In this document: positions 1 to 64,000 of the stretch, in pieces | How the letters are laid out: every line of letters begins with the position of its first letter | Numbering within the stretch: the first letter of the stretch is position 1 | Made by a program: the position numbers and the translations under genes | The notes under the pieces: model-generated | Database searches by the model: none | Told to the model about the DNA's origin: nothing | Seen by the model: the letters and a program-made list of their open reading frames with translations, nothing else | Source of the DNA: Chrysomallon squamiferum | Taxonomy: Eukaryota > Animalia > Mollusca | Assembly (NCBI GenBank): GCA_012295275.1 | Contig: CM022677.1 | Coordinates: 5,394,001-5,458,000, forward strand | Direction of reading: 5' to 3' | Length of the DNA: 64,000 bases

Positions 1-383
1 ATGTTGATTAATAAAATAAAATTTGGCTGCCATCATATGACTTTTAAATTATAATTAAATAAAACGAAAGAGATCCAAACGCATTATCAATTATAATAAT
101 AAATAGTAATACCTGTCTCCTTCACAAAATGAAATGATAATGCGATTACCCCAATTCTGTAGAAAATTCTTTGAACGTCAATTAAGAAGGTAAATCCGTG
201 AAGACCGATAATCATCCCGCACTTTTCCGCAACTACTACACTACAAATAAAATTAAAATAAAACAAAAATAAAAATAATGTTCAAAACAAATAAAATAAA
301 ATAAAATAAAGGAGCATAACAACCTTTATTAAAATATACGTACTAATTATAAATCGATGTGGTTCATCTTTTATTTATTTATT

Positions 384-415
<32 letters not shown>

Positions 416-660
416 ATCTCATTATTAACCAATCGTTTACCGTGATCTTCAAATAACGGTGTTGTTATTCCCCTGCTTTTTCTTTCTTCTCATTATTTAT
501 ATGAATGCACCAAATAAAATCACATAGCTTACAATTCACACTACAATAACTTGCTTATTACTGTCCAGGAATATACCAATCTTTGATATACGTCTGAAAA
601 CATCGTCTGAAAAAAAAAAAAAAAAATACAGAGCGTACTTTCAGTTCATTTTAATTTTTA

Positions 661-718
<58 letters not shown>

Positions 719-3654
719 TAGGAAAAATAGAAGAAAACTTAAATGATATTCCATTATGTATACAGTTATCATATTTATTTTGTAAAACGAGCGCAGTTTA
801 CACTATGAATCATATAACATCACATACTTATAAAATAAGGTGATATTTTTAATTAAGGATACCTCTATTTTCACGAATAAATTATATAAACATTATATAA
901 ACATTATAAACAAGCGAAAATAAGCTGTCAGTTTTACTTAAGGATAACGCTATTTGCACTGTTCATTTTACCACTGAGTCATAAAAATACATTTTTATTC
1001 AAAATAAATTTTAAAAACGTGTGCACTATTTGTGTAGTAGTTTATACGGGATTTTAGTTACATTGTGATACAGAGAACATTCAAAGTTAGAGAGTAGCGG
1101 TGACACCAACCGTGTAAATTGTAAGAGAAGTCCGATATCTTGAATAACTATGAATATCCTTCCAGACTAGCTACCATTATTTCTCTGTTTAGAAAAAGTT
1201 AAGTATCAGCACTACATGTCTAATTATAAATATGTTTTGTGCTATTAGCGTTTATTAAGCAAATTTGACAGAATTCAACTGAGAGAGATTTTTTTGATTT
1301 TAGATATGTCTCCAAAAAAAATAATAACATTGTCTCAACAAAAACACTACGTTACTTTTGCTGAGTAACAAATTATTCTGACATGATATAGTAAACACAA
1401 CATCAATTACATTGAGAAATATCACATTAACATCACAGTTGCTAATGAATAATTAATTATTTGCTAATATCTAACAGCGAAACCTCAGCTTTTCAATACA
1501 CACCTGTCTACAAAAAGAAAATCAATATTTAATTACCATTTGAGGTGCAACTAAAACCCAATCCTGATTTTGTTAGTAACAGAGCAATTAGGAATTTGGA
1601 AGGCCTCTTTATTTCTAAATTATAGATGGAACTTCCGTGTTGTAATTTTAGCTTTGTATGTGACGACAAAAATATATAGAGAACATTGTGCAACTAAATT
1701 CAGATACCGCTTCGAAGTGTCCGTTTTAGTAAAAGTAACGTGAAATTTTACTTTGTTAATTCGAAATCATATAATAGAAAGGTGTAATTTTACTGTACGT
1801 GGAACTTAAATATTATGTACACTACAGAAAATATTGATAACCACAGTTAATATATTAGATATTACTGACAGTTATAAATGATAATTCTACATGGCGTCAT
1901 GAAAATAAGCGGTTTAATTACTTATAAAAAGAACAAGATGAAGATTAATTATGAGCAGTGATATTTACAGTTTGAAGGTTAATTATGTTGAGAAATGTTA
2001 ATCTCATATTTGATTAATTATCGTATATATTTATATCAGATTATATTGAAAAATATCAGAGTTAATTCCCTGAAATCACGATAGTGTAAACTGATTAGCT
2101 GAGAACAAAGAAGGTGAACATGTCATTTTATTATGCGAAGTTTATTTTTTTCATTACATTCATTACAAGGTGTACATCAGCGCAAGTTGTATAGTGTAAT
2201 ATATTTTACATTTCTTATTATACCTTATTATTATTAGATATTAAAATAACCACTCAACCAGTAACTATCAATGCGTCAGTGAAGCAGACACCATATTTGT
2301 CTTTGTCAACAGCTAAATACAACAACAACAACAACAATAATAACATTAAATATCTGCACTTAATATTTTTATTTTTATGTAAAAACGGAAGCTTCCTATA
2401 TATGTTTGACGCTATTCTCTTAGTTTCATTAGAACTGTTCTGAGTGCTGATATAAAAATGACTTCGAATTTTTTATTAGGCCTCGTAAAGTTATCAGAGA
2501 AATCAGATTTATTCTTAGTGTATTGTTTCTATCGAGATAAAAACTAAATACTTCTTTTTTTTTTAAAAGGAGATAATAATAATAATAAATTGATTTATTT
2601 ATAAATATATGAGAAATCGTGAACTTTTATAAAACCACAGTTAACTAAAGTATATCGCTGTTTACACTGATAATGTTACCCGATCGATAACAAAAAAAAC
2701 CCTAGTTTTATCACGTCTGTATTATTTATATGGCATTTAAAAATTATATTAATTAGAGATTATAGGTTATATTATTGAATAAATATGGAATTTGATTCTA
2801 GATTATTAACTTACTTTTCTCAGAGTTTAAACAAAAATAATGATATATTCTTAATTACATAATTTGATAAATACCAGCTGTTACAGAAATGTGTTCAAAG
2901 TTTTTGGTAGAGATGTTTATTGTATTCGTAAGAGTTCATTCACATTTATCTTAAAACTGCATTAATAATGAAAAAACAAGGCAAGAACAGAAACGGAAAT
3001 TTTTTTATTTATTCAAAAATAATAATAGTAATAAAAGTAAATAATAATAATAGCAATAACAATAATTAAAAACAGTAAGAATAATATAAAAACAACAACA
3101 ACAATAATGATAACTGTAAAATAACAATAACAATAATGATAATAATGATCACAGGAAAAAGAAACTGATGGCAAAAGAACAAAACAAAAAATAATGGAGT
3201 GAGGAAGAGGATCAAAGACGAAAATAACATGTATAAGTGAGACAGAAACATGAGGACAAAAAGAAAAAGTATAAAAAACCAACATTCTGGCTTTTGCCTG
3301 AGACACTACACAAACTGACACATTTCCTCACAGTCAGTCATTAATCATTCAGCAATAGTAACGCAACAAAATATTTTAAAGTGAGTGCTATCATCCAAAT
3401 ATTGAACTAACAGGCTTAGAGATCAAATTCTAGCTACACCTTCTATTCAGAATTAATTATAGAGATGTAAAATTACTACTCTCTCTGTTTAACTCGACTT
3501 CTAACATTCTAAGACTATTGTGAGAATATAGCTAAAATGCGCTTAAACTATATTTTTACAATATAATAAAATCAGCTCAAAATATGTATTGTTTCCCAAA
3601 AATAAGAAATAAAAAACATAAAAAATATAAAAAATAAAAGATACAGCATCTCTT

Positions 3655-4540
3655 CTGCATCAGCTGTCAGATTCACATCCTGCTCTGTCTCAATAAAAGG
3701 ACCGCAAGTAAATGGAAGGGTAGAACTGATCACTGGTAAACATTCTCACTTATGGTTAATAAAACTGATTATCATATCGGGGAGATATTTAGGAGAATTT
3801 AATGCTGGGTTACGGCTATGACAGAGGTGTCTGTGTCCTATGTCGTCTGGAAGATAATCAGACTAGGTATCTGAAAATGTTACAGTAGATGTTACAGTAC
3901 TCAGTATTCACTATATCTTGTGAATCCAATAACTGTGGACATTTTTCTGAGATGCAATTAGTCACATCTTCTGACTGAAATATTTAAACAGTATTAAAAT
4001 AACAAACAGATTTCTTAATATGAGAGATAATTATGCAGGACACGAAATGGCCAGTCGCCAGGTCACCAAATGCGACCAAAGTTCTGTTTAGTTAATTTGG
4101 AAGTAAGAAATATTATGGTTATCGCCCCTAAAAATATTATTTGGATGACCTGTTTTTTGCTAAAAGTTATAACACAAGATAATAATTTTATAATAATTTT
4201 ATCGAAATATTGATTTCACATAAAACGAGTGCCCATAGTTCCATAAGTTGGACGTATCGGCTTACATAATTTGCTAACACCTATTTATAAACAGTACGTA
4301 ACAGGATTATCGGTTGGTTAACGGAACAAGTTATCATAGGAGATAACTCTGAAACTAATTGTTTGCTATTGTTTTTCCTTTTCAATTCCACCTTTAATGG
4401 GCTAAAGTGAAATCAACGAGCAAATTTAGCGAATTTTTAGCGCTTTACGTTAATAATTATCGGTTGGTTAACGGAACAAGTTATCATGGAAAATAACTCT
4501 ATAACCTTGTATTTGCTATTGTTTTTCGTTTTCACACGCT
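3655..4540. repeat. Dispersed repeat, paralogous to 41875-42475 and 54824-55403
   Basis: catcagctgtcagattcacatcctgctctgtctcaata... and the internally duplicated block ttatcggttggttaacggaacaagttatcat (~4308, ~4457) recur at ~41875/~42241/~42392 and in the second duplicate copy. Confidence 0.8.
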
Positions 4541-4620
4541 AAACTTTACTCACTGTCATTTCACGTTGCTTTCCTTTAATTTTTATTTCTTTTGAAAAAT
4601 CCAAGTGTTTAATACTATAA

Positions 4621-4668
<48 letters not shown>

Positions 4669-6646
4669 TTCCATTTTTGTCAAGGTTTGTTTGGAAATGT
4701 CTTACCAGCTGATTTGTATAACTAGGATTAAATTTTTGTGGCGATTTTAATTAATAAAGAATTTTCGTATTTAATTTTAGATGTTGACAAATTAAGGTAA
4801 GCCGATACTTTTAAATTATCGAACAAACCTTTGATCTGACATAAATATTTGCTACAAACTTATTAATAGTGGCTCTTGTGTTATAACTTATAGAAACAAA
4901 AAATGATGATCCAAAAAATACTTTTTAGGCGACTAAACTTAAATTTTTTAATTTTTTTATTTCGAGCCTTGTGCTTACTGACATAACGTGCATAATCATC
5001 AGCTTCAAAAGTTGAAAATGTCAGTAATAGATAATCATAAGAAGAAGAAGAAAAAAGTAATTTTTCTAAAATAATATTATTTATTCATGTTAGTGACTGT
5101 GATAGAATTAACTATGGAAATAAGAACATTTTAAGTGTCAAATCAGTTGTAATATATTTTATCTGGATAAACAACTCATTAAAATGATTTTTATAAATAA
5201 GAAATTTTTGTCATCTGAATTAGGACAGTTATTTCAAATAATTTACCACTGTATAAGTATTATAAGAATTCGGATCTTTTTTTTTTTGTTTTGCTGCTGA
5301 AAAAGATATGATATTTCTGGGAGTTCTTCAAAGCACTCCAATGAAGAATGCAGAGAGAATTTGTAATGGTTTTTTCATTAGTATTTTCCCTGTTTAAGCA
5401 GCAGTTAATTTGTAATTTCTCCTTCATTTGTATAGAGGACATTTGGATGTGTGTGTTTGGGGGGGGGGGTACTGGTGTCTGCTTATATCTTTTATTGTTT
5501 GTTTACAGCATTAGTCAGAACAAACTCACAGCTTTATTGAAGCATTGCAGACTGAATGGGGTAACTCCAAGAGAGAAAAGAAATCTGGCAGAAGAAAATT
5601 AATTCACACACCTTTACATGTGATGACAGAGAAAGGATAGTTCAATTTCTGTAGCATGTTCATCAAGATTATGATTAATTTTGTCTGAATCAGTCGCTGG
5701 ATTCAAAGGGAGTAATTTGAAAATACTGTCTACATGTGAGACTAATTCTTCACTTTGGAGGGAGTATCAACAGACTGCTATTGCACAGGGTAAGAATTCA
5801 TTTGAATAATGTGTAATTTTTCTACCAGATTAAGTGATATTTACTGGAATCAGTTCTGAAACATATTTAAAGGAGTAAATATAATTTTAAGGATATTGTA
5901 TTAATTCATAGATTAATTGATTTTTATATTGGAGTATGTTTTTGTTTATTATTTTAAATTTTGTTTTTATTTTTATTTTTATGAAAAAGCTAATTATCTT
6001 CTTCAGTTTCATTTGTCAGTACAGAAAGTTTACATTCCAAACAGCCCAAACCAGCCAGAACCAGTTTACTTCCTTGTGTCAAGAAAATGTTGAACTTTTA
6101 AAATATGTTCTGAAACTGTCAGCAAATCTATCAGCTGGTGAGTCAGTAAATCTATTAATTAAATAATTTATATAATTATTTTCTTTTGGAGTATTTGCTT
6201 TTTGTTTAACCTGTGTCTGTTCTATTTTATGTTATCTTTTTGAATTTATTTAGTAAAACATTTGTGTCTATTTATTTGTTTGAATTAAAGTTTGGCTCTC
6301 AGTTTTTCACCGTTGCTATCAAGATGTTTTTAAATGTAAATTCAATGTTTAATTCATTGAATGTGTCATGTAGCATTAGGTGTTCACTGGAAAAATGTGG
6401 ACAGAGAATAAAGTAATATTTCATGGTTTCAGAAATTCTACAGCTACAGTTTAGTGTTGTGTTTATTTTATATTTGATTTTGATTGTGTTTAGATTGGTG
6501 GAGTAGTTGATTCTCAGTTTGGTAAGGTTTTTATTTAGTTTGTTACTAATATGATTTTGGGTTTTGATGATGAAAGGTGTAACTAATGTTGATTTTATTT
6601 CTTTACTATTTGCTGATTGCAACATTTCAATATGGCTGACTGATGT

Positions 6647-6745
6647 TTAAAAATTATGTGAAAAGTGAGTTTTAAATGGTTGATCAGGGCCTAACTTAAA
6701 AATTATGTGAAAAGTGAGTTTTAAATGGTTGATCAGGGCCTAACT
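6647..6745. repeat. Perfect tandem duplication of a 49-bp unit
   Basis: ttaaaaattatgtgaaaagtgagttttaaatggttgatcagggcctaac occurs twice back to back. Confidence 0.9.
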
Positions 6746-8711
6746 CTTTCATGAGATGTTTATTACTGAGAGTGGATTTTAACACAGTATTTTAGTATCT
6801 GTGGTTTTTATCTGTATTTCAAGTGTTTGTATATTTTATTCTAACATGAGACTGTCAGGCAGTGTGATGCTTGGTAAAAGTTTTTACAAGATGTGACTAT
6901 CTTCTGTACATGGCTGTTGAATGTGACTACCAAAAATTTGAATGATTTTCTTTATTATTAAATGGTTATCTATTTTTAGTGTTATTTTGCTGTTATCTTT
7001 CTTTTCTTTTTTTCTTTTACTTTATTAGAGAGGAGGGATGCTGTCTAAGTGAAATCTTTATCTCTCAGTTTAAAGGCAGTCATTCAAGTTGTTTAGGTTT
7101 GTTTGTATTTGGTTGTTTAGAGATCTGCCTGCACAGCAGAAATCTATGAATACTGTAATTTTTTAATTTTTTATTTACTGAATGGAATTTAGTAAACTTT
7201 TTTATTGTTTTGTTATTTACTTGTTAAATTATTGTTTTTTAAGTGTTTGTTCAGGTGTGTGTTTTACATGTGTAAGTTAGTGTAACTGTTCTGTAGTTGA
7301 TTGGTAGTGAATGGTATTTGTAAGGTTTATGCAAGTTTCCAGTCTGTTGGTATCTTTCCTGTTTATCAAGTTACATTAAAAAGACCAAGTATTATTACTC
7401 AAGTTTTTGACTATTTTGTATTTTTCAAATGTGGACTGATTTTATTTTTGGATTTAAAAAAAAAAAATTATGTTGTCTTCTGTATTTATTTATTTCCAAT
7501 CAGTCCACCACTCAGTGGATATTTTGTTGGTGCAGTTTTTGGTTTTAGTTTTGTGTTCAGTGACAGCCAAGTCTAGCATGTTGGTACGTGAAGTGCAATG
7601 TGTGTCAGTTTCGTTTGTCTTTTTTTGTTCAGTATATTTCCATGCTTTGTAGAATTCTTCCCATTTGGGTGTAAATATTGAGTTATTTGAGAAGGTTTTC
7701 TAGCTATAGTAATTTGTGAGTGTAGGGTGGTGGTCACAATTCAACTCATTTAGAATTTCTCATTGACTCGGTGCTGCAGTGTGTTTGCTGTTAGTGTTAA
7801 ATCAGTGGTGAACTGGACACACTGGTGAAGGTGAATGTGTCATCATTAAGACAAACAAGAATGGAAAGACCTGGGTTAGGTGTTTATCATGTGAGAGATA
7901 TGTTTTGTGTTAATAGATATTCTTTTGTTGAAACTATTTAATTTTACTGGGCTGTGTTTACAATTTTCTTCATGTAGTTCCTGATAGTTTTCATGTTTTG
8001 TGAGATATCAGAACTGGGTAGAGTTTCTATGGTGATGGACACTGCAGTAGCTGCATGCTAATGACTTGAGTTTTATCACTGTGTACATTTTGTTGTGTGT
8101 CTGCAGGTCTGTCAGAGGCCACACTCAGGTAACTGTGACTCATTTCTGTCTGTTGATTGATGTAGCTGTCAGTATTAATTGTTGTCATGGTAGATTTGTT
8201 GTTAAAGGTAAGTGTGGTCCAGTAGGTTGCTCTCGCCCCCCTCCCCCATTTATGTCTGTGTGTGCATATATTCGTGTGTGTTTGTCTACATGTAAAATTA
8301 ATTATTATTTATTTATTTGTTTTTTTAAATGAAAATATCTATAATCAGCACTATTTTAAAAGCTCAATCAAAGTACAGTCGGTTTTACATTTCTACAAAT
8401 AGGTTTACAAATAAAAAGTAGGTCATATGCAAATGAGGTGTTAGATTGATGGAATTTCATTGGTGGAGACTTGCTGACACTGTAATCTAGTGGATTATTC
8501 AGTTGTTGAATTAGATACATAAAGTAGAGAACATAACTTTTTGTTCTTGAATTAAATTTGAAAATTGTTTGTTAAATTAATTATTCTGGTAAGAAATTCT
8601 TATTATATGTTTATTTTTCCAGTGTTTAATTTTGCAGGTAGCAGAGTCTTCTGAAATGAATAGCATATTTTAGTATTTTATTTTATTTTTAAATATTTAG
8701 TTTATTAAAAC

Positions 8712-8748
<37 letters not shown>

Positions 8749-8879
8749 TACATTATCAAAAATTTTACATTAAATAGCTTTAAGAATGATAAAATGGATT
8801 GAATCAAGAAAATTCACAAAAATATGTTTAATTTGGTTACATACTATACTAATTTCAAATTCTTTCTTTTCTTCCCCAG

Positions 8880-10153
8880 CTTCCCCAGGCGGCCTAGAAC
8901 TTTCTGAAAGGGGAGATAATCAAGCTGAACAACACGTTGGCACATGAAAGAGATCAGTTAGAAAAAACAACTGACTAAATGTCAGGTAAGAATTTTTTGT
9001 TGTTTGTTTTTGTTGTTTTAGTATTATTATTTTTATCCTACATTAAACTGTGAAATTAAATATCCAGCTCACTTTTAATGTTGTTATTCTGGTAACAGTA
9101 ATAAGAAGATAGCCTGGCTAGAAAATAACATGTTTGGCAACAACTCTTGGTGATGATTTAAAGTTATTCAGGCTATCTTTCTGATAAACATTTAGAAAAT
9201 ATTTATGTTAATGTGATAATTAAATTTAAATAAAAAAAAAGAGTTTCATTTTATTATTTATTAACTTGCTTCCTTTTTTGGTTATTTATGTATTTATTTG
9301 ATTATATTTTTATGATGTTTTATTAATCAGACACATAGCTTTATTGTCTTTATTCAGATGTAAAATAATACATGTGTTTGCTGTCTTTCATTGTTTTTAA
9401 TGCAGTTTAAACACATAATGAAACAGTAGTATATATGTCAGAAACAAAATGAAACATAGTGTTTTGTCATTATTCAGCTATAAAATGTTATCTTTAGCTT
9501 GCTGTTCTTACCAAATTCCAGAAATGAGTAAAGATATTTGAACATTGTCTTTTTTGTTTTCTGTGTAGAGAAGAAGATGAGTTTGAAGACTTGGACAAAA
9601 GCAATAATGGAGGAAGTATCAACGAGAATAATACAAATGGCTCCCAGTCTGTGAGTCCTGGTAACCATCTACTTTTATATTTATTTTTTGATGGTGCAGT
9701 TACTGATTATTTAGTCTAGTTTTAGATTGACATCCAATTGTTTTAAAAGTTTATTAATTTTAATTTACTGTATAAATAGCTATTATATTATATATAAATA
9801 ATATAATGTTTGGGATTTTTTAATTATTAAATTACAATAATTTTTTAAATGTTTAATTTTTGTTATTTAGATACTGTTAGAAGGAATTAAAAAAAAAGTA
9901 CCAAATAATCAGTCAATCAGTTAATTTGATCAGAAAAAAAAAAAAAAAAAAAATAAATAAATTCACTTCATGTTCTTTTTATCCTTTAATTACTAAATAA
10001 ATAACCATGTATCCACAACATTAAAACTGAGAATAATTATAAATTAACTTAAGAAATAAAAATATATGTTTTTTAGAAATAGGTAATGAAATAAACATGA
10101 ATTTTCCCAATTGTCTGGAGACTGAGTCAATCATTGACAAAGAGAAAAGACTT
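8880..10153 (+). pseudogene. MCC: MCC (colorectal mutant cancer protein)-like pseudogene fragment, copy 1
   Basis: Exon-like blocks 8880-8985 (AG/GT bounded, indels), 9569-9660 (REEDEFEDLDKSNNGGSINENN) and 10077-gap are paralogous, with their flanking introns, to exons 26410-26523, 27636-27717 and 27897+. The YEERVTELHSVIAEL exon is missing here. Runs into an assembly gap. Confidence 0.7.
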
Positions 10154-10353
10154 NNNNNNNNNNNNNNNNNNNNNNNNNNNNNNNNNNNNNNNNNNNNNNN
10201 NNNNNNNNNNNNNNNNNNNNNNNNNNNNNNNNNNNNNNNNNNNNNNNNNNNNNNNNNNNNNNNNNNNNNNNNNNNNNNNNNNNNNNNNNNNNNNNNNNNN
10301 NNNNNNNNNNNNNNNNNNNNNNNNNNNNNNNNNNNNNNNNNNNNNNNNNNNNN
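10154..10353. other. Assembly gap (200 N)
   Basis: Run of N. Confidence 1.
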
Positions 10354-10654
10354 ACAGAACTGTTTTTCTATCATTGTCTGAATCAGTAAGTTACACTACT
10401 TTTACAATGAAAAGAAAAAATTACTTTTTGTTCTTTTTTTATTAAGATTTTTCTTCTTTTTTTCTTTCTTTCTTAATTAATATTATATTTTGAAAATATT
10501 TTTTGACAACAAACTAAATTCTTATGGAAAAATGAAAAATAAATGCGATCAAGAAAAGAACAATTATTTTTAAAGATCATGTTAATTTTATAGCAAATTA
10601 TCATTAATTGTTGTTGTTGTTGTTATTATTATTATTATTATTATTTTCTCAAAA

Positions 10655-10657
<3 letters not shown>

Positions 10658-10752
<95 letters not shown>

Positions 10753-10994
10753 TGTTGAATGAGAGTATTAAAATATATTTGCATTTTTACTGTTGTTCGT
10801 AAAAATGCAAATGTATGAAATTTTTGGTGTAAAATGAAAAGTTTATAAAATATGAATAATAAACATGAAAATTAACTCAGAATAGTCTGCAGTTTTCATT
10901 ATCAACAATGGAATATATTTATATATCCATTTCAAAAATCTAGTTTCTTTCACAATAAACAGCAACATCTTATGACGTACAATGAACATTACAA

Positions 10995-11063
<69 letters not shown>
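10658..11063. repeat. Two long (GA)n microsatellites (representative of many SSRs in the window)
   Basis: (GA)n at ~10658-10749 and ~10998-11063. Similar (ATT)n, (GT)n, (TA)n, (CT)n and (CTA)n tracts occur throughout. Confidence 0.95.
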
Positions 11064-11068
<5 letters not shown>

Positions 11069-11368
11069 GTACAGATAAAAATAAACTTAGAGACAGACTG
11101 ACTGATAGAGAGACTGAAAGAATATAGAAATATTTATAAATAGATGAATAACAGACTCATAGAAAGGAACAAAGATAAATAGAAAGCCAACGAGGAACGT
11201 AAACAGATAGCCAGACGAATAGAGAGCGAAAGAGAATTTAGGTAGGACGTACATGAACGGAAATAGAATTATGGATTGATAGAAAATGCGACAAGTAGGT
11301 ATATTAGATATAATAATAATATATTTTAATACAGATGACACGCTCAGAAAATAAGTAGACAAATAACC

Positions 11369-11710
11369 TTAGGAACAATGCCAGTACGACGGCAACGACT
11401 GCGACATTAATAGAAATTACAAAAAATAAATTTTAGAAGGCGATACGCCAGCTCAGAAAGTATGAGGAATAATTAATAAAAGGCGCTAAAGAATAATGAG
11501 AAGTACTCCAAGAAAGCTAGGAACAACGTCGTTACGACGGCAACGATGGTGATATTAATAGAAATAGTAATAATACATTTTTCTAAAGGATTTGATCGCT
11601 AAGGAAATATGAATAATAGTTAATAAAAAGCAAAAGAATAATGGTAATTACACCTAAAACATTAGGAACAACCCCTTCACGACTGCAATAACGGCAACAT
11701 CGAAAAAGAT
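11369..11710. repeat. Degenerate tandem repeat, ~147-bp period, ~2.3 units
   Basis: taggaacaa..acgacggcaacga..attaatagaaat recurs at ~11370, ~11518 and ~11663. Confidence 0.75.
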
Positions 11711-12768
11711 AATAATAATATATGCTGATGAGGAATAGACTTTATAAGATAAAACTGAGATTAGTAAAATTTGTATTAGTAGTACGTCTGCTTACTTTAT
11801 AACCTTCTCACAAAATTTTCTGCCGATAATTTAACAAAGCAAAACGGTTTATCTTTCAATTGCTAGCAGCAGAGCTACGTGTGTTTGTTTATTCGTGATA
11901 ATGATGCCTAACAGCACCAGCAAAGTGAATGTGGCAGTTACGTAATATTTTATTACCTTTATTATAGAATTCAGAGCTAGAGAAGGATATTATTTTTCTT
12001 TAAAAATTGAGAAATATAAATAAATGTGCAATTTTAAAATGTAAAAATTACACAGAAAAATGTTTCAAGGTGTCAGAAAATGGGAATATTTTATAATAAA
12101 AGATATGAACGTGATATTTTGATAGGAATTTTACTAGAGAAAACCTGAATAGTGCGAAATGTAGAATGTACACAAGAATCTTGCTACATCGCAGTTCTTT
12201 GTCAGCATGCTTCGGTAGTTATAAAGATTTGTTCGGTATCATTCGTCATTTTCCGGCTACGAACGCAGTCGCATGTCATATGTAAAATTATTATTATTAT
12301 ACAGCTGAATGACAAAATTAGTATATTTTTATATAGTTTTTACCTCGGAAAATGTTTATAAAGGGTAGTCATTTATTGATTTATTTATTTATTGAAACTA
12401 CTGTCGTAATCGAGACCTGTCTTCAACTCGCAGCAGACCGTTTTACTCTTGAACGATGAACGATAAAAGAAAGAATAACGTTGTATAACAATAAATGTTC
12501 GCTTATTAATATTATTATTTATCTCCAAAACAGACATCGCAGGAATAAATCCTACTTTCAGGAACTAGATGTTAGATTCTAATCATATTTATGTAAATCA
12601 TTTTCAGTTTTACAAACAATGGAAGTTTACTAAACATTTCTTTCTTTTTGTTTACAGTAAAGCTGGAGAAGTAAATATAATAATCCTACATCCCAGTTTG
12701 GAAATGTGTTACAGTTTTGTTTTGTTATCTTATAAGTGGATTTAAAATCACCACGGTGTGCGTGTGTT

Positions 12769-12804
<36 letters not shown>

Positions 12805-13297
12805 GTAAATATATTTGATTTCATTTTATTTTTATTTTTATTTTTTTCATTTAACAGTGAAAAAACAATTATTTAAATACAATGTTAATTAAATTAATAA
12901 ATGAATAAACTATAATCATATACTTCGAAAAATGAAAATTACTAGTGTAATAATATCTCCCATGCACATGCGCAGTCTATTAAGATTTACGTCAGTGGAT
13001 TTAAATTCGGGTATAAATAAAACATCCAACGGTTTTACGTCAGTTGACATGCGAATGCCAATACTAGTAGGTCACATTTTTTTTTTTTTTTTTTTTTTAA
13101 ATTTATTATTAGACCAAAGTGATTTATTTTTTAAAATTTATTATAATCAGTAATAGCAGTTAACTGTATATTTAGTTAAAATATTATTATTATTATTATA
13201 AATAATTCTTCTTCTATAAGAACAGCAATTACGAAATGAATTCGAATAAAATCTTAACTTTCTTATTATTTTTATTTTATATTTATTTATTTACTCA

Positions 13298-13352
<55 letters not shown>

Positions 13353-14199
13353 TTAATTTCAAACAAAAATAACTGTGGGGGTTTTAATTTCCGGAAGTTT
13401 ATATAAAATCTAACTAAAAAGTACGCTAAATAACGGAGACTCGCGAAATTTGCCGAGTACTGACGGGCAATACAAACACATTTACTGGGCGAGACCATTT
13501 TGGTAAAGGTTTTCTTTACTGATAAAGAAGAACTCAAACAATTCTGAAGACATTATTTTAAAACGCAATTAGGAAATTCCATCATGAAATAAATAAAAAA
13601 AATAAAAAAATATCATAATAATATTATTTAAAAAATAAATATATGATAAAATGAAACAAAATAAACTGACTAATAAACACAATAAAATAAAGTAAGGAAA
13701 AAGAGGAAAAAAGACAAATTATAAAATAAGCTTATTATTAAAATAGATTTTTGCATTTTTCTATGTATATGACTATATTACCTCTTAATCTAATAGCTTT
13801 ATCTACTTTTTACAAAAATATCAATTTAATGTAAACTCTAGTAATTTATCAGCCGTCTTCATACCTACCACTCTAAATACCAACGTACCAATATTCCCTT
13901 ACAAACATACAATCGGCTATGAATTGCAAATCTGTCTATATATCTATCTAAATAATCTCTCCCTGTCAGTCTGTCTGTCTGTAGGTATTCTAAAGTGCTC
14001 CATTTTTTGGTCTGCCCCTCTGTTTTAACTTATTTCTACTGATGTTTGTATCTTTATCGTTATGTTTATTTCACGAATGTTACAAAAATAATCACAACAT
14101 CAGAAGGATCTTTGATTATGTTTCTGCAAGTGTGTATCGGTTATAAATAATAATAAAATAATTATATTTATAATAGAATGAATTTATGAATTTTCAAAG

Positions 14200-14236
<37 letters not shown>

Positions 14237-14634
14237 TCAAATAAATGATTTTGCCAACTTTATATGTAAATAAATGTTAGCAGAGTTTGGAAGACACAGT
14301 TGACATATTATGAAACGAGCCTATAAAACGTTTTCTTCAAAATGGCAATATTAAGAAATCTAAAACTTTGGAACAATTTGACTGACAATTTCAAATATTT
14401 TGTTTCTGAAATCAGGATAAAAAGTTACTCAACCTTGTATTTCCTAAACTGAAAATCACTTTTCAGTACCTAACAACTCCTCCAACAACAAAAACCAACA
14501 AGAACAATAATATTGATAAAAAAAAGTAACATTGATAATAACAATACTTGAAATATAAATATAAGTTTTAACAGCTATGACACTATAAAATAATAAATTT
14601 CATGATATGAAATCACATCACATATAAACATTAA

Positions 14635-14675
<41 letters not shown>

Positions 14676-15011
14676 GATAACAGATTTTAATTTATTTTGA
14701 ATGCATTTTTAAAATCACCATCCACAAACAATTTAAACCCTGTACACCTGTCATTTTAGACGCGAAACTCACATTATGTAATAAACTCATGCAAAGTTCC
14801 AAGCTATTAGCCCTGGTTGTAAAATCCTTGTGCAAAGATTAACGTTAGTAAAACAAACAGATAAAACGTATAAGTGAAAAAAATGTACTGCCATTAAAAA
14901 ATGAAATAAAAATAGAAATAATTCTAACAACAGAAATAAAATTAATAGATATTTTTGGATTATATGAAATTTTGTTTTCTCCTACAATGTTATTGCAGTT
15001 ATCAATACGAA

Positions 15012-15791
15012 ATGGGAAAAGCGTCCAAGAAACAGAAAGCACAGGATGATAACCCTGAAAAGCCTCCAAATTGGCGAAAGATTTCCGAACGTGGAGAAAC
15101 ATCACATAGAGGACCAGGGACATCAACATCTAGGAAACGGAAAGCACAGGATGATGGGTGCCCGAAGAAGCCTCCAAAAGGGCGAAAGATTTCCGAACGT
15201 GACCCTGGAGAAACATCACGTAGAGGACCAGGGGCATCAACATCTAGGAAACGGAAAGCACAGGATGATGGGTGCCCGAAGAAGCCTCCAAAAGGGCGAA
15301 AGATTTCCGAACGTGACCCTGTAAAAGCAGCATGTGGAGAAAGACCAGGGATGTCAACATCACCATCACCCAGCACTGCTGAATCAACACAACAGCCTGA
15401 ATCAGATAAGTCACCTACTTGTTCTTTGTGTTCAGAAGAATTTTTAGATAAGTGTCATGCAGACTCGTGTTTACATGAATTTTGTTTCAGCTGTTTGGAG
15501 AGGTGGTCTAGAAGCAGAAGAAATTGTCCAGTTTGCTCTGCAAGATTCACCGCCATCGTGTACAACTTAAGAGATGGAAACTGCGAGATGTACACATTGG
15601 CACCTCTCAGAGTCAGAAGAGTCAGAAGAGTCAGACGACATTCTGCAGCTGGATTCATCAGACGTATATTTGTGTATATCGGTCGTATATTTACGTATAT
15701 TAGTCGTACATTTACTTCTCTGTTGTGGAAAATCTTATTTGTTCTAATCGAATTTTGTCTTCTGATAGGTCGTTTACTAGGATTTGTGTAA
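15012..15791 (+). CDS. C3HC4 RING finger protein (Topors-like RING, putative E3 ligase) with basic N-terminal repeats and hydrophobic C-terminus
   Basis: Uninterrupted ORF from ATG 15012 (possible acceptor ttgcag at 14993-14998 just upstream). RING: CSLC-x11-CLHEFCFSC-x10-CPVC followed by FTAIVYNL, matching the recalled Topors-type pattern. 114-bp (38-aa) repeats with RKRK motifs start at 15132 and 15246. Confidence 0.8.
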   Translation: MGKASKKQKAQDDNPEKPPNWRKISERGETSHRGPGTSTSRKRKAQDDGCPKKPPKGRKISERDPGETSRRGPGASTSRKRKAQDDGCPKKPPKGRKISERDPVKAACGERPGMSTSPSPSTAESTQQPESDKSPTCSLCSEEFLDKCHADSCLHEFCFSCLERWSRSRRNCPVCSARFTAIVYNLRDGNCEMYTLAPLRVRRVRRVRRHSAAGFIRRIFVYIGRIFTYISRTFTSLLWKILFVLIEFCLLIGRLLGFV

Positions 15792-16404
15792 TATTAGAAA
15801 CCTTACAACGTTACTGTAGGTGTATTGCTTTAACTTCAGCTGGCATCCTTCTGTCATTTTTTTTAATTTTATGATGATGATAATAACAGTAATAGATACA
15901 GACATTTATTTGTAAAATGTTTATTTGAAGTTGGTAATATCTGCAGTGATAATAACATTCTGTCCCTTTTGCTCCAGCATATCAGTGCTATAGGAGATTG
16001 TGTTGATGATGTTGACGTGAAGCTGGTTATGCTCCTTGCAGCTCCACAACCCTTGACAGGTGGGCTCAGGTTTGTATTGTTTTTTAATTAATAAGTACTA
16101 ACAATTAACATGAATACTAACCATTAACCAGGTAGTAAACGTTATATAGAGACACACATATATCCATACAGACACATACGAATATCCATACAGACAGAAC
16201 ACACACAGAACTACACTAACATATATACAAACATATATACACTCACACACAGAAACATATTAACATTTAACAAATACTAACCTTAACCAACTAGTTACAA
16301 TTACTAATAATTACCACATACTTATCTGAATACGTGTATAAACACAAACACACACACACGTCAACACACACACACATTCACATACGCACATATTATTTTA
16401 CAAT

Positions 16405-16710
16405 TAAAACAAATTCTAACCATTAACCAAATACTAAAATTTAACAAATACTAACCATTAACAAAATAGTAACCATTAACCAAATACTAATGTTTAACAA
16501 TACTAACCATTAAGAACATATTAACAATTAACCAAATACTAACATTTAACAAATACTAACCATTATCAAAATACTAACCATTAACCAAATACTAACCATT
16601 AACCAAATACTAACCATTAACCAAATACTAATATTTAACAAATACTATTAACAAAATACTAACCATTAACCAAATACTAACATTTAACAAATACTAACCA
16701 TTACTAACAT
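16405..16710. repeat. Minisatellite, ~18-bp unit aaatactaaccattaacc
   Basis: Direct inspection. A degenerate reverse-complement version lies at 40670-40820 and 53595-53745. Confidence 0.9.
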
Positions 16711-17112
16711 CCCCTACGTGTACTGAACCTCACCGTGGTATAGGGGTGGCAACATTTCCAAAGGGAATGGCTAATTAGTACATTAATATAATAACATTTA
16801 ATTGGTTAGAGAGATAGACAGATTGATAAATAAATAGATATACGTACAGACAGACAGAGATAGTTACTGAAGATAGGTGAACAGATGGATACACAGGGTA
16901 CTGCTACTTTTTCTAATTTCGAATACAGTGCCACTAATTTGAAAGCCCTTTCTATATACAGATAGACAGACAGGCCAACAGAGTATAGACAGAAGTGTAT
17001 GTACTTAAGAATAAGTTATGACATATAAATATTTCCCTCTGGCTTTCTTACTCTCTCTGTCACTCCCCAGATTACTCTAATTAGATGGATTATTTCATTT
17101 TACCAGATATTA
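16690..17112. repeat. Dispersed repeat, inverted paralogs at ~40290-40820 and ~53210-53745
   Basis: ttactaacatcccctacgtgtactgaac...ggcaacatttccaaagggaatggctaattagtacattaat and ttactctaattagatggattattt are found reverse-complemented at those loci. Confidence 0.85.
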
Positions 17113-17949
17113 ATTGATAATTAAGTATTACAGGTTCTGTGATTAACACAAACTGTTACAGACATCTTTGTATCTTATCATATTTACTTCGTATCGATAG
17201 ATGACGACTATGCTTTCAGTGTACACAAACAGAGACTAGATTTTCAGATTAATGTTCTCTTCATAAACAATACCAGAAATCACTAGTCTCTCATTAACGA
17301 TTTATTGGTACCTCCAGTCATGCCTCCCTCCTAACTCCATATATTTGTCATCATACAGTTTATAGATTAAGCCAACTTCGATCGATATATCACTCAATCC
17401 ATGGACCTACAATGAGGACCGTATTGGTTAAGAATGTGACAATGTCTGAAAAGTAATTGCTTAAATAATTGAAAACCTTTATGTCCATAACTCCCTCCTA
17501 TTTTCCATTTATTACTTTCCCAATTCTTCTTTGCATCCATCCGTTCATCTAATACATCATCCATCCTTACTTTATTCCATGTTTCTATCTATCTATCTCC
17601 CTATGAATATAATTTGTTTTATTTCATCATCAATTTCTCTGACTATTTCTAACATAGTTATTAGAAACAGACTTTAATGAAGAAATCAAATGATTTATAT
17701 AATTATGTCTCATTCTCTGAAAAATCATACACGCATGGCATACTTCTCTGTTTCATACACAGGTCAATACCTGTTCTCTCTGTAACACATAAACACATGA
17801 AATAACACCTACATATCTCACTATCTATTCATAATCCAATACACACATAAACATAAAGTTATTCACACACTGAGTTATATACCAATCCTCTAACATAAAT
17901 ACACATACTCATGATTATGAACCTATGTATCTGTGTATCTATTTATGAT

Positions 17950-17988
<39 letters not shown>

Positions 17989-18250
17989 CTATATATGTTT
18001 ATATATATGTGTCCATGTGTTTGTGTGTGTGTCCACCCATCCATGTATATCTACCCTCTCTAACACACATATATATATACACATAAATCTATTCACTCAT
18101 GTATTTAATCTATTATCTCTCTATCAATCATCTGACTCTGTCAAAAATCCACAAAAAAGCACACTATCTTTGACATGCATTTATATACCCATTCTCTCTA
18201 ACACATTTATATTTATACACACACATACACATCAATTTATCTGTTAGCTG

Positions 18251-18288
<38 letters not shown>

Positions 18289-18645
18289 TTGTCTACCTAA
18301 CATGTCAATCTATCTCTGAAACGATGTCTGACTATCCCTGTATCAATCTATCTCACCTTCTCAGTTATACATAGCACAAGTATATATTGAACAAACACAC
18401 ACACGTACATATACACTCTCTCTACATCCTTTTTAAATATTTAAATACATTTTTTTTTATCTATCTATAAATATATCTATTTATCTAACTATTTATGCCA
18501 TATACATAAGCAACAGAGTCAGTCGTTCTGACAGCTGTGCAGTATAAACTCATGGCTCCTTACATCTATCTATCTTTCTATAATCTGTCTACCTTTCTTC
18601 TGTCTATCAGTTTACCTGTCTGTTATCATCTACCATCTATCCACC

Positions 18646-18687
<42 letters not shown>

Positions 18688-19828
18688 ACAGTTACTTATC
18701 CTTTTATATACGTATACATACTAATCATCTTCTAAACATACAAATACATTATTATTCCTATACACGTGTGTGTATGTATATATGTATGTATGTATGTGTG
18801 TTTATCTATATAGATAAATCCATCTCTCCAACCAGCGTCATTTTATTTTATTTTATTTCAATTATTTAATTTATTTTCATTAATTAACTGATTTTTTAAT
18901 TTTTTTTATTATTATTTTTTATTTTTTTGGCTGGCGATGTCGTAATAATATGTGAAAAAAAAATAGTACGAAATGGCTACGAGATGGTATATTACGTCAA
19001 CGTTACAAAAAAAAAAAAAAGAGAAAAAGAGAACAAAAGAATAATTAAAGAAATGTTGCCACCTTTTCAGCAATTACTCTACAGTATTAGCCATCTATGT
19101 ATAAGAGGCATTGGTTATATGACATACTTCTCCAAATTACTTTTAATGATTCATGTAGAATTATTGCTTTATAAAGGACAACAGCTTTAAAAGTTTGTAA
19201 ACACTAATCGGCGTCCGATGCAGCCATATTGGATTTTGATCGGAAGTTTCCGTGAGTTCTCGGAAGTTTTTAAACTTCAAAATTCAATTATTTTACATCT
19301 ACTTTCTGAACTTTTTATGATTTACACAGATAAAGAATAAACCGGCGCCTTTCCTAACTACTTTTTCAATTAAAATAAATGAAATAAATAAATAAAATAA
19401 ATAAATAAAATTAAATGAAAAACAATAAATGAAATAGCATCTTTACAATAATTCATTAAAAAATAATATCATGTTAAATAAACAAAAAATACAGGAAACT
19501 GGTTTGTTAAAAGATAAAGAAAACGCAGGGAATGTTAATAAGCTGGTTCTGTCTGCTACAAAACACTCTACAGAATTGGTTATTTTCATCTAAAAGCAAC
19601 AAATCTAATTTACCGTCACCGCGTATATGCGAGGAGTAATCTATTTCATAAGTTCGTGGTCTAAGAGAAACAACTCTATTTAACACGCACGTTGGTAAAT
19701 ATACAAAAAAGACTGAGTGTTGAGTAAAATTTAAAAAAATAAAAGAAAAAGAGAATTCAAGTCGCTTGAATATAGATCATTTACTGAATTTACTAAACTC
19801 ACTAAAATTATTTTATTAAAAACTAGTA

Positions 19829-20106
19829 GAATAAGTTGGGGTGATTCTGGCCCCCGAGGTATATTATGACTTGCAGCCGCTATACTCCATTATGAGATTT
19901 CAAAACATAAGGTTAGTGATAAGTTATAACAGGTAAACAGATAATCAGTTATTAAGTTCAGCAGAAGAAACTTGATTAATATGTGATAATTAGGCAAAAA
20001 ATATGCGTTTTATTTTACTCCACCACTTGGGGCAATACTGGCCCCTATGGATGGGGTAAATTTGGCCCCCATATTTGGTGGTGAAATCAATAGTTTTGGT
20101 ATTGAA
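19829..20106 (+). mobile_element. Terminal fragment of a pogo/Tc1-mariner-like DNA transposon
   Basis: TA followed by gaataagttggggtgattctggccc matches the TIR at 39503 (21/25). Subterminal ggggcaatactggcccc and ggggtaaatttggccccc repeats are present. 20061-20106 is the reverse complement of ~40177-40220. Confidence 0.6.
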
Positions 20107-20119
20107 AAATATCTTAAAT

Positions 20120-21260
20120 TTAGTAGAGACAAGTTATCGAGAAATAAGTAGAGACAGACAAATATAGAAAGGCTGATACATGGGATAGACAGATGTAGTT
20201 AGACAAGAGACACTATAAGAGATACAGGAAGAGAGACAGATAGAAAGGTAGAGGGACAGATGTGATCTAGGTAGTAGAGAGAGGTAGAGCCAAATGATAG
20301 AGAAGATAACAGGTAGGAAAGCTGAGACATGGGACAGACATAGAGAGACAGAAACACATAATCAAGATATAACTAAAGAGATAGATAGAGAAAGTCATGG
20401 GATAGAGATATAGGTGTAGAGAGTGATGTAGACAAGTGGCAGAGATATAGGTGGAGAGACAGAAAAAAGTGAAGATATATAGAGAGTGATAGAGACAAGT
20501 GATAGAGATATAGCGAAAGGGGAAAGTGACGGAGATAGGTGGAGAGACACAGACAGGTAATTGACATTTAGGCAGAGATTGATTTGGGATACTGGTTCGT
20601 GTAGAGAGACATAGAAATGATACATTTATCAGTAGAGAGATAGAGAAGTGATAAAGGCAGAGAGAGAAACAAGTCATAGAGAGATATATTCACTATATAG
20701 ATGAACTGATGATGAATGATAAAGAGACAGGTTGATAGATAGACAGACAGGTGGACAGATAGATAGTGAAAAGCATGGTTACATGGATTGTAGATGTTAT
20801 AATAAGGTCGACTGGTTAGACTAACATACAGAAACACAGAGTGAACAGGCAGACAAACACGCAGATAGCGAGAGAAAGATTAAGGGACAGAATAACGGAT
20901 TCGGACAGTTAGAGACACATATTAGAGTGACAAATATGTCCAAATACTGAACAGTCTAAAGAGAGTTTCAGAGAGAGAAAGAGAGATGGATAGAAACAAA
21001 CACATAGATAGCTAGATTGATTATATATGGACAGATAGCTGGACAAACAGGCAGAAGGTTTTAATATTTATAAGTTTAACAGACTGATGAACAGACCCAC
21101 AGTGTTGACAAATTTACATATTTACAGAAAGAGAAGAATAGATGAATAGACGAACAGACAGACAGAGAGTCAGAAAAACAATTAGAATGCTGGATGAATA
21201 CAGAGATTGAAAGACAGAAAAATAGAAAAAATAGATATGGAAATTTATAGAAACCGGTAT
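20120..21260. repeat. Purine-rich low-complexity region (degenerate GAGA/GATA/GACA)
   Basis: Strongly strand-biased composition. The overlapping minus-strand ORFs are Leu/Ser/Tyr-rich artefacts. Confidence 0.8.
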
Positions 21261-22109
21261 GGCAAGGAAATCATATGCTGCTGCATCAAAGTATCAGCCA
21301 GATGTTTTAAAATTGATTTAATGTTGCGATAATGAAACAAAAATTATCATACAGACATTTAAAATACAACAAATGCTGAATAAAAGCAAAATGAAACTAT
21401 TGTAAAACACTTTAATCACACTAAATTCAAATGTGTTAATTTTTACGTTGTTTATTACTTTCCATTTCTTTCTTTTTTTTTATATATTTTTTTTTTTTTT
21501 TTGTAAATATTTTCTGTTGACTATTTACACCTTACAAAAGGTAAATATTTGTTATTTTGTTTTAAAGAGTAATTACTGATATTAACGAGCAAAAATTAAA
21601 ATAGTGAGAGGGAGACAGGAATACTGACTTGTTTCTATAGATTTATAACAGCCCATACTCTGGCTCTGTCTCTGTCTGTCTCTCTCTGTCTCTCTTGCTG
21701 TTAAATATGTATCCAGATATTTATGTGTCTCATCCTACATCAATCTGATTTCTGTCTAGCCGATATTTTCATGTCTCAATCTATCCTTTCATGCATTAAT
21801 TTATCAAAAATCTCTCTACTCCTCCATACACCAGTCTCTCCACACATGCTTACAAACACCCATCCATCCACACAGTGTTCCTGCATTCCTCAACCATACA
21901 TTCAGTAATTAGGTCTTTAGTCCATAATGCAGCAGCCATCATTAAAACATATCTGATGCACATATTAACTAACAAAAATATCGTTCCTATGTAGCGCATA
22001 CACTCATTGTGAAGAAATAATAAATAATAATAATAAAAATAAATTTTAGAAAGCAAATAATGTAATTTATTAATAACTTCTTATGCAAGCGAGGAAAATA
22101 TATAACAAT

Positions 22110-22143
<34 letters not shown>

Positions 22144-23023
22144 AATAATAATAATAATAATAATAATAATAAGAAGAAGAATTCGCGATATTTTTCGAGC
22201 GAACTGACTCATTTTTAAGAAGATAGTTCTGTAAACGTTGGATTTTACTCTGGTTCTAAAAACATTACGTTCTCTTGTTTAAGTATTAGTGCCATCGCAA
22301 ATAAAGTAATAGTAATAATACATACAAACTTAAATCACCACAGCGCTTTACAATAAAGCATTTCATAATATTCTGACATTTAAAAATACGTCTATACTGC
22401 TCAGCTGTTGATGGAAATGTTTCCTGTGAATCATTAATGAATACACCCAGTGAATAGTTGCTACAACATTTTTTCTTACTTCTAAAATAAATGTTTTCAC
22501 TTAAGGTCTATCTTGTTAACAGATGCTTTACTCGAAACGATTTATTTTTTTAAATATTATAAAAGCTTTGTATATTTTTGTTATTTGTTTTATTTCTGAG
22601 CTAAGTCTGCGGAATGTATGTAGGTAGCCAGGGACTGGTTGACCTAGAGACTAACAACGTCACACTAGATTAATTTTTTCACTGTGGAATGTCTTACCTC
22701 TCTGTTACTGAGCTTTTTATTAAAACTCTTCTATATCGGTTACGTAAACACCTCAGTGGACTTTTCTCTTTATTTACGTTTGATTGCCACTGTTTATTTG
22801 TAATAGTTTGTAAAGTTTCTGTCTTGTTTATTAAACTGTTTACTGTGTTGGTAGATCGGAATATAAATTGTTTGTTTCAGTCAATGTTTACTTACCCAAG
22901 CTGTTTTTATTTTTATTTTTATTTTTTGTTGTTGTTTCATAGTTTTATCAGTATTTTATTATGTTTATTCTTTATACCAATTTGTTAAGCTTTAATAACA
23001 ACAACAACAACAACAACAACAAC

Positions 23024-23071
<48 letters not shown>

Positions 23072-23073
<2 letters not shown>

Positions 23074-23785
23074 TGATGATGCTCTCTGTCGTGGTGATGA
23101 CGTTATTAAAATACGACAGAAACATCGTCTGAAATGTCGCTACCATTACAACAACAAAAATCCGCTTTTAATTCTTAAGCCTGCTAAAGAAGAGATTATG
23201 CATTTCTCACCAAAAATTGTTCTCTATCATGATTTTATCAGTGATGCTGCAATTGAAGACATTAAAACAGTTTCTTTGCCACTTTTACAACCATCTGAAA
23301 TCAATCACTGTGGAAAAAATATCAAATCTGAGAAAAGAATTAACAAACATACATATCTAGGAAGAGGTCGCATAGAAGCAGACACGAGAAGTCAGAAAAG
23401 AATTGAAGCAATCACAGGTCTTTCAATGAAAGCTTCAGAACCACTTCAGGTGGCAAACTAAGGAATAGACGGAGAGTTCACGGCTCATACTGACTATTTC
23501 AACATAGCATATTCTTCCGGTGAAAACATAATTGCTACGTGGTTAAACTATTTGAGTGATATAGAAGGAGGTGCAACAGTGTTTCCTTATCTTGGTGTAA
23601 GAATACAACCTAAAGCAGGTGCAGCTATATTTTGGTATAATTTATATCGGAATGGTTCACCTAACAAAATGACAATTCACGGAGCTTGTCCCGTTCTTAT
23701 TGGCTCTAAATGGGTATCAACTTACTGGATTCTAGAAAAAGAGCAAGTATTCAAGCGACCATGTTCCACAAATCCAGAAGGATAA
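23072..23785 (+). pseudogene. Prolyl 4-hydroxylase alpha subunit catalytic domain, intronless, one in-frame stop, 5' end lost at an (AAC/AAT)n tract
   Basis: One frame reads ALCRG..LKCRY..PLLILKPAKEE..IVLYHDFISD..EPLQVAN*GIDGEFTAHTDYF..IATWLNYLSDIEGGATVFP..AAIFWYNL..IHGACPVLIGSKWVS..FKRPC. HxD, distal H and K of the 2OG-Fe(II) site are retained. TAA at 23459-23461 replaces the Tyr of the NYG motif; track ORFs 22961-23461 and 23552-23785 are in the same frame. Confidence 0.9.
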
Positions 23786-26224
23786 ATGAAACACGATGCA
23801 ACTTTTAATGTGCGCAGATGCTAGAAAGAGATTTCTTGTTTATTGATTAATTTGTTGTTTGTAAATATTTTCCATAGGCATTTATTTAAAATAATAAATA
23901 AATAATAAAATATATAGTAAAAGTATTTGTTATTGGATTTTATTGATTTCCTTTATTTTTATTTCTTTTATTATTATTATTTTTTTTTCATCCCTTCTTT
24001 CTTTCTTGGTTAATTCCGCAGTATTTTTCAAAGATGCCTGTTTGTGTAAATGATTACTCTCGTTCAAAATATAATAATTACGTCCTCTTGTCTCTCGATT
24101 TTCTTCAAGGCCTTAGAATCATTGCAAAAGCTACACTTTGCCTTTAGACATAAAATACAACGACAAACCTATATAAACATACTTGCTCATTGTAACATCT
24201 GTTATATTAGTTAATTCTTTGTTCTTGAGATGAAAATTCAAGATCGTTTTAACTTGTAAAAGGAGATATATTTTAAAGGATTGTTTAATTAATTAATTTA
24301 TTTATTTACTAAAAATAATAATAAAAAAACAACAACAAAATAATCAAATAATCTGAATGTGAATATTTATAATATTTTTTTTTTTTAAATAGTTATTTTT
24401 CATAGGTCCGTATGTTTAAAGTAGTAAATTTACCAGTGTCTACTTATTTCAGCCAAACGTCGACAAGTCTCTTTTGATATGCACAGCAAATTTTTATTAT
24501 CAGTAGTCAATAATGGGTTACACTGCTTGTAATAATTAAATCATATATATATATTAGCTGTCCATTGTAGATGTAAATTGTCATTACGTATATGATGCGT
24601 TAAACAATGAGGTCAACAAAGAAGTACACTTCTCTCTCTCTCTCTCTAACACACACACACATACACACAGAAAACAGCTTATTACTTATTAATTCACTGA
24701 GTTAAAATAGACTGTCTTATATTTTTACTGAATTAAAATGTATAACAAAAAAATGTATAAAATTCACCAAATTGAGGTAACATGCGATTCGGTATTTTCC
24801 TAATTCATTTTTATTTTACAGAATTATCATAAATGTCAGTACTCGCTGTACATTGCATAAATTATCCTCGAACATTTCAGATGGCCGGTTTGTTGTAAGT
24901 ATACAAACTGTATTGGTTACGTCATGAATATATGATTTTATTATTATTATTATTATTATTAAAATTTGAATGGACTGACGATACAAACAAACTTTCGTAC
25001 ACTGATTATCTTAAAGTGGCAAAGAAATTAAATCTTCTCCTGCTGTTATCGAAAGCAGCTTTTGCAATTAATGTAAAACTTGGAGGACATGACAGAGGAG
25101 TTTGGAGAGGAATATGAAGAAAACGCAGTCGACAGAGACAACTGATAGACCATTAACATTTGTAATAATAAACCAAATATTTCAGTTTTATGTTATTTTA
25201 ATGTTTGTAAATCGGCACTGTCTAAAACGGCATACCACGCTGGCCTCAATGAATCCGGTTTTGACAGTCGATTGTATTTATTTTTATTGCTTATATTTTA
25301 TCTTAATAGACACGTTATGTTGTTTACTATATATAAATTGATATTCCTTGAACACATCTACACATTTACATGTATTACTCTTTATACAGCTATATACGAC
25401 GTTTCGTTATTCACGATTTTATGTGGTGTGCAGTGTCGTACAACCGTCAACCCCACAAACAGAAAAAATAATAATAATAATAAAAAAAAAAAAAAAAAAA
25501 AATTTAAAAAATGTAGCTGAAGGGAGATTACTCCCATATAATGATTTTTTTTTTTTTTGCGGGGTACGGGATTTCTGCTATTATTTGCGGTATTTGTTAT
25601 TTATGGATTTTGCAAATAAATGTAGATTCTAAGAATCATGACGAGTTGATTTCTTTGTATATTCAGGTAATGCTACAGTACTTTTTTTTTTTTCTTTCTT
25701 TCTTTATATAGTTTGAAGTACATGTTTGTAATTTAGCTTCTAAAATGTTTTGTCGTCTGCGTTTTTGCATAGTTTTCAAGGGCAGATAATCGAAAATAAC
25801 TTATTAAACACTACGATATCGAATCTTGTCACAAGACTCAACTTTAATTTTTTTGAGTAATTTAGCTGAATATTTGTAATAATGAATAACAATATATTGA
25901 CGATCGTTCTTTTGTTGTTTTATTTAATTGCATTCATATTTTATTTTATTCTGATTATTTAAATGTTCTGTTGCTTACTGACATACTGCTCGTACATGAT
26001 TAATTACAATTATTCTTAGTAGCAAGTAGTAGAAGTAGTTGTAATAACTAATACAAATAATAGCAAGTAGTATTTATAGCTGAGTTTTATAAAATAGCTT
26101 ACAATATAAATCACTTTCACACACACACACATGCGTTTTAACGTAACAAGAACAGTAACAACAACTTATACATGTACGTATGTATTTTATTTTTATATTT
26201 TTAGTTTATTATCACTATTTGTGA

Positions 26225-26276
<52 letters not shown>

Positions 26277-26409
26277 TTCATTATCGATATTTTTTTTCAT
26301 TAATTAGCTTTAGGAATGATAAAACAGACTGAATCATAAAAAATCAAAAATAACATGTTTTAATTGTTGCAAAATGTAATAATTTAAAATTATTTCTTTT
26401 CTTTCCCAG

Positions 26410-29400
26410 CTAGACCAGGCGGCCTAGACCTCTCTGAAATGGGAGATAATCGAGCTGAACAACAGGTTGGCACAAGTAACAGCCGAAAGAGATCAGTTAG
26501 AAAAATAACTGACTAAATGTCAGGTAAGAAATGATTTTTTTTTTTTTTAATTCTTTTTTTTTTATCCTAGCATTAGCCTGAAATTAAATCTCCACCTGCA
26601 TTTTAATGTTGTTATTCTAAGAATATAGCCTGACTAGAAAATAACATGTTTGGCAATAACTCTTGGTGATGATTTAAAGCCACTCTGGCTATCTTCCTGG
26701 AAAAGATTTAGAAAATATTTACGTTAACCTGATGATAAAAAGTTTTAATTATTATATATTTACTTTCTGCCTTATTTGATTATTTATGTATTTATTTGGT
26801 TATTTATTTATGATGTTTTCTTAAGCAGACAATAAAACAAAGAATACATAGGTTCAATAAATACAATATATACACATTCAAATTCATAAAAAAATGTCTT
26901 GTGATTTTGAATACTAAGAGAATTTAGTCTGTATGTTTTAAATTTAATAATACACAGTTATATCCAAAAACCATTCAAAACTTCAAATATTTTAGTGATT
27001 CTAAATATTTTGACATTTAATTATTATTTTATGTGTTTGTTAGTGAAATCAGATTGTTTGTTGTCACTAAGAGTGAGAAGATTCACAGTCAGAGAGACTT
27101 CGATGACAGAGTTGACCAGACGGCGGCACGCTACGAGGAACGCGTCACTGAACTTCACAGCGTCATTGCAGAGCTGATGAAGAAAACAGACACCAGATTA
27201 ACGTCATCAGGTCAGTGGTCTTTATTAAATAATATTTAGTGTGAGTTTGCTGTTCTTCCCTGCTTTTAATGAATGATAAAAACAATAATATATCATGACA
27301 CATAATGAAACATAGTTTTGGCTTGTCATTATGTATTGTAAAATAATACCATTTGTTTGCTGGTTTTTCACTGTTTTTAATGGACAAGAAAAGATTCCTG
27401 AAAACCTGAAATTCCAGAAATATATGAAGACATTTAACCATTGTTTTCTTTCATTGTACGAGTCAAGTCAGTCATTCTTCAAATGTAAAACAACACCATT
27501 AGCTTGCTGTTCTTTACTGTGTTTAATGAAAGACTAAGAAATAATTTCTAGGAATTTGTTGAAAATACCAAATTCCAGAAAGTGTAAAGACATTTGAACG
27601 TTTTTTTTTTTTTTTTTATTTTCATTTCTGTGCAGAGAAGAAGATGATTGGACAAAAGCAATGATGGAGGAAGTATCAACGAGAATAATGCAAATGGCTT
27701 CCAGTCTGCGAGACCTGGTAATCATTTAGTTTTATATTTATTTTTTGACTGTACAGTTTTAGCTGTTTTAGATAGATGTCCAATTGTTTTAAAAGTTCAT
27801 TAATTTTAATTTTAATTTATTATATAATACGTACACATTAAAACTGAGAATAATAATAAACGTGTTTTTTTTTTTGTTTTTTTTTGGTTCTTTTAGAAAT
27901 AGGTAATGAAATAAATGCAGAATTTTCCCGAGTTGTCACAGAACTGGAGTCAGCCATTGCAGAAAGAAAATACTTTCCTCTCCACAATGTTGATTGCAAC
28001 GTCGTTCAACATATCAGAGAAGACGTAGAAAAAGACAACGATGAATGTCAGCTCTACAAGAACAGATAGGCAGACAGGAAATAGAACTTACACAGCTATG
28101 TAGCCATATTGAACATATTAATGATGACAGGGAGAAGTTGAAAAGAAAGGTAACTCCGCATAAATATTAAAATAATTATATTTACATTTTTATTTGTAGG
28201 TAGAACTGAAACACAAAACTTAATTATAGAGATTGCTTTTTCCTTCACATATATAGTATGGCTTGTGTTAATAATTTCTGCATTAAGTCTTTTTATGAAA
28301 GAGTAACAGTTAAATTGTTAGTAACTGCATGAAACTGTTATATTCATAAAAAAAAGTACTGTAAAGTTGTTAGTAAATATACGATTTTAAAAGTTTATAG
28401 CAAAAATAGTTAAAGGATAAATTATTACATTTTTGTTTACTGCTGAAAGAGTTACATAATAAATTGTTACATTTTTGTTATAGTTGAAAGAGTTACAGGA
28501 TAAATTGTTTTATTTTGTTACAGTTGAAAAAGCTAGAGGATAAATTGTTACATTTTGTTACAGTTGAAACTTACAGTTGACACAGAATACACTGTTACAT
28601 TTTGTTAAAATTGAAAGTTAGAGGAAAATTATTACATTTTTGTTACAGTTGTACTTTATTGGAATCTATTTTTATACCTTTGTTATTTCTTTTATTACCC
28701 AAAATGGACTTATAAGTAAACAAAACATAGTTTTGCATCTAACTTGGGTTTTTTTCTTACTAAGATAAATTTAGATTTTGTAGTTTATTAAAGTCTATGC
28801 TGTAATTAACTGGACTTTGCATTAACTATCTTTCTAAAAGAATTTTACCTAACTTATAGAATTATAAATTTCTAGTTGATTAACTGACTTTTCCATGACT
28901 AGTAATAATCTTTACCAAACCAACTTTTCATTTTGAATTGTCCAGCATGTCCAGTTCTACGGCCAGCTCAGTGGACACTGACTTCACCAAACTCGATGAA
29001 CAGAGACTGTGTGAGTACATTCAGTCACTGAAGAATGACCTGGCAGCGGTCAGAATGACCGTCATGGAGCTGGAGAGTTTACACTTTGATCATCTGCTTG
29101 ACGAACCCAAGAAAACTCCAGAAGCTTGAAGACTGGATTTGGAAAATGCTGTGTTAATGCAGGAGCTGATGGCTATGAAGGGCAGTCTTATGAAATGTAG
29201 CCCCAACCAAGCATCTGACCGTCATTGGGAAGGAAAAAAAATCAAACAGACTAATCAAACAGGCATTCTTAATTTTGTTAATTTAGTAATGAAAATTGTG
29301 TTTCAGTTTTTTACTATATTAACTTGCATTTACTTGTACTTTTTCTTTATTTTTTTATTTTTTTTTATTAATGGCAGTTTGGTCTTTGTGTCTTATTCCA

Positions 29401-30613
29401 TTTATATTAAATCATTTTCTGAATTCTAGGCAGACTGAATATACACACTTTGGACTTTGTCATTTACATATGAATTATTTTTCAGGAGGAGAAGGCGGAG
29501 CTGAAAGTCAGAACTACTTGATGGAGAAGGAGACTGAGTAGTAAGGAGTCACAGGAGCAGGCCTACAGAGTACAGATAGAGTATCTCAAGTGTGAGATCT
29601 CAGAACACCAGCAGAGAAGGCAAACACAAACGTGATTATCTCTGTTTTATTTATCACTTTATCTCTTCTAGCTAGACAAGCAGGTATATAAACAGTGGAA
29701 ACATACATAGTAGATATATTTCACATTATTGATTTTATTATTTGTTATGCTTTGTGTGTTTTAAACGTTGATTTAAACAGAGAAAAAATTAAATAATAAT
29801 AACCAACTTCATATACTGATTTTATTATGTGTGTATTCTAAAACACTGATAACACATCTAAATAATAGTAATAACTTACTTGATAGAGTATTTATTTTAT
29901 TAAGTGAGTATTCTAAATGTATTGACTTGTTCATATAAACAGAGAAAATTAAAGAATAACTTACTATATAATGTCATGATTCTGTGTGTCATAACTACTG
30001 ATGCTGTATTCGCAGTTCTTTATTATAATTTTAAACAGTATGTTTTCTAAGAATACTGAGTGTAACAGAAATGTAATAATAAAATAATGATAGGTTGTCA
30101 TAACATTGATTTAATATGCCATAACTACTGAACTTGTTCTTTTAAAATAATAATGAATTCAAATTATTAAAATTTTAAATGTTTTAAATCTTGATTCATC
30201 ATTTAATAATTTTAATTTTATTAGGTAACTGAGTTTCAATCATTTATCATCATGATGAAGAAGATAATTGTTTATGTTTCATACAATTTTAATTTAATTA
30301 TTATAATCAAATTTTAATTGTATATCATAAGAACAAGGATAATAATCTGATAGCTTTCATAATTACTACAAAATTTCAATGTATAATCATTTATCATCCA
30401 GATGATGAAGATGATGAGCTGACAGTGCCAGCTATCTGTGAGTTGAGATTGAATGATGTGATGGAGATAGCTCAGGACCTGTTGAGTCACTCAGAAGAGA
30501 AACATGACTGAAATTCAGAGTACAAGAGTTAGTGGCTGCTCTAGAGAAAATCTCTAAAAACTCAGAAATCAGCAGTCAGCAGAGTTTGTCAGTGACCTGA
30601 AACGAGCTAACAG
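26410..30613 (+). pseudogene. MCC: MCC (colorectal mutant cancer protein)-like multi-exon pseudogene, copy 2
   Basis: Exons 26410-26523 (QAA*TSLKWEIIELNNRL..ERDQLEK*L), 27072-27210 (RYEERVTELHSVIAEL), 27636-27717, 27897-28149, 28946-29180 (SSTASSVDTDFTKLDEQRL..LKNDLAAVRMTVMELES..*RLDLENAVLMQELMAMK, donor mutated to GG), 29486-~29631 (EEKAELK..QEQAYRVQIEYLK) and 30402-30613 (RVQELVAALEK..SAEFVSDLKRAN). These match recalled MCC motifs in the expected order, with several stops and frameshifts. Confidence 0.88.
28415..28652. repeat. Minisatellite, ~39-bp unit (ggataaattgttacatttttgttacagttgaaagagttaca) in an MCC intron
   Basis: About 6 degenerate units visible. Confidence 0.85.
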
Positions 30614-31234
30614 GTAAACATACAGGTTTATGTGTGCACGTCACACATATCTACATATATGCATACGTACACACTTGCTCATACAAACACATATACAAAT
30701 TTCAAACATAAGTTGAAATTATATTTAGAAACATTTTAATACTAACACTTATTATATTTTATATTATAGAATATTATAAATCTAAACTGCCATAGTGTCA
30801 CTGATTTTATTTTTTCCTTTTTACTGCATTTAGTATTAAAATCACTTTTACTGATATTGTTCTTATTAACATTTATATATTTTTAATATAAATTACATAT
30901 CTAACTTTATTTTCTGCTTTTTCTGATAGCGTTAGTATTTCTGTAACATGATTGAGGTATCTAATATTACATATCTTTATTTCACTTTATTTTTTGTTAT
31001 ATAATGTCTTTATTATGATTAGTATTTTTGTTAACCTCTCAACAGTGGCAGGGTATGTTTTGTTTGTGTGTGTGTGTGTGTGTGAGACAGAGAGAGAAAT
31101 ATTGCATGAATGATAATAATCAAAATAGCATATGCATTAATCAGACAGATGTAGATTGATAAAAAGAAAGTATTATGTTCATGTTGGAATTGCTAAAAAC
31201 ATTGTTTACTGTTGATGTTAAATATTTTATGTAG

Positions 31235-31335
31235 GTCATTGCAGTATTGTCCAGTTGCTGTCTAGAAAGGGAATTTACATTATGGAGAAGGATGAATCAG
31301 CTGTACAGACAATGCAGACTGCACAATTCCAAGTA
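31235..31335 (+). pseudogene. Degenerate exon, possibly ankyrin-repeat-like; paralogs at ~45942-46036 and ~58869-58963
   Basis: AG/GT-bounded block reading GHCSIVQLLSRKGIYIMEKDES, resembling GHxxIVxLLLxxGAxxxxKD. Flanking intron sequence (31140-31495) is shared with 45850-46162. Confidence 0.35.
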
Positions 31336-34300
31336 GTAAGTTTTTTAATCTTATTTTTATTTCTTAGTAAGTAAAATAAGTTTTACAGTAACAACTCTTT
31401 ACTGATTGTAAAACAGCATAATAATAATCATTTGTTTCCTGTTGTTTTGTTAATTATTTAAATTATTACCATTATCATCATTATCATTATAATGGATATA
31501 CAAAGTATATCAAAAATAACCCACATCCCTTTGTGTCTGAATAATCCAGTAACTGATAACAGCAAAATTTTAATTTTAATAATAACAGAAACATTAGTTA
31601 TTTATTTTTATTATTTTATTTTCTATTTATTTTTTTCAGTATGCACATAATTGATGTTGATGTTTGCTAGTGAAGTTGTTTCAGTAGAAGGTGCTGTCCA
31701 GCACTGAGGATAAAGTTTGCTGCCACTGGAAAAGAGAAAAAAAACCTGAACAAGTGAATTACTAGTTTTTCTTATGTATTTCTTATTATTCTAAACCTAA
31801 TGAAGTTTAATTTAATTTAAAGTAAGAAGTTGCATTTTGCAACTAATATATCAATAAGTACACATACATTAGTATTTTGTAACATACACTACATTTTATA
31901 TCATGTTACATGTCTCTCCCTCTCTCTCTCACATACACTTCCATTCATATAGACCTAATTAGTTTGTTGTAAATTTCTATATTTTAAAACAGAGTATTTT
32001 AAAATGTTAAACTTTCCTGTTACCAGACACGTTCCTATCACTATTCTTTTAATGACAGACATACTAAAATACATTGGAGATGGACACATACATAACTAAA
32101 AAGGTAAAGAAATTGCTCTATATGCAAGATGAGCTAATTTACCACAAGACAGAAATGTCATCAAAGAATATGGCAGAAAGGAGCATCTGTAAAGGTTGTT
32201 ATTGTTATAGTAATAGTATTAGTCATTTCTGTTGTTGTAGTAATGTAGATGTTACAGCATTAGTACTTGTAGCATTATTAATAATAGTAATGTTGCAGAA
32301 TTGACTTTGATGATGTTTTAGTTGATGATGCTGTCTCCATAGCTTTGTACCTTGTGAGACTCATGGTGATTAAATATAATTGGTTGTAGTGGTGGTACTA
32401 CTATCAATGGATAGTAATTTTAGTAATAGGAGTATTATTTTAATAACAGTAACCCTAGTTGAATAAGGAATAACAGTAAATATTAGTTGTAGTAATGATG
32501 ATAATAAAAGTAGCATGTAGTGTTGCAGTAAACGTAGTAGTAGCAGTATTTTATTTATATTTTATACAGTATTTTATTTATTTATTTATTTATTTACTCA
32601 TATGAGGCAGCGCACCCAACAATTAGACTCTGAACAGTCAGTCATCCAGTCTCTAGTCCAATGTCAGCATCGACTCAGTTGTGTGAAAGTTCTGCTGCTT
32701 TAGTGAACTTTGTCTGAAAATGGGTCTTACAGCACTTTCAACTGAAGTGCAGGCTGAGGCAGCTTGAATCAATGTTGGTGACCTGGATATTGAAGCCGAC
32801 ATACAACAAATCTGACTTTGAGAGTCTTCCCCAGGTCACCAATATCAACTGTAGATGTCAGGGAAAAAACTTGAAACATTTGAAAATGCTAAAACCAGAG
32901 GAAGAAAAACATTAAAACTTGCAGATGACTGTGATGGCTGTGTGTGACAGTGGCAAAGTCAAAAACCTGGAAGTTGAGCAGCAGGTGACTTAGTTTACTT
33001 TGATTAGCATTGTTTTATTTCGTTTTAGCTTATATTTGTATTAGGAGTAATCAAAACAGTTTCGTTTCTAACTCACAAAAATTACATGGCTTAAGGAATG
33101 ATGTTGAAATCAGTTCATAAAGAAACACAGATCTGTATTAATTTTGTTAATGGTGTTTCTAATGAAAAATTCTACTTTAGTATTACTTATGTGATTCAAA
33201 TTCATCTTTGTTTTATCACATTGCATGTGTAATGTTGTCTTTGTTTTAAATACATTTTAAAATATACCTTAATGATCATTATTGTAACTATTGTCTGAAT
33301 GCAATATTGTGGTTTATTCATAAGACAAAATATATTTCATTAGTGGTAAAAATTAAATTACATTAAAGTGGCAGGAAAGAATATTACAATTAAATGTTTT
33401 AAATAATCAAATAATTTGTTATTAATGATTGTTAAGGTTAATTAAAGATTGTAAGAATAATCTCAAATGTATTTTCATCATGTTAGTATCTTCGAATTTC
33501 AAGTAGAATCAGTATTAGAAGACCATTTTACTTACTGTCTAATGTAATACCATATATGTTTAAAATGTTTATTTTCTTAATATTCCTGGCAGTCATTGTA
33601 AACTGGACTAAAAGTCTAAAAAACAGTGTAAATATCAAATTTTACCAAATTACAGAAGTATTCAAATTTATTTTAAAATATTTTTCATAATCTCTTTTAT
33701 TGATGTATTGCTATTTTAATCCTTTGATATAAAAGTTAAAAAAATAAATTATTTTTACTAAAATTATATGGTAAAAAAAATTTGAATAAAAATTCTTGTT
33801 GCCAAGTCAGTGAAATGCAATTAGAGCTGACAAAAAAAATTCTACTTGCACTATATTTTATGTTTAGTTCATTAATGAATATTATATTTTGTTGTAGGAT
33901 CCTAGACAACAGATTCAAGCTGCCTCAGCCAGCACTTCAGTTGAAAATGTTGCAAGACACATTTTCAGACAAGGTTCACTAGAGCACCAGAATGCTATTA
34001 CATCACAGTCTTCCCTGTCCAGAGAAAGCTCAACACTTTCAAGAGAAAATCTGTCTGAAATGTAAGACAATAAAATCAATCTAATTTGAATTTATAAATA
34101 TTGAGACAGTCATGAAAAAAAAGAGAAATCTGAAGGGAAATAATTTTGAAAACTCAGTGATCTCCAAGAGACTGCATTGTCAATGTGATCAGAACATCCA
34201 GTGTACACATTGTACTTCACAGCAGCTTGCACTGTTTTTATCTTTGATGTGTGCTTGGTTATTCTAATGTTTCTCACTGGAAGAGGAATGGATATGCATC

Positions 34301-35049
34301 ATTGCTATGGAATGCCATTTTTCTAAATAAGCTAAAATTAATGTGACAACAAGGTTTTTCTTTATCTCATTTAAATCAGGTGAGTTTGCTGGGGCTAATA
34401 TAAATATAATTGAAGATTGTGTAGTTGGTGTAATAAGAATTTTTTTTTTTTTTTTTTTTATAATTCAGGAAATCTTTTTTTTTAAATGTCTTTAAATTAT
34501 TTAAATCATGGGAAAATCAATGACTATTAATAAAATTAACTATTAACTAAATTAAAATTTTATTTGCATTAACCATGACTTTGTTATTTTTAATTAGAAG
34601 AAACATGATGATCTTCAAGTTGAAATTACTTAAAAACCTGTCTAGATAAAAAAACTTAAACATTCAGTTATTTTTGTTTAGACATTTCTACCAGTTTTTA
34701 TAATTTGCATTGCCACTTTAGAAAGAATAATTGAATTATTTCAATAAGAAATCTTTAAAAAACTGAAAATAATTTATAAATGATAAAAAAAATAAGAGAA
34801 ACAAAAAAAATGTACATAATTGGAATGTTTAAAAGTATTTTATAATTTGCCTTTCACATTTTCATAAAATTCAAAAAATTATTTCAAAAATGTGCAATTG
34901 GAAATGTCTTCCAATTTATTTATAATCTGTATTTTCTGTTTAATTCAATTAAAAAATCTGTGAAAAAAAAATTAAAATAATAAATAAACCAAAAAACAAA
35001 TATGATAATAATTCAAAAGAAAGAAAATAATTGGTATTTAATGTTTCCA

Positions 35050-35706
35050 AGGTAAATTATGTTATGTAAATGGGTGACATTTACAAAATCAAACCCATTG
35101 CATCTTATCTAAAAACAATAATTAAAAATAGAAAATAATGCTTAAGTTGTTTCAGTTTCTTAACATTAAAAATGTTAAGGCACATTCAAATAATTCAAAA
35201 CAAAAATAAACAAATAAAGAATAGTCTTTGTGTGTTTTTATTTTTATTATGTATATATTGATAACATCTTCGGTATTTGTTGTCAACCAACAAAAGATAA
35301 TCTGATTTAATCATTATTTTTTATATATACATGTTGTTCGATTTTATGAAAACAAACAATCAAAGCACTAGAATGAACACTAAAAACACACACTCTCTCT
35401 CTCTCTCTCTCTGTATATTTACAAACCCATTAAATAGAGTTGTTTCCCTTAGACCATTAATAGATATAACATTGCAAACTATTCCAATATTAAATTCATT
35501 TTCTAATCAACCAGTTTCCATTATTTTTTGGTTTATTTGATTTATTATTATTATTATAAACAATGAATATTTCTTTTTATTCAAGGGGCAAATCGTAAAA
35601 CAAAAACATTTTAAGCGAAATAGGAATTTTATAATACTTAAGTAATAATAATAATTCAAATAATAAATCCCACACTTGTAAAATTTTAAACATTTATTAT
35701 TATTAC

Positions 35707-35766
<60 letters not shown>

Positions 35767-36379
35767 CATACATCATTTCAGTTTCATTTTCTTTAAAATA
35801 AAAATTACTGCAAATATGTTTTTAAAAATGATACTGGTTTTAGTAGAGCTAAAATTATTTTTTAGCCTGATTAATTTCAGGTTTTTTCAAATATCATTTA
35901 ATGTTAATAAGAACAATTCAAAATCAAGACAATAATATTAACTCTTTCTAACAGATAACATCCTGTAACCGTGATTCATTTTGTCCTTGCTTATTATTTT
36001 GCTGTATAACTACTTTGGGGAATGCAATGATTGGAGTTTTTGGTTAATCAAATATAACCAGGTTATGTTACATAAATGGGTGGCAGTACAAATATTTTTC
36101 AAAAAAGAAAATAGTATTTGTTCTTAACTGTTTTAAATCCTGACATTTGCAAATTCAACCTCATTGCATCTTATCTAAAAGCAATAATGAAAATGGAAAA
36201 TATTTCTGAAATTGTTTCAATTTCTTAGCATTAAAAATGTTAAGGCACATTCAAATTATTTAAAACAAAAATAAAGAAAGAAAGAATAGTCTTTGTATGT
36301 TTTTATTTGTATTATGTATATATCGATCAGCGTCTTCTGTATTTGTTATCAATTAGCAAAAGATAATCTGACATAATCA

Positions 36380-36410
<31 letters not shown>

Positions 36411-36416
36411 CACTTC

Positions 36417-36454
<38 letters not shown>

Positions 36455-36989
36455 CTTTTTTGTATATTTACAAACACGTTAAAGTTATATCCCTTAGCAG
36501 TGTCAAGCTAAATTTGATTTGCTACATTTAGATGAATTTTGCTAATTCTTTAAAATGATTTATCACAAAATATTTCAATAGTAACATATATTTACTCCAA
36601 AAGTTTATAAAGACCCAATTTCCATTATTTGTTTGTTTATTTGAGTTATTATTACTACTTAATTAATTATTGTAAAATTCCTATTTTGCTAAAAACTGTT
36701 TTTTTCGATTTGTCCCTTGAACAAAAACAATGAAATTTTCATATAAATTTTGAGCAGTCAAAATCACTCTGCATGATGTTTCTAATCCAACTGAAGTTTG
36801 TTAAATAGGAAATATAATTACAATAACATTTTAAGACAAAACTAAACTCCACTTTTTTAACGGTGAATTCTAATACTAAATTATAGTGACATATGCCTTT
36901 AAGATTTTGTACTATGAACCCATTTTACTTTTATTTCATACTGTCATAATGATGCCATAATCAAGCAAATTAATTTTTAATTCTTTAAA

Positions 36990-37026
<37 letters not shown>

Positions 37027-37340
37027 GACATACATAACTTCATTTTCATTTCTTTAAAATAAAAATTACAGCAAAATTATTTTTTTAATCTGATTAATTT
37101 CAGCTATCTACAACAATTCAAAATCAAGTCAATAATATAAGAATAAATCATTAAAATAATCCAATTAATAATTCTGTTTTTTATCTCTACTTTTATATCA
37201 TTTTTCTGTTCATTTTTTGAAAAGACAACAACAAACAAAACACTTGGAACTTGTATTTATACATAAACAAGGACACTGTCTTTCACATGCAGCAGTTATT
37301 TGACAACAAACACATTAACTCTTTCTCACAGATAACATGT
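35050..37340. repeat. Old tandem duplication, two diverged units of ~1.0-1.3 kb
   Basis: cattgcatcttatctaaaa..cattaaaaatgttaaggcacattcaaa..gaatagtctttg..aaagataatctga..acaattcaaaatcaag..taactctttc(t)acagataacat occur in order at 35095-35961 and again at 36163-37338. Confidence 0.85.
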
Positions 37341-39502
37341 ACGTAACAACTCAACCTTTTACATTCACATCTGTCTGTCTTTCTCTCTGTATCTATGTCT
37401 GCATCGATTTCTGCTACATACCCATGCCTCAGATAACACAAAAATTCGAATTTCCTTCAGTACACACATACACTCACACACAACTTACATACATACATAT
37501 ATATATATACCCATTTTCTTTTTCTAACAGCCAATACATATATATCGACATCTGTTCGTGTGTTTCTCTATCAATCCATAAATTCTACACAGTTTTAACA
37601 ATTTTTCTGTTGCCGCCTGCTTCTCTCTATGAATAGTCCAAACTAGTTATTATTATTATTGTTCCATCTATATTTTTGTGCATCTCGATTATGTCATCAA
37701 TTTTACATTCTACCATGTAAAACAAGTTTTCGAGGCGCAGACACTGTTAAATAAAAAATACAGGATTCTACATTTTGCTTTATAAACTGCGCTGCTGGAT
37801 AAGCTTAATGCTTCTTTTTTTAATTGTTTACTACTGATAATATCTTTTCATCGCTCTCTAAAACAAATTTTATAAAACTATACATTTATTTATTTATTTA
37901 TTTATTTATATATTTTTGTGGTTGAGAAATACAGAGGGCCTTTCAAATAAATCATATTTTTAAATACGGTAACCAATATTATACCAGTTAATCATTAATT
38001 TCTGTGTATAATATCATATTTAATTTGGTAATTTTCTGAAGATAATTTGAGACTGCTCGACAGAATTTACATTTTTATTTAGTACCAGCTGTGCAGTTTA
38101 TTACGTTCCATCTTAGTAAAAAAAAACCACTGCTTACATCGATATTTTATTATGTTTACCTTATATATAAACTGTCAGCTAAAGGAATATCATCGGCTTT
38201 TCAAGAATGATCTTGATAACAGTAAATGTCGCTGTGAAAACTGCGCTCATGTTGACATCATTTATCATCGACGTATCAACAAAAATGAATGGATTCTTAT
38301 AAAGTAAAATCTCAGTTTTCAGCATCACACAGAGCTTTTTAGTGTAATCTGTTCTGCTGTTAATCAAATATCACTTTAATCTGGATATGACCTGTTAATT
38401 TTATAGTGGCATTCAGCACTCGACTTGTAAATTCAGAAATAAATAATTTAATGGCTAGATATACAGGGGAAGCCACTCTATTGTGATAATATTTTTCTCT
38501 TAAACTTACAAAACAATAAAATAAAAAATAAAAATTAATACTGAACACGTGAGAAGTTATACTTTACTTGAATCACAGAATTTGATTCTGCAAACGACAT
38601 TAAAATTAAAATTCACAGAGATAAGCGAAGTCTTCTGTTTTGTAAAACGCGACGTAATTCACGTTTTATACATAAAACCAGCGACGTTTATATCATAAAT
38701 TGATACTGAATGAAAATAACGTGATGTTTTATTATGTTTTACCTCTATTTTGCATCATAAACAATACTGATAATTTCACTTACAGTTACATTTTATTCTA
38801 CTAGCTGATATTAATATTATAATTTGTAAGTTATATCATTAAAAAACACAAAAAAACAACATGCGTATCCATACGCCTTCTACAAAACTTTAAAGAACAG
38901 AATAGTATAACTTTAAAACCTAGCTGCTACCTTAATGGAATCGCAGCAATTTATATTAATACCTTGAGAATTAATGAAATAAATATCATATTTAGTTTCT
39001 ATGAGCGTAGTTTTCTGAAGGTAATTTGAGAACACTGGACAGAATTTACGATTTAATTTACTAAATGTCTATCTATTTCTATATTCTTCAAAGTATCTAC
39101 CTGTCTATTATTTAACTACATACATAAACACCGTCTCACTGATGTCAACATATATAAATATATATATTTAACTATCCTCTAAGGCAAACACGTATACCAA
39201 ACTATTTCTTGTCTATGTGTGTGTGTCTGTGTATGTGTGTGTCTATCTCTCTATCTGTTTATTTGTTGATAATTGTTTCTTTCTTTATAATGACGACAGT
39301 AATACTGACGTAACGACACTAACGATGAAAACAACAATATTTGCAATAATACTACTTAAAATGATAAATAAAATAATAATTAAGAAAGAATACTGAAACA
39401 AGAGAAAAAGAAAAGATTAAGAAAAGAAATCGAATGATTAATTCAAGCATATATTTATAAAAAAGAAACAGTTACATTAAACAGAAATAAACAAATAATA
39501 TA

Positions 39503-40220
39503 GGGTAAGGTGGGGTAATTCTGGCCCACACATTCATGAGTAATTTGGTCCTCAAATTTGTTGTACTGATTATTGCTATATAATCATTGTTTACTACTAA
39601 TAATAATTAGTCCTAATCATAATACAAGTCAAATTCAAAACTTCAATAAACTAAACTCCTTGACAAATATCACACAAGAATACAATATCTTTAAAGTCTG
39701 CACCAGCTGCGATTTCGAAATTTGCGCAAGAATCAAGACAATACCAATTTGGGCACCCGTCACTTCCTATCAGCTAGTCAGGAATTCGTTCCATCATCAA
39801 CTCTGCCACAGAGTTCACATTTTTCTTCTGTATCTACTACATCTCTGTCTTCTAGTTCAGGCTCATCACCATCAGCGTTTTCTTTGACTGCATCCACCGG
39901 TTCTGCTGTAGCATTCAAATTGAACTGCCGTTTTGACTTTGGTATCTTCAATTTTTGTTGCTGTAATGTTGCCTCTAAAACATTTCATTTCTTTGCCTTT
40001 TCTTCCACCTTTTTCTTCTTCTCTGCCAACTCTTCTTCATTCCTCTTGACACTTTCTTCCTCTGTCAGTGCCTCGGCAGACCTCATCCTTTTGATTTTAT
40101 TTGAAGTTTGACAACGTGCCCCCCGATGGACCGTGGACTTTCAACTGTTTCAAAAAACTTAAATAAAACTCTACATCAATGCCAAAACTATTGATTGCAC
40201 CACCAAATATGGGGGCCAAG
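39503..40220 (-). mobile_element. Internally deleted pogo-like DNA transposon retaining the transposase C-terminus (K/E-rich region plus PHD-like finger)
   Basis: TA plus TIR gggtaaggtggggtaattctggccc at 39503. The minus strand 40111-39655 reads ..SAEALTEEESVKRNEEELAEKKKKVEEKAKK*..CELCGRVDD../..IGSDGCPNWYCLDSC..FLCDICQGV* (frameshifted). Joined to subterminal sequence of the opposite end shared with 20061-20106. No DDE core is visible. Confidence 0.6.
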
Positions 40221-40827
40221 AAGTGTCTATAATATTTTCCGTTAAAGAGCACATTAAATCACAAAACCTATAATACTTAATTATCACATAATATCTGGTA
40301 AAATAAAATAATCCATCTGATTAGAGTAATCCGGAGAGTGAGAGAGAGAGAGAGTAAGAAAGCCAGAGGGAGATATTTATATGTCATAAGTACATACACT
40401 TCTGTTGGCCTGTCTGTCTTTCTGTATATAGAAAGGGCTTTCAAATTAATGGCACTGTATTCGAGATTAGAAAAATACTCTATGTATCCATCTGTTCATC
40501 TATCTTCAGTAACTATCTCTGTATGTAGTATTTCTATTTATCTATCATAAATCTATCTATCTGTCTATATATCTACCCAATTAATATAATATTAATGTAC
40601 TAATTAGCCATTCCCTTTGGAAATGTTGCCACACATACACCACGGTGATGTTCAATACACGTAGGGGATGTTAGTAATGGTTAGTATTTGTTAAATGTTA
40701 AAATTTGTTGACGGTTAGTATTTGGTTAACAGTTAGTTTTTAGTTAATGGCTAATATTTGGTTAGTGGTTAGAATTTTGTCAATGGTTTGTTAAATGTTA
40801 GTATTTGGTTAATGGTTACTCGGTCTA

Positions 40828-40922
<95 letters not shown>

Positions 40923-41243
40923 TCTCTAACTCGCTCTCTTCTCTCAACACAAAATTAACAATTTTACGCTCTAGAAATCATTATATCTGTGAAATTTAAA
41001 TAACGTGTCGGTATGAAAAGGCTGAAAAACAGTATTTACATGTATTTGAAATCATAATAAATAAAATATAGAAATTTTCACGTATTAAAACGGAATTTCG
41101 TAACAAATTTAAATTCTTGACCTTATTTTTACTCTGAATAGCATGAATGAAAAAATATTAAGATTTTAATAAAGAAAGATTTTAAATATGTGAAATAAAT
41201 TAAGAATGCACAAATAGAGATACTACTACTACCACTACTACAA

Positions 41244-41327
<84 letters not shown>

Positions 41328-42481
41328 GTAATATATATATATAATGTATATATAAAAGTCCTGACGTATCACCGATAGTGGGAGGAGTTTACTCCGCCAA
41401 GTAAAAATTGCATCGATTAGAGTTATTTCCCTTTAGTGATATGTGTTCACAAACATACTTTAGACATATGTCCCTTACGTGAGATGTACTCACTAAGCAA
41501 ACTAAAAATTACATCGATTATAGTTATCTCCCTTTAGTGATATGTGTTCACAAACAGGGATGAGAGTTATGTCTCTTACGTGAAACATTTAATAATAATT
41601 TGTATTATCTAATAAAATCTGTGTCATGTCTCTGACTCCCCCCACACACACGCAGAACATGTGACTGTCCTCAGTAACGAACTGCCTCTGTTACCCTGCA
41701 GTAGCAACTGAGCCAAAAGTACTTGAACGAAATCTCAAACAGTTTGAGGAGAGTTTTCAGAAACAGTTTCTGACTTACTTTCCAGAACAACTGCAGAGAG
41801 GGGTAGGTTACGAGGATTACGATGCTGATGAGCGTCTTACAGGAGCAGCAATTACATCTTGTGATGTTGTCTCTCATCAGCTGTCATATTCACATCCCGC
41901 TCTGTCTCAATACAAGGACAACAAGTAAATGGAAGGAGAGAAGTGATCACTCGATCAACATTCTCACTTACGTTTTACAAAACTGATTCTCATTATCGGG
42001 GAGATGTTTAGGAAGATGTATTCCTGTGTTTCGGCTATTACAGTGGGGTCTATGCTATATGTCGCTTGTGTTACATGTAGAGGATCTGTAGTGCTATATC
42101 TTTTTAATCCAATATCTGTGGACGTTTTTCGCCAGGTCACCAAATGTGACCAAAGTGATTACTCGTGCAAAAAAAAACAACAGCCACACGTTAATGCTAA
42201 AGTGAAGCCAGCTAACATTTCCAACCTTAACGTTATAGAGTTATCGGTTGGTTAACAAAACAGTTTATCACAGGCGATAACTCTATTAACAAAAGTTTGC
42301 TATTGTTTTTCCTTATTAATTCAAGTATTAGTTCGCTAAAGTGAAGACAACGAACAAATCTAGCGAACTCTTACAAAGTCAGGTTGAAGAATTATCGGTT
42401 GGTTAACGGAACAAGTTATCATGGGAGATAACTCTGTAACCTTGTATTTGCTATGTTTTTCCTTTTCAATTCCAGTAGGGT

Positions 42482-43150
42482 TACTATCCTGTCAGTAACT
42501 CTGTTTGTTCAAGGCATTGCCTTGTGCCTAGTATATTACAGACTGTGTTATGTCCTACCCTGTCACTGAGTCTCTTTCTTCAAAGCAATGCATCGTGTCT
42601 AATATATTACAGACTGTGGTATGTACTATCCTGTGACTGAGTATTTTTGTTCAAGGCAGTGCACTGTATCTAGTATTACAGACTGTGGTATGTACTACCC
42701 TGTCAGTGTCTGTTCAAGGCAGTGCATCGTGTGTACTATATTACAGACTGTGGTATGTACTATCCTGTCAGTGACTCTGTTTGTTCAAGGCAGTGCATTG
42801 TGTCTAGTATATTAGAGACTCTGGTATGTACTACCCTGTCAGTGAGTCTGTTTGTTCAAGGCAGTGTGTAGTGCCTAGTATATTATAGACTCTGGTATGT
42901 ACTACCCTGTCACTGAGTCTGTTTCTTCAAGTCAGTGGAAGGTGTCTACTATATTACAGACTGTGGTATGTACTATCCACTCAGTGACTATTTGTTCAAG
43001 GCAGTGCCTCGTGCCTAGTATATAACAGGCAGTGGTATGTACTATCGTGTGAGTGAGTATTTTTGTTCAAGGCAGTGCACTGTATCTAGTATTACAGACT
43101 GTGGTATGTACTACCCTGTCAGTGTGTCTGTTCAAGGTAATGCATCGTGT
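42482..43150. repeat. Minisatellite, ~71-bp unit, ~9.5 copies (duplicate at 55410-56079)
   Basis: Unit tactatcctgtcagtgactctgtttgttcaaggcagtgcattgtgtctagtatattacagactgtggtatg, with starts at 42482, 42553 and onward. Confidence 0.95.
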
Positions 43151-43709
43151 TTAGAAATTATTTTCTTGCCAAACAATATTTTTCATGCTTCTTAAATACT
43201 CATCATAAATATGCAGCTCTTTCTCCCTTTAATTATCATTCCCCAATTGATAATCCATATGTTTCACCATAAATACTATGACAATCTATATCTCAACATC
43301 TCTCTAACATAAGTCAGTTTCCCAAATAAGTTGCCCAATTGAGTTTTAATTTCATTGAGTCCTTGACCTATCCAGTGGGTTCTTTAAATGTCTCAGTTAT
43401 CATTTTCTTGAAGAAGCCATTTAAGAAGCCATTCTCTAATTGAACCATTCAAAGGGTAATCCCTTCTCTTTTATGTCCTCAGACTTATCCCTTTATCTTA
43501 ACTACAGATCTATCCCTTTATCTTATCTTCAGATCTATCCCCTTATCTTATCTTCAGATCTATCCCTGTATATGGCTTCCCAGATGGCTTCCCACTTAAC
43601 CCATGCTATGAATATAAAAGCTCTGAGGGAGCACCATTCCTGAGACTCATTAGTGCCATCGTTAGAATACACATCACAAACATATCAATAAAATTACGAT
43701 GAAGTCATG

Positions 43710-44328
43710 CCACATGTATACAAAGTTAGCTACTAGGATGAACAAGATTTGGTGGAAGTACTCCAAGAAAGTCAGTCTTGGTATGTATAAGGGTGGATAC
43801 ACTGTAGATGATTTTATTTATATTTTAAATTTCTGAAATGCAATGATGTGTTAATGAATTCGATTTAATTGGAAGGGCTGGAAAATCTTGTATATTTCTT
43901 CAGATCACAGTAAAAAAGCATAGGATGGGTCTAAGGTTTGAATATCAATATTTCCGAATGACTTCATATTCTGGTATTAATTAGTGTTATATTATGTCTT
44001 TGTAGGTTGTGTGGCTACACTCGGCACTACGGCAGATATGACTGAACCCGGTCGTCCATTCACCTGATGACACCGAGATCTCATACACCAAGTGTTGCAG
44101 TTCCATGTGCGAAATCACTGGAAAAGTCATCACAGATCTTCACTTAAGTCACAGCTGAGCTCGGACCACATGTGCAGGCCGCCTTATCAATCGAGAACAC
44201 TAAGCGCTGTTTACTCAAGCAACACAGGACTCCTCCAGTACCACAGCATCTCTCTGAGTTCATAGCTACCAGATGAGTGGCAGAAGACCGTTGGCCATTA
44301 TCCAGAGCCATTCCTACTCTACGACAAT
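43710..44328 (+). mobile_element. Mutator-like (FLYWCH + MULE) transposase remnant with one intron (duplicate at ~56640-57257)
   Basis: Exon to 43780 HMYTKLATRMNKIWWKYSKKVSL|G, GT-AG intron 43781-44005, then CVATLGTTADMTEP..HSPDDTEISYTK (FLYWCH-like) and TPPVPQHLSEF/LPDEWQKTVGHYPEPFLLYDN (recalled pre-catalytic MULE motif). Frameshifted and truncated. Confidence 0.6.
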
Positions 44329-46422
44329 TACTTTGCACATTATCGTAACATTGATAATAAAATTTAAATAACCTTCATCCTAACCCTAACCATAACATTC
44401 CTTAAACGTAACCCTAACGAAGGAAATGAACTTAATTCTGATGCTAACACCATTTCTAACTGTGCTCTCAGCTTGAACTTACAGTGGCCTTCAAATGCAT
44501 GGCCACAACGCCTAAATATATCATATCTTATTTTCCAAGCGTTCGATTATATGATTTTTTTATTTTATTTTATTTATTATCATTTTTAATTCTGTCTCTT
44601 GTTCCTTTATTGTTTCGTTCTTTTCATTCTAATTATATTTGTTTTGTTTAATGCTATCATAGTTCATAATTTCTATAATAGTTGTAGCTTTCTTTTACAT
44701 TTTCTTTTTGCATGTTTACTCGTTTATTCCTTTCATTTTCTCATCCGTGTTCCACATCCCGCATTGTAATATTACTCTGTAGGGGAAGTGTACGTATACT
44801 CATCCTGTGACAGAGCCTCTGATTGTTTGAAAGGTGTTTAGCCACAGCTGTGTGATACCTCGATCGACATCATGATTGTTATATTAAAGACAGCGGAAAT
44901 CAGCTGACGCGAAAAAAACAAAACAAAGAATAAATCTTATTTCAGCCAAGTCAATTTAATTTTTTTGCTATTTTTTGTATTTGTGTAGTGGTATATAGAT
45001 GCATATGTAGGATATATTATATATTTCTAGGTTAGGACGCAGTCTCGGCATATGGGGATGGAGGAAATTCGCCTACCGAAAAATTAGATGAGGTAAAACA
45101 AATGTGTTCCTTTCGGTTCTGTTTCTTAGTAATTTGGTTCATAGAAATGGCTAGACTAGTCTCGATAAACCACGATTTTTTGAATATATTTACCTCTGAA
45201 TGTTTTTTTCTTTTACTTCATCTTTTTATTATTATTATTACTTTAAAGAACATTTTTAACTTTAAAGAAAAATGAGATGAGTGAAATATTAAAACAATTT
45301 CAAATATTTCAAGATATATATTCTAATTATTAAAGGTATTATGTGCATTGTCATTTTGTTTGAATTACCTCAAGTTTCAGGCTTTATATAACACTTATAA
45401 TTATTCATCAAAACTAGAAAAAATAAATGCTCTGAAAATTATCTATGAGGAAATTTGTGTTTCCCGTCATGACACTTTTTGCTACGGTATAGTTACCACA
45501 TTCCTTCATAAAACGTGTTAAATGCAAAAGCAAAAATATGATGCTATATAGATGTTGTTGAATAAAACATTCATTCCTTCTTTTTCTCATTAAAAAATAC
45601 TATACTTATTATAAACAATAATAGGTTAAAATGTATATAGTAAATTATTATTACTGTTATTGTTGTGTTATTATTGCTATTTTTACTATTAATATATAGT
45701 ACTACTATTATTACTACTATTACTACTACTACTATTGTTGTTATTAAGGTTATTAATATTATTGATATTAATTTTTATCATCGTCATGATTAAAATTGAT
45801 AAAAATAATTGAAATATCAACAAAAGATAATAAGCAGAAAAAATGTGTTTGTCTGTCAAATGTAGATTGATAAAAAAAAATCATGTTTTTATTAAAATTA
45901 GTAAACTTTATACTTACTACTAATGTTAAATATTTTCAGTAGATCACTTCAGTATCATTGAGGTGCTGCCTAGAAAGGTAACTTACATCAAGGATGAATC
46001 AGCTGTTAGAGAAACCATTCTCATGCATTCTGAGTTGTGAGTTTATTTTATTTTGTGTCTTAGAGACAATTCTTAATTCACAGTAAAACAGTAATAATAA
46101 TCAGTCATTTGCTGTTATGTTAATTTTATTATTATTATTAGTATTAACATTATCATTATAATGCTTTACTTGGTGCCATGGGGATTCCCCTAAGTTGTAA
46201 ATGTGTATCTGTCTCGGGCAGGTACTACCCGAGTTGACTTGCTCTAGTGGTCAGTATGGGATCTATATATGCTATATAATTATAAATACCGTATCACTAG
46301 AACAGAACAAACACAAGCAAGTTTAAAAACTGTATTCACATAACATTGAACATTCACTAGTAAAGCATTATTTTTTTTCAATAACAAGAGTTAGGTTGAA
46401 ATCTATCAGGTCATTTTATTCT

Positions 46423-46551
46423 TCACCCCCCACCAATTTCAGCAATAGCTGGTACTGTAGAATCTATTATAGCTGATGTCGTTAATTCAACAGATGTATC
46501 AAAAGCAAATTCTATTATTTCAGTAGATATAATTCCCAAAGCTGTAAACAT
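46423..46551 (-). pseudogene. Truncated ORF1 of mini-unit C (copy 1)
   Basis: MFTALGIISTEIIEFAFDTSVELTTSAIIDSTVPAIAEI(GGG*) is paralogous to ORF1 of units A and B and runs into the inverted terminal sequence. Confidence 0.75.
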
Positions 46552-47274
46552 CCTAACACATCATCAACAAACAGAAAAATGAAAAATATATACATATAGT
46601 TATATTATATATTATATATCACGTGATATTACGGATATGACGTCATACTCTTCAAAATTAAAAATATGGTGGGGGGGTGAAGAATAAAATGACCTGATAG
46701 ATTTCAACCTAACTCTTGTTAATGTAAAAAAAAACAAAGTTCCTCATGATCTGGCTTTTGGGCTTTTTGGCCATAATGTACTTTTACACTTTTACACTAA
46801 AGCTAGAAAGCCAGCTAATAGTGGAACTTTGTTTTTTTAACAGTAAACAAGAGTTTAGTTGAAATCTATCACGTCTTGATTTTAACACCCACCTTTTTAT
46901 TTTGAAGAGTATGACGTCACATATTAATATTTATTTAATATATTGACGTTATTGTAAATAATAATATGATTATGACGATATGACGTCATTAATTTAATTT
47001 ATTATGTTATTAATATATTGACGTCATTATACCTAATATGTTAATATGACGTCATTATTTTAATATGACAGACGATAAGTAATATTTCGTTATTAATATT
47101 AAATAATAAATAACCACAAACAATTAATAACGTTATATATTTATTGATTTAATGATTACATTTTAACAATTAATAATCATTTTTAATATTATATTTTATT
47201 TATTTAAACATTTATATAAACTTCATAACATTAATAACTTAATTATAGTTTTTAAGTAACGTTTGTATTTCAGT

Positions 47275-47877
47275 TCAATTGTCTGATTTATGCTTGTTAA
47301 AAGATTCAATCTGAGTTTCCAAGATAGTTTGCGTAAACATATCAAGGAAGGGTTGGGTTTCCGGTATGTAATATTTGAATCTTTTTGCTTCAGGATCTTC
47401 CGGTTCTCTTCCCACTGTAATGAAGTGTGGATCAATTTCATCATCTGAATTATCATCACGTTTGCGCTTTAATCCTTGTGATTGAGAACATTTATCTTTT
47501 TGAGATTGCTGTCTTTTAATGAATAGGTCCTGAGATGGATTATATTTCTCGACTTCATCATTGTTATCTTCATCACTTGATATGATAACATAATCTATCT
47601 TATCTGAGGTTGCTCCACTGATCATTGGATCATCATTTAGAATAGGATGTTGTGTTCCCAAAACAGATCGACTATCGTCAAAATTGTCTCGAAAGTAACT
47701 GTTTCTGCCTTCAAACGTATTATCATCAATGTTATTATTGTGTTTGTTAAAAAAATATTCTCGATCGTTCTCTAATGCAATATTAATCTCATCGTCAGTA
47801 GGTTCATATCCAACGGTGAACATCTTGGGATGTATGAGATTATATGCATTGTTAAGAGTTTCGCTCTTTTTGAGATT
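47275..47877 (-). CDS. Unit A downstream ORF (acidic, NLS-like GLKRKR), probably 5'-truncated; function unknown (copy 1)
   Basis: 182-aa track ORF. The frame stays open ~18 codons upstream of the ATG (NLKKSETLNNAYNLIHPK) up to the deletion junction with the capsid-like gene. AATAAA follows on the minus strand. Confidence 0.6.
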   Translation of the reverse strand, partial: NLKKSETLNNAYNLIHPKMFTVGYEPTDDEINIALENDREYFFNKHNNNIDDNTFEGRNSYFRDNFDDSRSVLGTQHPILNDDPMISGATSDKIDYVIISSDEDNNDEVEKYNPSQDLFIKRQQSQKDKCSQSQGLKRKRDDNSDDEIDPHFITVGREPEDPEAKRFKYYIPETQPFLDMFTQTILETQIESFNKHKSDN

Positions 47878-48724
47878 TTGATTTTATATCCGACAAATTC
47901 GTCTGGTAAATTCCAGTCATCTGGCTTAGTACTTGCTTGTTTATACCAATAAGGTATTATATGTCCTCCATGATTAAAGGTTAATTTACATACATTAGGA
48001 TCACCTATAGCTTTTTTCCAATTAGTATTTTCAGTACCATTATCTAATATAGTCATTGTAGCTTTTCTACTCTTATTAAAATTAATAACAACTAGTAAAT
48101 GTTCGTTTAAATGTCTTTTTGATCGTTATATATTTAGGATTAGATCCTTTAGTAGTTCCACCAAATCCTTGATATAATACGTTGTTACCCTGTAGCAGAT
48201 GCCATTGGAGCACCTTCTACTGCTTCACTACCTCCTGTATCGGTGACTTCTTCATTCATTATTGAATCTGGTTCCATGACTGATTCATCCGATTGTAGAT
48301 ATGTTCCTTTATAATTAGATCTTTCTAATACATCTTGAGATATAGTATTAGATAATTGATTATTATTAGGAATTTTAGTACTTGATCCACCTTGTGGTTC
48401 ATCTGTCTGTCTCTTCATGGGTTTACTAGACGACATATTGTTATCTAAAGTGGTTTCCTCTGTATATAAAGGCGAATCGAAATATTCTTCCTCGTTCGAA
48501 TCTTCAAAAACGTTATTATTTTCCCGAATATCTTGTATCGCTTGATAGAAACGTTGAGTTGGTATTTGTAAATTCGGATATTGACGTCGTAACTGTATCC
48601 ACCTATCTTGACGTTGATTAACCGGCACATTTAATTCAGCTAACCTAGAGAATGTCTTAGATTTAGCTATAGCCCAAAGTCTGGTAACTTCTTTCTTGTT
48701 GAGCAGACGTTTACCTCTATTCAT
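47877..48724 (-). pseudogene. Unit A capsid (VP)-like gene, frameshifted and truncated (copy 1)
   Basis: Same as 60805-61651, plus an extra C at ~48189 giving an early stop. Confidence 0.75.
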
Positions 48725-49078
48725 GAAATTGGAATGTTTCTATATACGTAATTGACGTAGTCGTCTTCTTCTTGTTCTAGTTCCTCACGTTCTGATTTAG
48801 ATAATTTATTATCTAAATCTTTACCATCTGAATTAATAAATTCACTAAATTGATTGACAGCTTCTTGTATCTGATTTTTCGTAAATGTAGAAATACCTTC
48901 TATCGATGATTCTACGACAGATTGTCCAATAGCTGTAGCTGGTTCCAAATATATACTGTCAGCTCCCAATATTTCGGTAATAGCAGGTACAGTAGATTCT
49001 ATTATAGCAGATGTAGCTATTTCAACTGAAGCATCAAACGCGTATTCAATAAGCTCAATAACCTAAAGCTGTAAACAT
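48721..49078 (-). pseudogene. Unit A ORF1 (acidic, ~118 codons, 1-nt offset after MFTALG) (copy 1)
   Basis: MFTALG / IELIEYAFDASVEIATSAIIESTVPAITEILGADSIYLEP..YVYRNIPIS*. Its stop overlaps the VP-like ATG (ATGA). Confidence 0.65.
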
Positions 49079-49191
49079 CCCATCACAACGATAGATTGAT
49101 CGTAAATAATCAATAAATTATATATATATATATATATATAATATTTATAACGTATATGACGTCACATATCTTCAAAATAAAAATCAAGACG

Positions 49192-49440
49192 TGATAGATT
49201 TCAACAAACTCTTGTTTACTGTTAAAAAAACAAAGTTCCACTATTAGCTGGCTTTCTAGCTTTTGGCTTTTTGACCATAATGCGCTTTTAACCCGAAGGT
49301 GATAACGTTCCTTCGGGCGAAGCCTGAACCCACGGATCAGATGTTAAAAGTACATTATGGTCAAAAGCCGTAGAAAGCTAAGTTAACAGGTGAACTTTTG
49401 TTTTTAACAGTAAAACAAGAGTTAGGTAGAAATCTATCAG
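49192..49440. repeat. Terminal palindrome, copy 1 (centre 49304-49335 in 'flip' orientation; right arm degenerate)
   Basis: Left arm ends ...aacccgaaggtgat, centre aacgttccttcgggcgaagcctgaacccacgg, right arm has indels. Confidence 0.85.
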
Positions 49441-49583
49441 GTCATGATTTTTCTTTTTGAAGATGTCTATATATGTCACGTGATATTGTCATGTGACATA
49501 TATGAACTATAATAATAGTATTGCGATTAATTATTACTTCAGTCGTCTCACCGTCGTTGTATGTGATAGATGTTCACAGCGTT

Positions 49584-49783
49584 NNNNNNNNNNNNNNNNN
49601 NNNNNNNNNNNNNNNNNNNNNNNNNNNNNNNNNNNNNNNNNNNNNNNNNNNNNNNNNNNNNNNNNNNNNNNNNNNNNNNNNNNNNNNNNNNNNNNNNNNN
49701 NNNNNNNNNNNNNNNNNNNNNNNNNNNNNNNNNNNNNNNNNNNNNNNNNNNNNNNNNNNNNNNNNNNNNNNNNNNNNNNNNNN
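49584..49783. other. Assembly gap (200 N)
   Basis: Run of N. Confidence 1.
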
Positions 49784-50254
49784 ATGGTTCATAGTACAAA
49801 ATCTTAAAGGCATATGTCACTATAATTTAGTATTAGAATTCATTGTTAAAAAAGTGGTGTTTAGTTTTGTCTTAAAATGTTATTGTAATTATATTTCCTA
49901 TTTAACAAACTTCAGTTGGATTAGTAACATCATGCAGAGTGATTTTGACTGCTCAAAATTTATATGAAAATTTCATTGTTTTTGTTCAAGGGACAAATCG
50001 AAAAAACAGTTTTTAGCAAAATAGAATTTTACAATAATTAATTAAGTGTAATAATAACTCAAATAAACAAACAAATAATGGAAATTGGGTCTTTATAAAC
50101 TTTTGGAGTAAATATATGTTACTATTGAAATATTTTGTGATAAATCATTTTAAAGAATTAGCAAAATTCATCTAAATGTAGCAAATCAAATTTAGCTTGA
50201 CACTGCTAAGGGATATAACTTTAACGTGTTTGTAAATATACAAAAAAGACTGAG

Positions 50255-50321
<67 letters not shown>

Positions 50322-50324
50322 GAA

Positions 50325-50362
<38 letters not shown>

Positions 50363-51146
50363 TGATTATGTCAGATTATCTTTTAAATTGATAACAAATA
50401 CAGAAGACGCTGATCAATATATACATAATAAAAATAAAACACACAAAGACTATTCTTTCTTTTATTTTGTTTTAAATTATTTGAATGTGCCTTAACATTT
50501 TAATGTTAAGAAATTGAAACAATTTCAGAAATATTTTCCATTTTCATTATTGTTTTTAGATAAGATGCAATGAGGTTGAATTTGCAAATGTCAGGATTTA
50601 AAACAGTTAAGAACAAATACTATTTTCTTTTTTGAAAAATATTTGTACTGCCACCCATTTATGTAACATAACCTGGTTATATTTTATTAACCAAAAACTC
50701 CAATCATTGCATTCCCCAAAGTAGATATAATAATAAAAGCAAGGACAAAATTAATCACGGTTACAGGATGTTATCTGTGAGAAAGAGTTAATGTGTTTAT
50801 GGTCAGAGAGAACTGTTGTATGTGAAAGACAATGTGTCCTTGTTTATGTATAAATAAATACAAGTTCTAAGTGTTTTGATTGTTTTTTTGTTTTTTTTAA
50901 ATGAACAGAAAAATGATATACAATTAGATATAAAAATATGATTATTAAACTGGATTATTTTAATGATTTATTCTTATATTATTGTCTTGATTTTGAATTG
51001 TTCTTATTAACATTAAATGATATTTGAAAAAACCTGAAATTAATCAGGCTAAAAATAATTTTAGCGCTATTAAAAGCAGTATCATTTTTAAAACATATTT
51101 GCAGTAATTTTTATTTTAAAGAAAATGAAACTGAAATGATGTAATG

Positions 51147-51185
<39 letters not shown>

Positions 51186-51475
51186 GTAATAATAATAAAT
51201 GTTTAAAATTTTACAAGTGTGGGATTTATTATTTGAATTATTATTATTACTTAAGTATTCTAAAATTCCTATTTCGCTTAAAATGTTTTAGTTTTACGAT
51301 TTGCCCCTTGAATAAAAAGAAATATTCATTGTTTATAATAATAATAATAAATCAAATAAACCAAAAAATAATGGAAACTGGTTGATTAGAAAATGAATTT
51401 AATATTGGAATAGTTTGCAATGTTATATCTATTAATGGTCTAAGGGAAACAACTCTATTTAATGGGTTTGTAAAT

Positions 51476-51545
<70 letters not shown>

Positions 51546-52787
51546 TGTGTGTTTTTAGTGTTCATTCTAGTGCTTTGATTGTTTGTTTTCATAAAATCAA
51601 ACAACATGTATATATAAAAAATAATGATTAAATCAGATTATCTTTTGTTGGTTGACAACAAATACCGAAGATGTTATCAATATATACATAATAAAAATAA
51701 AAACACACAAAGACTATTCTTTATTCGTTTATTTTTGTTTTGAATTATTTGAATGTGCCTTAACATTTTTAATGTTAAGAAACTGAAACAACTTAAGCAT
51801 TATTTTCTATTTTGATTATTGTTTTTAGATAAGATGCAATGGGTTTGATTTTGTAAATGTCTCCCATTTACGTAACATAATTTACCTTGGAAACATTAAA
51901 TACCATTTTATACTTCATTTTTTAAAGAGATAATTATTATTTTCTTTCTAATTGAATTAAACAGAAAATACAGATTATAAATAAATTGGAAGACATTTCC
52001 AATTGCACATTTTTGAAATAATTTTTTGAATTTTATGAAAATGTGAAAGGCAAATTATAAAATACTTGGAAACATTCCAATTATGTACATTTTTTTTTGT
52101 TTCTCTTATTTTTTTTTTATCATTTATAAATTATTTTTAGTTTTTTAAAGATTTTTTGTTGAAATAATTCAATTATTCTTTCTAAAGTGGCAATGCAAAT
52201 TATAAAAACTGGTAGAAATGTCTAAACAAAAATAACTGAATATTTAAGTTTTTTTATCTAGACAGGTTTTTAAGTAATTTCAACTTGAAGATCATCATGT
52301 TTCTTCTAATTAAAAATAACAAAGTCATGGTTAATGCAAATAAAATTTTAATTTAGTTAATAGTTAATTTTATTAATAGTCATTGATTTTCCTATGATTT
52401 AAATAATTTAAAGACATTTTTAAAAAAAGATTTCCTGAATTATAAAAAAAAAAAAAAAAATTCTTATTACCCCAACTACACAATCTTCAATTATATTTAT
52501 ATTAGCCCCAGCAAACTCACCTGATTTAAACAAGATAAAGAAAAAACTGGTTGTCACATTAATTTTAGCTTATTTAGAAAAATGGCATTCCATAGCAATG
52601 ATGCATATCCATTCCTCTTCCAGTGAGAAACATTAGAATAACCAAGCACACATCAGTGATAAAAACAGTGCAAGCTGCTATGAAGTACAATGTGTACACT
52701 GGATGTTCTGATCACATTGACAATGCAGTCTCTTGGAGATCACTGAATTTTCAAAATTATTTCCCTTCAGATTTCTCTTTTTTTTTC
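49784..52787 (-). repeat. ~3-kb inverted duplication of 34114-36923
   Basis: The start atggttcatagtacaaaatcttaaaggcatatgtcac is the reverse complement of ~36887-36923. The end ttcccttcagatttctctttttttttc is the reverse complement of 34114-34139. Collinear in between. Confidence 0.93.
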
Positions 52788-53764
52788 TTTGACTGCATCC
52801 ACTGGTTCTGCTGTAGCATTCAAATTGAACTGCCGTTTTGACTTTGGTATCTTCTATTTTTGTTGTTGTAATGTTGCCTCTAAAACCTTTCATTTCTTTG
52901 CCTTTTCTTCCACCTTTTTCTTCTTCTCTGCCAACTCTTCTTCATACCTCTTGACACTTTCTTCTTCTGTCAATGCCTCGGCAGACCTCATCCTCTTGAT
53001 TTTATTTGAAGTTTGACCACGTGCCCGCCACCCACAGATGGACCGTAGACTTTCAACTGTTTCAAAAACCTTAAATAAAACTCAGAATAGACTACATCAA
53101 TGCCAACACTATTGATTGCACCACCAAATATGGGGGCCAAGAAGTGTCTATAATAGTTTCAGTTAAAGAGCACATTAAATCACAAAACCTATAATACTTA
53201 ATTATCACATAATATCTGGTAAAATAAAATAATCCATCTGATTAGAGTAACCCGGAGAGTGAGAGAGAGAGAGTAAGAAAGCCTAAGGGAGATATTTATA
53301 TGTCATAAGTACATACACTTCTGTTGGCCTGTCTGTCTTTCTGTATATAGAAAGGGCTTTCAAATTAATGGCACTGTATTCGAAATCAGAAAACAGTAGC
53401 AATACCCTATGTATCCATCTGTTCATCTATCTTCAGTAACTATCTCTGTATGTAGTATTTCTATTTATCTATCATAAATCTATCTATCTGTCTATATATC
53501 TACCCAATTAATATAATATTAATGTACTAATTAGCCATTCCCTTTGGAAATGTTGCCACACATACACCACGGTGATGTTCAGTACACGTAGGGGATGTTA
53601 GTAATGGTTAGTATTTGTTAAATGTTAGTATTTGTTGACGGTTAGTATTTGGTTAACAGTTAGTTTTTAGTTAATGGCTAATATTTGGTTAGTGGTTAGA
53701 ATTTTGTCAATGGTTTGTTAAATGTTAGTATTTGGTTAATGGTTACTCGCTTTCTCTCTGTCTA

Positions 53765-53859
<95 letters not shown>

Positions 53860-54195
53860 TCCATCTCTCTAACTCGCTCTCTTCTCTCAACACAAAATTA
53901 ACAATTTTACGCTCTAGAAATCATTATATCTGTGAAATTTAAATAACGTGTCGGTATGAAAAGGCTGAAAAACAGTATTTACATGTATTTGAAATCATAA
54001 TAAATAAAATATAGAAATGTTCACGTATTAAAACGGAATTTCGTAACAAATATAAATTCTTGACCTTATTTTTACTCTGAATAGCATGAATGAAAAAATA
54101 TTAAGATTTTAATAAAGAAAGATTTTAAATATGTGAAATAAATTAAGAATGCACAAATAGAGATACTACTACTACCACTACTACAACTACCACTT

Positions 54196-54234
<39 letters not shown>

Positions 54235-57200
54235 ATAATAATAATAATAATAATAATAATAGTAATATATATATATAATGTATATATAAAAAGTCCTGAC
54301 GTATCACCGATAGTGGGAGGAGTTTACTCCGCCAAGTAAAAATTGCATCGATTAGAGTTATTTCCCTTTAGTGATATGTGTTCACAAACATACTTTAGAC
54401 ATATGTCCCTTACATGAGATGTACTCACTAAGCAAACTAAAAATTACATCGATTATAGTTATCTCCCTTTAGTGATATGTGTTCACAAACAGGGATGAGA
54501 GTTATGTCTCTTACGTGAAACATTTAATAATAATTTGTATTATCTAATAAAATCTGTGTCATGTCTCTGACTCCCCCCACACACACGCAGAACATGTGAC
54601 TGTCCTCAGTAACGAACTGCCTCTGTTACCCTGCAGTAGCAACTGAGCCAAAAGTACTTGAACGAAATCTCAAACAGTTTGAGGAGAGTTTTCAGAAACA
54701 GACTTACTTTCCAGAACAACTGCAGAGAGGGGTAGGTTACGAGGATTACGATGCTGATGAGCGTCTTACAGGAGCAGCATTTACATCTTGTGATAATGTC
54801 TCTCATCAGCTGTCATATTCACATCCCGCTCTGTCTCAATACAAGGACAACAAGTAAATGGAAGGAGAGAAGTGATCACTCGATCAACATTCTCACTTAC
54901 GTTTTACAAAACTGATTCTCATTATCGGGGAGATGTTTAGGAAGATGTATTCCTGTGTTTCGGCTATTACAGTGGGGTCTATGCTATATGTCGCTTGTGT
55001 TACATGTAGAGGATCTGTAGTGCTATATCTTTTTAATCCAATATCTGTGGACATTTTTCGCCAGGTCAGCAAATGTGACCAAAGTGATTACTCGTGCAAA
55101 AAAAACAACAGCCACACGTTAATGCTAAAGTGAAGCCAGCTAACATTTCCAACCTTAACGTTATAGAGTTATCGGTTGGTTAACAAAACAGTTTATCACA
55201 GGCGATAACTCTATTAACAAAAGTTTGCTATTGTTTTTCCTTATTAATTCAAGTATTAGTTCGCTAAAGTGAAGCCAACGAACAAATCTAGCGAACTCTT
55301 ACAAAGTCAGGTTGAAGAATTATCGGTTGGTTAACGGAACAAGTTATCATGGGAGATAACTCTGTAACCTTGTATTTGCTATGTTTTTCCTTTTCAATTC
55401 CAGTAGGGTTACTATCCTGTCAGTGACTCTGTTTGTTCAAGGCATTGCCTTGTGCCTAGTATATTACAGACTGTGTTATGTCCTACCCTGTCACTGAGTC
55501 TCTTTCTTCAAAGCAATGCATCGTGTCTAATATATTACAGACTGTGGTATGTACTATCCTGTGACTGAGTATTTTTTGTTCAAGGCAGTGCACTGTATCT
55601 AGTATTACAGACTGTGGTATGTACTACCCTGTCAGTGTCTGTTCAAGGCAGTGCATCGTGTGTACTATATTACAGACTGTGGTATGTACTATCCTGTCAG
55701 TGACTCTGTTTGTTCAAGGCAGTGCATTGTGTCTAGTATATTAGAGAGTCTGGTATGTACTACCCTGTCAGTGAGTCTGTTTGTTCAAGGCAGTGTGTAG
55801 TGCCTAGTATATTATAGACTCTGGTATGTACTACCCTGTCACTGAGTCTGTTTCTTCAAGTCAGTGGAAGGTGTCTACTATATTACAGACTGTGGTATGT
55901 ACTATCCACTCAGTGACTATTTGTTCAAGGCAGTGCCTCGTGCCTAGTATATAACAGGCAGTGGTATGTACTATCGTGTGAGTGAGTATTTTTGTTCAAG
56001 GCAGTGCACTGTATCTAGTATTACAGACTGTGGTATGTACTACCCTGTCAGTGTGTCTGTTCAAGGTAATGCATCGTGTTTAGAAATTATTTTCTTGCCA
56101 AACAATATTTTTCATGCTTCTTAAATACTCATCATAAATATGCAGCTCTTTCTCCCTTTAATTATCATTCCCCAATTGATAATCCATATGTTTCACCATA
56201 AATACTATGACAATCTATATCTCAACATCTCTCTAACATAAGTCAGTTTCCCAAATAAGTTGCCCAATTGAGTTTTAATTTCATTGAGTCCTTGACCTAT
56301 CCAGTGGGTTCTTTAAATGTCTCAGTTATCATTTTCTTGAAGAAGCCATTTAAGAAGCCATTCTCTAATTGAACCATTCAAAGGGTAATCCCTTCTCTTT
56401 ATGTCCTCAGACTTATCCCTTTATCTTAACTACAGATCTATCCCTTTATCTTATCTTCAGATTTATCCCCTTATCTTATCTTCAGATCTATCCCTGTATA
56501 TGGCTTCCCAGATGGCTTCCCCCACTTAACCCATGCTATGAATATAAAAGCTCTGAGGGAGCACCATTCCTGAGACTCATTAGTGCCATCGTTAGAATAC
56601 ACATCACAAACATATCAATAAAATTACGATGAAGTCATGCCACATGTATACAAAGTTAGCTACTAGGATGAACAAGATTTGGTGGAAGTACTCCAAGAAA
56701 GTCAGTCTTGGTATGTATAAGGGTGGATACACTGTAGATGATTTTATTTATATTTTAAATTTCTGAAATGCAATGATGTGTTAATGAATTCGATTTAATT
56801 GGAAGGGCTGGAAAATCTTGTATATTTCTTCAGATCACAGTAAAAAAGCATAGGATGGGTCTAAGGTTTGAATATCAATATTTCCGAATGACTTCATATT
56901 CTGGTATTAATTAATGTTATATTATGTCTTTGTAGGTTGTGTGCTACACTCGGCACTACGGCAGATATGACTGAACCCGGTCGTCCATTCACCTGATGAC
57001 ACCGAGATCTCATACACCAAGTGTTGCAGTTCCATGTGCGAAATCACTGGAAAAGTCATCACAGATCTTCACTTAAGTCACAGCTGAGCTCGGACCACAT
57101 GTGCAGGCCGCCTTATCAATCGAGAACACTAAGCGCTGTTTACTCAAGCAACACAGGACTCCTCCAGTACCACAGCATCTCTCTGAGTTCATAGCTACCA

Positions 57201-59349
57201 GATGAGTGGCAGAAGACCGTTGGCCATTATCCAGAGCCATTCCTACTCTACGACAATTACTTTGCACATTATCGTAACATTGATAATAAAATTTAAATAA
57301 CCTTCATCCTAACCCTAACCATAACATTCCTTAAACGTAACCCTAACGAAGGAAATGAACTTAATTCTGATGCTAACACCATTTCTAACTGTGCTCTCAG
57401 CTTGAACTTACAGTGGCCTTCAAATGCATGGCCACAACGCCTAAATATATCATATCTTATTTTCCAAGCGTTCGATTATATGATTTTTTTTTATTTTATT
57501 TTATTTATTATCATTTTTAATTCTGTCTCTTGTTCCTTTATTGTTTCGTTCTTTTCATTCTAATTATATTTGTTTTGTTTAATGCTATCATAGTTCATAA
57601 TTTCTATAATAGTTGTAGCTTTCTTTTACATTTTCTTTTGCATGTTTACTCGTTTATTCCTTTCATTTTCTCATCCGTGTTCCACATCCCGCATTGTAAT
57701 ATTACTCTGTAGGGGAAGTGTACGTATACTCATCCTGTGACAGAGCCTCTGATTGTTTGAAAGGTGTTTAGCCACAGCTGTGTGATACCTCGATCGACAT
57801 CATGATTGTTATATTAAAGACAGCGGAAATCAGCTGACGCGAAAAAAACAAAACAAAGAATAAATCTTATTTCAGCCAAGTCAATTTAATTTTTTTGCTA
57901 TTTTTTGTATTTGTGTAGTGGTATATAGATGCATATGTAGGATATATTATATATTTCTAGGTTAGGACGCAGTCTCGGCATATGGGGATGGAGGAAATTC
58001 GCCTACCGAAAAATTAGATGAGGTAAAACAAATGTGTTCCTTTCGGTTCTGTTTCTTAGTAATTTGGTTCATAGAAATGGCTAGACTAGTCTCGATAAAC
58101 CACGATTTTTTGAATATATTTACCTCTGAATGTTTTTTCTTTTACTTCATCTTTTTATTATTATTATTACTTTAAAGAACATTTTTAACTTTAAAGAAAA
58201 ATGAGATGAGTGAAATATTAAAACAATTTCAAATATTTCAAGATATATATTCTAATTATTAAAGGTATTATGTGCATTGTCATTTTGTTTGAATTACCTC
58301 AAGTTTCAGGCTTTATATAACACTTATAATTATTCATCAAAACTAGAAAAAATAAATGCTCTGAAAATTATCTATGAGGAAATTTGTGTTTCCCGTCATG
58401 ACACTTTTTTCTACAGTATAGTTACCACATTCCTTCATAAAACGTGTTAAATGCAAAAGCAAAAATATGATGCTATATAGATGTTGTTGAATAAAACATT
58501 CATTCCTTCTTTTTCTCATTAAAAAATACTATACTTATTATAAACAATAATAGGTTAAAATGTATATAGTAAATTATTATTACTGTTATTGTTGTGTTAT
58601 TATTGCTATTTTTACTATTAATATATATTACTACTATTATTACTACTATTACTACTACTACTATTGTTATTAAGGTTATTAATATTATTGATATTAATTT
58701 TTATCATCGTCATGATTAAAATTGATAAAAATAATTGAAATATCAACAAAAGATAATAAGCAGAAAAAATGTGTTTGTCTGTCAAATGTAGATTGATAAA
58801 AAAAAATCATGTTTTTATTAAAATTAGTAAACTTTATACTTACTACTAATGTTAAATATTTTCAGTAGATCACTTCAGTATCATTGAGGTGCTGCCTAGA
58901 AAGGTAACTTACATCAAGGATGAATCAGCTGTTAGAGAAACCATTCTCATGCATTCTGAGTTGTGAGTTTATTTTATTTTGTGTCTTAGAGACAATTCTT
59001 AATTCACAGTAAAACAGTAATAATAATCAGTCATTTGCTGTTATGTTAATTTTTATTATTATTATTAGTATTAACATTATCATTATAATGCTTTCCTTGG
59101 TGCCATGGGGATTCCCCTAAGTTGTAAATGTGTGTCTGTCTCGGGCAGGTACTACCCGAGTTGACTTGCTCTAGTGGTCAGTATGGGATCTATATATGCT
59201 ATATAATTATAAATACCGTATCACTAGAACAGAACAAACACAAGCAAGTTTAAAAACTGTATTCACATAACATTGAACATTCACTAGTAAAGCATTATTT
59301 TTTTACAATAACAAGAGTTAGGTTGAAATCTATCAGGTCATTTTATTCT

Positions 59350-59478
59350 TCACCCCCCACCAATTTCAGCAATAGCTGGTACTGTAGAATCTATTATAGC
59401 TGATGTCGTTAATTCAACAGATGTATCAAAAGCAAATTCTATTATTTCAGTAGATATAATTCCCAAAGCTGTAAACAT
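59350..59478 (-). pseudogene. Truncated ORF1 of mini-unit C (copy 2)
   Basis: 42-aa reading MFTALGIISTEIIEFAFDTSVELTTSAIIDSTVPAIAEIGGG*. Confidence 0.75.
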
Positions 59479-59839
59479 CCTAACACATCATCAACAAACA
59501 GAAAAATGAAAAATATATACATATAGTTATATTATATATTATATATCACGTGATATTACGGATATGACGTCATACTCTTCAAAATTAAAAATATGGTGGG
59601 GGGGTGAAGAATAAAATGACCTGATAGATTTCAACCTAACTCTTGTTAATGTAAAAAAAAACAAAGTTCCTCATGATCTGGCTTTTGGGCTTTTTGGCCA
59701 TAATGTACTTTTACACTTTTACACCAAAGCTAGAAAGCCAGCTAATAGTGGAACTTTGTTTTTTTAACAGTAAACAAGAGTTTAGTTGAAATCTATCACG
59801 TCTTGATTTTAACACCCACCTTTTTTATTTTGAAGAGTA

Positions 59840-59982
59840 TGACGTCACATATTAATATTTATTTAATATATTGACGTTATTGTAAATAATAATATGATTA
59901 TGACGATATGACGTCATTAATTTAATTTATTATGTTATTAATATATTGACGTCATTATACTTAATATGTTAATATGACGTCA
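59840..59982. promoter_or_regulatory. Cluster of perfect CRE/ATF palindromes (TGACGTCA)
   Basis: TGACGTCA at 59840, 59909, 59947 and 59975, plus 59565 and 62076. Copy 1 has them at 46638, 46912, 46981, 47019, 47047 and 49157. Confidence 0.6.
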
Positions 59983-60202
59983 TTATTTTAATATGACAGA
60001 CGATAAGTAATATTTCGTTATTAATATTAAATAATAAATAACCACAAACAATTAATAACGTTATATATTTATTGATTTAATGATTACATTTTAACAATTA
60101 ATAATCATTTTTAATATTATATTTTATTTATTTAAACATTTATATAAACTTCATAACATTAATAACTTAATTATAGTTTTTAAGTAACGTTTGTATTTCA
60201 GT

Positions 60203-60805
60203 TCAATTGTCTGATTTATGCTTGTTAAAAGATTCAATCTGAGTTTCCAAGATAGTTTGCGTAAACATATCAAGGAAGGGTTGGGTTTCCGGTATGTAAT
60301 ATTTGAATCTTTTTGCTTCAGGAACTTCCGGTTCTCTTCCCACTGTAATGAAGTGTGGATCAATTTCATCATCTGAATTATCATCACGTTTGCGCTTTAA
60401 TCCTTGTGATTGAGAACATTTATCTTTTTGAGATTGCTGTCTTTTAATGAATAGGTCCTGAGATGGATTATATTTCTCGACTTCATCATTGTTATCTTCA
60501 TCACTTGATATGATAACATAATCTATCTTATCTGAGGTTGCTCCACTGATCATTGGATCATCATTTAGAATAGGATGTTGTGTTCCCAAAACAGATCGAC
60601 TATCGTCAAAATTGTCTCGAAAGTAACTGTTTCTGCCTTCAAACGTATTATCATCAATGTTATTATTGTGTTTGTTAAAAAAATATTCTCGATCGTTCTC
60701 TAATGCAATATTAATCTCATCGTCAGTAGGTTCATATCCAACGGTGAACATCTTGGGATGTATGAGATTATATGCATTGTTAAGAGTTTCGCTCTTTTTG
60801 AGATT
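60203..60805 (-). CDS. Unit A downstream ORF, probably 5'-truncated; function unknown (copy 2)
   Basis: 182-aa track ORF 60203-60751, frame open to ~60805. Minus-strand AATAAA at 60123-60128. Confidence 0.6.
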   Translation of the reverse strand, partial: NLKKSETLNNAYNLIHPKMFTVGYEPTDDEINIALENDREYFFNKHNNNIDDNTFEGRNSYFRDNFDDSRSVLGTQHPILNDDPMISGATSDKIDYVIISSDEDNNDEVEKYNPSQDLFIKRQQSQKDKCSQSQGLKRKRDDNSDDEIDPHFITVGREPEVPEAKRFKYYIPETQPFLDMFTQTILETQIESFNKHKSDN

Positions 60806-61651
60806 TTGATTTTATATCCGACAAATTCGTCTGGTAAATTCCAGTCATCTGGCTTAGTACTTGCTTGTTTATACCAATAAGGTATTATATGTCCTCCATG
60901 ATTAAAGGTTAATTTACATACATTAGGATCACCTATAGCTTTTTTCCAATTAGTATTTTCAGTACCATTATCTAATATAGTCATTGTAGCTTTTCTACTC
61001 TTATTAAAATTAATAACAACTAGTAAATGTTCGTTTAAATGTCTTTTTGATCGTTATATATTTAGGATTAGATCCTTTAGTAGTTCCACCAAATCCTTGA
61101 TATAATACGTTGTTACCTGTAGCAGATGCCATTGGAGCACCTTCTACTGCTTCACTACCTCCTGTATCGGTGACTTCTTCATTCATTATTGAATCTGGTT
61201 CCATGACTGATTCATCCGATTGTAGATATGTTCCTTTATAATTAGATCTTTCTAATACAGCTTGAGATATAGTATTAGATAATTGATTATTATTAGGAAT
61301 TTTAGTACTTGATCCACCTTGTGGTTCATCTGTCTGTCTCTTCATGGGTTTACTAGACGACATATTGTTATCTAAAGTGGTTTCCTCTGTATATAAAGGC
61401 GAATCGAAATATTCTTCCTCGTTCGAATCTTCAAAAACGTTATTATTTTCCCGAATATCTTGTATCGCTTGATAGAAACGTTGAGTTGGTATTTGTAAAT
61501 TCGGATATTGACGTCGTAACTGTATCCACCTATCTTGACGTTGATTAACCGGCACATTTAATTCAGCTAACCTAGAGAATGTCTTAGATTTAGCTATAGC
61601 CCAAAGTCTGGTAACTTCTTTCTTGTTGAGCAGACGTTTACCTCTATTCAT
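60805..61651 (-). pseudogene. Unit A capsid (VP)-like gene with a 1-nt insertion (~61019) and 3' deletion (copy 2)
   Basis: Track ORFs 61010-61651 and 60700-60984 join into one protein aligning with unit B VP up to ..DEFVGYKIK, after which similarity stops abruptly. Confidence 0.8.
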
Positions 61652-62005
61652 GAAATTGGAATGTTTCTATATACGTAATTGACGTAGTCGTCTTCTTCTT
61701 GTTCTAGTTCCTCACGTTCTGATTTAGATAATTTATTATCTAAATCTTTACCATCTGAATTAATAAATTCACTAAATTGATTGACAGCTTCTTGTATCTG
61801 ATTTTTAGTAAATGTAGAAATACCTTCTATCGATGATTCTACGACAGATTGTCCAATAGCTGTAGCTGGTTCCAAATATATACTGTCAGCTCCCAATATT
61901 TCGGTAATAGCAGGTACAGTAGATTCTATTATAGCAGATGTAGCTATTTCAACTGAAGCATCAAACGCGTACTCAATAAGCTCAATAACCTAAAGCTGTA
62001 AACAT
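61648..62005 (-). pseudogene. Unit A ORF1 (copy 2)
   Basis: ATG at 62005, 1-nt offset after MFTALG, then open to the TGA overlapping the VP-like ATG. Confidence 0.65.
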
Positions 62006-62111
62006 CCCATCACAACGATAGATTGATCGTAAATAATCAATAAATTATATATATATATAATATTTATAACGTATATGACGTCACATATCTTCAAAATAAA
62101 AAATCAAGACG

Positions 62112-62370
62112 TGATAGATTTCAACTAAACTCTTGTTTACTGTTAAAAAAACAAAGTTCCACTATTAGCTGGCTTTCTAGCTTTTGGCTTTTTGACCATA
62201 ATGCGCTTTTAACCCGAAGGTGATCCGTAGGGTTCAGGCTTCGCCCGAAGGAACGTTATCACCTTCGGGTTAAAAGTACATTATGGTCAAAAAGCCAAAA
62301 GCTAGAAAGCCAGCTAATAGTGGAACTTTGTTTTTTTAACAGTAAACAAGAGTTAGGTAGAAATCTATCA
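62112..62370. repeat. Terminal palindrome, copy 2: 113-bp arms (5 mismatches) around a 33-nt asymmetric GC-rich centre ('flop')
   Basis: Arms 62112-62224 and 62258-62370. Centre ccgtagggttcaggcttcgcccgaaggaacgtt with inner stems cttcg/cgaag and gttc/gaac. Confidence 0.95.
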
Positions 62371-62399
62371 GGTCATGATTTTTTCTTTGAAGAGATGTC

Positions 62400-62475
62400 T
62401 ATATATGTCACGTGATATTGTCATGTGACATATATAGACTATAATAATAGTATTGCGATTAATTATTACTTCAGT
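62400..62475 (+). promoter_or_regulatory. Putative promoter of unit B
   Basis: 16-bp inverted repeat with a CACGTG E-box (62400-62436), TATA-like tataata at 62440, TCAGT initiator-like motif at 62471, ATG at 62502. Confidence 0.45.
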
Positions 62476-62501
62476 CGTCTTCACGTCGTTGTATGTGATA
62501 G

Positions 62502-62846
62502 ATGTTCACAGCGTTAGGTATTGATCGAATACGCTTTCGATGCTTCTGGTGAACTTGCTACATCTGCTATAATAGATTCGACTGCACCAGCTATTACAGA
62601 AATAATAGGAGCTGACAGTTTGTTATTGGAACCAGCTACAGCTATAGGACAGAGTATAGTGGAGTCGTCTGTTGAAGGTATTTCTACATATACTAAAAAC
62701 AAGAGACATTAGATCAATTTGTCGACTTTGTTACACCGGATATAAAGGATATAGACGCTGACGTTTCTCCATCGGAACGACAGCAATTAGAGCAGGAAGA
62801 GGACGAATACGTAACTTACGTATATAGGAATAGTCCGGTTTCATGA
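62502..62846 (+). pseudogene. Unit B ORF1 (acidic; offset after MFTALG and a frameshifting deletion near 62700)
   Basis: MFTALG / LIEYAFDASGELATSAIIDSTAPAITEIIGADSLLLEPATAIGQSIVESSVEGISTYTKN / QETLDQFVDFVTPDIKDIDADVSPSERQQLEQEEDEYVTYVYRNSPVS*. Aligns with unit A ORF1 throughout. Confidence 0.75.
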
Positions 62847-64000
62847 ATAAAGGAAAACGTCTTCTGAATAAAAAGGAAGTGACGAGACTTTGGGCTATAG
62901 CTAAATCCAAAGCATTTTCGATATTATCGGATTTCAATGTCCCATTTGAAGAACGACAAACCAGGTGGCTACAGATCAGACGTCAGTATCCAAATCTACA
63001 AATTCCTAATCAAAATTTCTATCAGGCAATACAGAATCTTAGGGAGAACTATAACGCTGCTGAAGATTCGGACGAAGACGACCCTTTCAGCACCCCTTTA
63101 TACCCAGACGACGACATCAACAACAACCAACAACCAGCAGCAGGGAGAGATATTGAACGATCCGGAAATCAAGATACTAAACCAGCTATGAAACGACAAA
63201 CAAGCGAACCAGCCGGTGGAAGTAATTCTAAAGTTGCTAATAATAACAAGCAACTGTCTCACAGGATATCGCAAGATGTCATAGAACAGTCTAATTCTAA
63301 AGGAACCTATCTTCAGCCTAACGAATCGGTGATGGAACCCGATTCGATTATGAACGAAAAGGTAACAGATACAGGAGGAAGTGAGGCTGTCGAAGGTGCT
63401 CCGATCGCTTCGGCTACAGGTAATAATGTTTTGTACCAAGGATTTGGAGGATGTACTAAAGGAGCTGATCCCCGATATATAACGATAAAAAAGACATTTA
63501 AACGAACATTTACGAGTACCATTAATTTTACTAAAACCAGAAAGGCTATTATGAAAATATTAGATAATGATACGGATGATGTAAATTGGAAAAAAGCTAT
63601 AGGTGATCCTAATGTTTGTGAATTAACGTTTAATCACGGTGGTCATATTACACCCTATTGGTATAAACAGGCCAGCACCAGACCAGATGACTGGAATTTA
63701 CCCGATGATTTTGTTGGATATAAAATAAAACGATTTGGTTTCAATATAAACAATATGATTATACATGTATTAAATAATAATAAATCAGATCCGAATGAGG
63801 TACCAGTAATGGCACCTCCAAATTCACGTGTGTGGACGTTCACCGATATCTATAATGATTATGGTCCACCGGAGAAGAATTTAAACCTATCTCACAACCA
63901 TTATTTTAGAGATGAGGAATGTATGGATAGTACTAGTCTTAGGAGTATACCAGTTCAACCCGATCGTAAACTGTATCTGCCCAGTGACGTAGGAATGCAA
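62843..64000 (+). CDS. Unit B parvovirus-like capsid protein (VP), open to the window end (386 codons, 3'-partial)
   Basis: Manual translation shows no stop: MNKGKRLLNKKEVTRLWAIAKSKAFS..GGSEAVEGAPIASATGNNVLYQGFGG..YITIKKTFKRTFTSTINF..FNHGGHITPYWYKQASTRPDDWNLPDDFVGYKIKRFGFNINNMIIH..APPNSRVWTFTDIYNDYG.. A disordered N-terminus, Gly-rich linker and strand/helix pattern resemble hamaparvovirus-type jelly-roll capsids. No PLA2 motif seen. Confidence 0.75.
   Translation, partial: MNKGKRLLNKKEVTRLWAIAKSKAFSILSDFNVPFEERQTRWLQIRRQYPNLQIPNQNFYQAIQNLRENYNAAEDSDEDDPFSTPLYPDDDINNNQQPAAGRDIERSGNQDTKPAMKRQTSEPAGGSNSKVANNNKQLSHRISQDVIEQSNSKGTYLQPNESVMEPDSIMNEKVTDTGGSEAVEGAPIASATGNNVLYQGFGGCTKGADPRYITIKKTFKRTFTSTINFTKTRKAIMKILDNDTDDVNWKKAIGDPNVCELTFNHGGHITPYWYKQASTRPDDWNLPDDFVGYKIKRFGFNINNMIIHVLNNNKSDPNEVPVMAPPNSRVWTFTDIYNDYGPPEKNLNLSHNHYFRDEECMDSTSLRSIPVQPDRKLYLPSDVGMQ

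Follow-up and report, generated by a model that had tools for sequence, protein, structure and literature searches.

Results

Three diverged units joined end to end

The window, a 64,000-nt stretch of Chrysomallon squamiferum DNA, carries at positions 59298–64000 three diverged units, C, A and B, linked end to end through related terminal repeats. Unit C (59298 to about 59713) is the left unit of the chain and adjoins host DNA. Unit A (about 59726 to 62224; 2,499 nt) has its genes on the minus strand, and unit B, with genes on the plus strand, runs from 62258 to beyond 64000 and is open at the window end. As a sequence-only reading of this DNA had claimed, the three carry diverged, paralogous versions of the same first ORF: in an 80-nt block, C matches A and B at 63/80 positions each and A matches B at 67/80. 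In unit C, ORF1 survives as a 5' piece of 42 codons (59350–59478, minus strand) that enters the terminal repeat and was identified by its translation and its nucleotide identity to A and B. ORF1 of unit A (61648–61989, minus strand) has 113 codons and a stop that overlaps the capsid start as ATGA; that of unit B (62518–62846, plus strand) also overlaps the capsid start with its stop and has a frameshift near 62700. The capsid gene of unit A (60805–61651, minus strand), delimited by alignment to B, comprises the 5' part only, with a frameshift near 61019 and a deletion junction at 60805. The capsid (VP) gene of unit B (62843–64000, plus strand) is present as its first 386 codons and is open at the window end. 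The earlier description of whole units fails for C and A, which are both internally deleted, with the deletions falling between matching ends; ORF1 of B is broken too.

The AT-rich non-coding end of unit A (59839–60200) holds clustered TGACGTCA/ACGT motifs, which we take to be putative CRE-type sites; TGACGTCA occurs four times in 59726–60200 and not once in host positions 1–39000. An ORF3 remnant (60203–60811), on the minus strand like the capsid gene, consists of 202 stop-free codons and lost its 5' end at the deletion. An open frame of this length appeared in none of 5,000 base shuffles. Its product is acidic and Asn-rich with basic clusters, and gave no match in P0003 (a capsid protein homologue), in Pfam or among longer proteins, the last search being weak evidence. 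An ambisense unit A was rejected: 59810–60811 contains no plus-strand frame of more than 60 codons, and ORF3 is directed outward to the far terminus.

Terminal repeats and a complete hairpin

The left end of unit C (59298–59366, plus strand) is the inner part of a terminal repeat without the hairpin stem; it adjoins the host and forms an inverted repeat with 59589–59659. The right terminal repeat of C (59589–59713, minus strand), delimited in an alignment of five ends, has its own stem variant and makes up the left half of a hybrid C–A junction. The far-end terminal repeat of A (59726–59850, plus strand) comprises stem arm, inner repeat and the first TGACGTCA, and is complementary at 85/85 positions to 62100–62184. 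A and B are joined head to head by a bridge at 62094–62388 (arms 62094–62224 and 62258–62388, loop 62225–62257), which is one complete 295-nt terminal palindrome with an A-type inner repeat on its left and a B-type on its right. This hairpin folds at –138 kcal/mol (z –32; 0/100 shuffles equal), and the C–A junction, in which the loop is absent, at –55.6 kcal/mol (z –8.8). Palindromic hairpin termini around genes, a parvoviral trait, are present here as the 295-nt palindrome, the end pairs of C and A, and two loop orientations.

The claim that all units are joined through one terminal family stands as far as related termini and end joins go, but the repeat variant differs per unit. Within C, as within A, the inner 36 nt of both ends agree at 36/36 positions, as against 29–32/36 between units, and the stem of unit C is unlike that of unit A. 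The count of 5 differences in 113 positions between the hairpin arms is correct; because the first 97 of these positions set both arms of a single palindrome against each other, it is no proof of two genomes with identical ends. A search of IMG/VR with the terminal motif gave six matches, none related to the element.

Identity of the capsid gene and selection on it

Judged by the modelled fold of a full-length homologue and by its relatives, one labelled Parvoviridae and another bearing a PLA2 domain, the long ORF of the element is a parvovirus capsid gene, as had been proposed. A profile search for the capsid returned 56 relatives. The VP of unit B is 50.5% identical to the 690-aa P0003 over 386 columns and 31% identical over 199 columns to P0026 (QKE54994.1), the relative labelled Parvoviridae sp. 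A PLA2-like domain (PF08398) was found in P0047 (E 4.5e-11), one of 31 long relatives scanned, and none by Pfam and motif scan in ORF1 or VP of the window; such a domain in the VP1-unique region is common in Parvoviridae, not universal. The structure check that the sequence-only reading had proposed was made on P0003, a homologue rather than B itself, with an AlphaFold model built from an alignment of 46 rows (pLDDT 63.5). The model matches parvoviral capsids, which are single jelly-roll proteins: in the PDB, 45/45 among the matches listed are parvoviral capsid entries (best E 1.9e-9); in BFVD an ambidensovirus VP ranks first (E 6e-14); and in VIA the best 20 rows are parvoviral capsids (Z 9.4–14.7), the next row scoring 5.6. 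An initial model from eight close rows (pLDDT 27) gave no Foldseek match and was discarded. Pfam searches with the window ORFs and P0003 yielded nothing over the cut-off; PDB sequences gave no real match to B, to P0001 or to either of two alignments; and word-based protein searches retrieved just P0001 and P0002. In a quick tree, the only phylogeny cited here, B, P0002 and P0003 form a clade of their own.

VP codons 4–17 differ between A and B by eight synonymous and no replacement changes, as claimed. Over 211 VP codons dN is 0.18 and dS 1.14; dN/dS is 0.085 in a second VP stretch of 66 codons and 0.22 in 64 codons of ORF1. These values (dN/dS 0.08–0.22) bear out the proposal that the two diverged under purifying selection that preceded the lesions. 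With dS of about 1.1, dN/dS of 0.08–0.16 and unit-specific end pairs, A and B appear to have diverged as separate viruses.

The element in the host chromosome

The element is endogenous in the animal's chromosome: it is joined to host DNA at its left junction, the right one lying beyond the window, is heritable and carries inactivating lesions. The sequence-only reading had overlooked a 98% identical copy within the window (39878–49583, plus strand; element part 46371–49583) that spans host flank, C, A, hairpin and the start of B, and ends at an N gap. This copy, either the other allele or a local duplicate, has the same host junction (at 46371) and both lesions of the unit A capsid gene (near 61019 and at 60805), with the hairpin loop in the opposite orientation. 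Substitutions between the copies amount to 0.22% in the flank (57001–59297), 0.24% in C and 0.26% in A. The second copy is uncollapsed in the assembly, beside the N gap, and its end is noisy.

The element is present in seven sequencing runs of one organism from three studies, with no RNA run listed among them. Unit B contigs are near-identical and of flat depth in 4/4 runs (X1–X4), and in all four contigs extend 0.8–1.0 kb beyond the window end. Substitution-free contigs cross the ORF1 frameshift of B in X1, X2 and X3, and unit B with this frameshift is near-identical across runs from two studies. The host junction appears in reads of X1 only, which may be the source sample, with host-flank letters as a loose end in two contigs. 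Among the contigs listed, none bridges A-specific and B-specific sequence over the hairpin; the evidence for this join is its presence in both assembled copies.

Could the chain be an assembly chimera, in which episomal viral DNAs were linked at their repeats and appended to sequence of the host? Mis-joins are favoured by long palindromes and by the many copies of the family, and an uncollapsed duplicate with a noisy end next to an N gap and an A–B bridge spanned by no listed contig point the same way. However, the two copies, 0.2–0.3% apart, have all junctions and lesions in common, the host junction occurs in X1 contigs, frameshifted B recurs in runs of two studies, and a 923-nt contig of X4 stops matching B exactly at the position of A's deletion. 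We consider a chimera very improbable. Real integration, which had been proposed, is borne out by the shared junction and lesions of the second copy, the flank-like divergence and the read contigs.

A many-copy family in the reads

Each of the four runs X1–X4 yields 86–151 related contigs, many of them with internal deletions, and most are less than 99% alike (99/128, 92/107, 118/151 and 69/86). At least 14 further deletion joints occur across the four runs, and in another assembly single large contigs bear several capsid pieces. One deletion variant, with the same substitutions, reaches depths of 175, 0, 1041 and 17 in X1–X4 (not scaled to host single-copy depth) and a second 301, 0, 1176 and 0, compared with about 90, 26, 99 and 10 for unit B; contig depth is not copy number. 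Family copy number is apparently variable.

Such data could suggest that the family spreads within the host genome: derivatives with hairpin ends and without NS1 would rely on a helper, resident or infecting, for copying in trans and would insert anew in the manner of non-autonomous transposons, the chain being one product. The number and divergence of the contigs, the uneven depths of the deletion variants, the clustered capsid pieces and the opposite hairpin-loop orientations in the two copies fit this idea. Depth is a poor guide to copy number, however; the same pattern would result from tandem duplication, from collapsed repeats or from defective episomal DNA of a current infection, and the locus in the window changes like its flank. 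We regard spread of this kind as rather unlikely.

NS1 and genome layout

Parvoviridae have linear ssDNA genomes in T=1 particles, the viruses treated here being known from integrated DNA and contigs only, and their NS1 combines an HUH endonuclease with an SF3 helicase. A scan of the six frames of 59298–64000 with Walker A and HUH patterns found no match; A and C are deleted, so that the absence of NS1 from them is expected, and B runs past the window. Bidnaviridae and Vesanto-like viruses encode a protein-primed PolB and have no self-priming hairpin; the ORFs of the element contain no PolB, and a long terminal hairpin is present.

The sequence-only reading had put a multipartite or satellite-like system first. 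In this scenario NS1 would never have been part of the units, which would be either segments of a divided parvovirus that encode capsid only or satellites dependent on a helper; the source of A would be a segment of about 4 kb that carried ORF1, the capsid gene and ORF3. In every visible unit ORF1 and the capsid gene come first, and NS1 is in none, the far end of A is the 3' end of a gene on the same strand, much as the vp segment of Acheta domesticus segmented densovirus (AdSDV) has an extra ORF (PMC10267136), and the minimum parent of A is about 3.7 kb (its 2,499 nt and the capsid codons that it has lost). Vesanto virus has segments that are homologous and bear similar ITRs (PMC8363768). An 8,418-nt ENA contig carries two capsid genes of the close clade, which leaves scant room for NS1 unless they stand head to head as in the window. 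Against segmentation, corresponding termini are identical across AdSDV segments (PMC10267136), whereas here identity is confined to the two ends of a unit and the stems of C and A differ; C and A are, moreover, visibly deleted. Capsid-first order had been taken to mean that Rep lies further downstream or is supplied in trans, but two monopartite parvoviruses, MT138329 (7,244 nt) and MT138334 (7,497 nt), have the structural ORF upstream of NS (Shan et al. 2022, PMC9001828). Among relative clusters of known length, 13/19 lie on contigs of 6.0–7.4 kb, six of these being 7.18–7.39 kb and so near in length to those two genomes. These relatives are about 21–29% identical to P0003 and fall outside the B/P0002/P0003 clade in the quick tree, so their layout may not apply to B. 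No loci of relatives were found in IMG/VR, JGI metagenomes or the phage collection. Given the deletion derivatives, the unit-specific termini and relatives on contigs of up to 7.4 kb, the segmented or satellite scenario is unlikely and loses its place as lead reading; the element is weak evidence for a new multipartite virus.

Discussion

We propose that this endogenous element, made up of pieces of three related genomes of parvovirus type with internal deletions, probably arose when co-infecting relatives yielded defective genomes that were joined end to end and integrated into the germ line. This agrees with the second option of the sequence-only reading, co-infecting relatives ligated through related termini, and builds on the capsid gene, the hairpin ends, the deletions, the host junction and the many diverged copies observed in the same organism. 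The parents would have been separate monopartite viruses, likely of about 7 kb, with all visible genes on one strand; between the two termini ORF1 would come first, followed by the capsid gene, by further genes with NS1 among them, and by ORF3. Rolling-hairpin replication in a persistent mixed infection may have generated deletion genomes that kept both ends, such as C and A, and were copied by helper NS1. Their related termini would then have recombined or been end-joined, giving the hybrid loopless C–A stem and the one-hairpin head-to-head A–B bridge. The chain would have integrated, gained frameshifts and come to change at the rate of its flank, and repeated integration or later duplication could account for the many other copies.

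If the depth differences reflect germ-line amplification, parvoviral DNA would be acting as a mobile element. A bolder, speculative proposal, to which we give somewhat more room than to spread in its simple form while still thinking it unlikely, is that a lineage of parvoviruses now lives in the germ line as a resident family that amplifies itself: NS1-less hairpin units, whether deleted genomes or capsid-only segments, would be copied in trans, swap or fuse ends between diverged relatives and reinsert, with copy number differing about tenfold between individuals, as a counterpart of non-autonomous transposons.

On the reading that we prefer, fused defective co-infecting genomes, the element links the germ line of an animal to unclassified large capsid-first parvoviruses, which are represented here by a single GenBank protein and by unnamed metagenomic contigs. 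It also keeps the terminal hairpins that metagenomic contigs and many endogenous elements are without. It would document from nature that parvoviruses of diverged lineages can enter the same cell and become linked by their termini, which opens a way to recombination and perhaps to segmented genomes.

The capsid of the element is homologous to QKE54994.1 and to relatives on 6–7.4 kb contigs; no link between QKE54994.1 itself and MT138329/MT138334 was found. These genomes and the QKE54994.1 family resemble the element in an upstream structural ORF, an additional ORF and no assigned genus (PMC9001828); MT138329/MT138334 are exogenous metagenomic genomes there, whereas the copies of the element are endogenous and deleted, with whole hairpins, and B lies in its own clade with P0002 and P0003. 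Open-literature searches gave no match for QKE54994 and the source paper only for MT138329/MT138334. AdSDV shares with the element a terminal-repeat-bounded unit that has a capsid gene and an extra ORF, with no NS1 visible, but it consists of two intact 3.3-kb segments whose heterotelomeric ends are the same on both, and its brevi-type VP has 378 aa (PMC10267136), whereas the element has homotelomeric, unit-specific ends, a capsid protein of about 700 aa and broken units. Drosophila Vesanto virus also comprises several units bounded by ITRs, with homologous genes and ends that resemble one another; it is Bidna-like, PolB-encoding and exogenous (PMC8363768), in contrast to the long self-priming-type hairpin and lack of PolB evidence here.

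Scrambled clusters of parvoviral EVEs are known from shrimp (PMC9357335). The IHHNV-EVE of Penaeus monodon is like the element in that heritable parvoviral pieces lie rearranged and in clusters in a genome of invertebrate type (PMC9357335), yet each cluster is 99% identical to one virus type and is described without hairpins (PMC11357303), while the three units here are about 20–25% apart in DNA, joined specifically at terminal repeats, and include a complete hairpin. Our open-literature searches turned up no account of diverged parvoviral EVEs joined in a natural chain through their ITRs. AAV genomes join through their ITRs in any orientation, and AAV vector concatemers, like the element, link different genomes by terminal repeats in mixed orientations (PMC5733846); Junonia coenia densovirus DNA integrates in rearranged form, with deletions around its NS genes upon integration (PMC5978394). 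Those cases concern laboratory vectors and somatic or cultured cells, whereas the element is a natural, inherited chain of diverged genomes.

Results

Three related parvovirus-type units lie end to end: C (59298–~59713), which retains 42 codons of the first gene, ORF1, between its two ends; A (~59726–62224), with genes on the minus strand; and B, with genes on the plus strand, running from 62258 past the window end. The sequence-only reading of three diverged, end-to-end units with a shared first ORF holds, the homologous block of that ORF being identical at 63/80, 63/80 and 67/80 positions between units, but C and A are internally deleted. A and B can be aligned across ORF1 and ~296 codons from the start of the long ORF, of which codons 4–17 show 8 synonymous and 0 replacement changes. 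In a comparison of 211 long-ORF codons, dN is 0.18 and dS 1.14; dN/dS is 0.076 in its conserved part, 0.085 in a second stretch and 0.22 in ORF1. These low ratios (0.076–0.22) agree with the earlier proposal of purifying selection before integration and suggest that the genes diverged as working genes, probably functional until the present lesions.

The capsid gene of A has a frameshift near 61019 and ends at 60805, where it is fused to ORF3, a same-strand frame of 202 codons that has lost its start (0/5000 base shuffles yield such a frame); B has a frameshift in ORF1 near 62700. Beyond ORF3 the end of A is AT-rich and contains four TGACGTCA motifs, a sequence absent from host positions 1–39000. 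It holds no plus-strand frame above 60 codons, which argues that this far end is a gene 3′ end and excludes an ambisense NS cassette starting there. ORF1 and the capsid gene overlap in A and B, stop and start codon sharing the sequence ATGA; both units have an in-frame stop upstream of ORF1 and the nearest ATG out of frame, possibly reflecting splicing into ORF1 or shared damage, whereas in C the ATG is in frame.

We assign the long ORF as a parvoviral capsid gene, based on a modelled homologue. Pfam and PDB sequence searches gave no match; a word search found two homologous proteins, P0001 and P0002. The P0001 cluster includes P0003, a full-length 690-aa homologue that shares 50.5% identity with B across 386 columns. 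Searching 1.84 billion representatives with a profile returned 56 relatives (31 at E <1e-30), and among 20 looked up one is named, QKE54994.1 (Parvoviridae sp.). The PLA2-like domain PF08398 occurs in one of 31 relatives scanned (P0047), immediately ahead of the conserved N-terminal helix, where ORF1 lies in the window units. A first structure model, from 8 close rows, was uninformative and was set aside. For a second, of P0003 (46-row alignment, pLDDT 63.5; strands 188–205, 265–285, 304–309, 564–582), each of the 45 PDB matches listed is a parvoviral capsid entry, BFVD matches include VPs from ambidensovirus and other parvoviruses, and the best 20 VIA rows are capsids of parvoviruses (Z 9.4–14.7; next row 5.6). 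The structural check for a jelly-roll capsid proposed earlier thus came out positive through this homologue, and since TM-scores are low (0.22–0.33 of query), the fold is assigned and the genus is not. B falls together with P0002 and P0003 (support 100), on a long branch, in a quick tree built from 33 rows. Separately, proteins P0017–P0088 form an unnamed parvoviral capsid family (540–980 aa) with a conserved N-terminal three-helix domain and no Pfam capsid match; they sit on Logan contigs of up to 7.4 kb and may constitute an undescribed group of parvoviruses with large genomes.

The A–B junction is a single 295-nt palindrome (folding at −138 kcal/mol, z −32). The arms do differ at 5/113 positions, as first counted, but only 2 differences fall in the first 97, which form the stem of one hairpin. 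Within C and within A, the inner 36 nt at the two ends match 36/36, against 29–32/36 between units, so the inner repeat is unit-specific. At the C–A junction a C-type stem is paired with an A-type stem and the loop is absent. Identity within units and differences between them indicate that the units represent separate genome types, each bearing an inverted terminal repeat of its own, and that they are joined at hybrid junctions. The hairpin loop (62225–62257) and its second copy (~49300–49340) have opposite, flip/flop-like orientations, and runs X1 and X2 carry an opposite-strand joint at 62221–62269; the orientation difference could reflect either a genuine inversion or the assembly.

The surrounding DNA is of animal type, AT-rich (~30% G+C) and microsatellite-rich, with two N gaps. 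A second copy of host flank and element (39878–49583, 98% identical to 52783–62515) has the same host junction and A lesions; its end, at an N gap, is noisy, and it may represent the other allele. Substitutions between copies (0.22% in the near flank, 0.24% in C, 0.26% in A) imply that the element has changed at host-DNA pace since the copies split. This 9.7-kb direct duplicate flanks N gap 49584–49783, as does an adjoining inverted duplicate (34115–36920 versus 49786–52785, 92–93%); together they are likely two uncollapsed haplotypes differing by inversion and deletion. Both copies of the direct duplicate hold a tandem array of ~10 copies of ~71-nt units (55410–56083 and 42482–43154, plus strand). 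Elsewhere on the plus strand, an intronless 280-codon frame (14949–15791) with basic 35-aa repeats, a hydrophobic C-terminus and a C3HC4 RING finger (PF00097, E 9e-8) is a retrocopy or a virus-like RING protein, and an intronless, stop-split prolyl 4-hydroxylase-like sequence (22943–23785; 2OG-FeII_Oxy_3, E 1.2e-10) is likely a processed pseudogene.

Between 65 and 90% of sampled words are present in seven runs (one organism, three studies). Contigs near-identical to B occur in 4/4 runs compared with 62075–64000 (X1–X4), at flat depth (~90–113, 25–33, 92–132 and 10–11), and extend 0.8–1.0 kb past the window end. Two X1 contigs have the host–C junction as their loose end; X1, the only run with such ends, may be the source sample. 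No contig among those listed bridges A-specific to B-specific sequence. That the chain is an assembly chimera is highly improbable. Contigs matching 62075–64000 number 128, 107, 151 and 86 in the four runs (99, 92, 118 and 69 under 99% alike), skip joints make up 14 of the 15 joints listed, and there are several hairpin variants. Depths in X1–X4 are 175, 0, 1041 and 17 for one deletion variant and 301, 0, 1176 and 0 for another. Depth is no copy number; these data point to many copies, which differ between samples. In another assembly, capsid pieces of close relatives are clustered (5, 3, 3 and 2 on contigs of 297, 61, 8.4 and 452 kb, equal-sized contigs counted as one). On ENA contigs of 8.4–560 kb, capsid genes from B's close clade (proteins P0001–P0014) occur in clusters, some intact and others broken; two intact 690-aa copies are identical and lie on contigs that differ in size.

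Discussion

The chain is a real endogenous parvoviral element of an unclassified capsid family, and probably a concatemer of defective genomes. The data show a capsid gene and a host junction, hairpin ends with hybrid junctions between units, deletions that retain the ends, and many copies. Helper-driven copying of parvoviral deletion genomes is known. Related parvoviruses would have persisted in a mixed infection, their deletion genomes being copied with a helper's aid, fused at related ends and integrated as a chain into the germ line. As described, different AAV genomes join via ITRs in all orientations (PMC5733846), densovirus DNA is rearranged on integration (PMC5978394), IHHNV-EVE clusters are scrambled (PMC9357335), and parvovirus-related sequences occur across invertebrate phyla (PMC5013282; PMC11357303; PMC9896142). 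Mobility of the family in the germ line, rather unlikely in our estimate, can coexist with a defective-genome concatemer.

The sequence-only reading had offered a multipartite or satellite-like system or ligated relatives. Its argument for true segments, the capsid gene standing first with Rep further downstream or in trans, loses force because capsid-first order is described in monopartite parvoviruses: two, of 7,244 and 7,497 nt, carry NS downstream of the structural ORF and have one additional ORF (Shan et al., PMC9001828). We found no link between QKE54994.1 and either of these genomes. Among 19 relative clusters, 13 reach contigs of 6.0–7.4 kb (six at 7.18–7.39 kb, none longer), which fits whole monopartite genomes and exceeds 3.3-kb capsid segments. 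An A parent of such size would imply a deletion near 5 kb, with room for NS1. Against carry-over to the window units, these relatives are only ~21–29% identical to P0003; against a monopartite reading, a motif scan saw no NS1 in the element portion within the window.

Segments of a segmented virus are an improbable source, and a concatemer of defective genomes is preferred, also by comparison with known systems. The Acheta domesticus segmented densovirus is described with intact segments and identical corresponding termini (PMC10267136), a pattern that the window units, with their differing termini, do not show. Vesanto virus is described as PolB-based (PMC8363768), and in beetles, where large parvovirus genomes containing extra cassettes are known together with corresponding EVEs, NS1 comes before VP (PMC13426907).

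What the first reader, a model, noticed from the sequence alone, without database searches (positions are those of the whole stretch)
62225..62257. Flip/flop: the hairpin centre is inverted between the two genomic copies
Seen: the copy 2 centre is ccgtagggttcaggcttcgcccgaaggaacgtt. The copy 1 centre (49304-49335) is aacgttccttcgggcgaagcctgaacccacgg, its reverse complement minus one base, while all flanking sequence is in the same orientation. Known: two inverted-complement forms of an imperfect terminal palindrome are the hallmark of parvoviral terminal resolution. Inference: both copies share one integration junction, so the inversion arose after integration. This could be recombination between the arms, template switching, or processing by a Rep acting in trans on a still-recognised origin.
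Basis: partly seen in the sequence, partly recalled or inferred. Interest (0 to 1): 0.85.

Follow-up and report, generated by a model that had tools for sequence, protein, structure and literature searches.

The report
Inverted tip of integrated densovirus hairpin
The tip of a virus-type DNA hairpin buried in an animal genome reads in opposite directions in two near-identical stretches of this assembly, but the two stretches are likely one locus assembled twice, and the flip is likely an ordinary small hairpin inversion, not viral replication at work.

Summary
The centre 62225-62257 is the reverse complement of 49304-49335 at 32 of 33 positions, and both flanks keep their orientation.

The centre is the imperfect tip of a 295-nt palindrome with 131-nt arms. 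The palindrome joins two diverged copies of a capsid-like gene head to head. A language-model search places that gene nearest densovirus and parvovirus capsid clusters, but it has no Pfam match and no usable fold. No Rep/NS1 gene is in the window.

The "two genomic copies" are a 9.7-kb repeat, 98.2% identical. Copy 1 stops at a 200-N gap, and its second hairpin arm carries 23 errors in 131 nt, mostly missing bases. It is likely the same locus assembled twice.

The eight mismatches between the arms are not swapped between the copies. So only the core, at most 69 nt between the innermost markers and bounded by perfect 18-bp inner stems, is inverted. That fits host recombination or template switching. 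It argues against Rep resolving the whole hairpin.

Long reads are needed. Interest is moderate.

The parts
62225..62257 (.). Hairpin tip (centre), copy 2 orientation; an imperfect 33-nt palindrome
49304..49335 (.). Hairpin tip, copy 1; reverse complement of the copy 2 tip, minus one base
62094..62224 (.). Left arm of the palindrome, copy 2 (marker GCGC at 62203-62206); the last 18 nt pair perfectly with the first 18 nt of the right arm
   Evidence: (I21)
62258..62388 (.). Right arm of the palindrome, copy 2 (marker GTAC at 62276-62279); 123 of 131 positions complementary to the left arm
49176..49303 (.). Left arm, copy 1; 0 substitutions and 3 missing bases against copy 2
49336..49457 (.). 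Right arm, copy 1; error-rich (10 substitutions, 11 missing, 2 extra bases) but of the right-arm type at the marker columns
39878..49583 (+). Repeat copy B1 (9.7 kb); ends at the scaffold gap
52783..62515 (+). Repeat copy B2; 98.2% identical to B1 over 9772 alignment columns
49584..49783 (.). 200-N scaffold gap between the two contigs
49786..52785 (-). Start of the second contig: reverse complement of 34115-36920 (94-98% identical), joined to B2 across a TTTT microhomology
59618..59810 (.). Second hairpin joint with the tip and inner stem deleted (left arm 59618-59713, 12-nt filler, right arm 59726-59810); the same joint lies in B1 at about 46691-46883
59726..62224 (-). Left, defective virus-derived unit of about 2.5 kb. 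Its ends 59726-59810 and 62100-62184 are 100% complementary over 85 nt. It holds a capsid-like gene cut after the equivalent of residue 272 of P0001 and split into separate frames, plus an unexplained 202-aa ORF
61648..61989 (-). Open 113-aa ORF upstream of the left capsid-like gene; its counterpart in the right unit (about 62515-62830) is frameshifted
62834..64000 (+). Right unit: capsid-like ORF, 389 aa, still open at the window end; 49% identical to P0001
62076..62083 (.). One of 12 TGACGTCA palindromes in the window (0.42 expected by chance). All 12 lie in the virus-derived DNA beside the hairpins. They are read here as promoter elements, which is an inference

Best explanation
The 33-base centre is the imperfect tip of a 295-base parvovirus-type hairpin that joins two integrated, diverged densovirus-like genome copies head to head, and it is inverted between two 9.7-kb near-identical stretches of the window; these stretches are likely one locus assembled twice (overlapping contig ends or two haplotypes), and the inversion was likely made by host recombination or template switching between the perfect inner stems, not by a viral Rep.

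Shown: the inversion itself; the palindrome and its fold; the shared flanks; the unswapped arm markers; the contig-end position and error pattern of copy 1; and the purifying-selection signature between the two capsid-like copies.

Inferred: the parvoviral origin (it rests on hairpin architecture and a language-model match to capsid clusters); that the joint is a fossil of ITR-to-ITR joining of two viral genomes; that B1 and B2 are one locus; and the host mechanism of inversion.
For: (1) Inversion: 32 of 33 columns match in reverse complement against 18 of 34 in direct alignment.
(2) Hairpin: 62090-62392 folds as single-stranded DNA at -138.4 kcal/mol, against -28.2 +/- 3.4 for 100 shuffles. 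The tip folds as an I-shaped imperfect stem in both orientations (-24.0 and -26.4 kcal/mol for the 77-nt core).
(3) Arm markers are not swapped. The arms differ at 8 of 131 columns. Copy 1's left arm has 0 substitutions against copy 2's left arm and 7 against the reverse complement of the right arm. Copy 1's right arm has 10 substitutions against copy 2's right arm and 17 against the reverse complement of the left arm. The inverted piece therefore lies between the innermost markers, which is 69 nt at most and is bounded by perfect 18-bp stems.
(4) One locus assembled twice. B1 ends at a 200-N gap. B1 and B2 differ by 50 substitutions and 24 indels over 9426 nt before the tip. Divergence falls from 3.6% at the left breakpoint to 0-0.4% in the body, which looks like heterozygosity beside a structural variant. 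Copy 1's second arm has 23 differences in 131 nt, 11 of them missing bases. That is the pattern reported for nanopore reads after an inverted-repeat junction (PMC7229812, passages read).
(5) Two viral lineages joined at one hairpin. Left versus right capsid-like copies give dN/dS 0.15 (214 codons) and 0.08 (70 codons), with dS above 1, while the arms are 94% alike. The left unit has 85-nt ends that are 100% complementary.
(6) The right unit is at host depth in independent runs. Flank contigs left versus right: 76 vs 90 (X1), 27.8 vs 25.7 (X2), 66.6 vs 99.1 (X5).
(7) Loop inversions at palindromes occur within species without any viral enzyme (PMC2903610, abstract only).
Against: No read-level proof was obtained. 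So one locus versus two, and whether any molecule outside the assembly carries copy 1's orientation, remain open.

The second contig begins with 3 kb that is inverted relative to the first contig. A plain overlap of contig ends does not predict this; it needs an inversion haplotype, a chimeric read or a real complex duplication.

The plastid precedent for loop inversion comes from a high-copy recombining genome. I did not find a nuclear precedent of this size.

The one-base difference in the tip could mean that the donor was another hairpin copy and not the same allele.

Parvoviral identity is not proven: no Pfam family matched, the profile search of solved structures found nothing, the AlphaFold model was unusable (mean pLDDT 28.1), and there is no NS1.
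Confidence: 0.45

Rival explanations
1. B1 and B2 are two real paralogous copies made by a complex duplication: B duplicated directly, the 34-37 kb segment duplicated in inverted orientation, and the pieces joined at a TTTT microhomology. The tip was inverted in one paralogue afterwards by the same host mechanism, or by conversion from another hairpin copy.
For: The junction at 52785/52786 is clean, with a 4-nt microhomology, as replication-based rearrangements leave. The start of the second contig is not what a simple overlap predicts. The differences between B1 and B2 are mostly substitutions and microsatellite indels, not random read errors.
Against: Copy 1 stops at a gap, so its continuation is unknown. 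Divergence is uneven (2-5% in the inverted segment, 0-0.4% in most of B), whereas one duplication event predicts uniform divergence. The three B1-specific variants nearest the hairpin (equivalents of 61972, 62098, 62126) appear in no contig of 4 runs, although contigs drop variants.
Confidence: 0.2
2. Copy 1's orientation exists in no molecule. It would be an artefact of consensus building or short-read polishing at a low-coverage contig end, within a hairpin family that is multi-copy in this genome.
For: Copy 1 lies within 250 nt of a contig end, and its second arm was left uncorrected. Summed contig depth on the hairpin is 74 to 306 times that of the right flank in 4 runs. Reads from other hairpin copies, in either orientation, could therefore be recruited during polishing. 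Inside the perfect inner stems, the flipped form is simply the reverse complement of the other form, so aligners cannot tell the strands apart.
Against: Random errors cannot produce a 32-of-33 reverse complement. A read placed on the wrong strand would also bring the wrong arm markers and the wrong outer flank, but copy 1 has the correct markers and correct flanks on both sides. It would take two exact switches inside 18-bp stems.
Confidence: 0.2
3. A parvoviral Rep/NS1 supplied in trans, by a related exogenous virus or another endogenous copy, still recognises this origin and flipped the hairpin by terminal resolution after integration.
For: The hairpin is intact, and flip and flop are the products of terminal resolution (established parvovirus biology; described for a densovirus in PMC12297876, passages read). 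A sequence variant of the capsid-upstream region sits at 10-14 times flank depth in 3 of 4 runs and is absent from the fourth. That would fit a related replicating virus or a polymorphic array in this host.
Against: The arm markers are not swapped, whereas resolution from a nick at the base of the palindrome would invert the arms together with the tip. No Rep gene was found among the 37 of 41 ORFs of 90 aa or more that were scanned; the other 4 are B1 duplicates of scanned ORFs. On an internal joint, resolution is expected to break or excise the DNA, not to leave a neat in-place inversion (inference from the known mechanism). No episomal form was seen: the right unit tracks host depth.
Confidence: 0.04

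Closest known systems
Terminal hairpins of homotelomeric ambisense densoviruses, e.g. Bemisia tabaci ambidensovirus (I-shaped hairpin with a 55-nt flip-flop palindrome; PMC12297876, passages read)
   Same: A long imperfect palindrome with an asymmetric tip that exists in two inverted forms. TATA-like and other promoter-like motifs lie just outside the hairpin and face an inward-reading capsid gene. One unit has matching inverted repeats at both ends.
   Different: Here the hairpin is internal, sitting between two integrated genomes, and is not at a free end. The stem is longer (131 nt). The capsid-like protein matches no Pfam capsid or PLA2 family. No NS1 was seen. The two forms are seen in an assembly, not in virion DNA.
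ITR-to-ITR joints of AAV concatemers and proviruses: head-to-head or tail-to-tail, with one complete or partly deleted ITR (recalled; PMC8749450 seen only in the search listing)
   Same: Two genomes in opposite orientation share a single hairpin. The neighbouring joint (59618-59810) has lost its tip and inner stem, like the deleted ITR joints of vector concatemers.
   Different: The two joined genomes differ by 17-27% in the coding part and show a purifying-selection signature. They are therefore different lineages and not sister molecules. The host is an invertebrate-like, AT-rich genome.
[quoted passage not shown]
   Same: An integrated densovirus-type sequence that retains foldable telomere sequence.
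   Different: That integrant lacks the first 40 nt of the ITR and is reported in one orientation. Here the complete palindrome is kept and both orientations are recorded.
Small loop inversions at palindromes, e.g. intraspecific inversions in the plastid trnH-psbA spacer (PMC2903610, abstract only)
   Same: A short segment bounded by perfect inverted repeats is found in both orientations among near-identical sequences, with the flanks unchanged and no dedicated enzyme involved.
   Different: Those are plastid loci with much shorter stems. This is nuclear DNA of viral origin with 131-nt arms.
False duplications from unpurged haplotigs or overlapping contig ends in long-read assemblies (recalled general knowledge)
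   Same: About 10 kb of near-identical sequence on both sides of a scaffold gap, with one copy ending at the gap and a low-quality end.
   Different: The second contig does not start at the overlap; it starts with 3 kb of inverted sequence.

Membership tests
Parvoviridae-type genome end (densovirus-like ITR and hairpin) | Imperfect terminal palindrome that folds into a stable hairpin with an asymmetric tip | tested here: met
   -138.4 kcal/mol, z = -32; the tip folds imperfectly in both orientations
Parvoviridae-type genome end (densovirus-like ITR and hairpin) | Matching inverted repeats at both ends of a genome unit | tested here: met
   59726-59810 and 62100-62184 are 100% complementary over 85 nt. 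The unit is a defective piece of about 2.5 kb, and its left repeat lacks the inner stem and tip
Parvoviridae-type genome end (densovirus-like ITR and hairpin) | Both flip and flop forms of the tip | tested here: met
   The two forms are seen between two assembly copies, not in viral DNA
Parvoviridae (virus family) | NS1/Rep gene with HUH endonuclease and SF3 helicase domains | tested here: not met
   No Parvo_NS1 or other replication family matched in the 37 of 41 ORFs of 90 aa or more that were scanned; the 4 left out are B1 duplicates. The right unit runs off the window at 64000, so an NS1 beyond the window is not excluded
Parvoviridae (virus family) | Jelly-roll VP capsid protein | tested here: inconclusive
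   No Pfam family matched the window ORFs or the relatives P0001-P0003, P0010, P0011, P0013 and P0014. The PDB profile search found nothing. The AlphaFold model had mean pLDDT 28.1. The ESM Atlas feature search with residues 185-690 of P0003 scored 0.95 for its first hit, a cluster where 25% of members carry Denso_VP4 and 14% VP1_2, and 9 of the 10 best hits with a family share a family or clan. That is a lead and not a proof
Parvoviridae (virus family) | PLA2 motif in the VP1 N-terminus (present in most but not all subfamilies) | tested here: not met
   No PLA2-type Pfam family matched. Some invertebrate parvoviruses lack it (recalled)
Rep-mediated terminal resolution acting on this integrated hairpin | The whole palindrome is inverted from a nick at its base, so mismatches between the arms change sides | tested here: not met
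   Copy 1's left arm is the left type (0 vs 7 substitutions) and its right arm is the right type (10 vs 17)
Hairpin-loop (spacer) inversion by recombination or template switching between inverted repeats | The inverted segment is bounded by perfect inverted repeats and everything outside them is unchanged | tested here: met
   Perfect 18-bp inner stems (62207-62224 and 62258-62275) flank the tip, and the markers just outside them are unchanged
Assembly redundancy (one locus present twice) | One copy ends at a gap and is near-identical to the other, with a low-quality end | tested here: met
Assembly redundancy (one locus present twice) | Read depth of the repeated stretch equals single-copy depth, and the variants behave as alleles | not testable with these tools

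The most novel reading that the evidence does not exclude
An endogenous densovirus-like telomere is still a live DNA element. The intact hairpin at this joint toggles between flip and flop in the germ line or soma of its host. The same hairpin family has spread to tens or hundreds of copies, and a related virus, or an endogenous Rep, may still act on it.
Probability: 0.07. Interest if true: 0.8.

Novelty: new member of a known kind. Interest (0 to 1): 0.35.

Why it matters
Most endogenous parvoviral elements are gene fragments without telomeres. A complete, foldable terminal hairpin preserved at a head-to-head joint records how such viruses concatenate and integrate in an invertebrate-like genome. 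It also gives the telomere sequence of a capsid lineage that no Pfam model recognises.

If the two tip orientations prove to be real alleles or somatic variants, this would be a clean nuclear example of palindrome-tip toggling at a former replication origin. My two literature searches for such a case listed none.

On the practical side, the locus shows how a strong palindrome can break a long-read assembly and leave a false duplication. Anyone counting viral insertions in this genome would need to correct for that.

Tried and rejected
**Capsid-like ORF (62834-64000) and its relatives**
- No match in the phage collection (tblastn) or by sequence in the PDB.
- No match among longer proteins.
- No relatives in IMG/VR contigs.
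- The PDB profile search found nothing.
- The AlphaFold2 model on a 5-row alignment was unusable (mean pLDDT 28.1), so no fold search was run.
- The whole-library HMMER search was never accepted: 7 tries met a full queue.

**Other sequence searches**
- The 202-aa ORF 60203-60811 had no homologue among longer proteins and only a sub-threshold Pfam hit.
- An 18-nt inner-stem motif gave 0 matches in viral contigs.
- A 19-nt tip motif gave 21 matches in metagenome contigs. All are bare word matches in GC-rich contigs (49-73% GC) with no hairpin context (local score 19-22), so I rejected them as chance.

**Genome, runs and reads**
- No whole genome is held for this window.
- Earlier notes of this scan had nothing.
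- Sequencing runs: no RNA holder is listed.
- Contigs of 4 runs laid on 61900-62600 do not span the palindrome. Inside the perfect stems they cannot tell flip from flop, because one form is the reverse complement of the other. Seeing no copy-1-type contig is therefore no evidence.
- One 200-nt contig of run X3 (depth 8.4) crosses the tip in copy 2's configuration but has 13 other letters, so it may come from a paralogue.
I did not repeat it in any form.

**Explanations considered and rejected**
- A wrong-strand read placement as the source of the flip: it would bring the wrong arm markers and the wrong flank.
- An episomal virus mis-joined to the host locus: the right unit tracks host depth in 3 runs.

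Full report
**Observation.** The reverse complement of copy 1 matches copy 2 at 32 of 33 columns, with one base missing. The direct alignment matches only 18 of 34 columns. The flanks on both sides keep their orientation.

**What the centre belongs to.** It is the tip of a 295-nt palindrome. The arms 62094-62224 and 62258-62388 are complementary at 123 of 131 positions. As single-stranded DNA, 62090-62392 folds at -138.4 kcal/mol, against -28.2 +/- 3.4 for shuffles. The tip is itself an imperfect stem, so its two orientations differ, and both fold about equally well (-24.0 and -26.4 kcal/mol for the 77-nt core).

Outside the arms lie TATA-rich stretches and TGACGTCA palindromes. All 12 TGACGTCA sites in the window (0.42 expected by chance) sit in this virus-like DNA.

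From each side an ORF reads away from the hairpin:
- The right ORF (62834-64000) is open for 389 aa and runs off the window.
- The left one is cut after the equivalent of residue 272 of P0001 and is split into separate frames.

**Is it parvoviral?** The ORF has two relatives in the 5.8-billion-protein set. P0001 is 49% identical (E = 1.5e-106), and P0002 scores E = 4.9e-63. P0001's cluster holds 690-aa full-length forms, with several members per large contig and no names. None of them matches any Pfam family. A PDB profile search found nothing, and the AlphaFold model was unusable (mean pLDDT 28.1).

The only positive protein evidence comes from the ESM Atlas feature search. The whole of P0001 scored 0.89 against parvovirus capsid clusters. 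Residues 185-690 of P0003 scored 0.95 against a cluster in which 25% of members carry Denso_VP4. Nine of the ten best hits with a family share a family or clan.

No NS1 is in the window: 37 of 41 ORFs of 90 aa or more were scanned, and the other 4 are B1 duplicates. The hairpin architecture matches that described for homotelomeric densoviruses (PMC12297876, passages read). Taken together, I regard a densovirus-like origin as likely but not proven.

**Anatomy of the insert.** The left and right capsid-like copies are only 73-83% identical in DNA. Between them dN/dS is 0.15 (214 codons) and 0.08 (70 codons), with dS above 1. They therefore diverged while functional, that is, as separate viral lineages. 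The hairpin arms, in contrast, are 94% alike.

A second joint lies 2.4 kb to the left (59618-59810). It has lost its tip and inner stem. Its right arm (59726-59810) is 100% complementary to 62100-62184. So the left unit is a defective genome of about 2.5 kb with perfect 85-nt inverted ends. To its left lies the end of a third copy (59363-59713).

The locus is thus an array of virus-derived units joined ITR to ITR in alternating orientation. This resembles AAV concatemer joints, a comparison I make from recall; PMC8749450 was seen only in the listing.

**Are there two genomic copies?** B1 (39878-49583) and B2 (52783-62515) align at 98.2% over 9772 columns. Before the tip they differ by 50 substitutions and 24 indels in 9426 nt. 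Divergence is 3.6% at the left end, falls to 0-0.4% through the body, and rises to 4-7% over the last 700 nt.

B1 ends at a 200-N gap. Its second hairpin arm has 10 substitutions, 11 missing and 2 extra bases in 131 nt, while its first arm has 0 substitutions. Errors and missed bases just after an inverted-repeat junction are the reported behaviour of nanopore reads (PMC7229812, passages read). This suggests that a few uncorrected reads of one strand built this contig end.

The next contig starts with 3 kb that is the reverse complement of 34115-36920 (94-98% identical). It joins B2 across a TTTT microhomology. This needs an inversion haplotype, a chimeric read or a real complex duplication. 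I judge "one locus assembled twice" more likely than "two paralogues", roughly 55 to 25, but I could not test it.

**Independent reads.** Contigs of four runs from three studies were laid on 61900-62600.
- Flank contigs on the two sides have similar depth: X1 76 vs 90, X2 27.8 vs 25.7, X5 66.6 vs 99.1. The right unit is therefore integrated and not an episome.
- No contig spans the palindrome.
- Within the perfect inner stems, flip is the reverse complement of flop, so these data cannot score orientation at this locus.
- The B1-specific variants nearest the hairpin were not seen. Contigs drop variants, so this is weak evidence.

**Mechanism.** The arms differ at 8 of 131 columns, and these markers are not exchanged between the copies. 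The inverted piece therefore lies between the innermost markers. It is at most 69 nt long: the tip plus the perfect 18-bp inner stems.

Terminal resolution from a nick at the base of the palindrome would carry the arms along with the tip. On an internal joint it should also break or excise the DNA, which is an inference from the known mechanism. A small inversion by recombination or template switching between the inner stems fits what is seen. So does conversion from another hairpin copy lying antiparallel. Such inversions have precedent at palindromes within species (PMC2903610, abstract only).

A pure artefact remains possible, because the hairpin family is multi-copy and the contig end is poor. 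It would, however, need two exact switches inside 18-bp stems.

**Verdict.** The reading as a parvovirus-type flip/flop pair is apt as a description. The step from there to post-integration viral processing is not supported. The case is a new example of known kinds: an endogenous densovirus-like array that keeps a complete telomere, plus a hairpin-tip inversion. Its reality at the DNA level still has to be shown with long reads.

Noticed in passing
window 62212-62379 (and the equivalent left arm): Summed contig depth on the hairpin is far above that of the flanks in all 4 runs. The peak bin 62260-62283 against the right flank is 6713 vs 90 (X1), 5461 vs 25.7 (X2), 936 vs 5.9 (X3) and 30310 vs 99 (X5). 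Many short variant contigs and loose ends lead into other contexts. This suggests that the hairpin sequence is present in tens to hundreds of copies in this organism, many more than the capsid-like gene. Summed contig depth is not a true copy number.
   Followed up: partly
window 61900-61979: A variant of the region upstream of the capsid-like gene (8-9 differences in 80 nt) has 10-14 times the flank depth in runs X2, X3 and X5 and is absent from X1 (place 61933). This could be a related replicating virus or a polymorphic multi-copy array.
   Followed up: no
window 59298-59850 (B1: about 46370-46925): A nest of telomere fragments. A 61-nt inverted pair (59298-59358 and 59599-59659, 98% complementary) brackets a 240-nt piece of the capsid-upstream region. 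After it comes a hairpin joint whose tip and inner stem are replaced by 12 nt.
   Followed up: partly
window 60203-60811 (-): A 202-aa open frame directly downstream of the cut capsid-like gene in the left unit. It is acidic and low in complexity. It has no homologue among longer proteins and no Pfam family above cut-off.
   Followed up: partly
window 34115-36920 and 49786-52785: A 2.8-3.0 kb segment is present twice in opposite orientation (94-98% identical, with a net length difference of about 190 nt). In the second contig it abuts B2 across a TTTT microhomology at 52785/52786.
   Followed up: partly
window 42482-43160 and 55410-56089: An array of tandem repeats with a 71-nt period inside both B copies (81-85% identity between units).
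   Followed up: no
window 14949-15788 (+) and 23462-23782 (+): Host-like coding pieces. One is a 280-aa frame with a C3HC4 RING finger (E = 7.9e-08). The other is a 107-aa frame with a 2OG-Fe(II) oxygenase domain (E = 1.2e-10). The window is 30% G+C and rich in microsatellites, which fits an AT-rich animal genome.
   Followed up: no
window 62515-62830 vs 61648-61989: The 113-aa ORF upstream of the capsid-like gene is open in the left, otherwise broken unit. In the right unit, whose capsid-like ORF is open, it is frameshifted. So each unit is damaged in a different part.
   Followed up: partly

Follow-up and report, generated by a model that had tools for sequence, protein, structure and literature searches.

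The window analysed here is a 64,000-nucleotide stretch of the Chrysomallon squamiferum genome (GCA_012295275.1, contig CM022677.1). It consists of AT-rich animal DNA with microsatellites, and toward its right end it contains an array of three ITR-flanked units connected at their ends; each unit has an ITR variant of its own. Host repeats and genes lie to the left of the array. Elsewhere in the window, an intronless prolyl 4-hydroxylase alpha-like frame at 22943-23785 on the plus strand (2OG-Fe(II) oxygenase, E 1e-10) is broken by an in-frame stop (23459-23461) and is likely a processed pseudogene. A 280-codon frame at 14949-15791, also on the plus strand, encodes a protein that contains an internal repeat, ends in a hydrophobic C-terminus and carries a C3HC4 RING finger (E 8e-8). 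Every unit of the array begins with an ITR, followed by ORF1 and VP, with a promoter region just inside the end; unit 3 keeps this order and starts at the axis of the hairpin that it shares with unit 2. The VP start codon is overlapped by the ORF1 stop in units 2 and 3. TGACGTCA boxes, which we take to be CRE-like, occur within the ITRs (59565-59982, 62076-62083) and are repeated in the AT-rich end of unit 2; six of the 12 such boxes in the window lie in the unit array, and the remainder are likely in the array's duplicate. The features are collected in the table below.

Table 1. Features of the unit array and of its second assembled copy; positions are those of the window.
Feature	Position	Strand	Details
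Second assembled copy of units 1 and 2	46371..49583	.	Hairpin loop inverted, right arm degraded, then N gap
Left host-virus junction	59270..59298	.	ITR similarity ends at 59298; host repeat to left
Unit 1, mini unit of ~420 nt	59298..59715	-	Own ITR variant at both ends (96% over 71 nt); first 40 ORF1 codons only
Degenerate palindrome between units 1 and 2	59562..59850	.	z -14; central loop absent
Unit 2	59720..62240	-	ITR, ORF1, VP, tail frame, AT-rich end, ITR; ITRs identical over 85 nt
Unit 2 tail frame, 202 codons open	60203..60811	-	On the VP strand, unrelated to VP; chance ~1e-7
Unit 2 VP	61651-60805	-	Frameshift near 61015; homology stops at residue 296
Unit 2 ORF1	62005-61648	-	One frame change
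Terminal hairpin, units 2 and 3 head to head	62090..62392	.	Arms of 131 nt with 94% complementarity; loop asymmetric
Unit 3 ORF1, small acidic protein	62502..62846	+	Two frame changes, near 62525 and 62709
Unit 3 VP gene, 5' half	62843..64000	+	386 codons, ~330 more expected; homologue model and fold searches
Predicted three-helix N-terminal domain	62870..63064	+	Residues 10-74; model mean pLDDT 79
Acidic linker, predicted disordered, glycine-rich at its end	63065..63478	+	pLDDT <50 in homologue residues 72-179
Predicted jelly-roll core, beginning	63479..64000	+	Matches homologue residues ~188-362

Translation of the VP frame of unit 3 gives 386 residues with zero stops, and the frame is still open at the end of the window. 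At the local base composition, a stop-free run of this length has a chance of about 7e-13, and the long uninterrupted frame described in an earlier, sequence-only reading is thus borne out. Residue 386 aligns with residue 362 of a 690-aa relative, P0004, which is 51% identical. The window therefore covers about 54% of the expected VP gene, and the frame is established as uninterrupted for that portion.

Neither unit 3 VP nor its alignment gave any Pfam or PDB sequence match, and the 43 aligned members carried no parvoviral Pfam family. Relatives were obtained by protein searches. Two lie on ENA contigs, and the cluster of one of these contains two complete 690-aa proteins. A search with P0004 in a library clustered at 50% identity returned 57 matches, 27 of which are at least 588 aa long and share 27-33% identity. 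All nine of the long relatives that were looked up are on Logan contigs of 3.3-7.4 kb, and six of the nine have cluster members on contigs of 5.8-7.4 kb. Scans of IMG/VR found no relative. A metagenome scan gave one match, a related VP piece with 47% identity to P0021 on the 1-kb contig L001 (1-1011), where the piece is bordered by unrelated-looking sequence. In a quick, unfinished tree, unit 3 VP grouped with the ENA copies (SH-aLRT 100); the lineage as a whole is not placed by that tree.

A structural model of P0004, built from 43 aligned sequences (mean pLDDT 60), contains confident N-terminal helices, a disordered linker and a beta core. The matches listed in fold searches of PDB and BFVD with this model are parvoviral capsids at no more than 16% identity, with Foldseek E values from 4e-10 to 6e-15 and, against parvoviral capsids, Z scores of 13.4-15.1 (rmsd 4.2-7.7 over 242-292 residues). 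Z was 15.1 for BmDNV1, 14.7 for SsChPV and about 14 for AAV and ZmBWV, at 8-14% identity. Capsids of densoviruses, chapparvoviruses and AAV are thus about equally distant from that of P0004, and because the Z scores fall within about 1.5 of each other across subfamilies, no subfamily is favored. Atlas concurs with the capsid assignment at 0.91, with low recognition. The single jelly-roll of parvoviral fold that an endogenous element of the Parvoviridae should encode is predicted in the P0004 model; the fold was determined for this relative's model rather than for unit 3 VP's own core. The modelled fold of a 51%-identical relative supports the earlier description of the frame as capsid-like, and we regard unit 3 as carrying the predicted capsid gene of a parvovirus lineage that is still unclassified.

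The N-terminal part of the protein contains the conserved block (RLWAIAKSK..) that had been pointed out from the sequence, as quoted. Of the 27 long matches, 23 have the motif W-[GA]-x-[AFT]-K close to their N-terminus, and a profile adds one that lies outside its training set, giving 24 of 27. W17, K21, W42 and P55 are invariant across 33 aligned rows, which were selected for having this motif. When the profile was built from distant relatives alone, P0004 scored 39.5 bits, and the VP of the window scored weakly, at 16.9 bits. In a model of the first 80 residues, helices span residues 10-30, 35-48 and 57-74. Structure searches with this three-helix domain gave no clear match (Foldseek best E 1.9), and its best Z of 6.0 is at the level of common helical bundles, which does not show a new fold. 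Comparison of units 2 and 3 places the domain among the most constrained parts of VP (dN/dS 0.07), and the linker that follows it is the fastest-evolving part (dN/dS 0.23).

It had also been remarked that this block sits where many parvoviruses have PLA2. One relative, P0047 (Logan, 984 aa), carries PLA2 at residues 6-72 (PF08398, E 4.5e-11) and the motif of the helical block downstream of it, at residue 113, with a weak profile match (14.8 bits). Since PLA2 lies upstream of the block in this protein, the block is a domain of the viral lineage as a whole and not a decayed PLA2. P0047 suggests that PLA2 was gained or lost inside the lineage. PLA2 in the unique N-terminus of VP1, a mark of the Densovirinae and Parvovirinae, is absent from unit 3 VP, from the ORF1 pieces and from the 43 aligned members, and is present in one relative, P0047. 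As some genera lack PLA2, its absence lowers the case for membership in either subfamily and does not settle it. The three-helix domain is predicted to correspond to the unique N-terminal region of the largest capsid protein and, from its position, would probably serve entry or trafficking in a lineage that is mostly without PLA2. A domain that has no known match thus bears on how parvoviruses lacking PLA2 enter cells.

The gene upstream of VP is broken, in agreement with the earlier statement that the adjacent ORF1 is frameshifted: contigs from all four sequencing runs in which locus-matching contigs were examined pass through both frame changes of unit 3 ORF1 without a gap. No homologue of ORF1 was found among proteins of 62-198 aa, and Atlas scores did not exceed 0.82. 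ORF1 has been hit twice and the VP part has stayed unbroken (p ~0.05 if breaks are random), a difference that offers a weak hint of retention of VP.

Unit 2 and unit 3 meet head to head in a hairpin of 300 nt with a folding energy of -138 kcal/mol (z -32). Compared piece by piece, the two units have dS of 0.9-1.9 (about 1.3), with dN/dS of 0.07-0.23 in VP and about 0.2 in ORF1. Divergence of this extent under purifying selection indicates that units 2 and 3 are distinct viral variants. The same dS and dN/dS pattern rules out neutral decay of one head-to-head dimer. The hairpin stems of the two units are nearly identical over about 95 nt and diverge only at the inner end, as would be expected if the palindrome of unit 2 had been copied and then recombined with unit 3 inside the stem. 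Further inside unit 2, the tail frame matched no family and no homologue among proteins of 355-2000 aa; it is likely the end of another viral gene, which may be NS1. No NS1 family, with its HUH endonuclease and SF3 helicase, was found in 41 frames of the window or in another scan of 10 frames; unit 3 continues past the window end, and units 1 and 2 have lost part of their sequence to deletions.

Two properties expected of an endogenous member of the Parvoviridae were observed in the array. Its ends are palindromic hairpins with two loop orientations, the inverted loop being known from a single assembled copy whose quality is doubtful. On its left side the array is integrated into the chromosome: host repeats and genes adjoin it there, and the loose end of two contigs in run X1 crosses the junction.

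Part of the array is assembled twice. A block of 9.7 kb at 39878-49583 repeats 52783-62515 at 98% identity; the two are near-identical for 55000-62000 and more diverged at the left end. The block stops at a gap of 200 N (49584-49783), a few codons into ORF1, so that it holds no copy of the plus-strand VP. The sequence-only reading had contrasted the open VP with a frameshifted "unit A" paralogue, a comparison that cannot stand: the duplicate block ends before any copy of unit 3 VP, and the gene that is actually frameshifted is the minus-strand VP of unit 2 (duplicate at 48724-47877), which has 67-73% protein identity and is broken in both duplicates. An inverted duplicate of about 2.8 kb with 92-93% identity (34115-36920 and 49786-52785) adjoins the gap, and a 71-nt tandem array of about nine copies is present in both duplicates (55410-56061 and 42482-43154). 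The hairpin loop of the second copy is the reverse complement of the main loop, a flip/flop pattern (score 55 reversed versus 14 forward). Because the 200-N gap separates the duplicates, the block may be a second haplotype. Nanopore mapping quality is described as falling behind AAV hairpins (PMC7671332), and the degraded arm, perhaps the whole duplicate, may accordingly be an assembly effect.

Such effects raise the question of whether the chain itself is an assembly product, formed from free viral DNA or several loci that were mis-joined via the shared palindrome. The degraded right arm of the second copy, its end at a gap and the drop in mapping quality behind hairpins would fit this, and no listed contig spans the hairpin, so that the joint between units 2 and 3 rests on the assembly. 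The left host-virus junction is nevertheless present in contigs of run X1, and the broken ORF1 and an identical VP sequence are found again, at the lowest depth level, in four runs that come from three studies, a recurrence expected of a heritable locus. We therefore consider a mis-joined chain quite improbable.

The locus is present in other individuals, as the sequence-only reading had proposed to check. Seven of 10 listed runs (seven samples, three studies, one organism) contain 77-96% of its words; one of these seven may be the source of the assembly. Next to no words were found in two runs from another organism and in one small run from a positive sample, which proves no absence. In four runs, the locus-matching contigs show 0-5 letter differences; the VP frame carries no indel in any listed piece, and the contigs bear out the broken ORF1. 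Three of the four runs have small holes in the listed pieces of the locus. Each of the four runs also yielded 107-151 aligned contigs, most of them less than 99% alike. Relative to the level of the locus, summed depth was 6-137x at four gene sites and 83-400x at the hairpin; these ratios differ about fivefold between runs and are scaled to the locus rather than to single-copy host genes, and summed depth is not copy number. Free viral DNA could also yield high ratios that differ between runs. Of the 40 variant sites listed out of 281, 35 lie within the VP frame; they comprise 21 silent changes and 14 amino-acid replacements, without a single stop (p 5e-7). A second genome contains two 690-aa copies and many fragments; 13 cluster members are 91-99.9% identical to P0004, and five of the 13 are on 297-kb contigs. 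As intact copies occur there among broken ones, such a mixture is normal for this VP family.

These observations bear on whether the host has adopted VP as a protein, for instance as an antiviral decoy or capsid-like carrier. The 386 open codons, the lack of an indel in the listed locus contigs of four out of four runs and the broken neighboring ORF1 are what such a role would lead one to expect. A co-opted gene should, however, exist as a single or few fixed copies, and more than 100 contigs per run with much higher summed depth were found. The constraint measured here is between viral variants, the second genome mixes intact with broken copies, the ORF1 contrast is marginal, and five substitutions in one run may be silent or not. 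The suggested selective retention or co-option thus lacks support, since the contrast between an intact and a broken VP is one between different viral variants (dS ~1.3) of a many-copy family. As a co-option candidate, unit 3 VP is weak, and we judge adoption by the host very improbable. The frame is likely intact because it belongs to a young member of a many-copy family.

Together, these data suggest that unit 3 VP is the capsid gene of the third unit of a chromosomal chain in which the genomes of several variants of one virus, mostly internally deleted, were joined by their ITRs and recently entered the germ line; we place the probability of this reading at roughly 0.62. The variants would have diverged earlier as replicating viruses, and rolling-hairpin replication with recombination within the shared stem may have formed the joints. 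AAV genomes are described as joining by recombination at ITRs (PMC1131931). The frame of unit 3 would still be open since little time has elapsed, and the young insertion proposed from the sequence alone is likely, its youth being read from ITR identity and low diversity. Uninterrupted frames of at least 300 aa are described at 56 vertebrate EPV loci (PMC9707805). Copying or packaging of a VP unit would require NS1 from elsewhere, as the window has none.

In a second reading, the units belong to a mobile family that retains its hairpins, or are the VP segments of a parvovirus whose genome is segmented; they would have spread in the genome with NS1 supplied in trans, inserting at existing ITRs or recombining with them, and unit 1 would be a miniature non-autonomous element. 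All units start with ITR, ORF1 and VP, the 41 scanned frames hold no NS1 family, the ITRs match within units, summed depth at the hairpin is high, and arrays occur in the second genome; a bipartite parvovirus with a VP-only segment has been described (PMC10267136). Unit 2 lies between two ends without an NS1 match, yet it is internally deleted, and no NS unit was seen in the window. Units 1 and 2 are plain deletion products, no target-site duplication or empty site was seen, and the 5.8-7.4 kb contigs of six of the nine long relatives have space for NS and VP together. This reading is possible but clearly less probable than the chain of deleted genomes. Equally tentative is its wider form, an undescribed germ-line lineage of many-copy, hairpin-ended, capsid-only units (multipartite or transposon-like) that chain at their ends and carry diverged capsids, in which a new three-helix domain for entry would take the place of PLA2. 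If the units do move within the genome, this would mean a transposon-like lifestyle for parvoviruses.

The array might instead be kept as an antiviral template, that is, a small-RNA cluster of viral fragments whose open frame has no role of its own. With its clustered and rearranged fragments, which lie in both orientations, the array resembles the shrimp IHHNV EVE clusters (PMC9357335), and the head-to-head layout could yield complementary RNA. According to PMC11357303, the IHHNV elements are without hairpins, and the units of the window retain both ends. We regard maintenance as a template as improbable; as a later use of the array, such a role would be compatible with the chain of variant genomes that we favor.

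In the literature searched, which was incomplete and in which the supplements of PMC5013282 and PMC13426907 may list related sequences, no description of this capsid lineage or of hairpin-joined VP arrays was found. What is new is a capsid lineage unnamed by the searches, together with its three-helix domain, and the chaining of diverged variants that retain their ends. Endogenous parvoviral elements are reported to be common in invertebrates (PMC5013282), and the present locus connects a host genome with a parvovirus lineage that is large, apparently without a name, and has a capsid that belongs with none of the subfamilies.

With known capsids of the Parvoviridae (BmDNV1 3p0s, SsChPV 9nek, ZmBWV 8t9x, AAV5 9dcc), the predicted protein shares a jelly-roll core after a long, disordered, glycine-rich N-terminus (Z 14.0-15.1). 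It differs from them in its 8-14% identity, in the lack of any Pfam or PDB sequence match in 43 members and in its conserved three-helix N-terminal domain. Hepanhamaparvovirus, compared by description only, is similar in its ~6.3 kb genome, long hairpin-forming ITRs and lack of PLA2 as given in the account of PMC11357303; it was not among the best 50 matches of either fold search, which does not exclude a relation. The SwaBA megaparvovirus 1 lineage likewise has a large genome, a VP without PLA2 and endogenous copies in invertebrates (PMC13426907). Membership among the megaparvoviruses was considered and rejected, because the VP of that lineage (PMC13426907) has 504-577 aa and no disordered N-terminus, whereas unit 3 VP has about 700 aa and a long one.

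In the segmented densovirus of Acheta domesticus (PMC10267136), too, a unit with hairpin ends carries VP and small extra frames and lacks NS. By the same account it differs in being a free virus with a PLA2 gene, ends that form no ITRs and a VP of 377 aa; for the units of the window, segmentation is only hypothesised. The IHHNV EVE clusters of Penaeus monodon (PMC9357335, PMC11357303) are, like the array, clustered and rearranged parvoviral pieces in an animal genome. As described there, they are scrambled, hairpin-free fragments of one virus type, whereas the array has whole ends and diverged variants placed end to end. Elements that keep both hairpin ends and chain diverged variants would preserve, in a germ line, a record of replication intermediates and of defective genomes. 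Units 1 and 2 resemble the defective genomes of MVM and H-1, which reportedly are internally deleted and keep both ends. AAV concatemers and flip-flop ITRs (PMC1131931, PMC7671332) offer a parallel in ITR-to-ITR joints between genomes and in two loop orientations. The AAV, MVM and H-1 forms are described from infected or transduced cells, whereas the array of the window is inherited and joins natural variants at dS >1.
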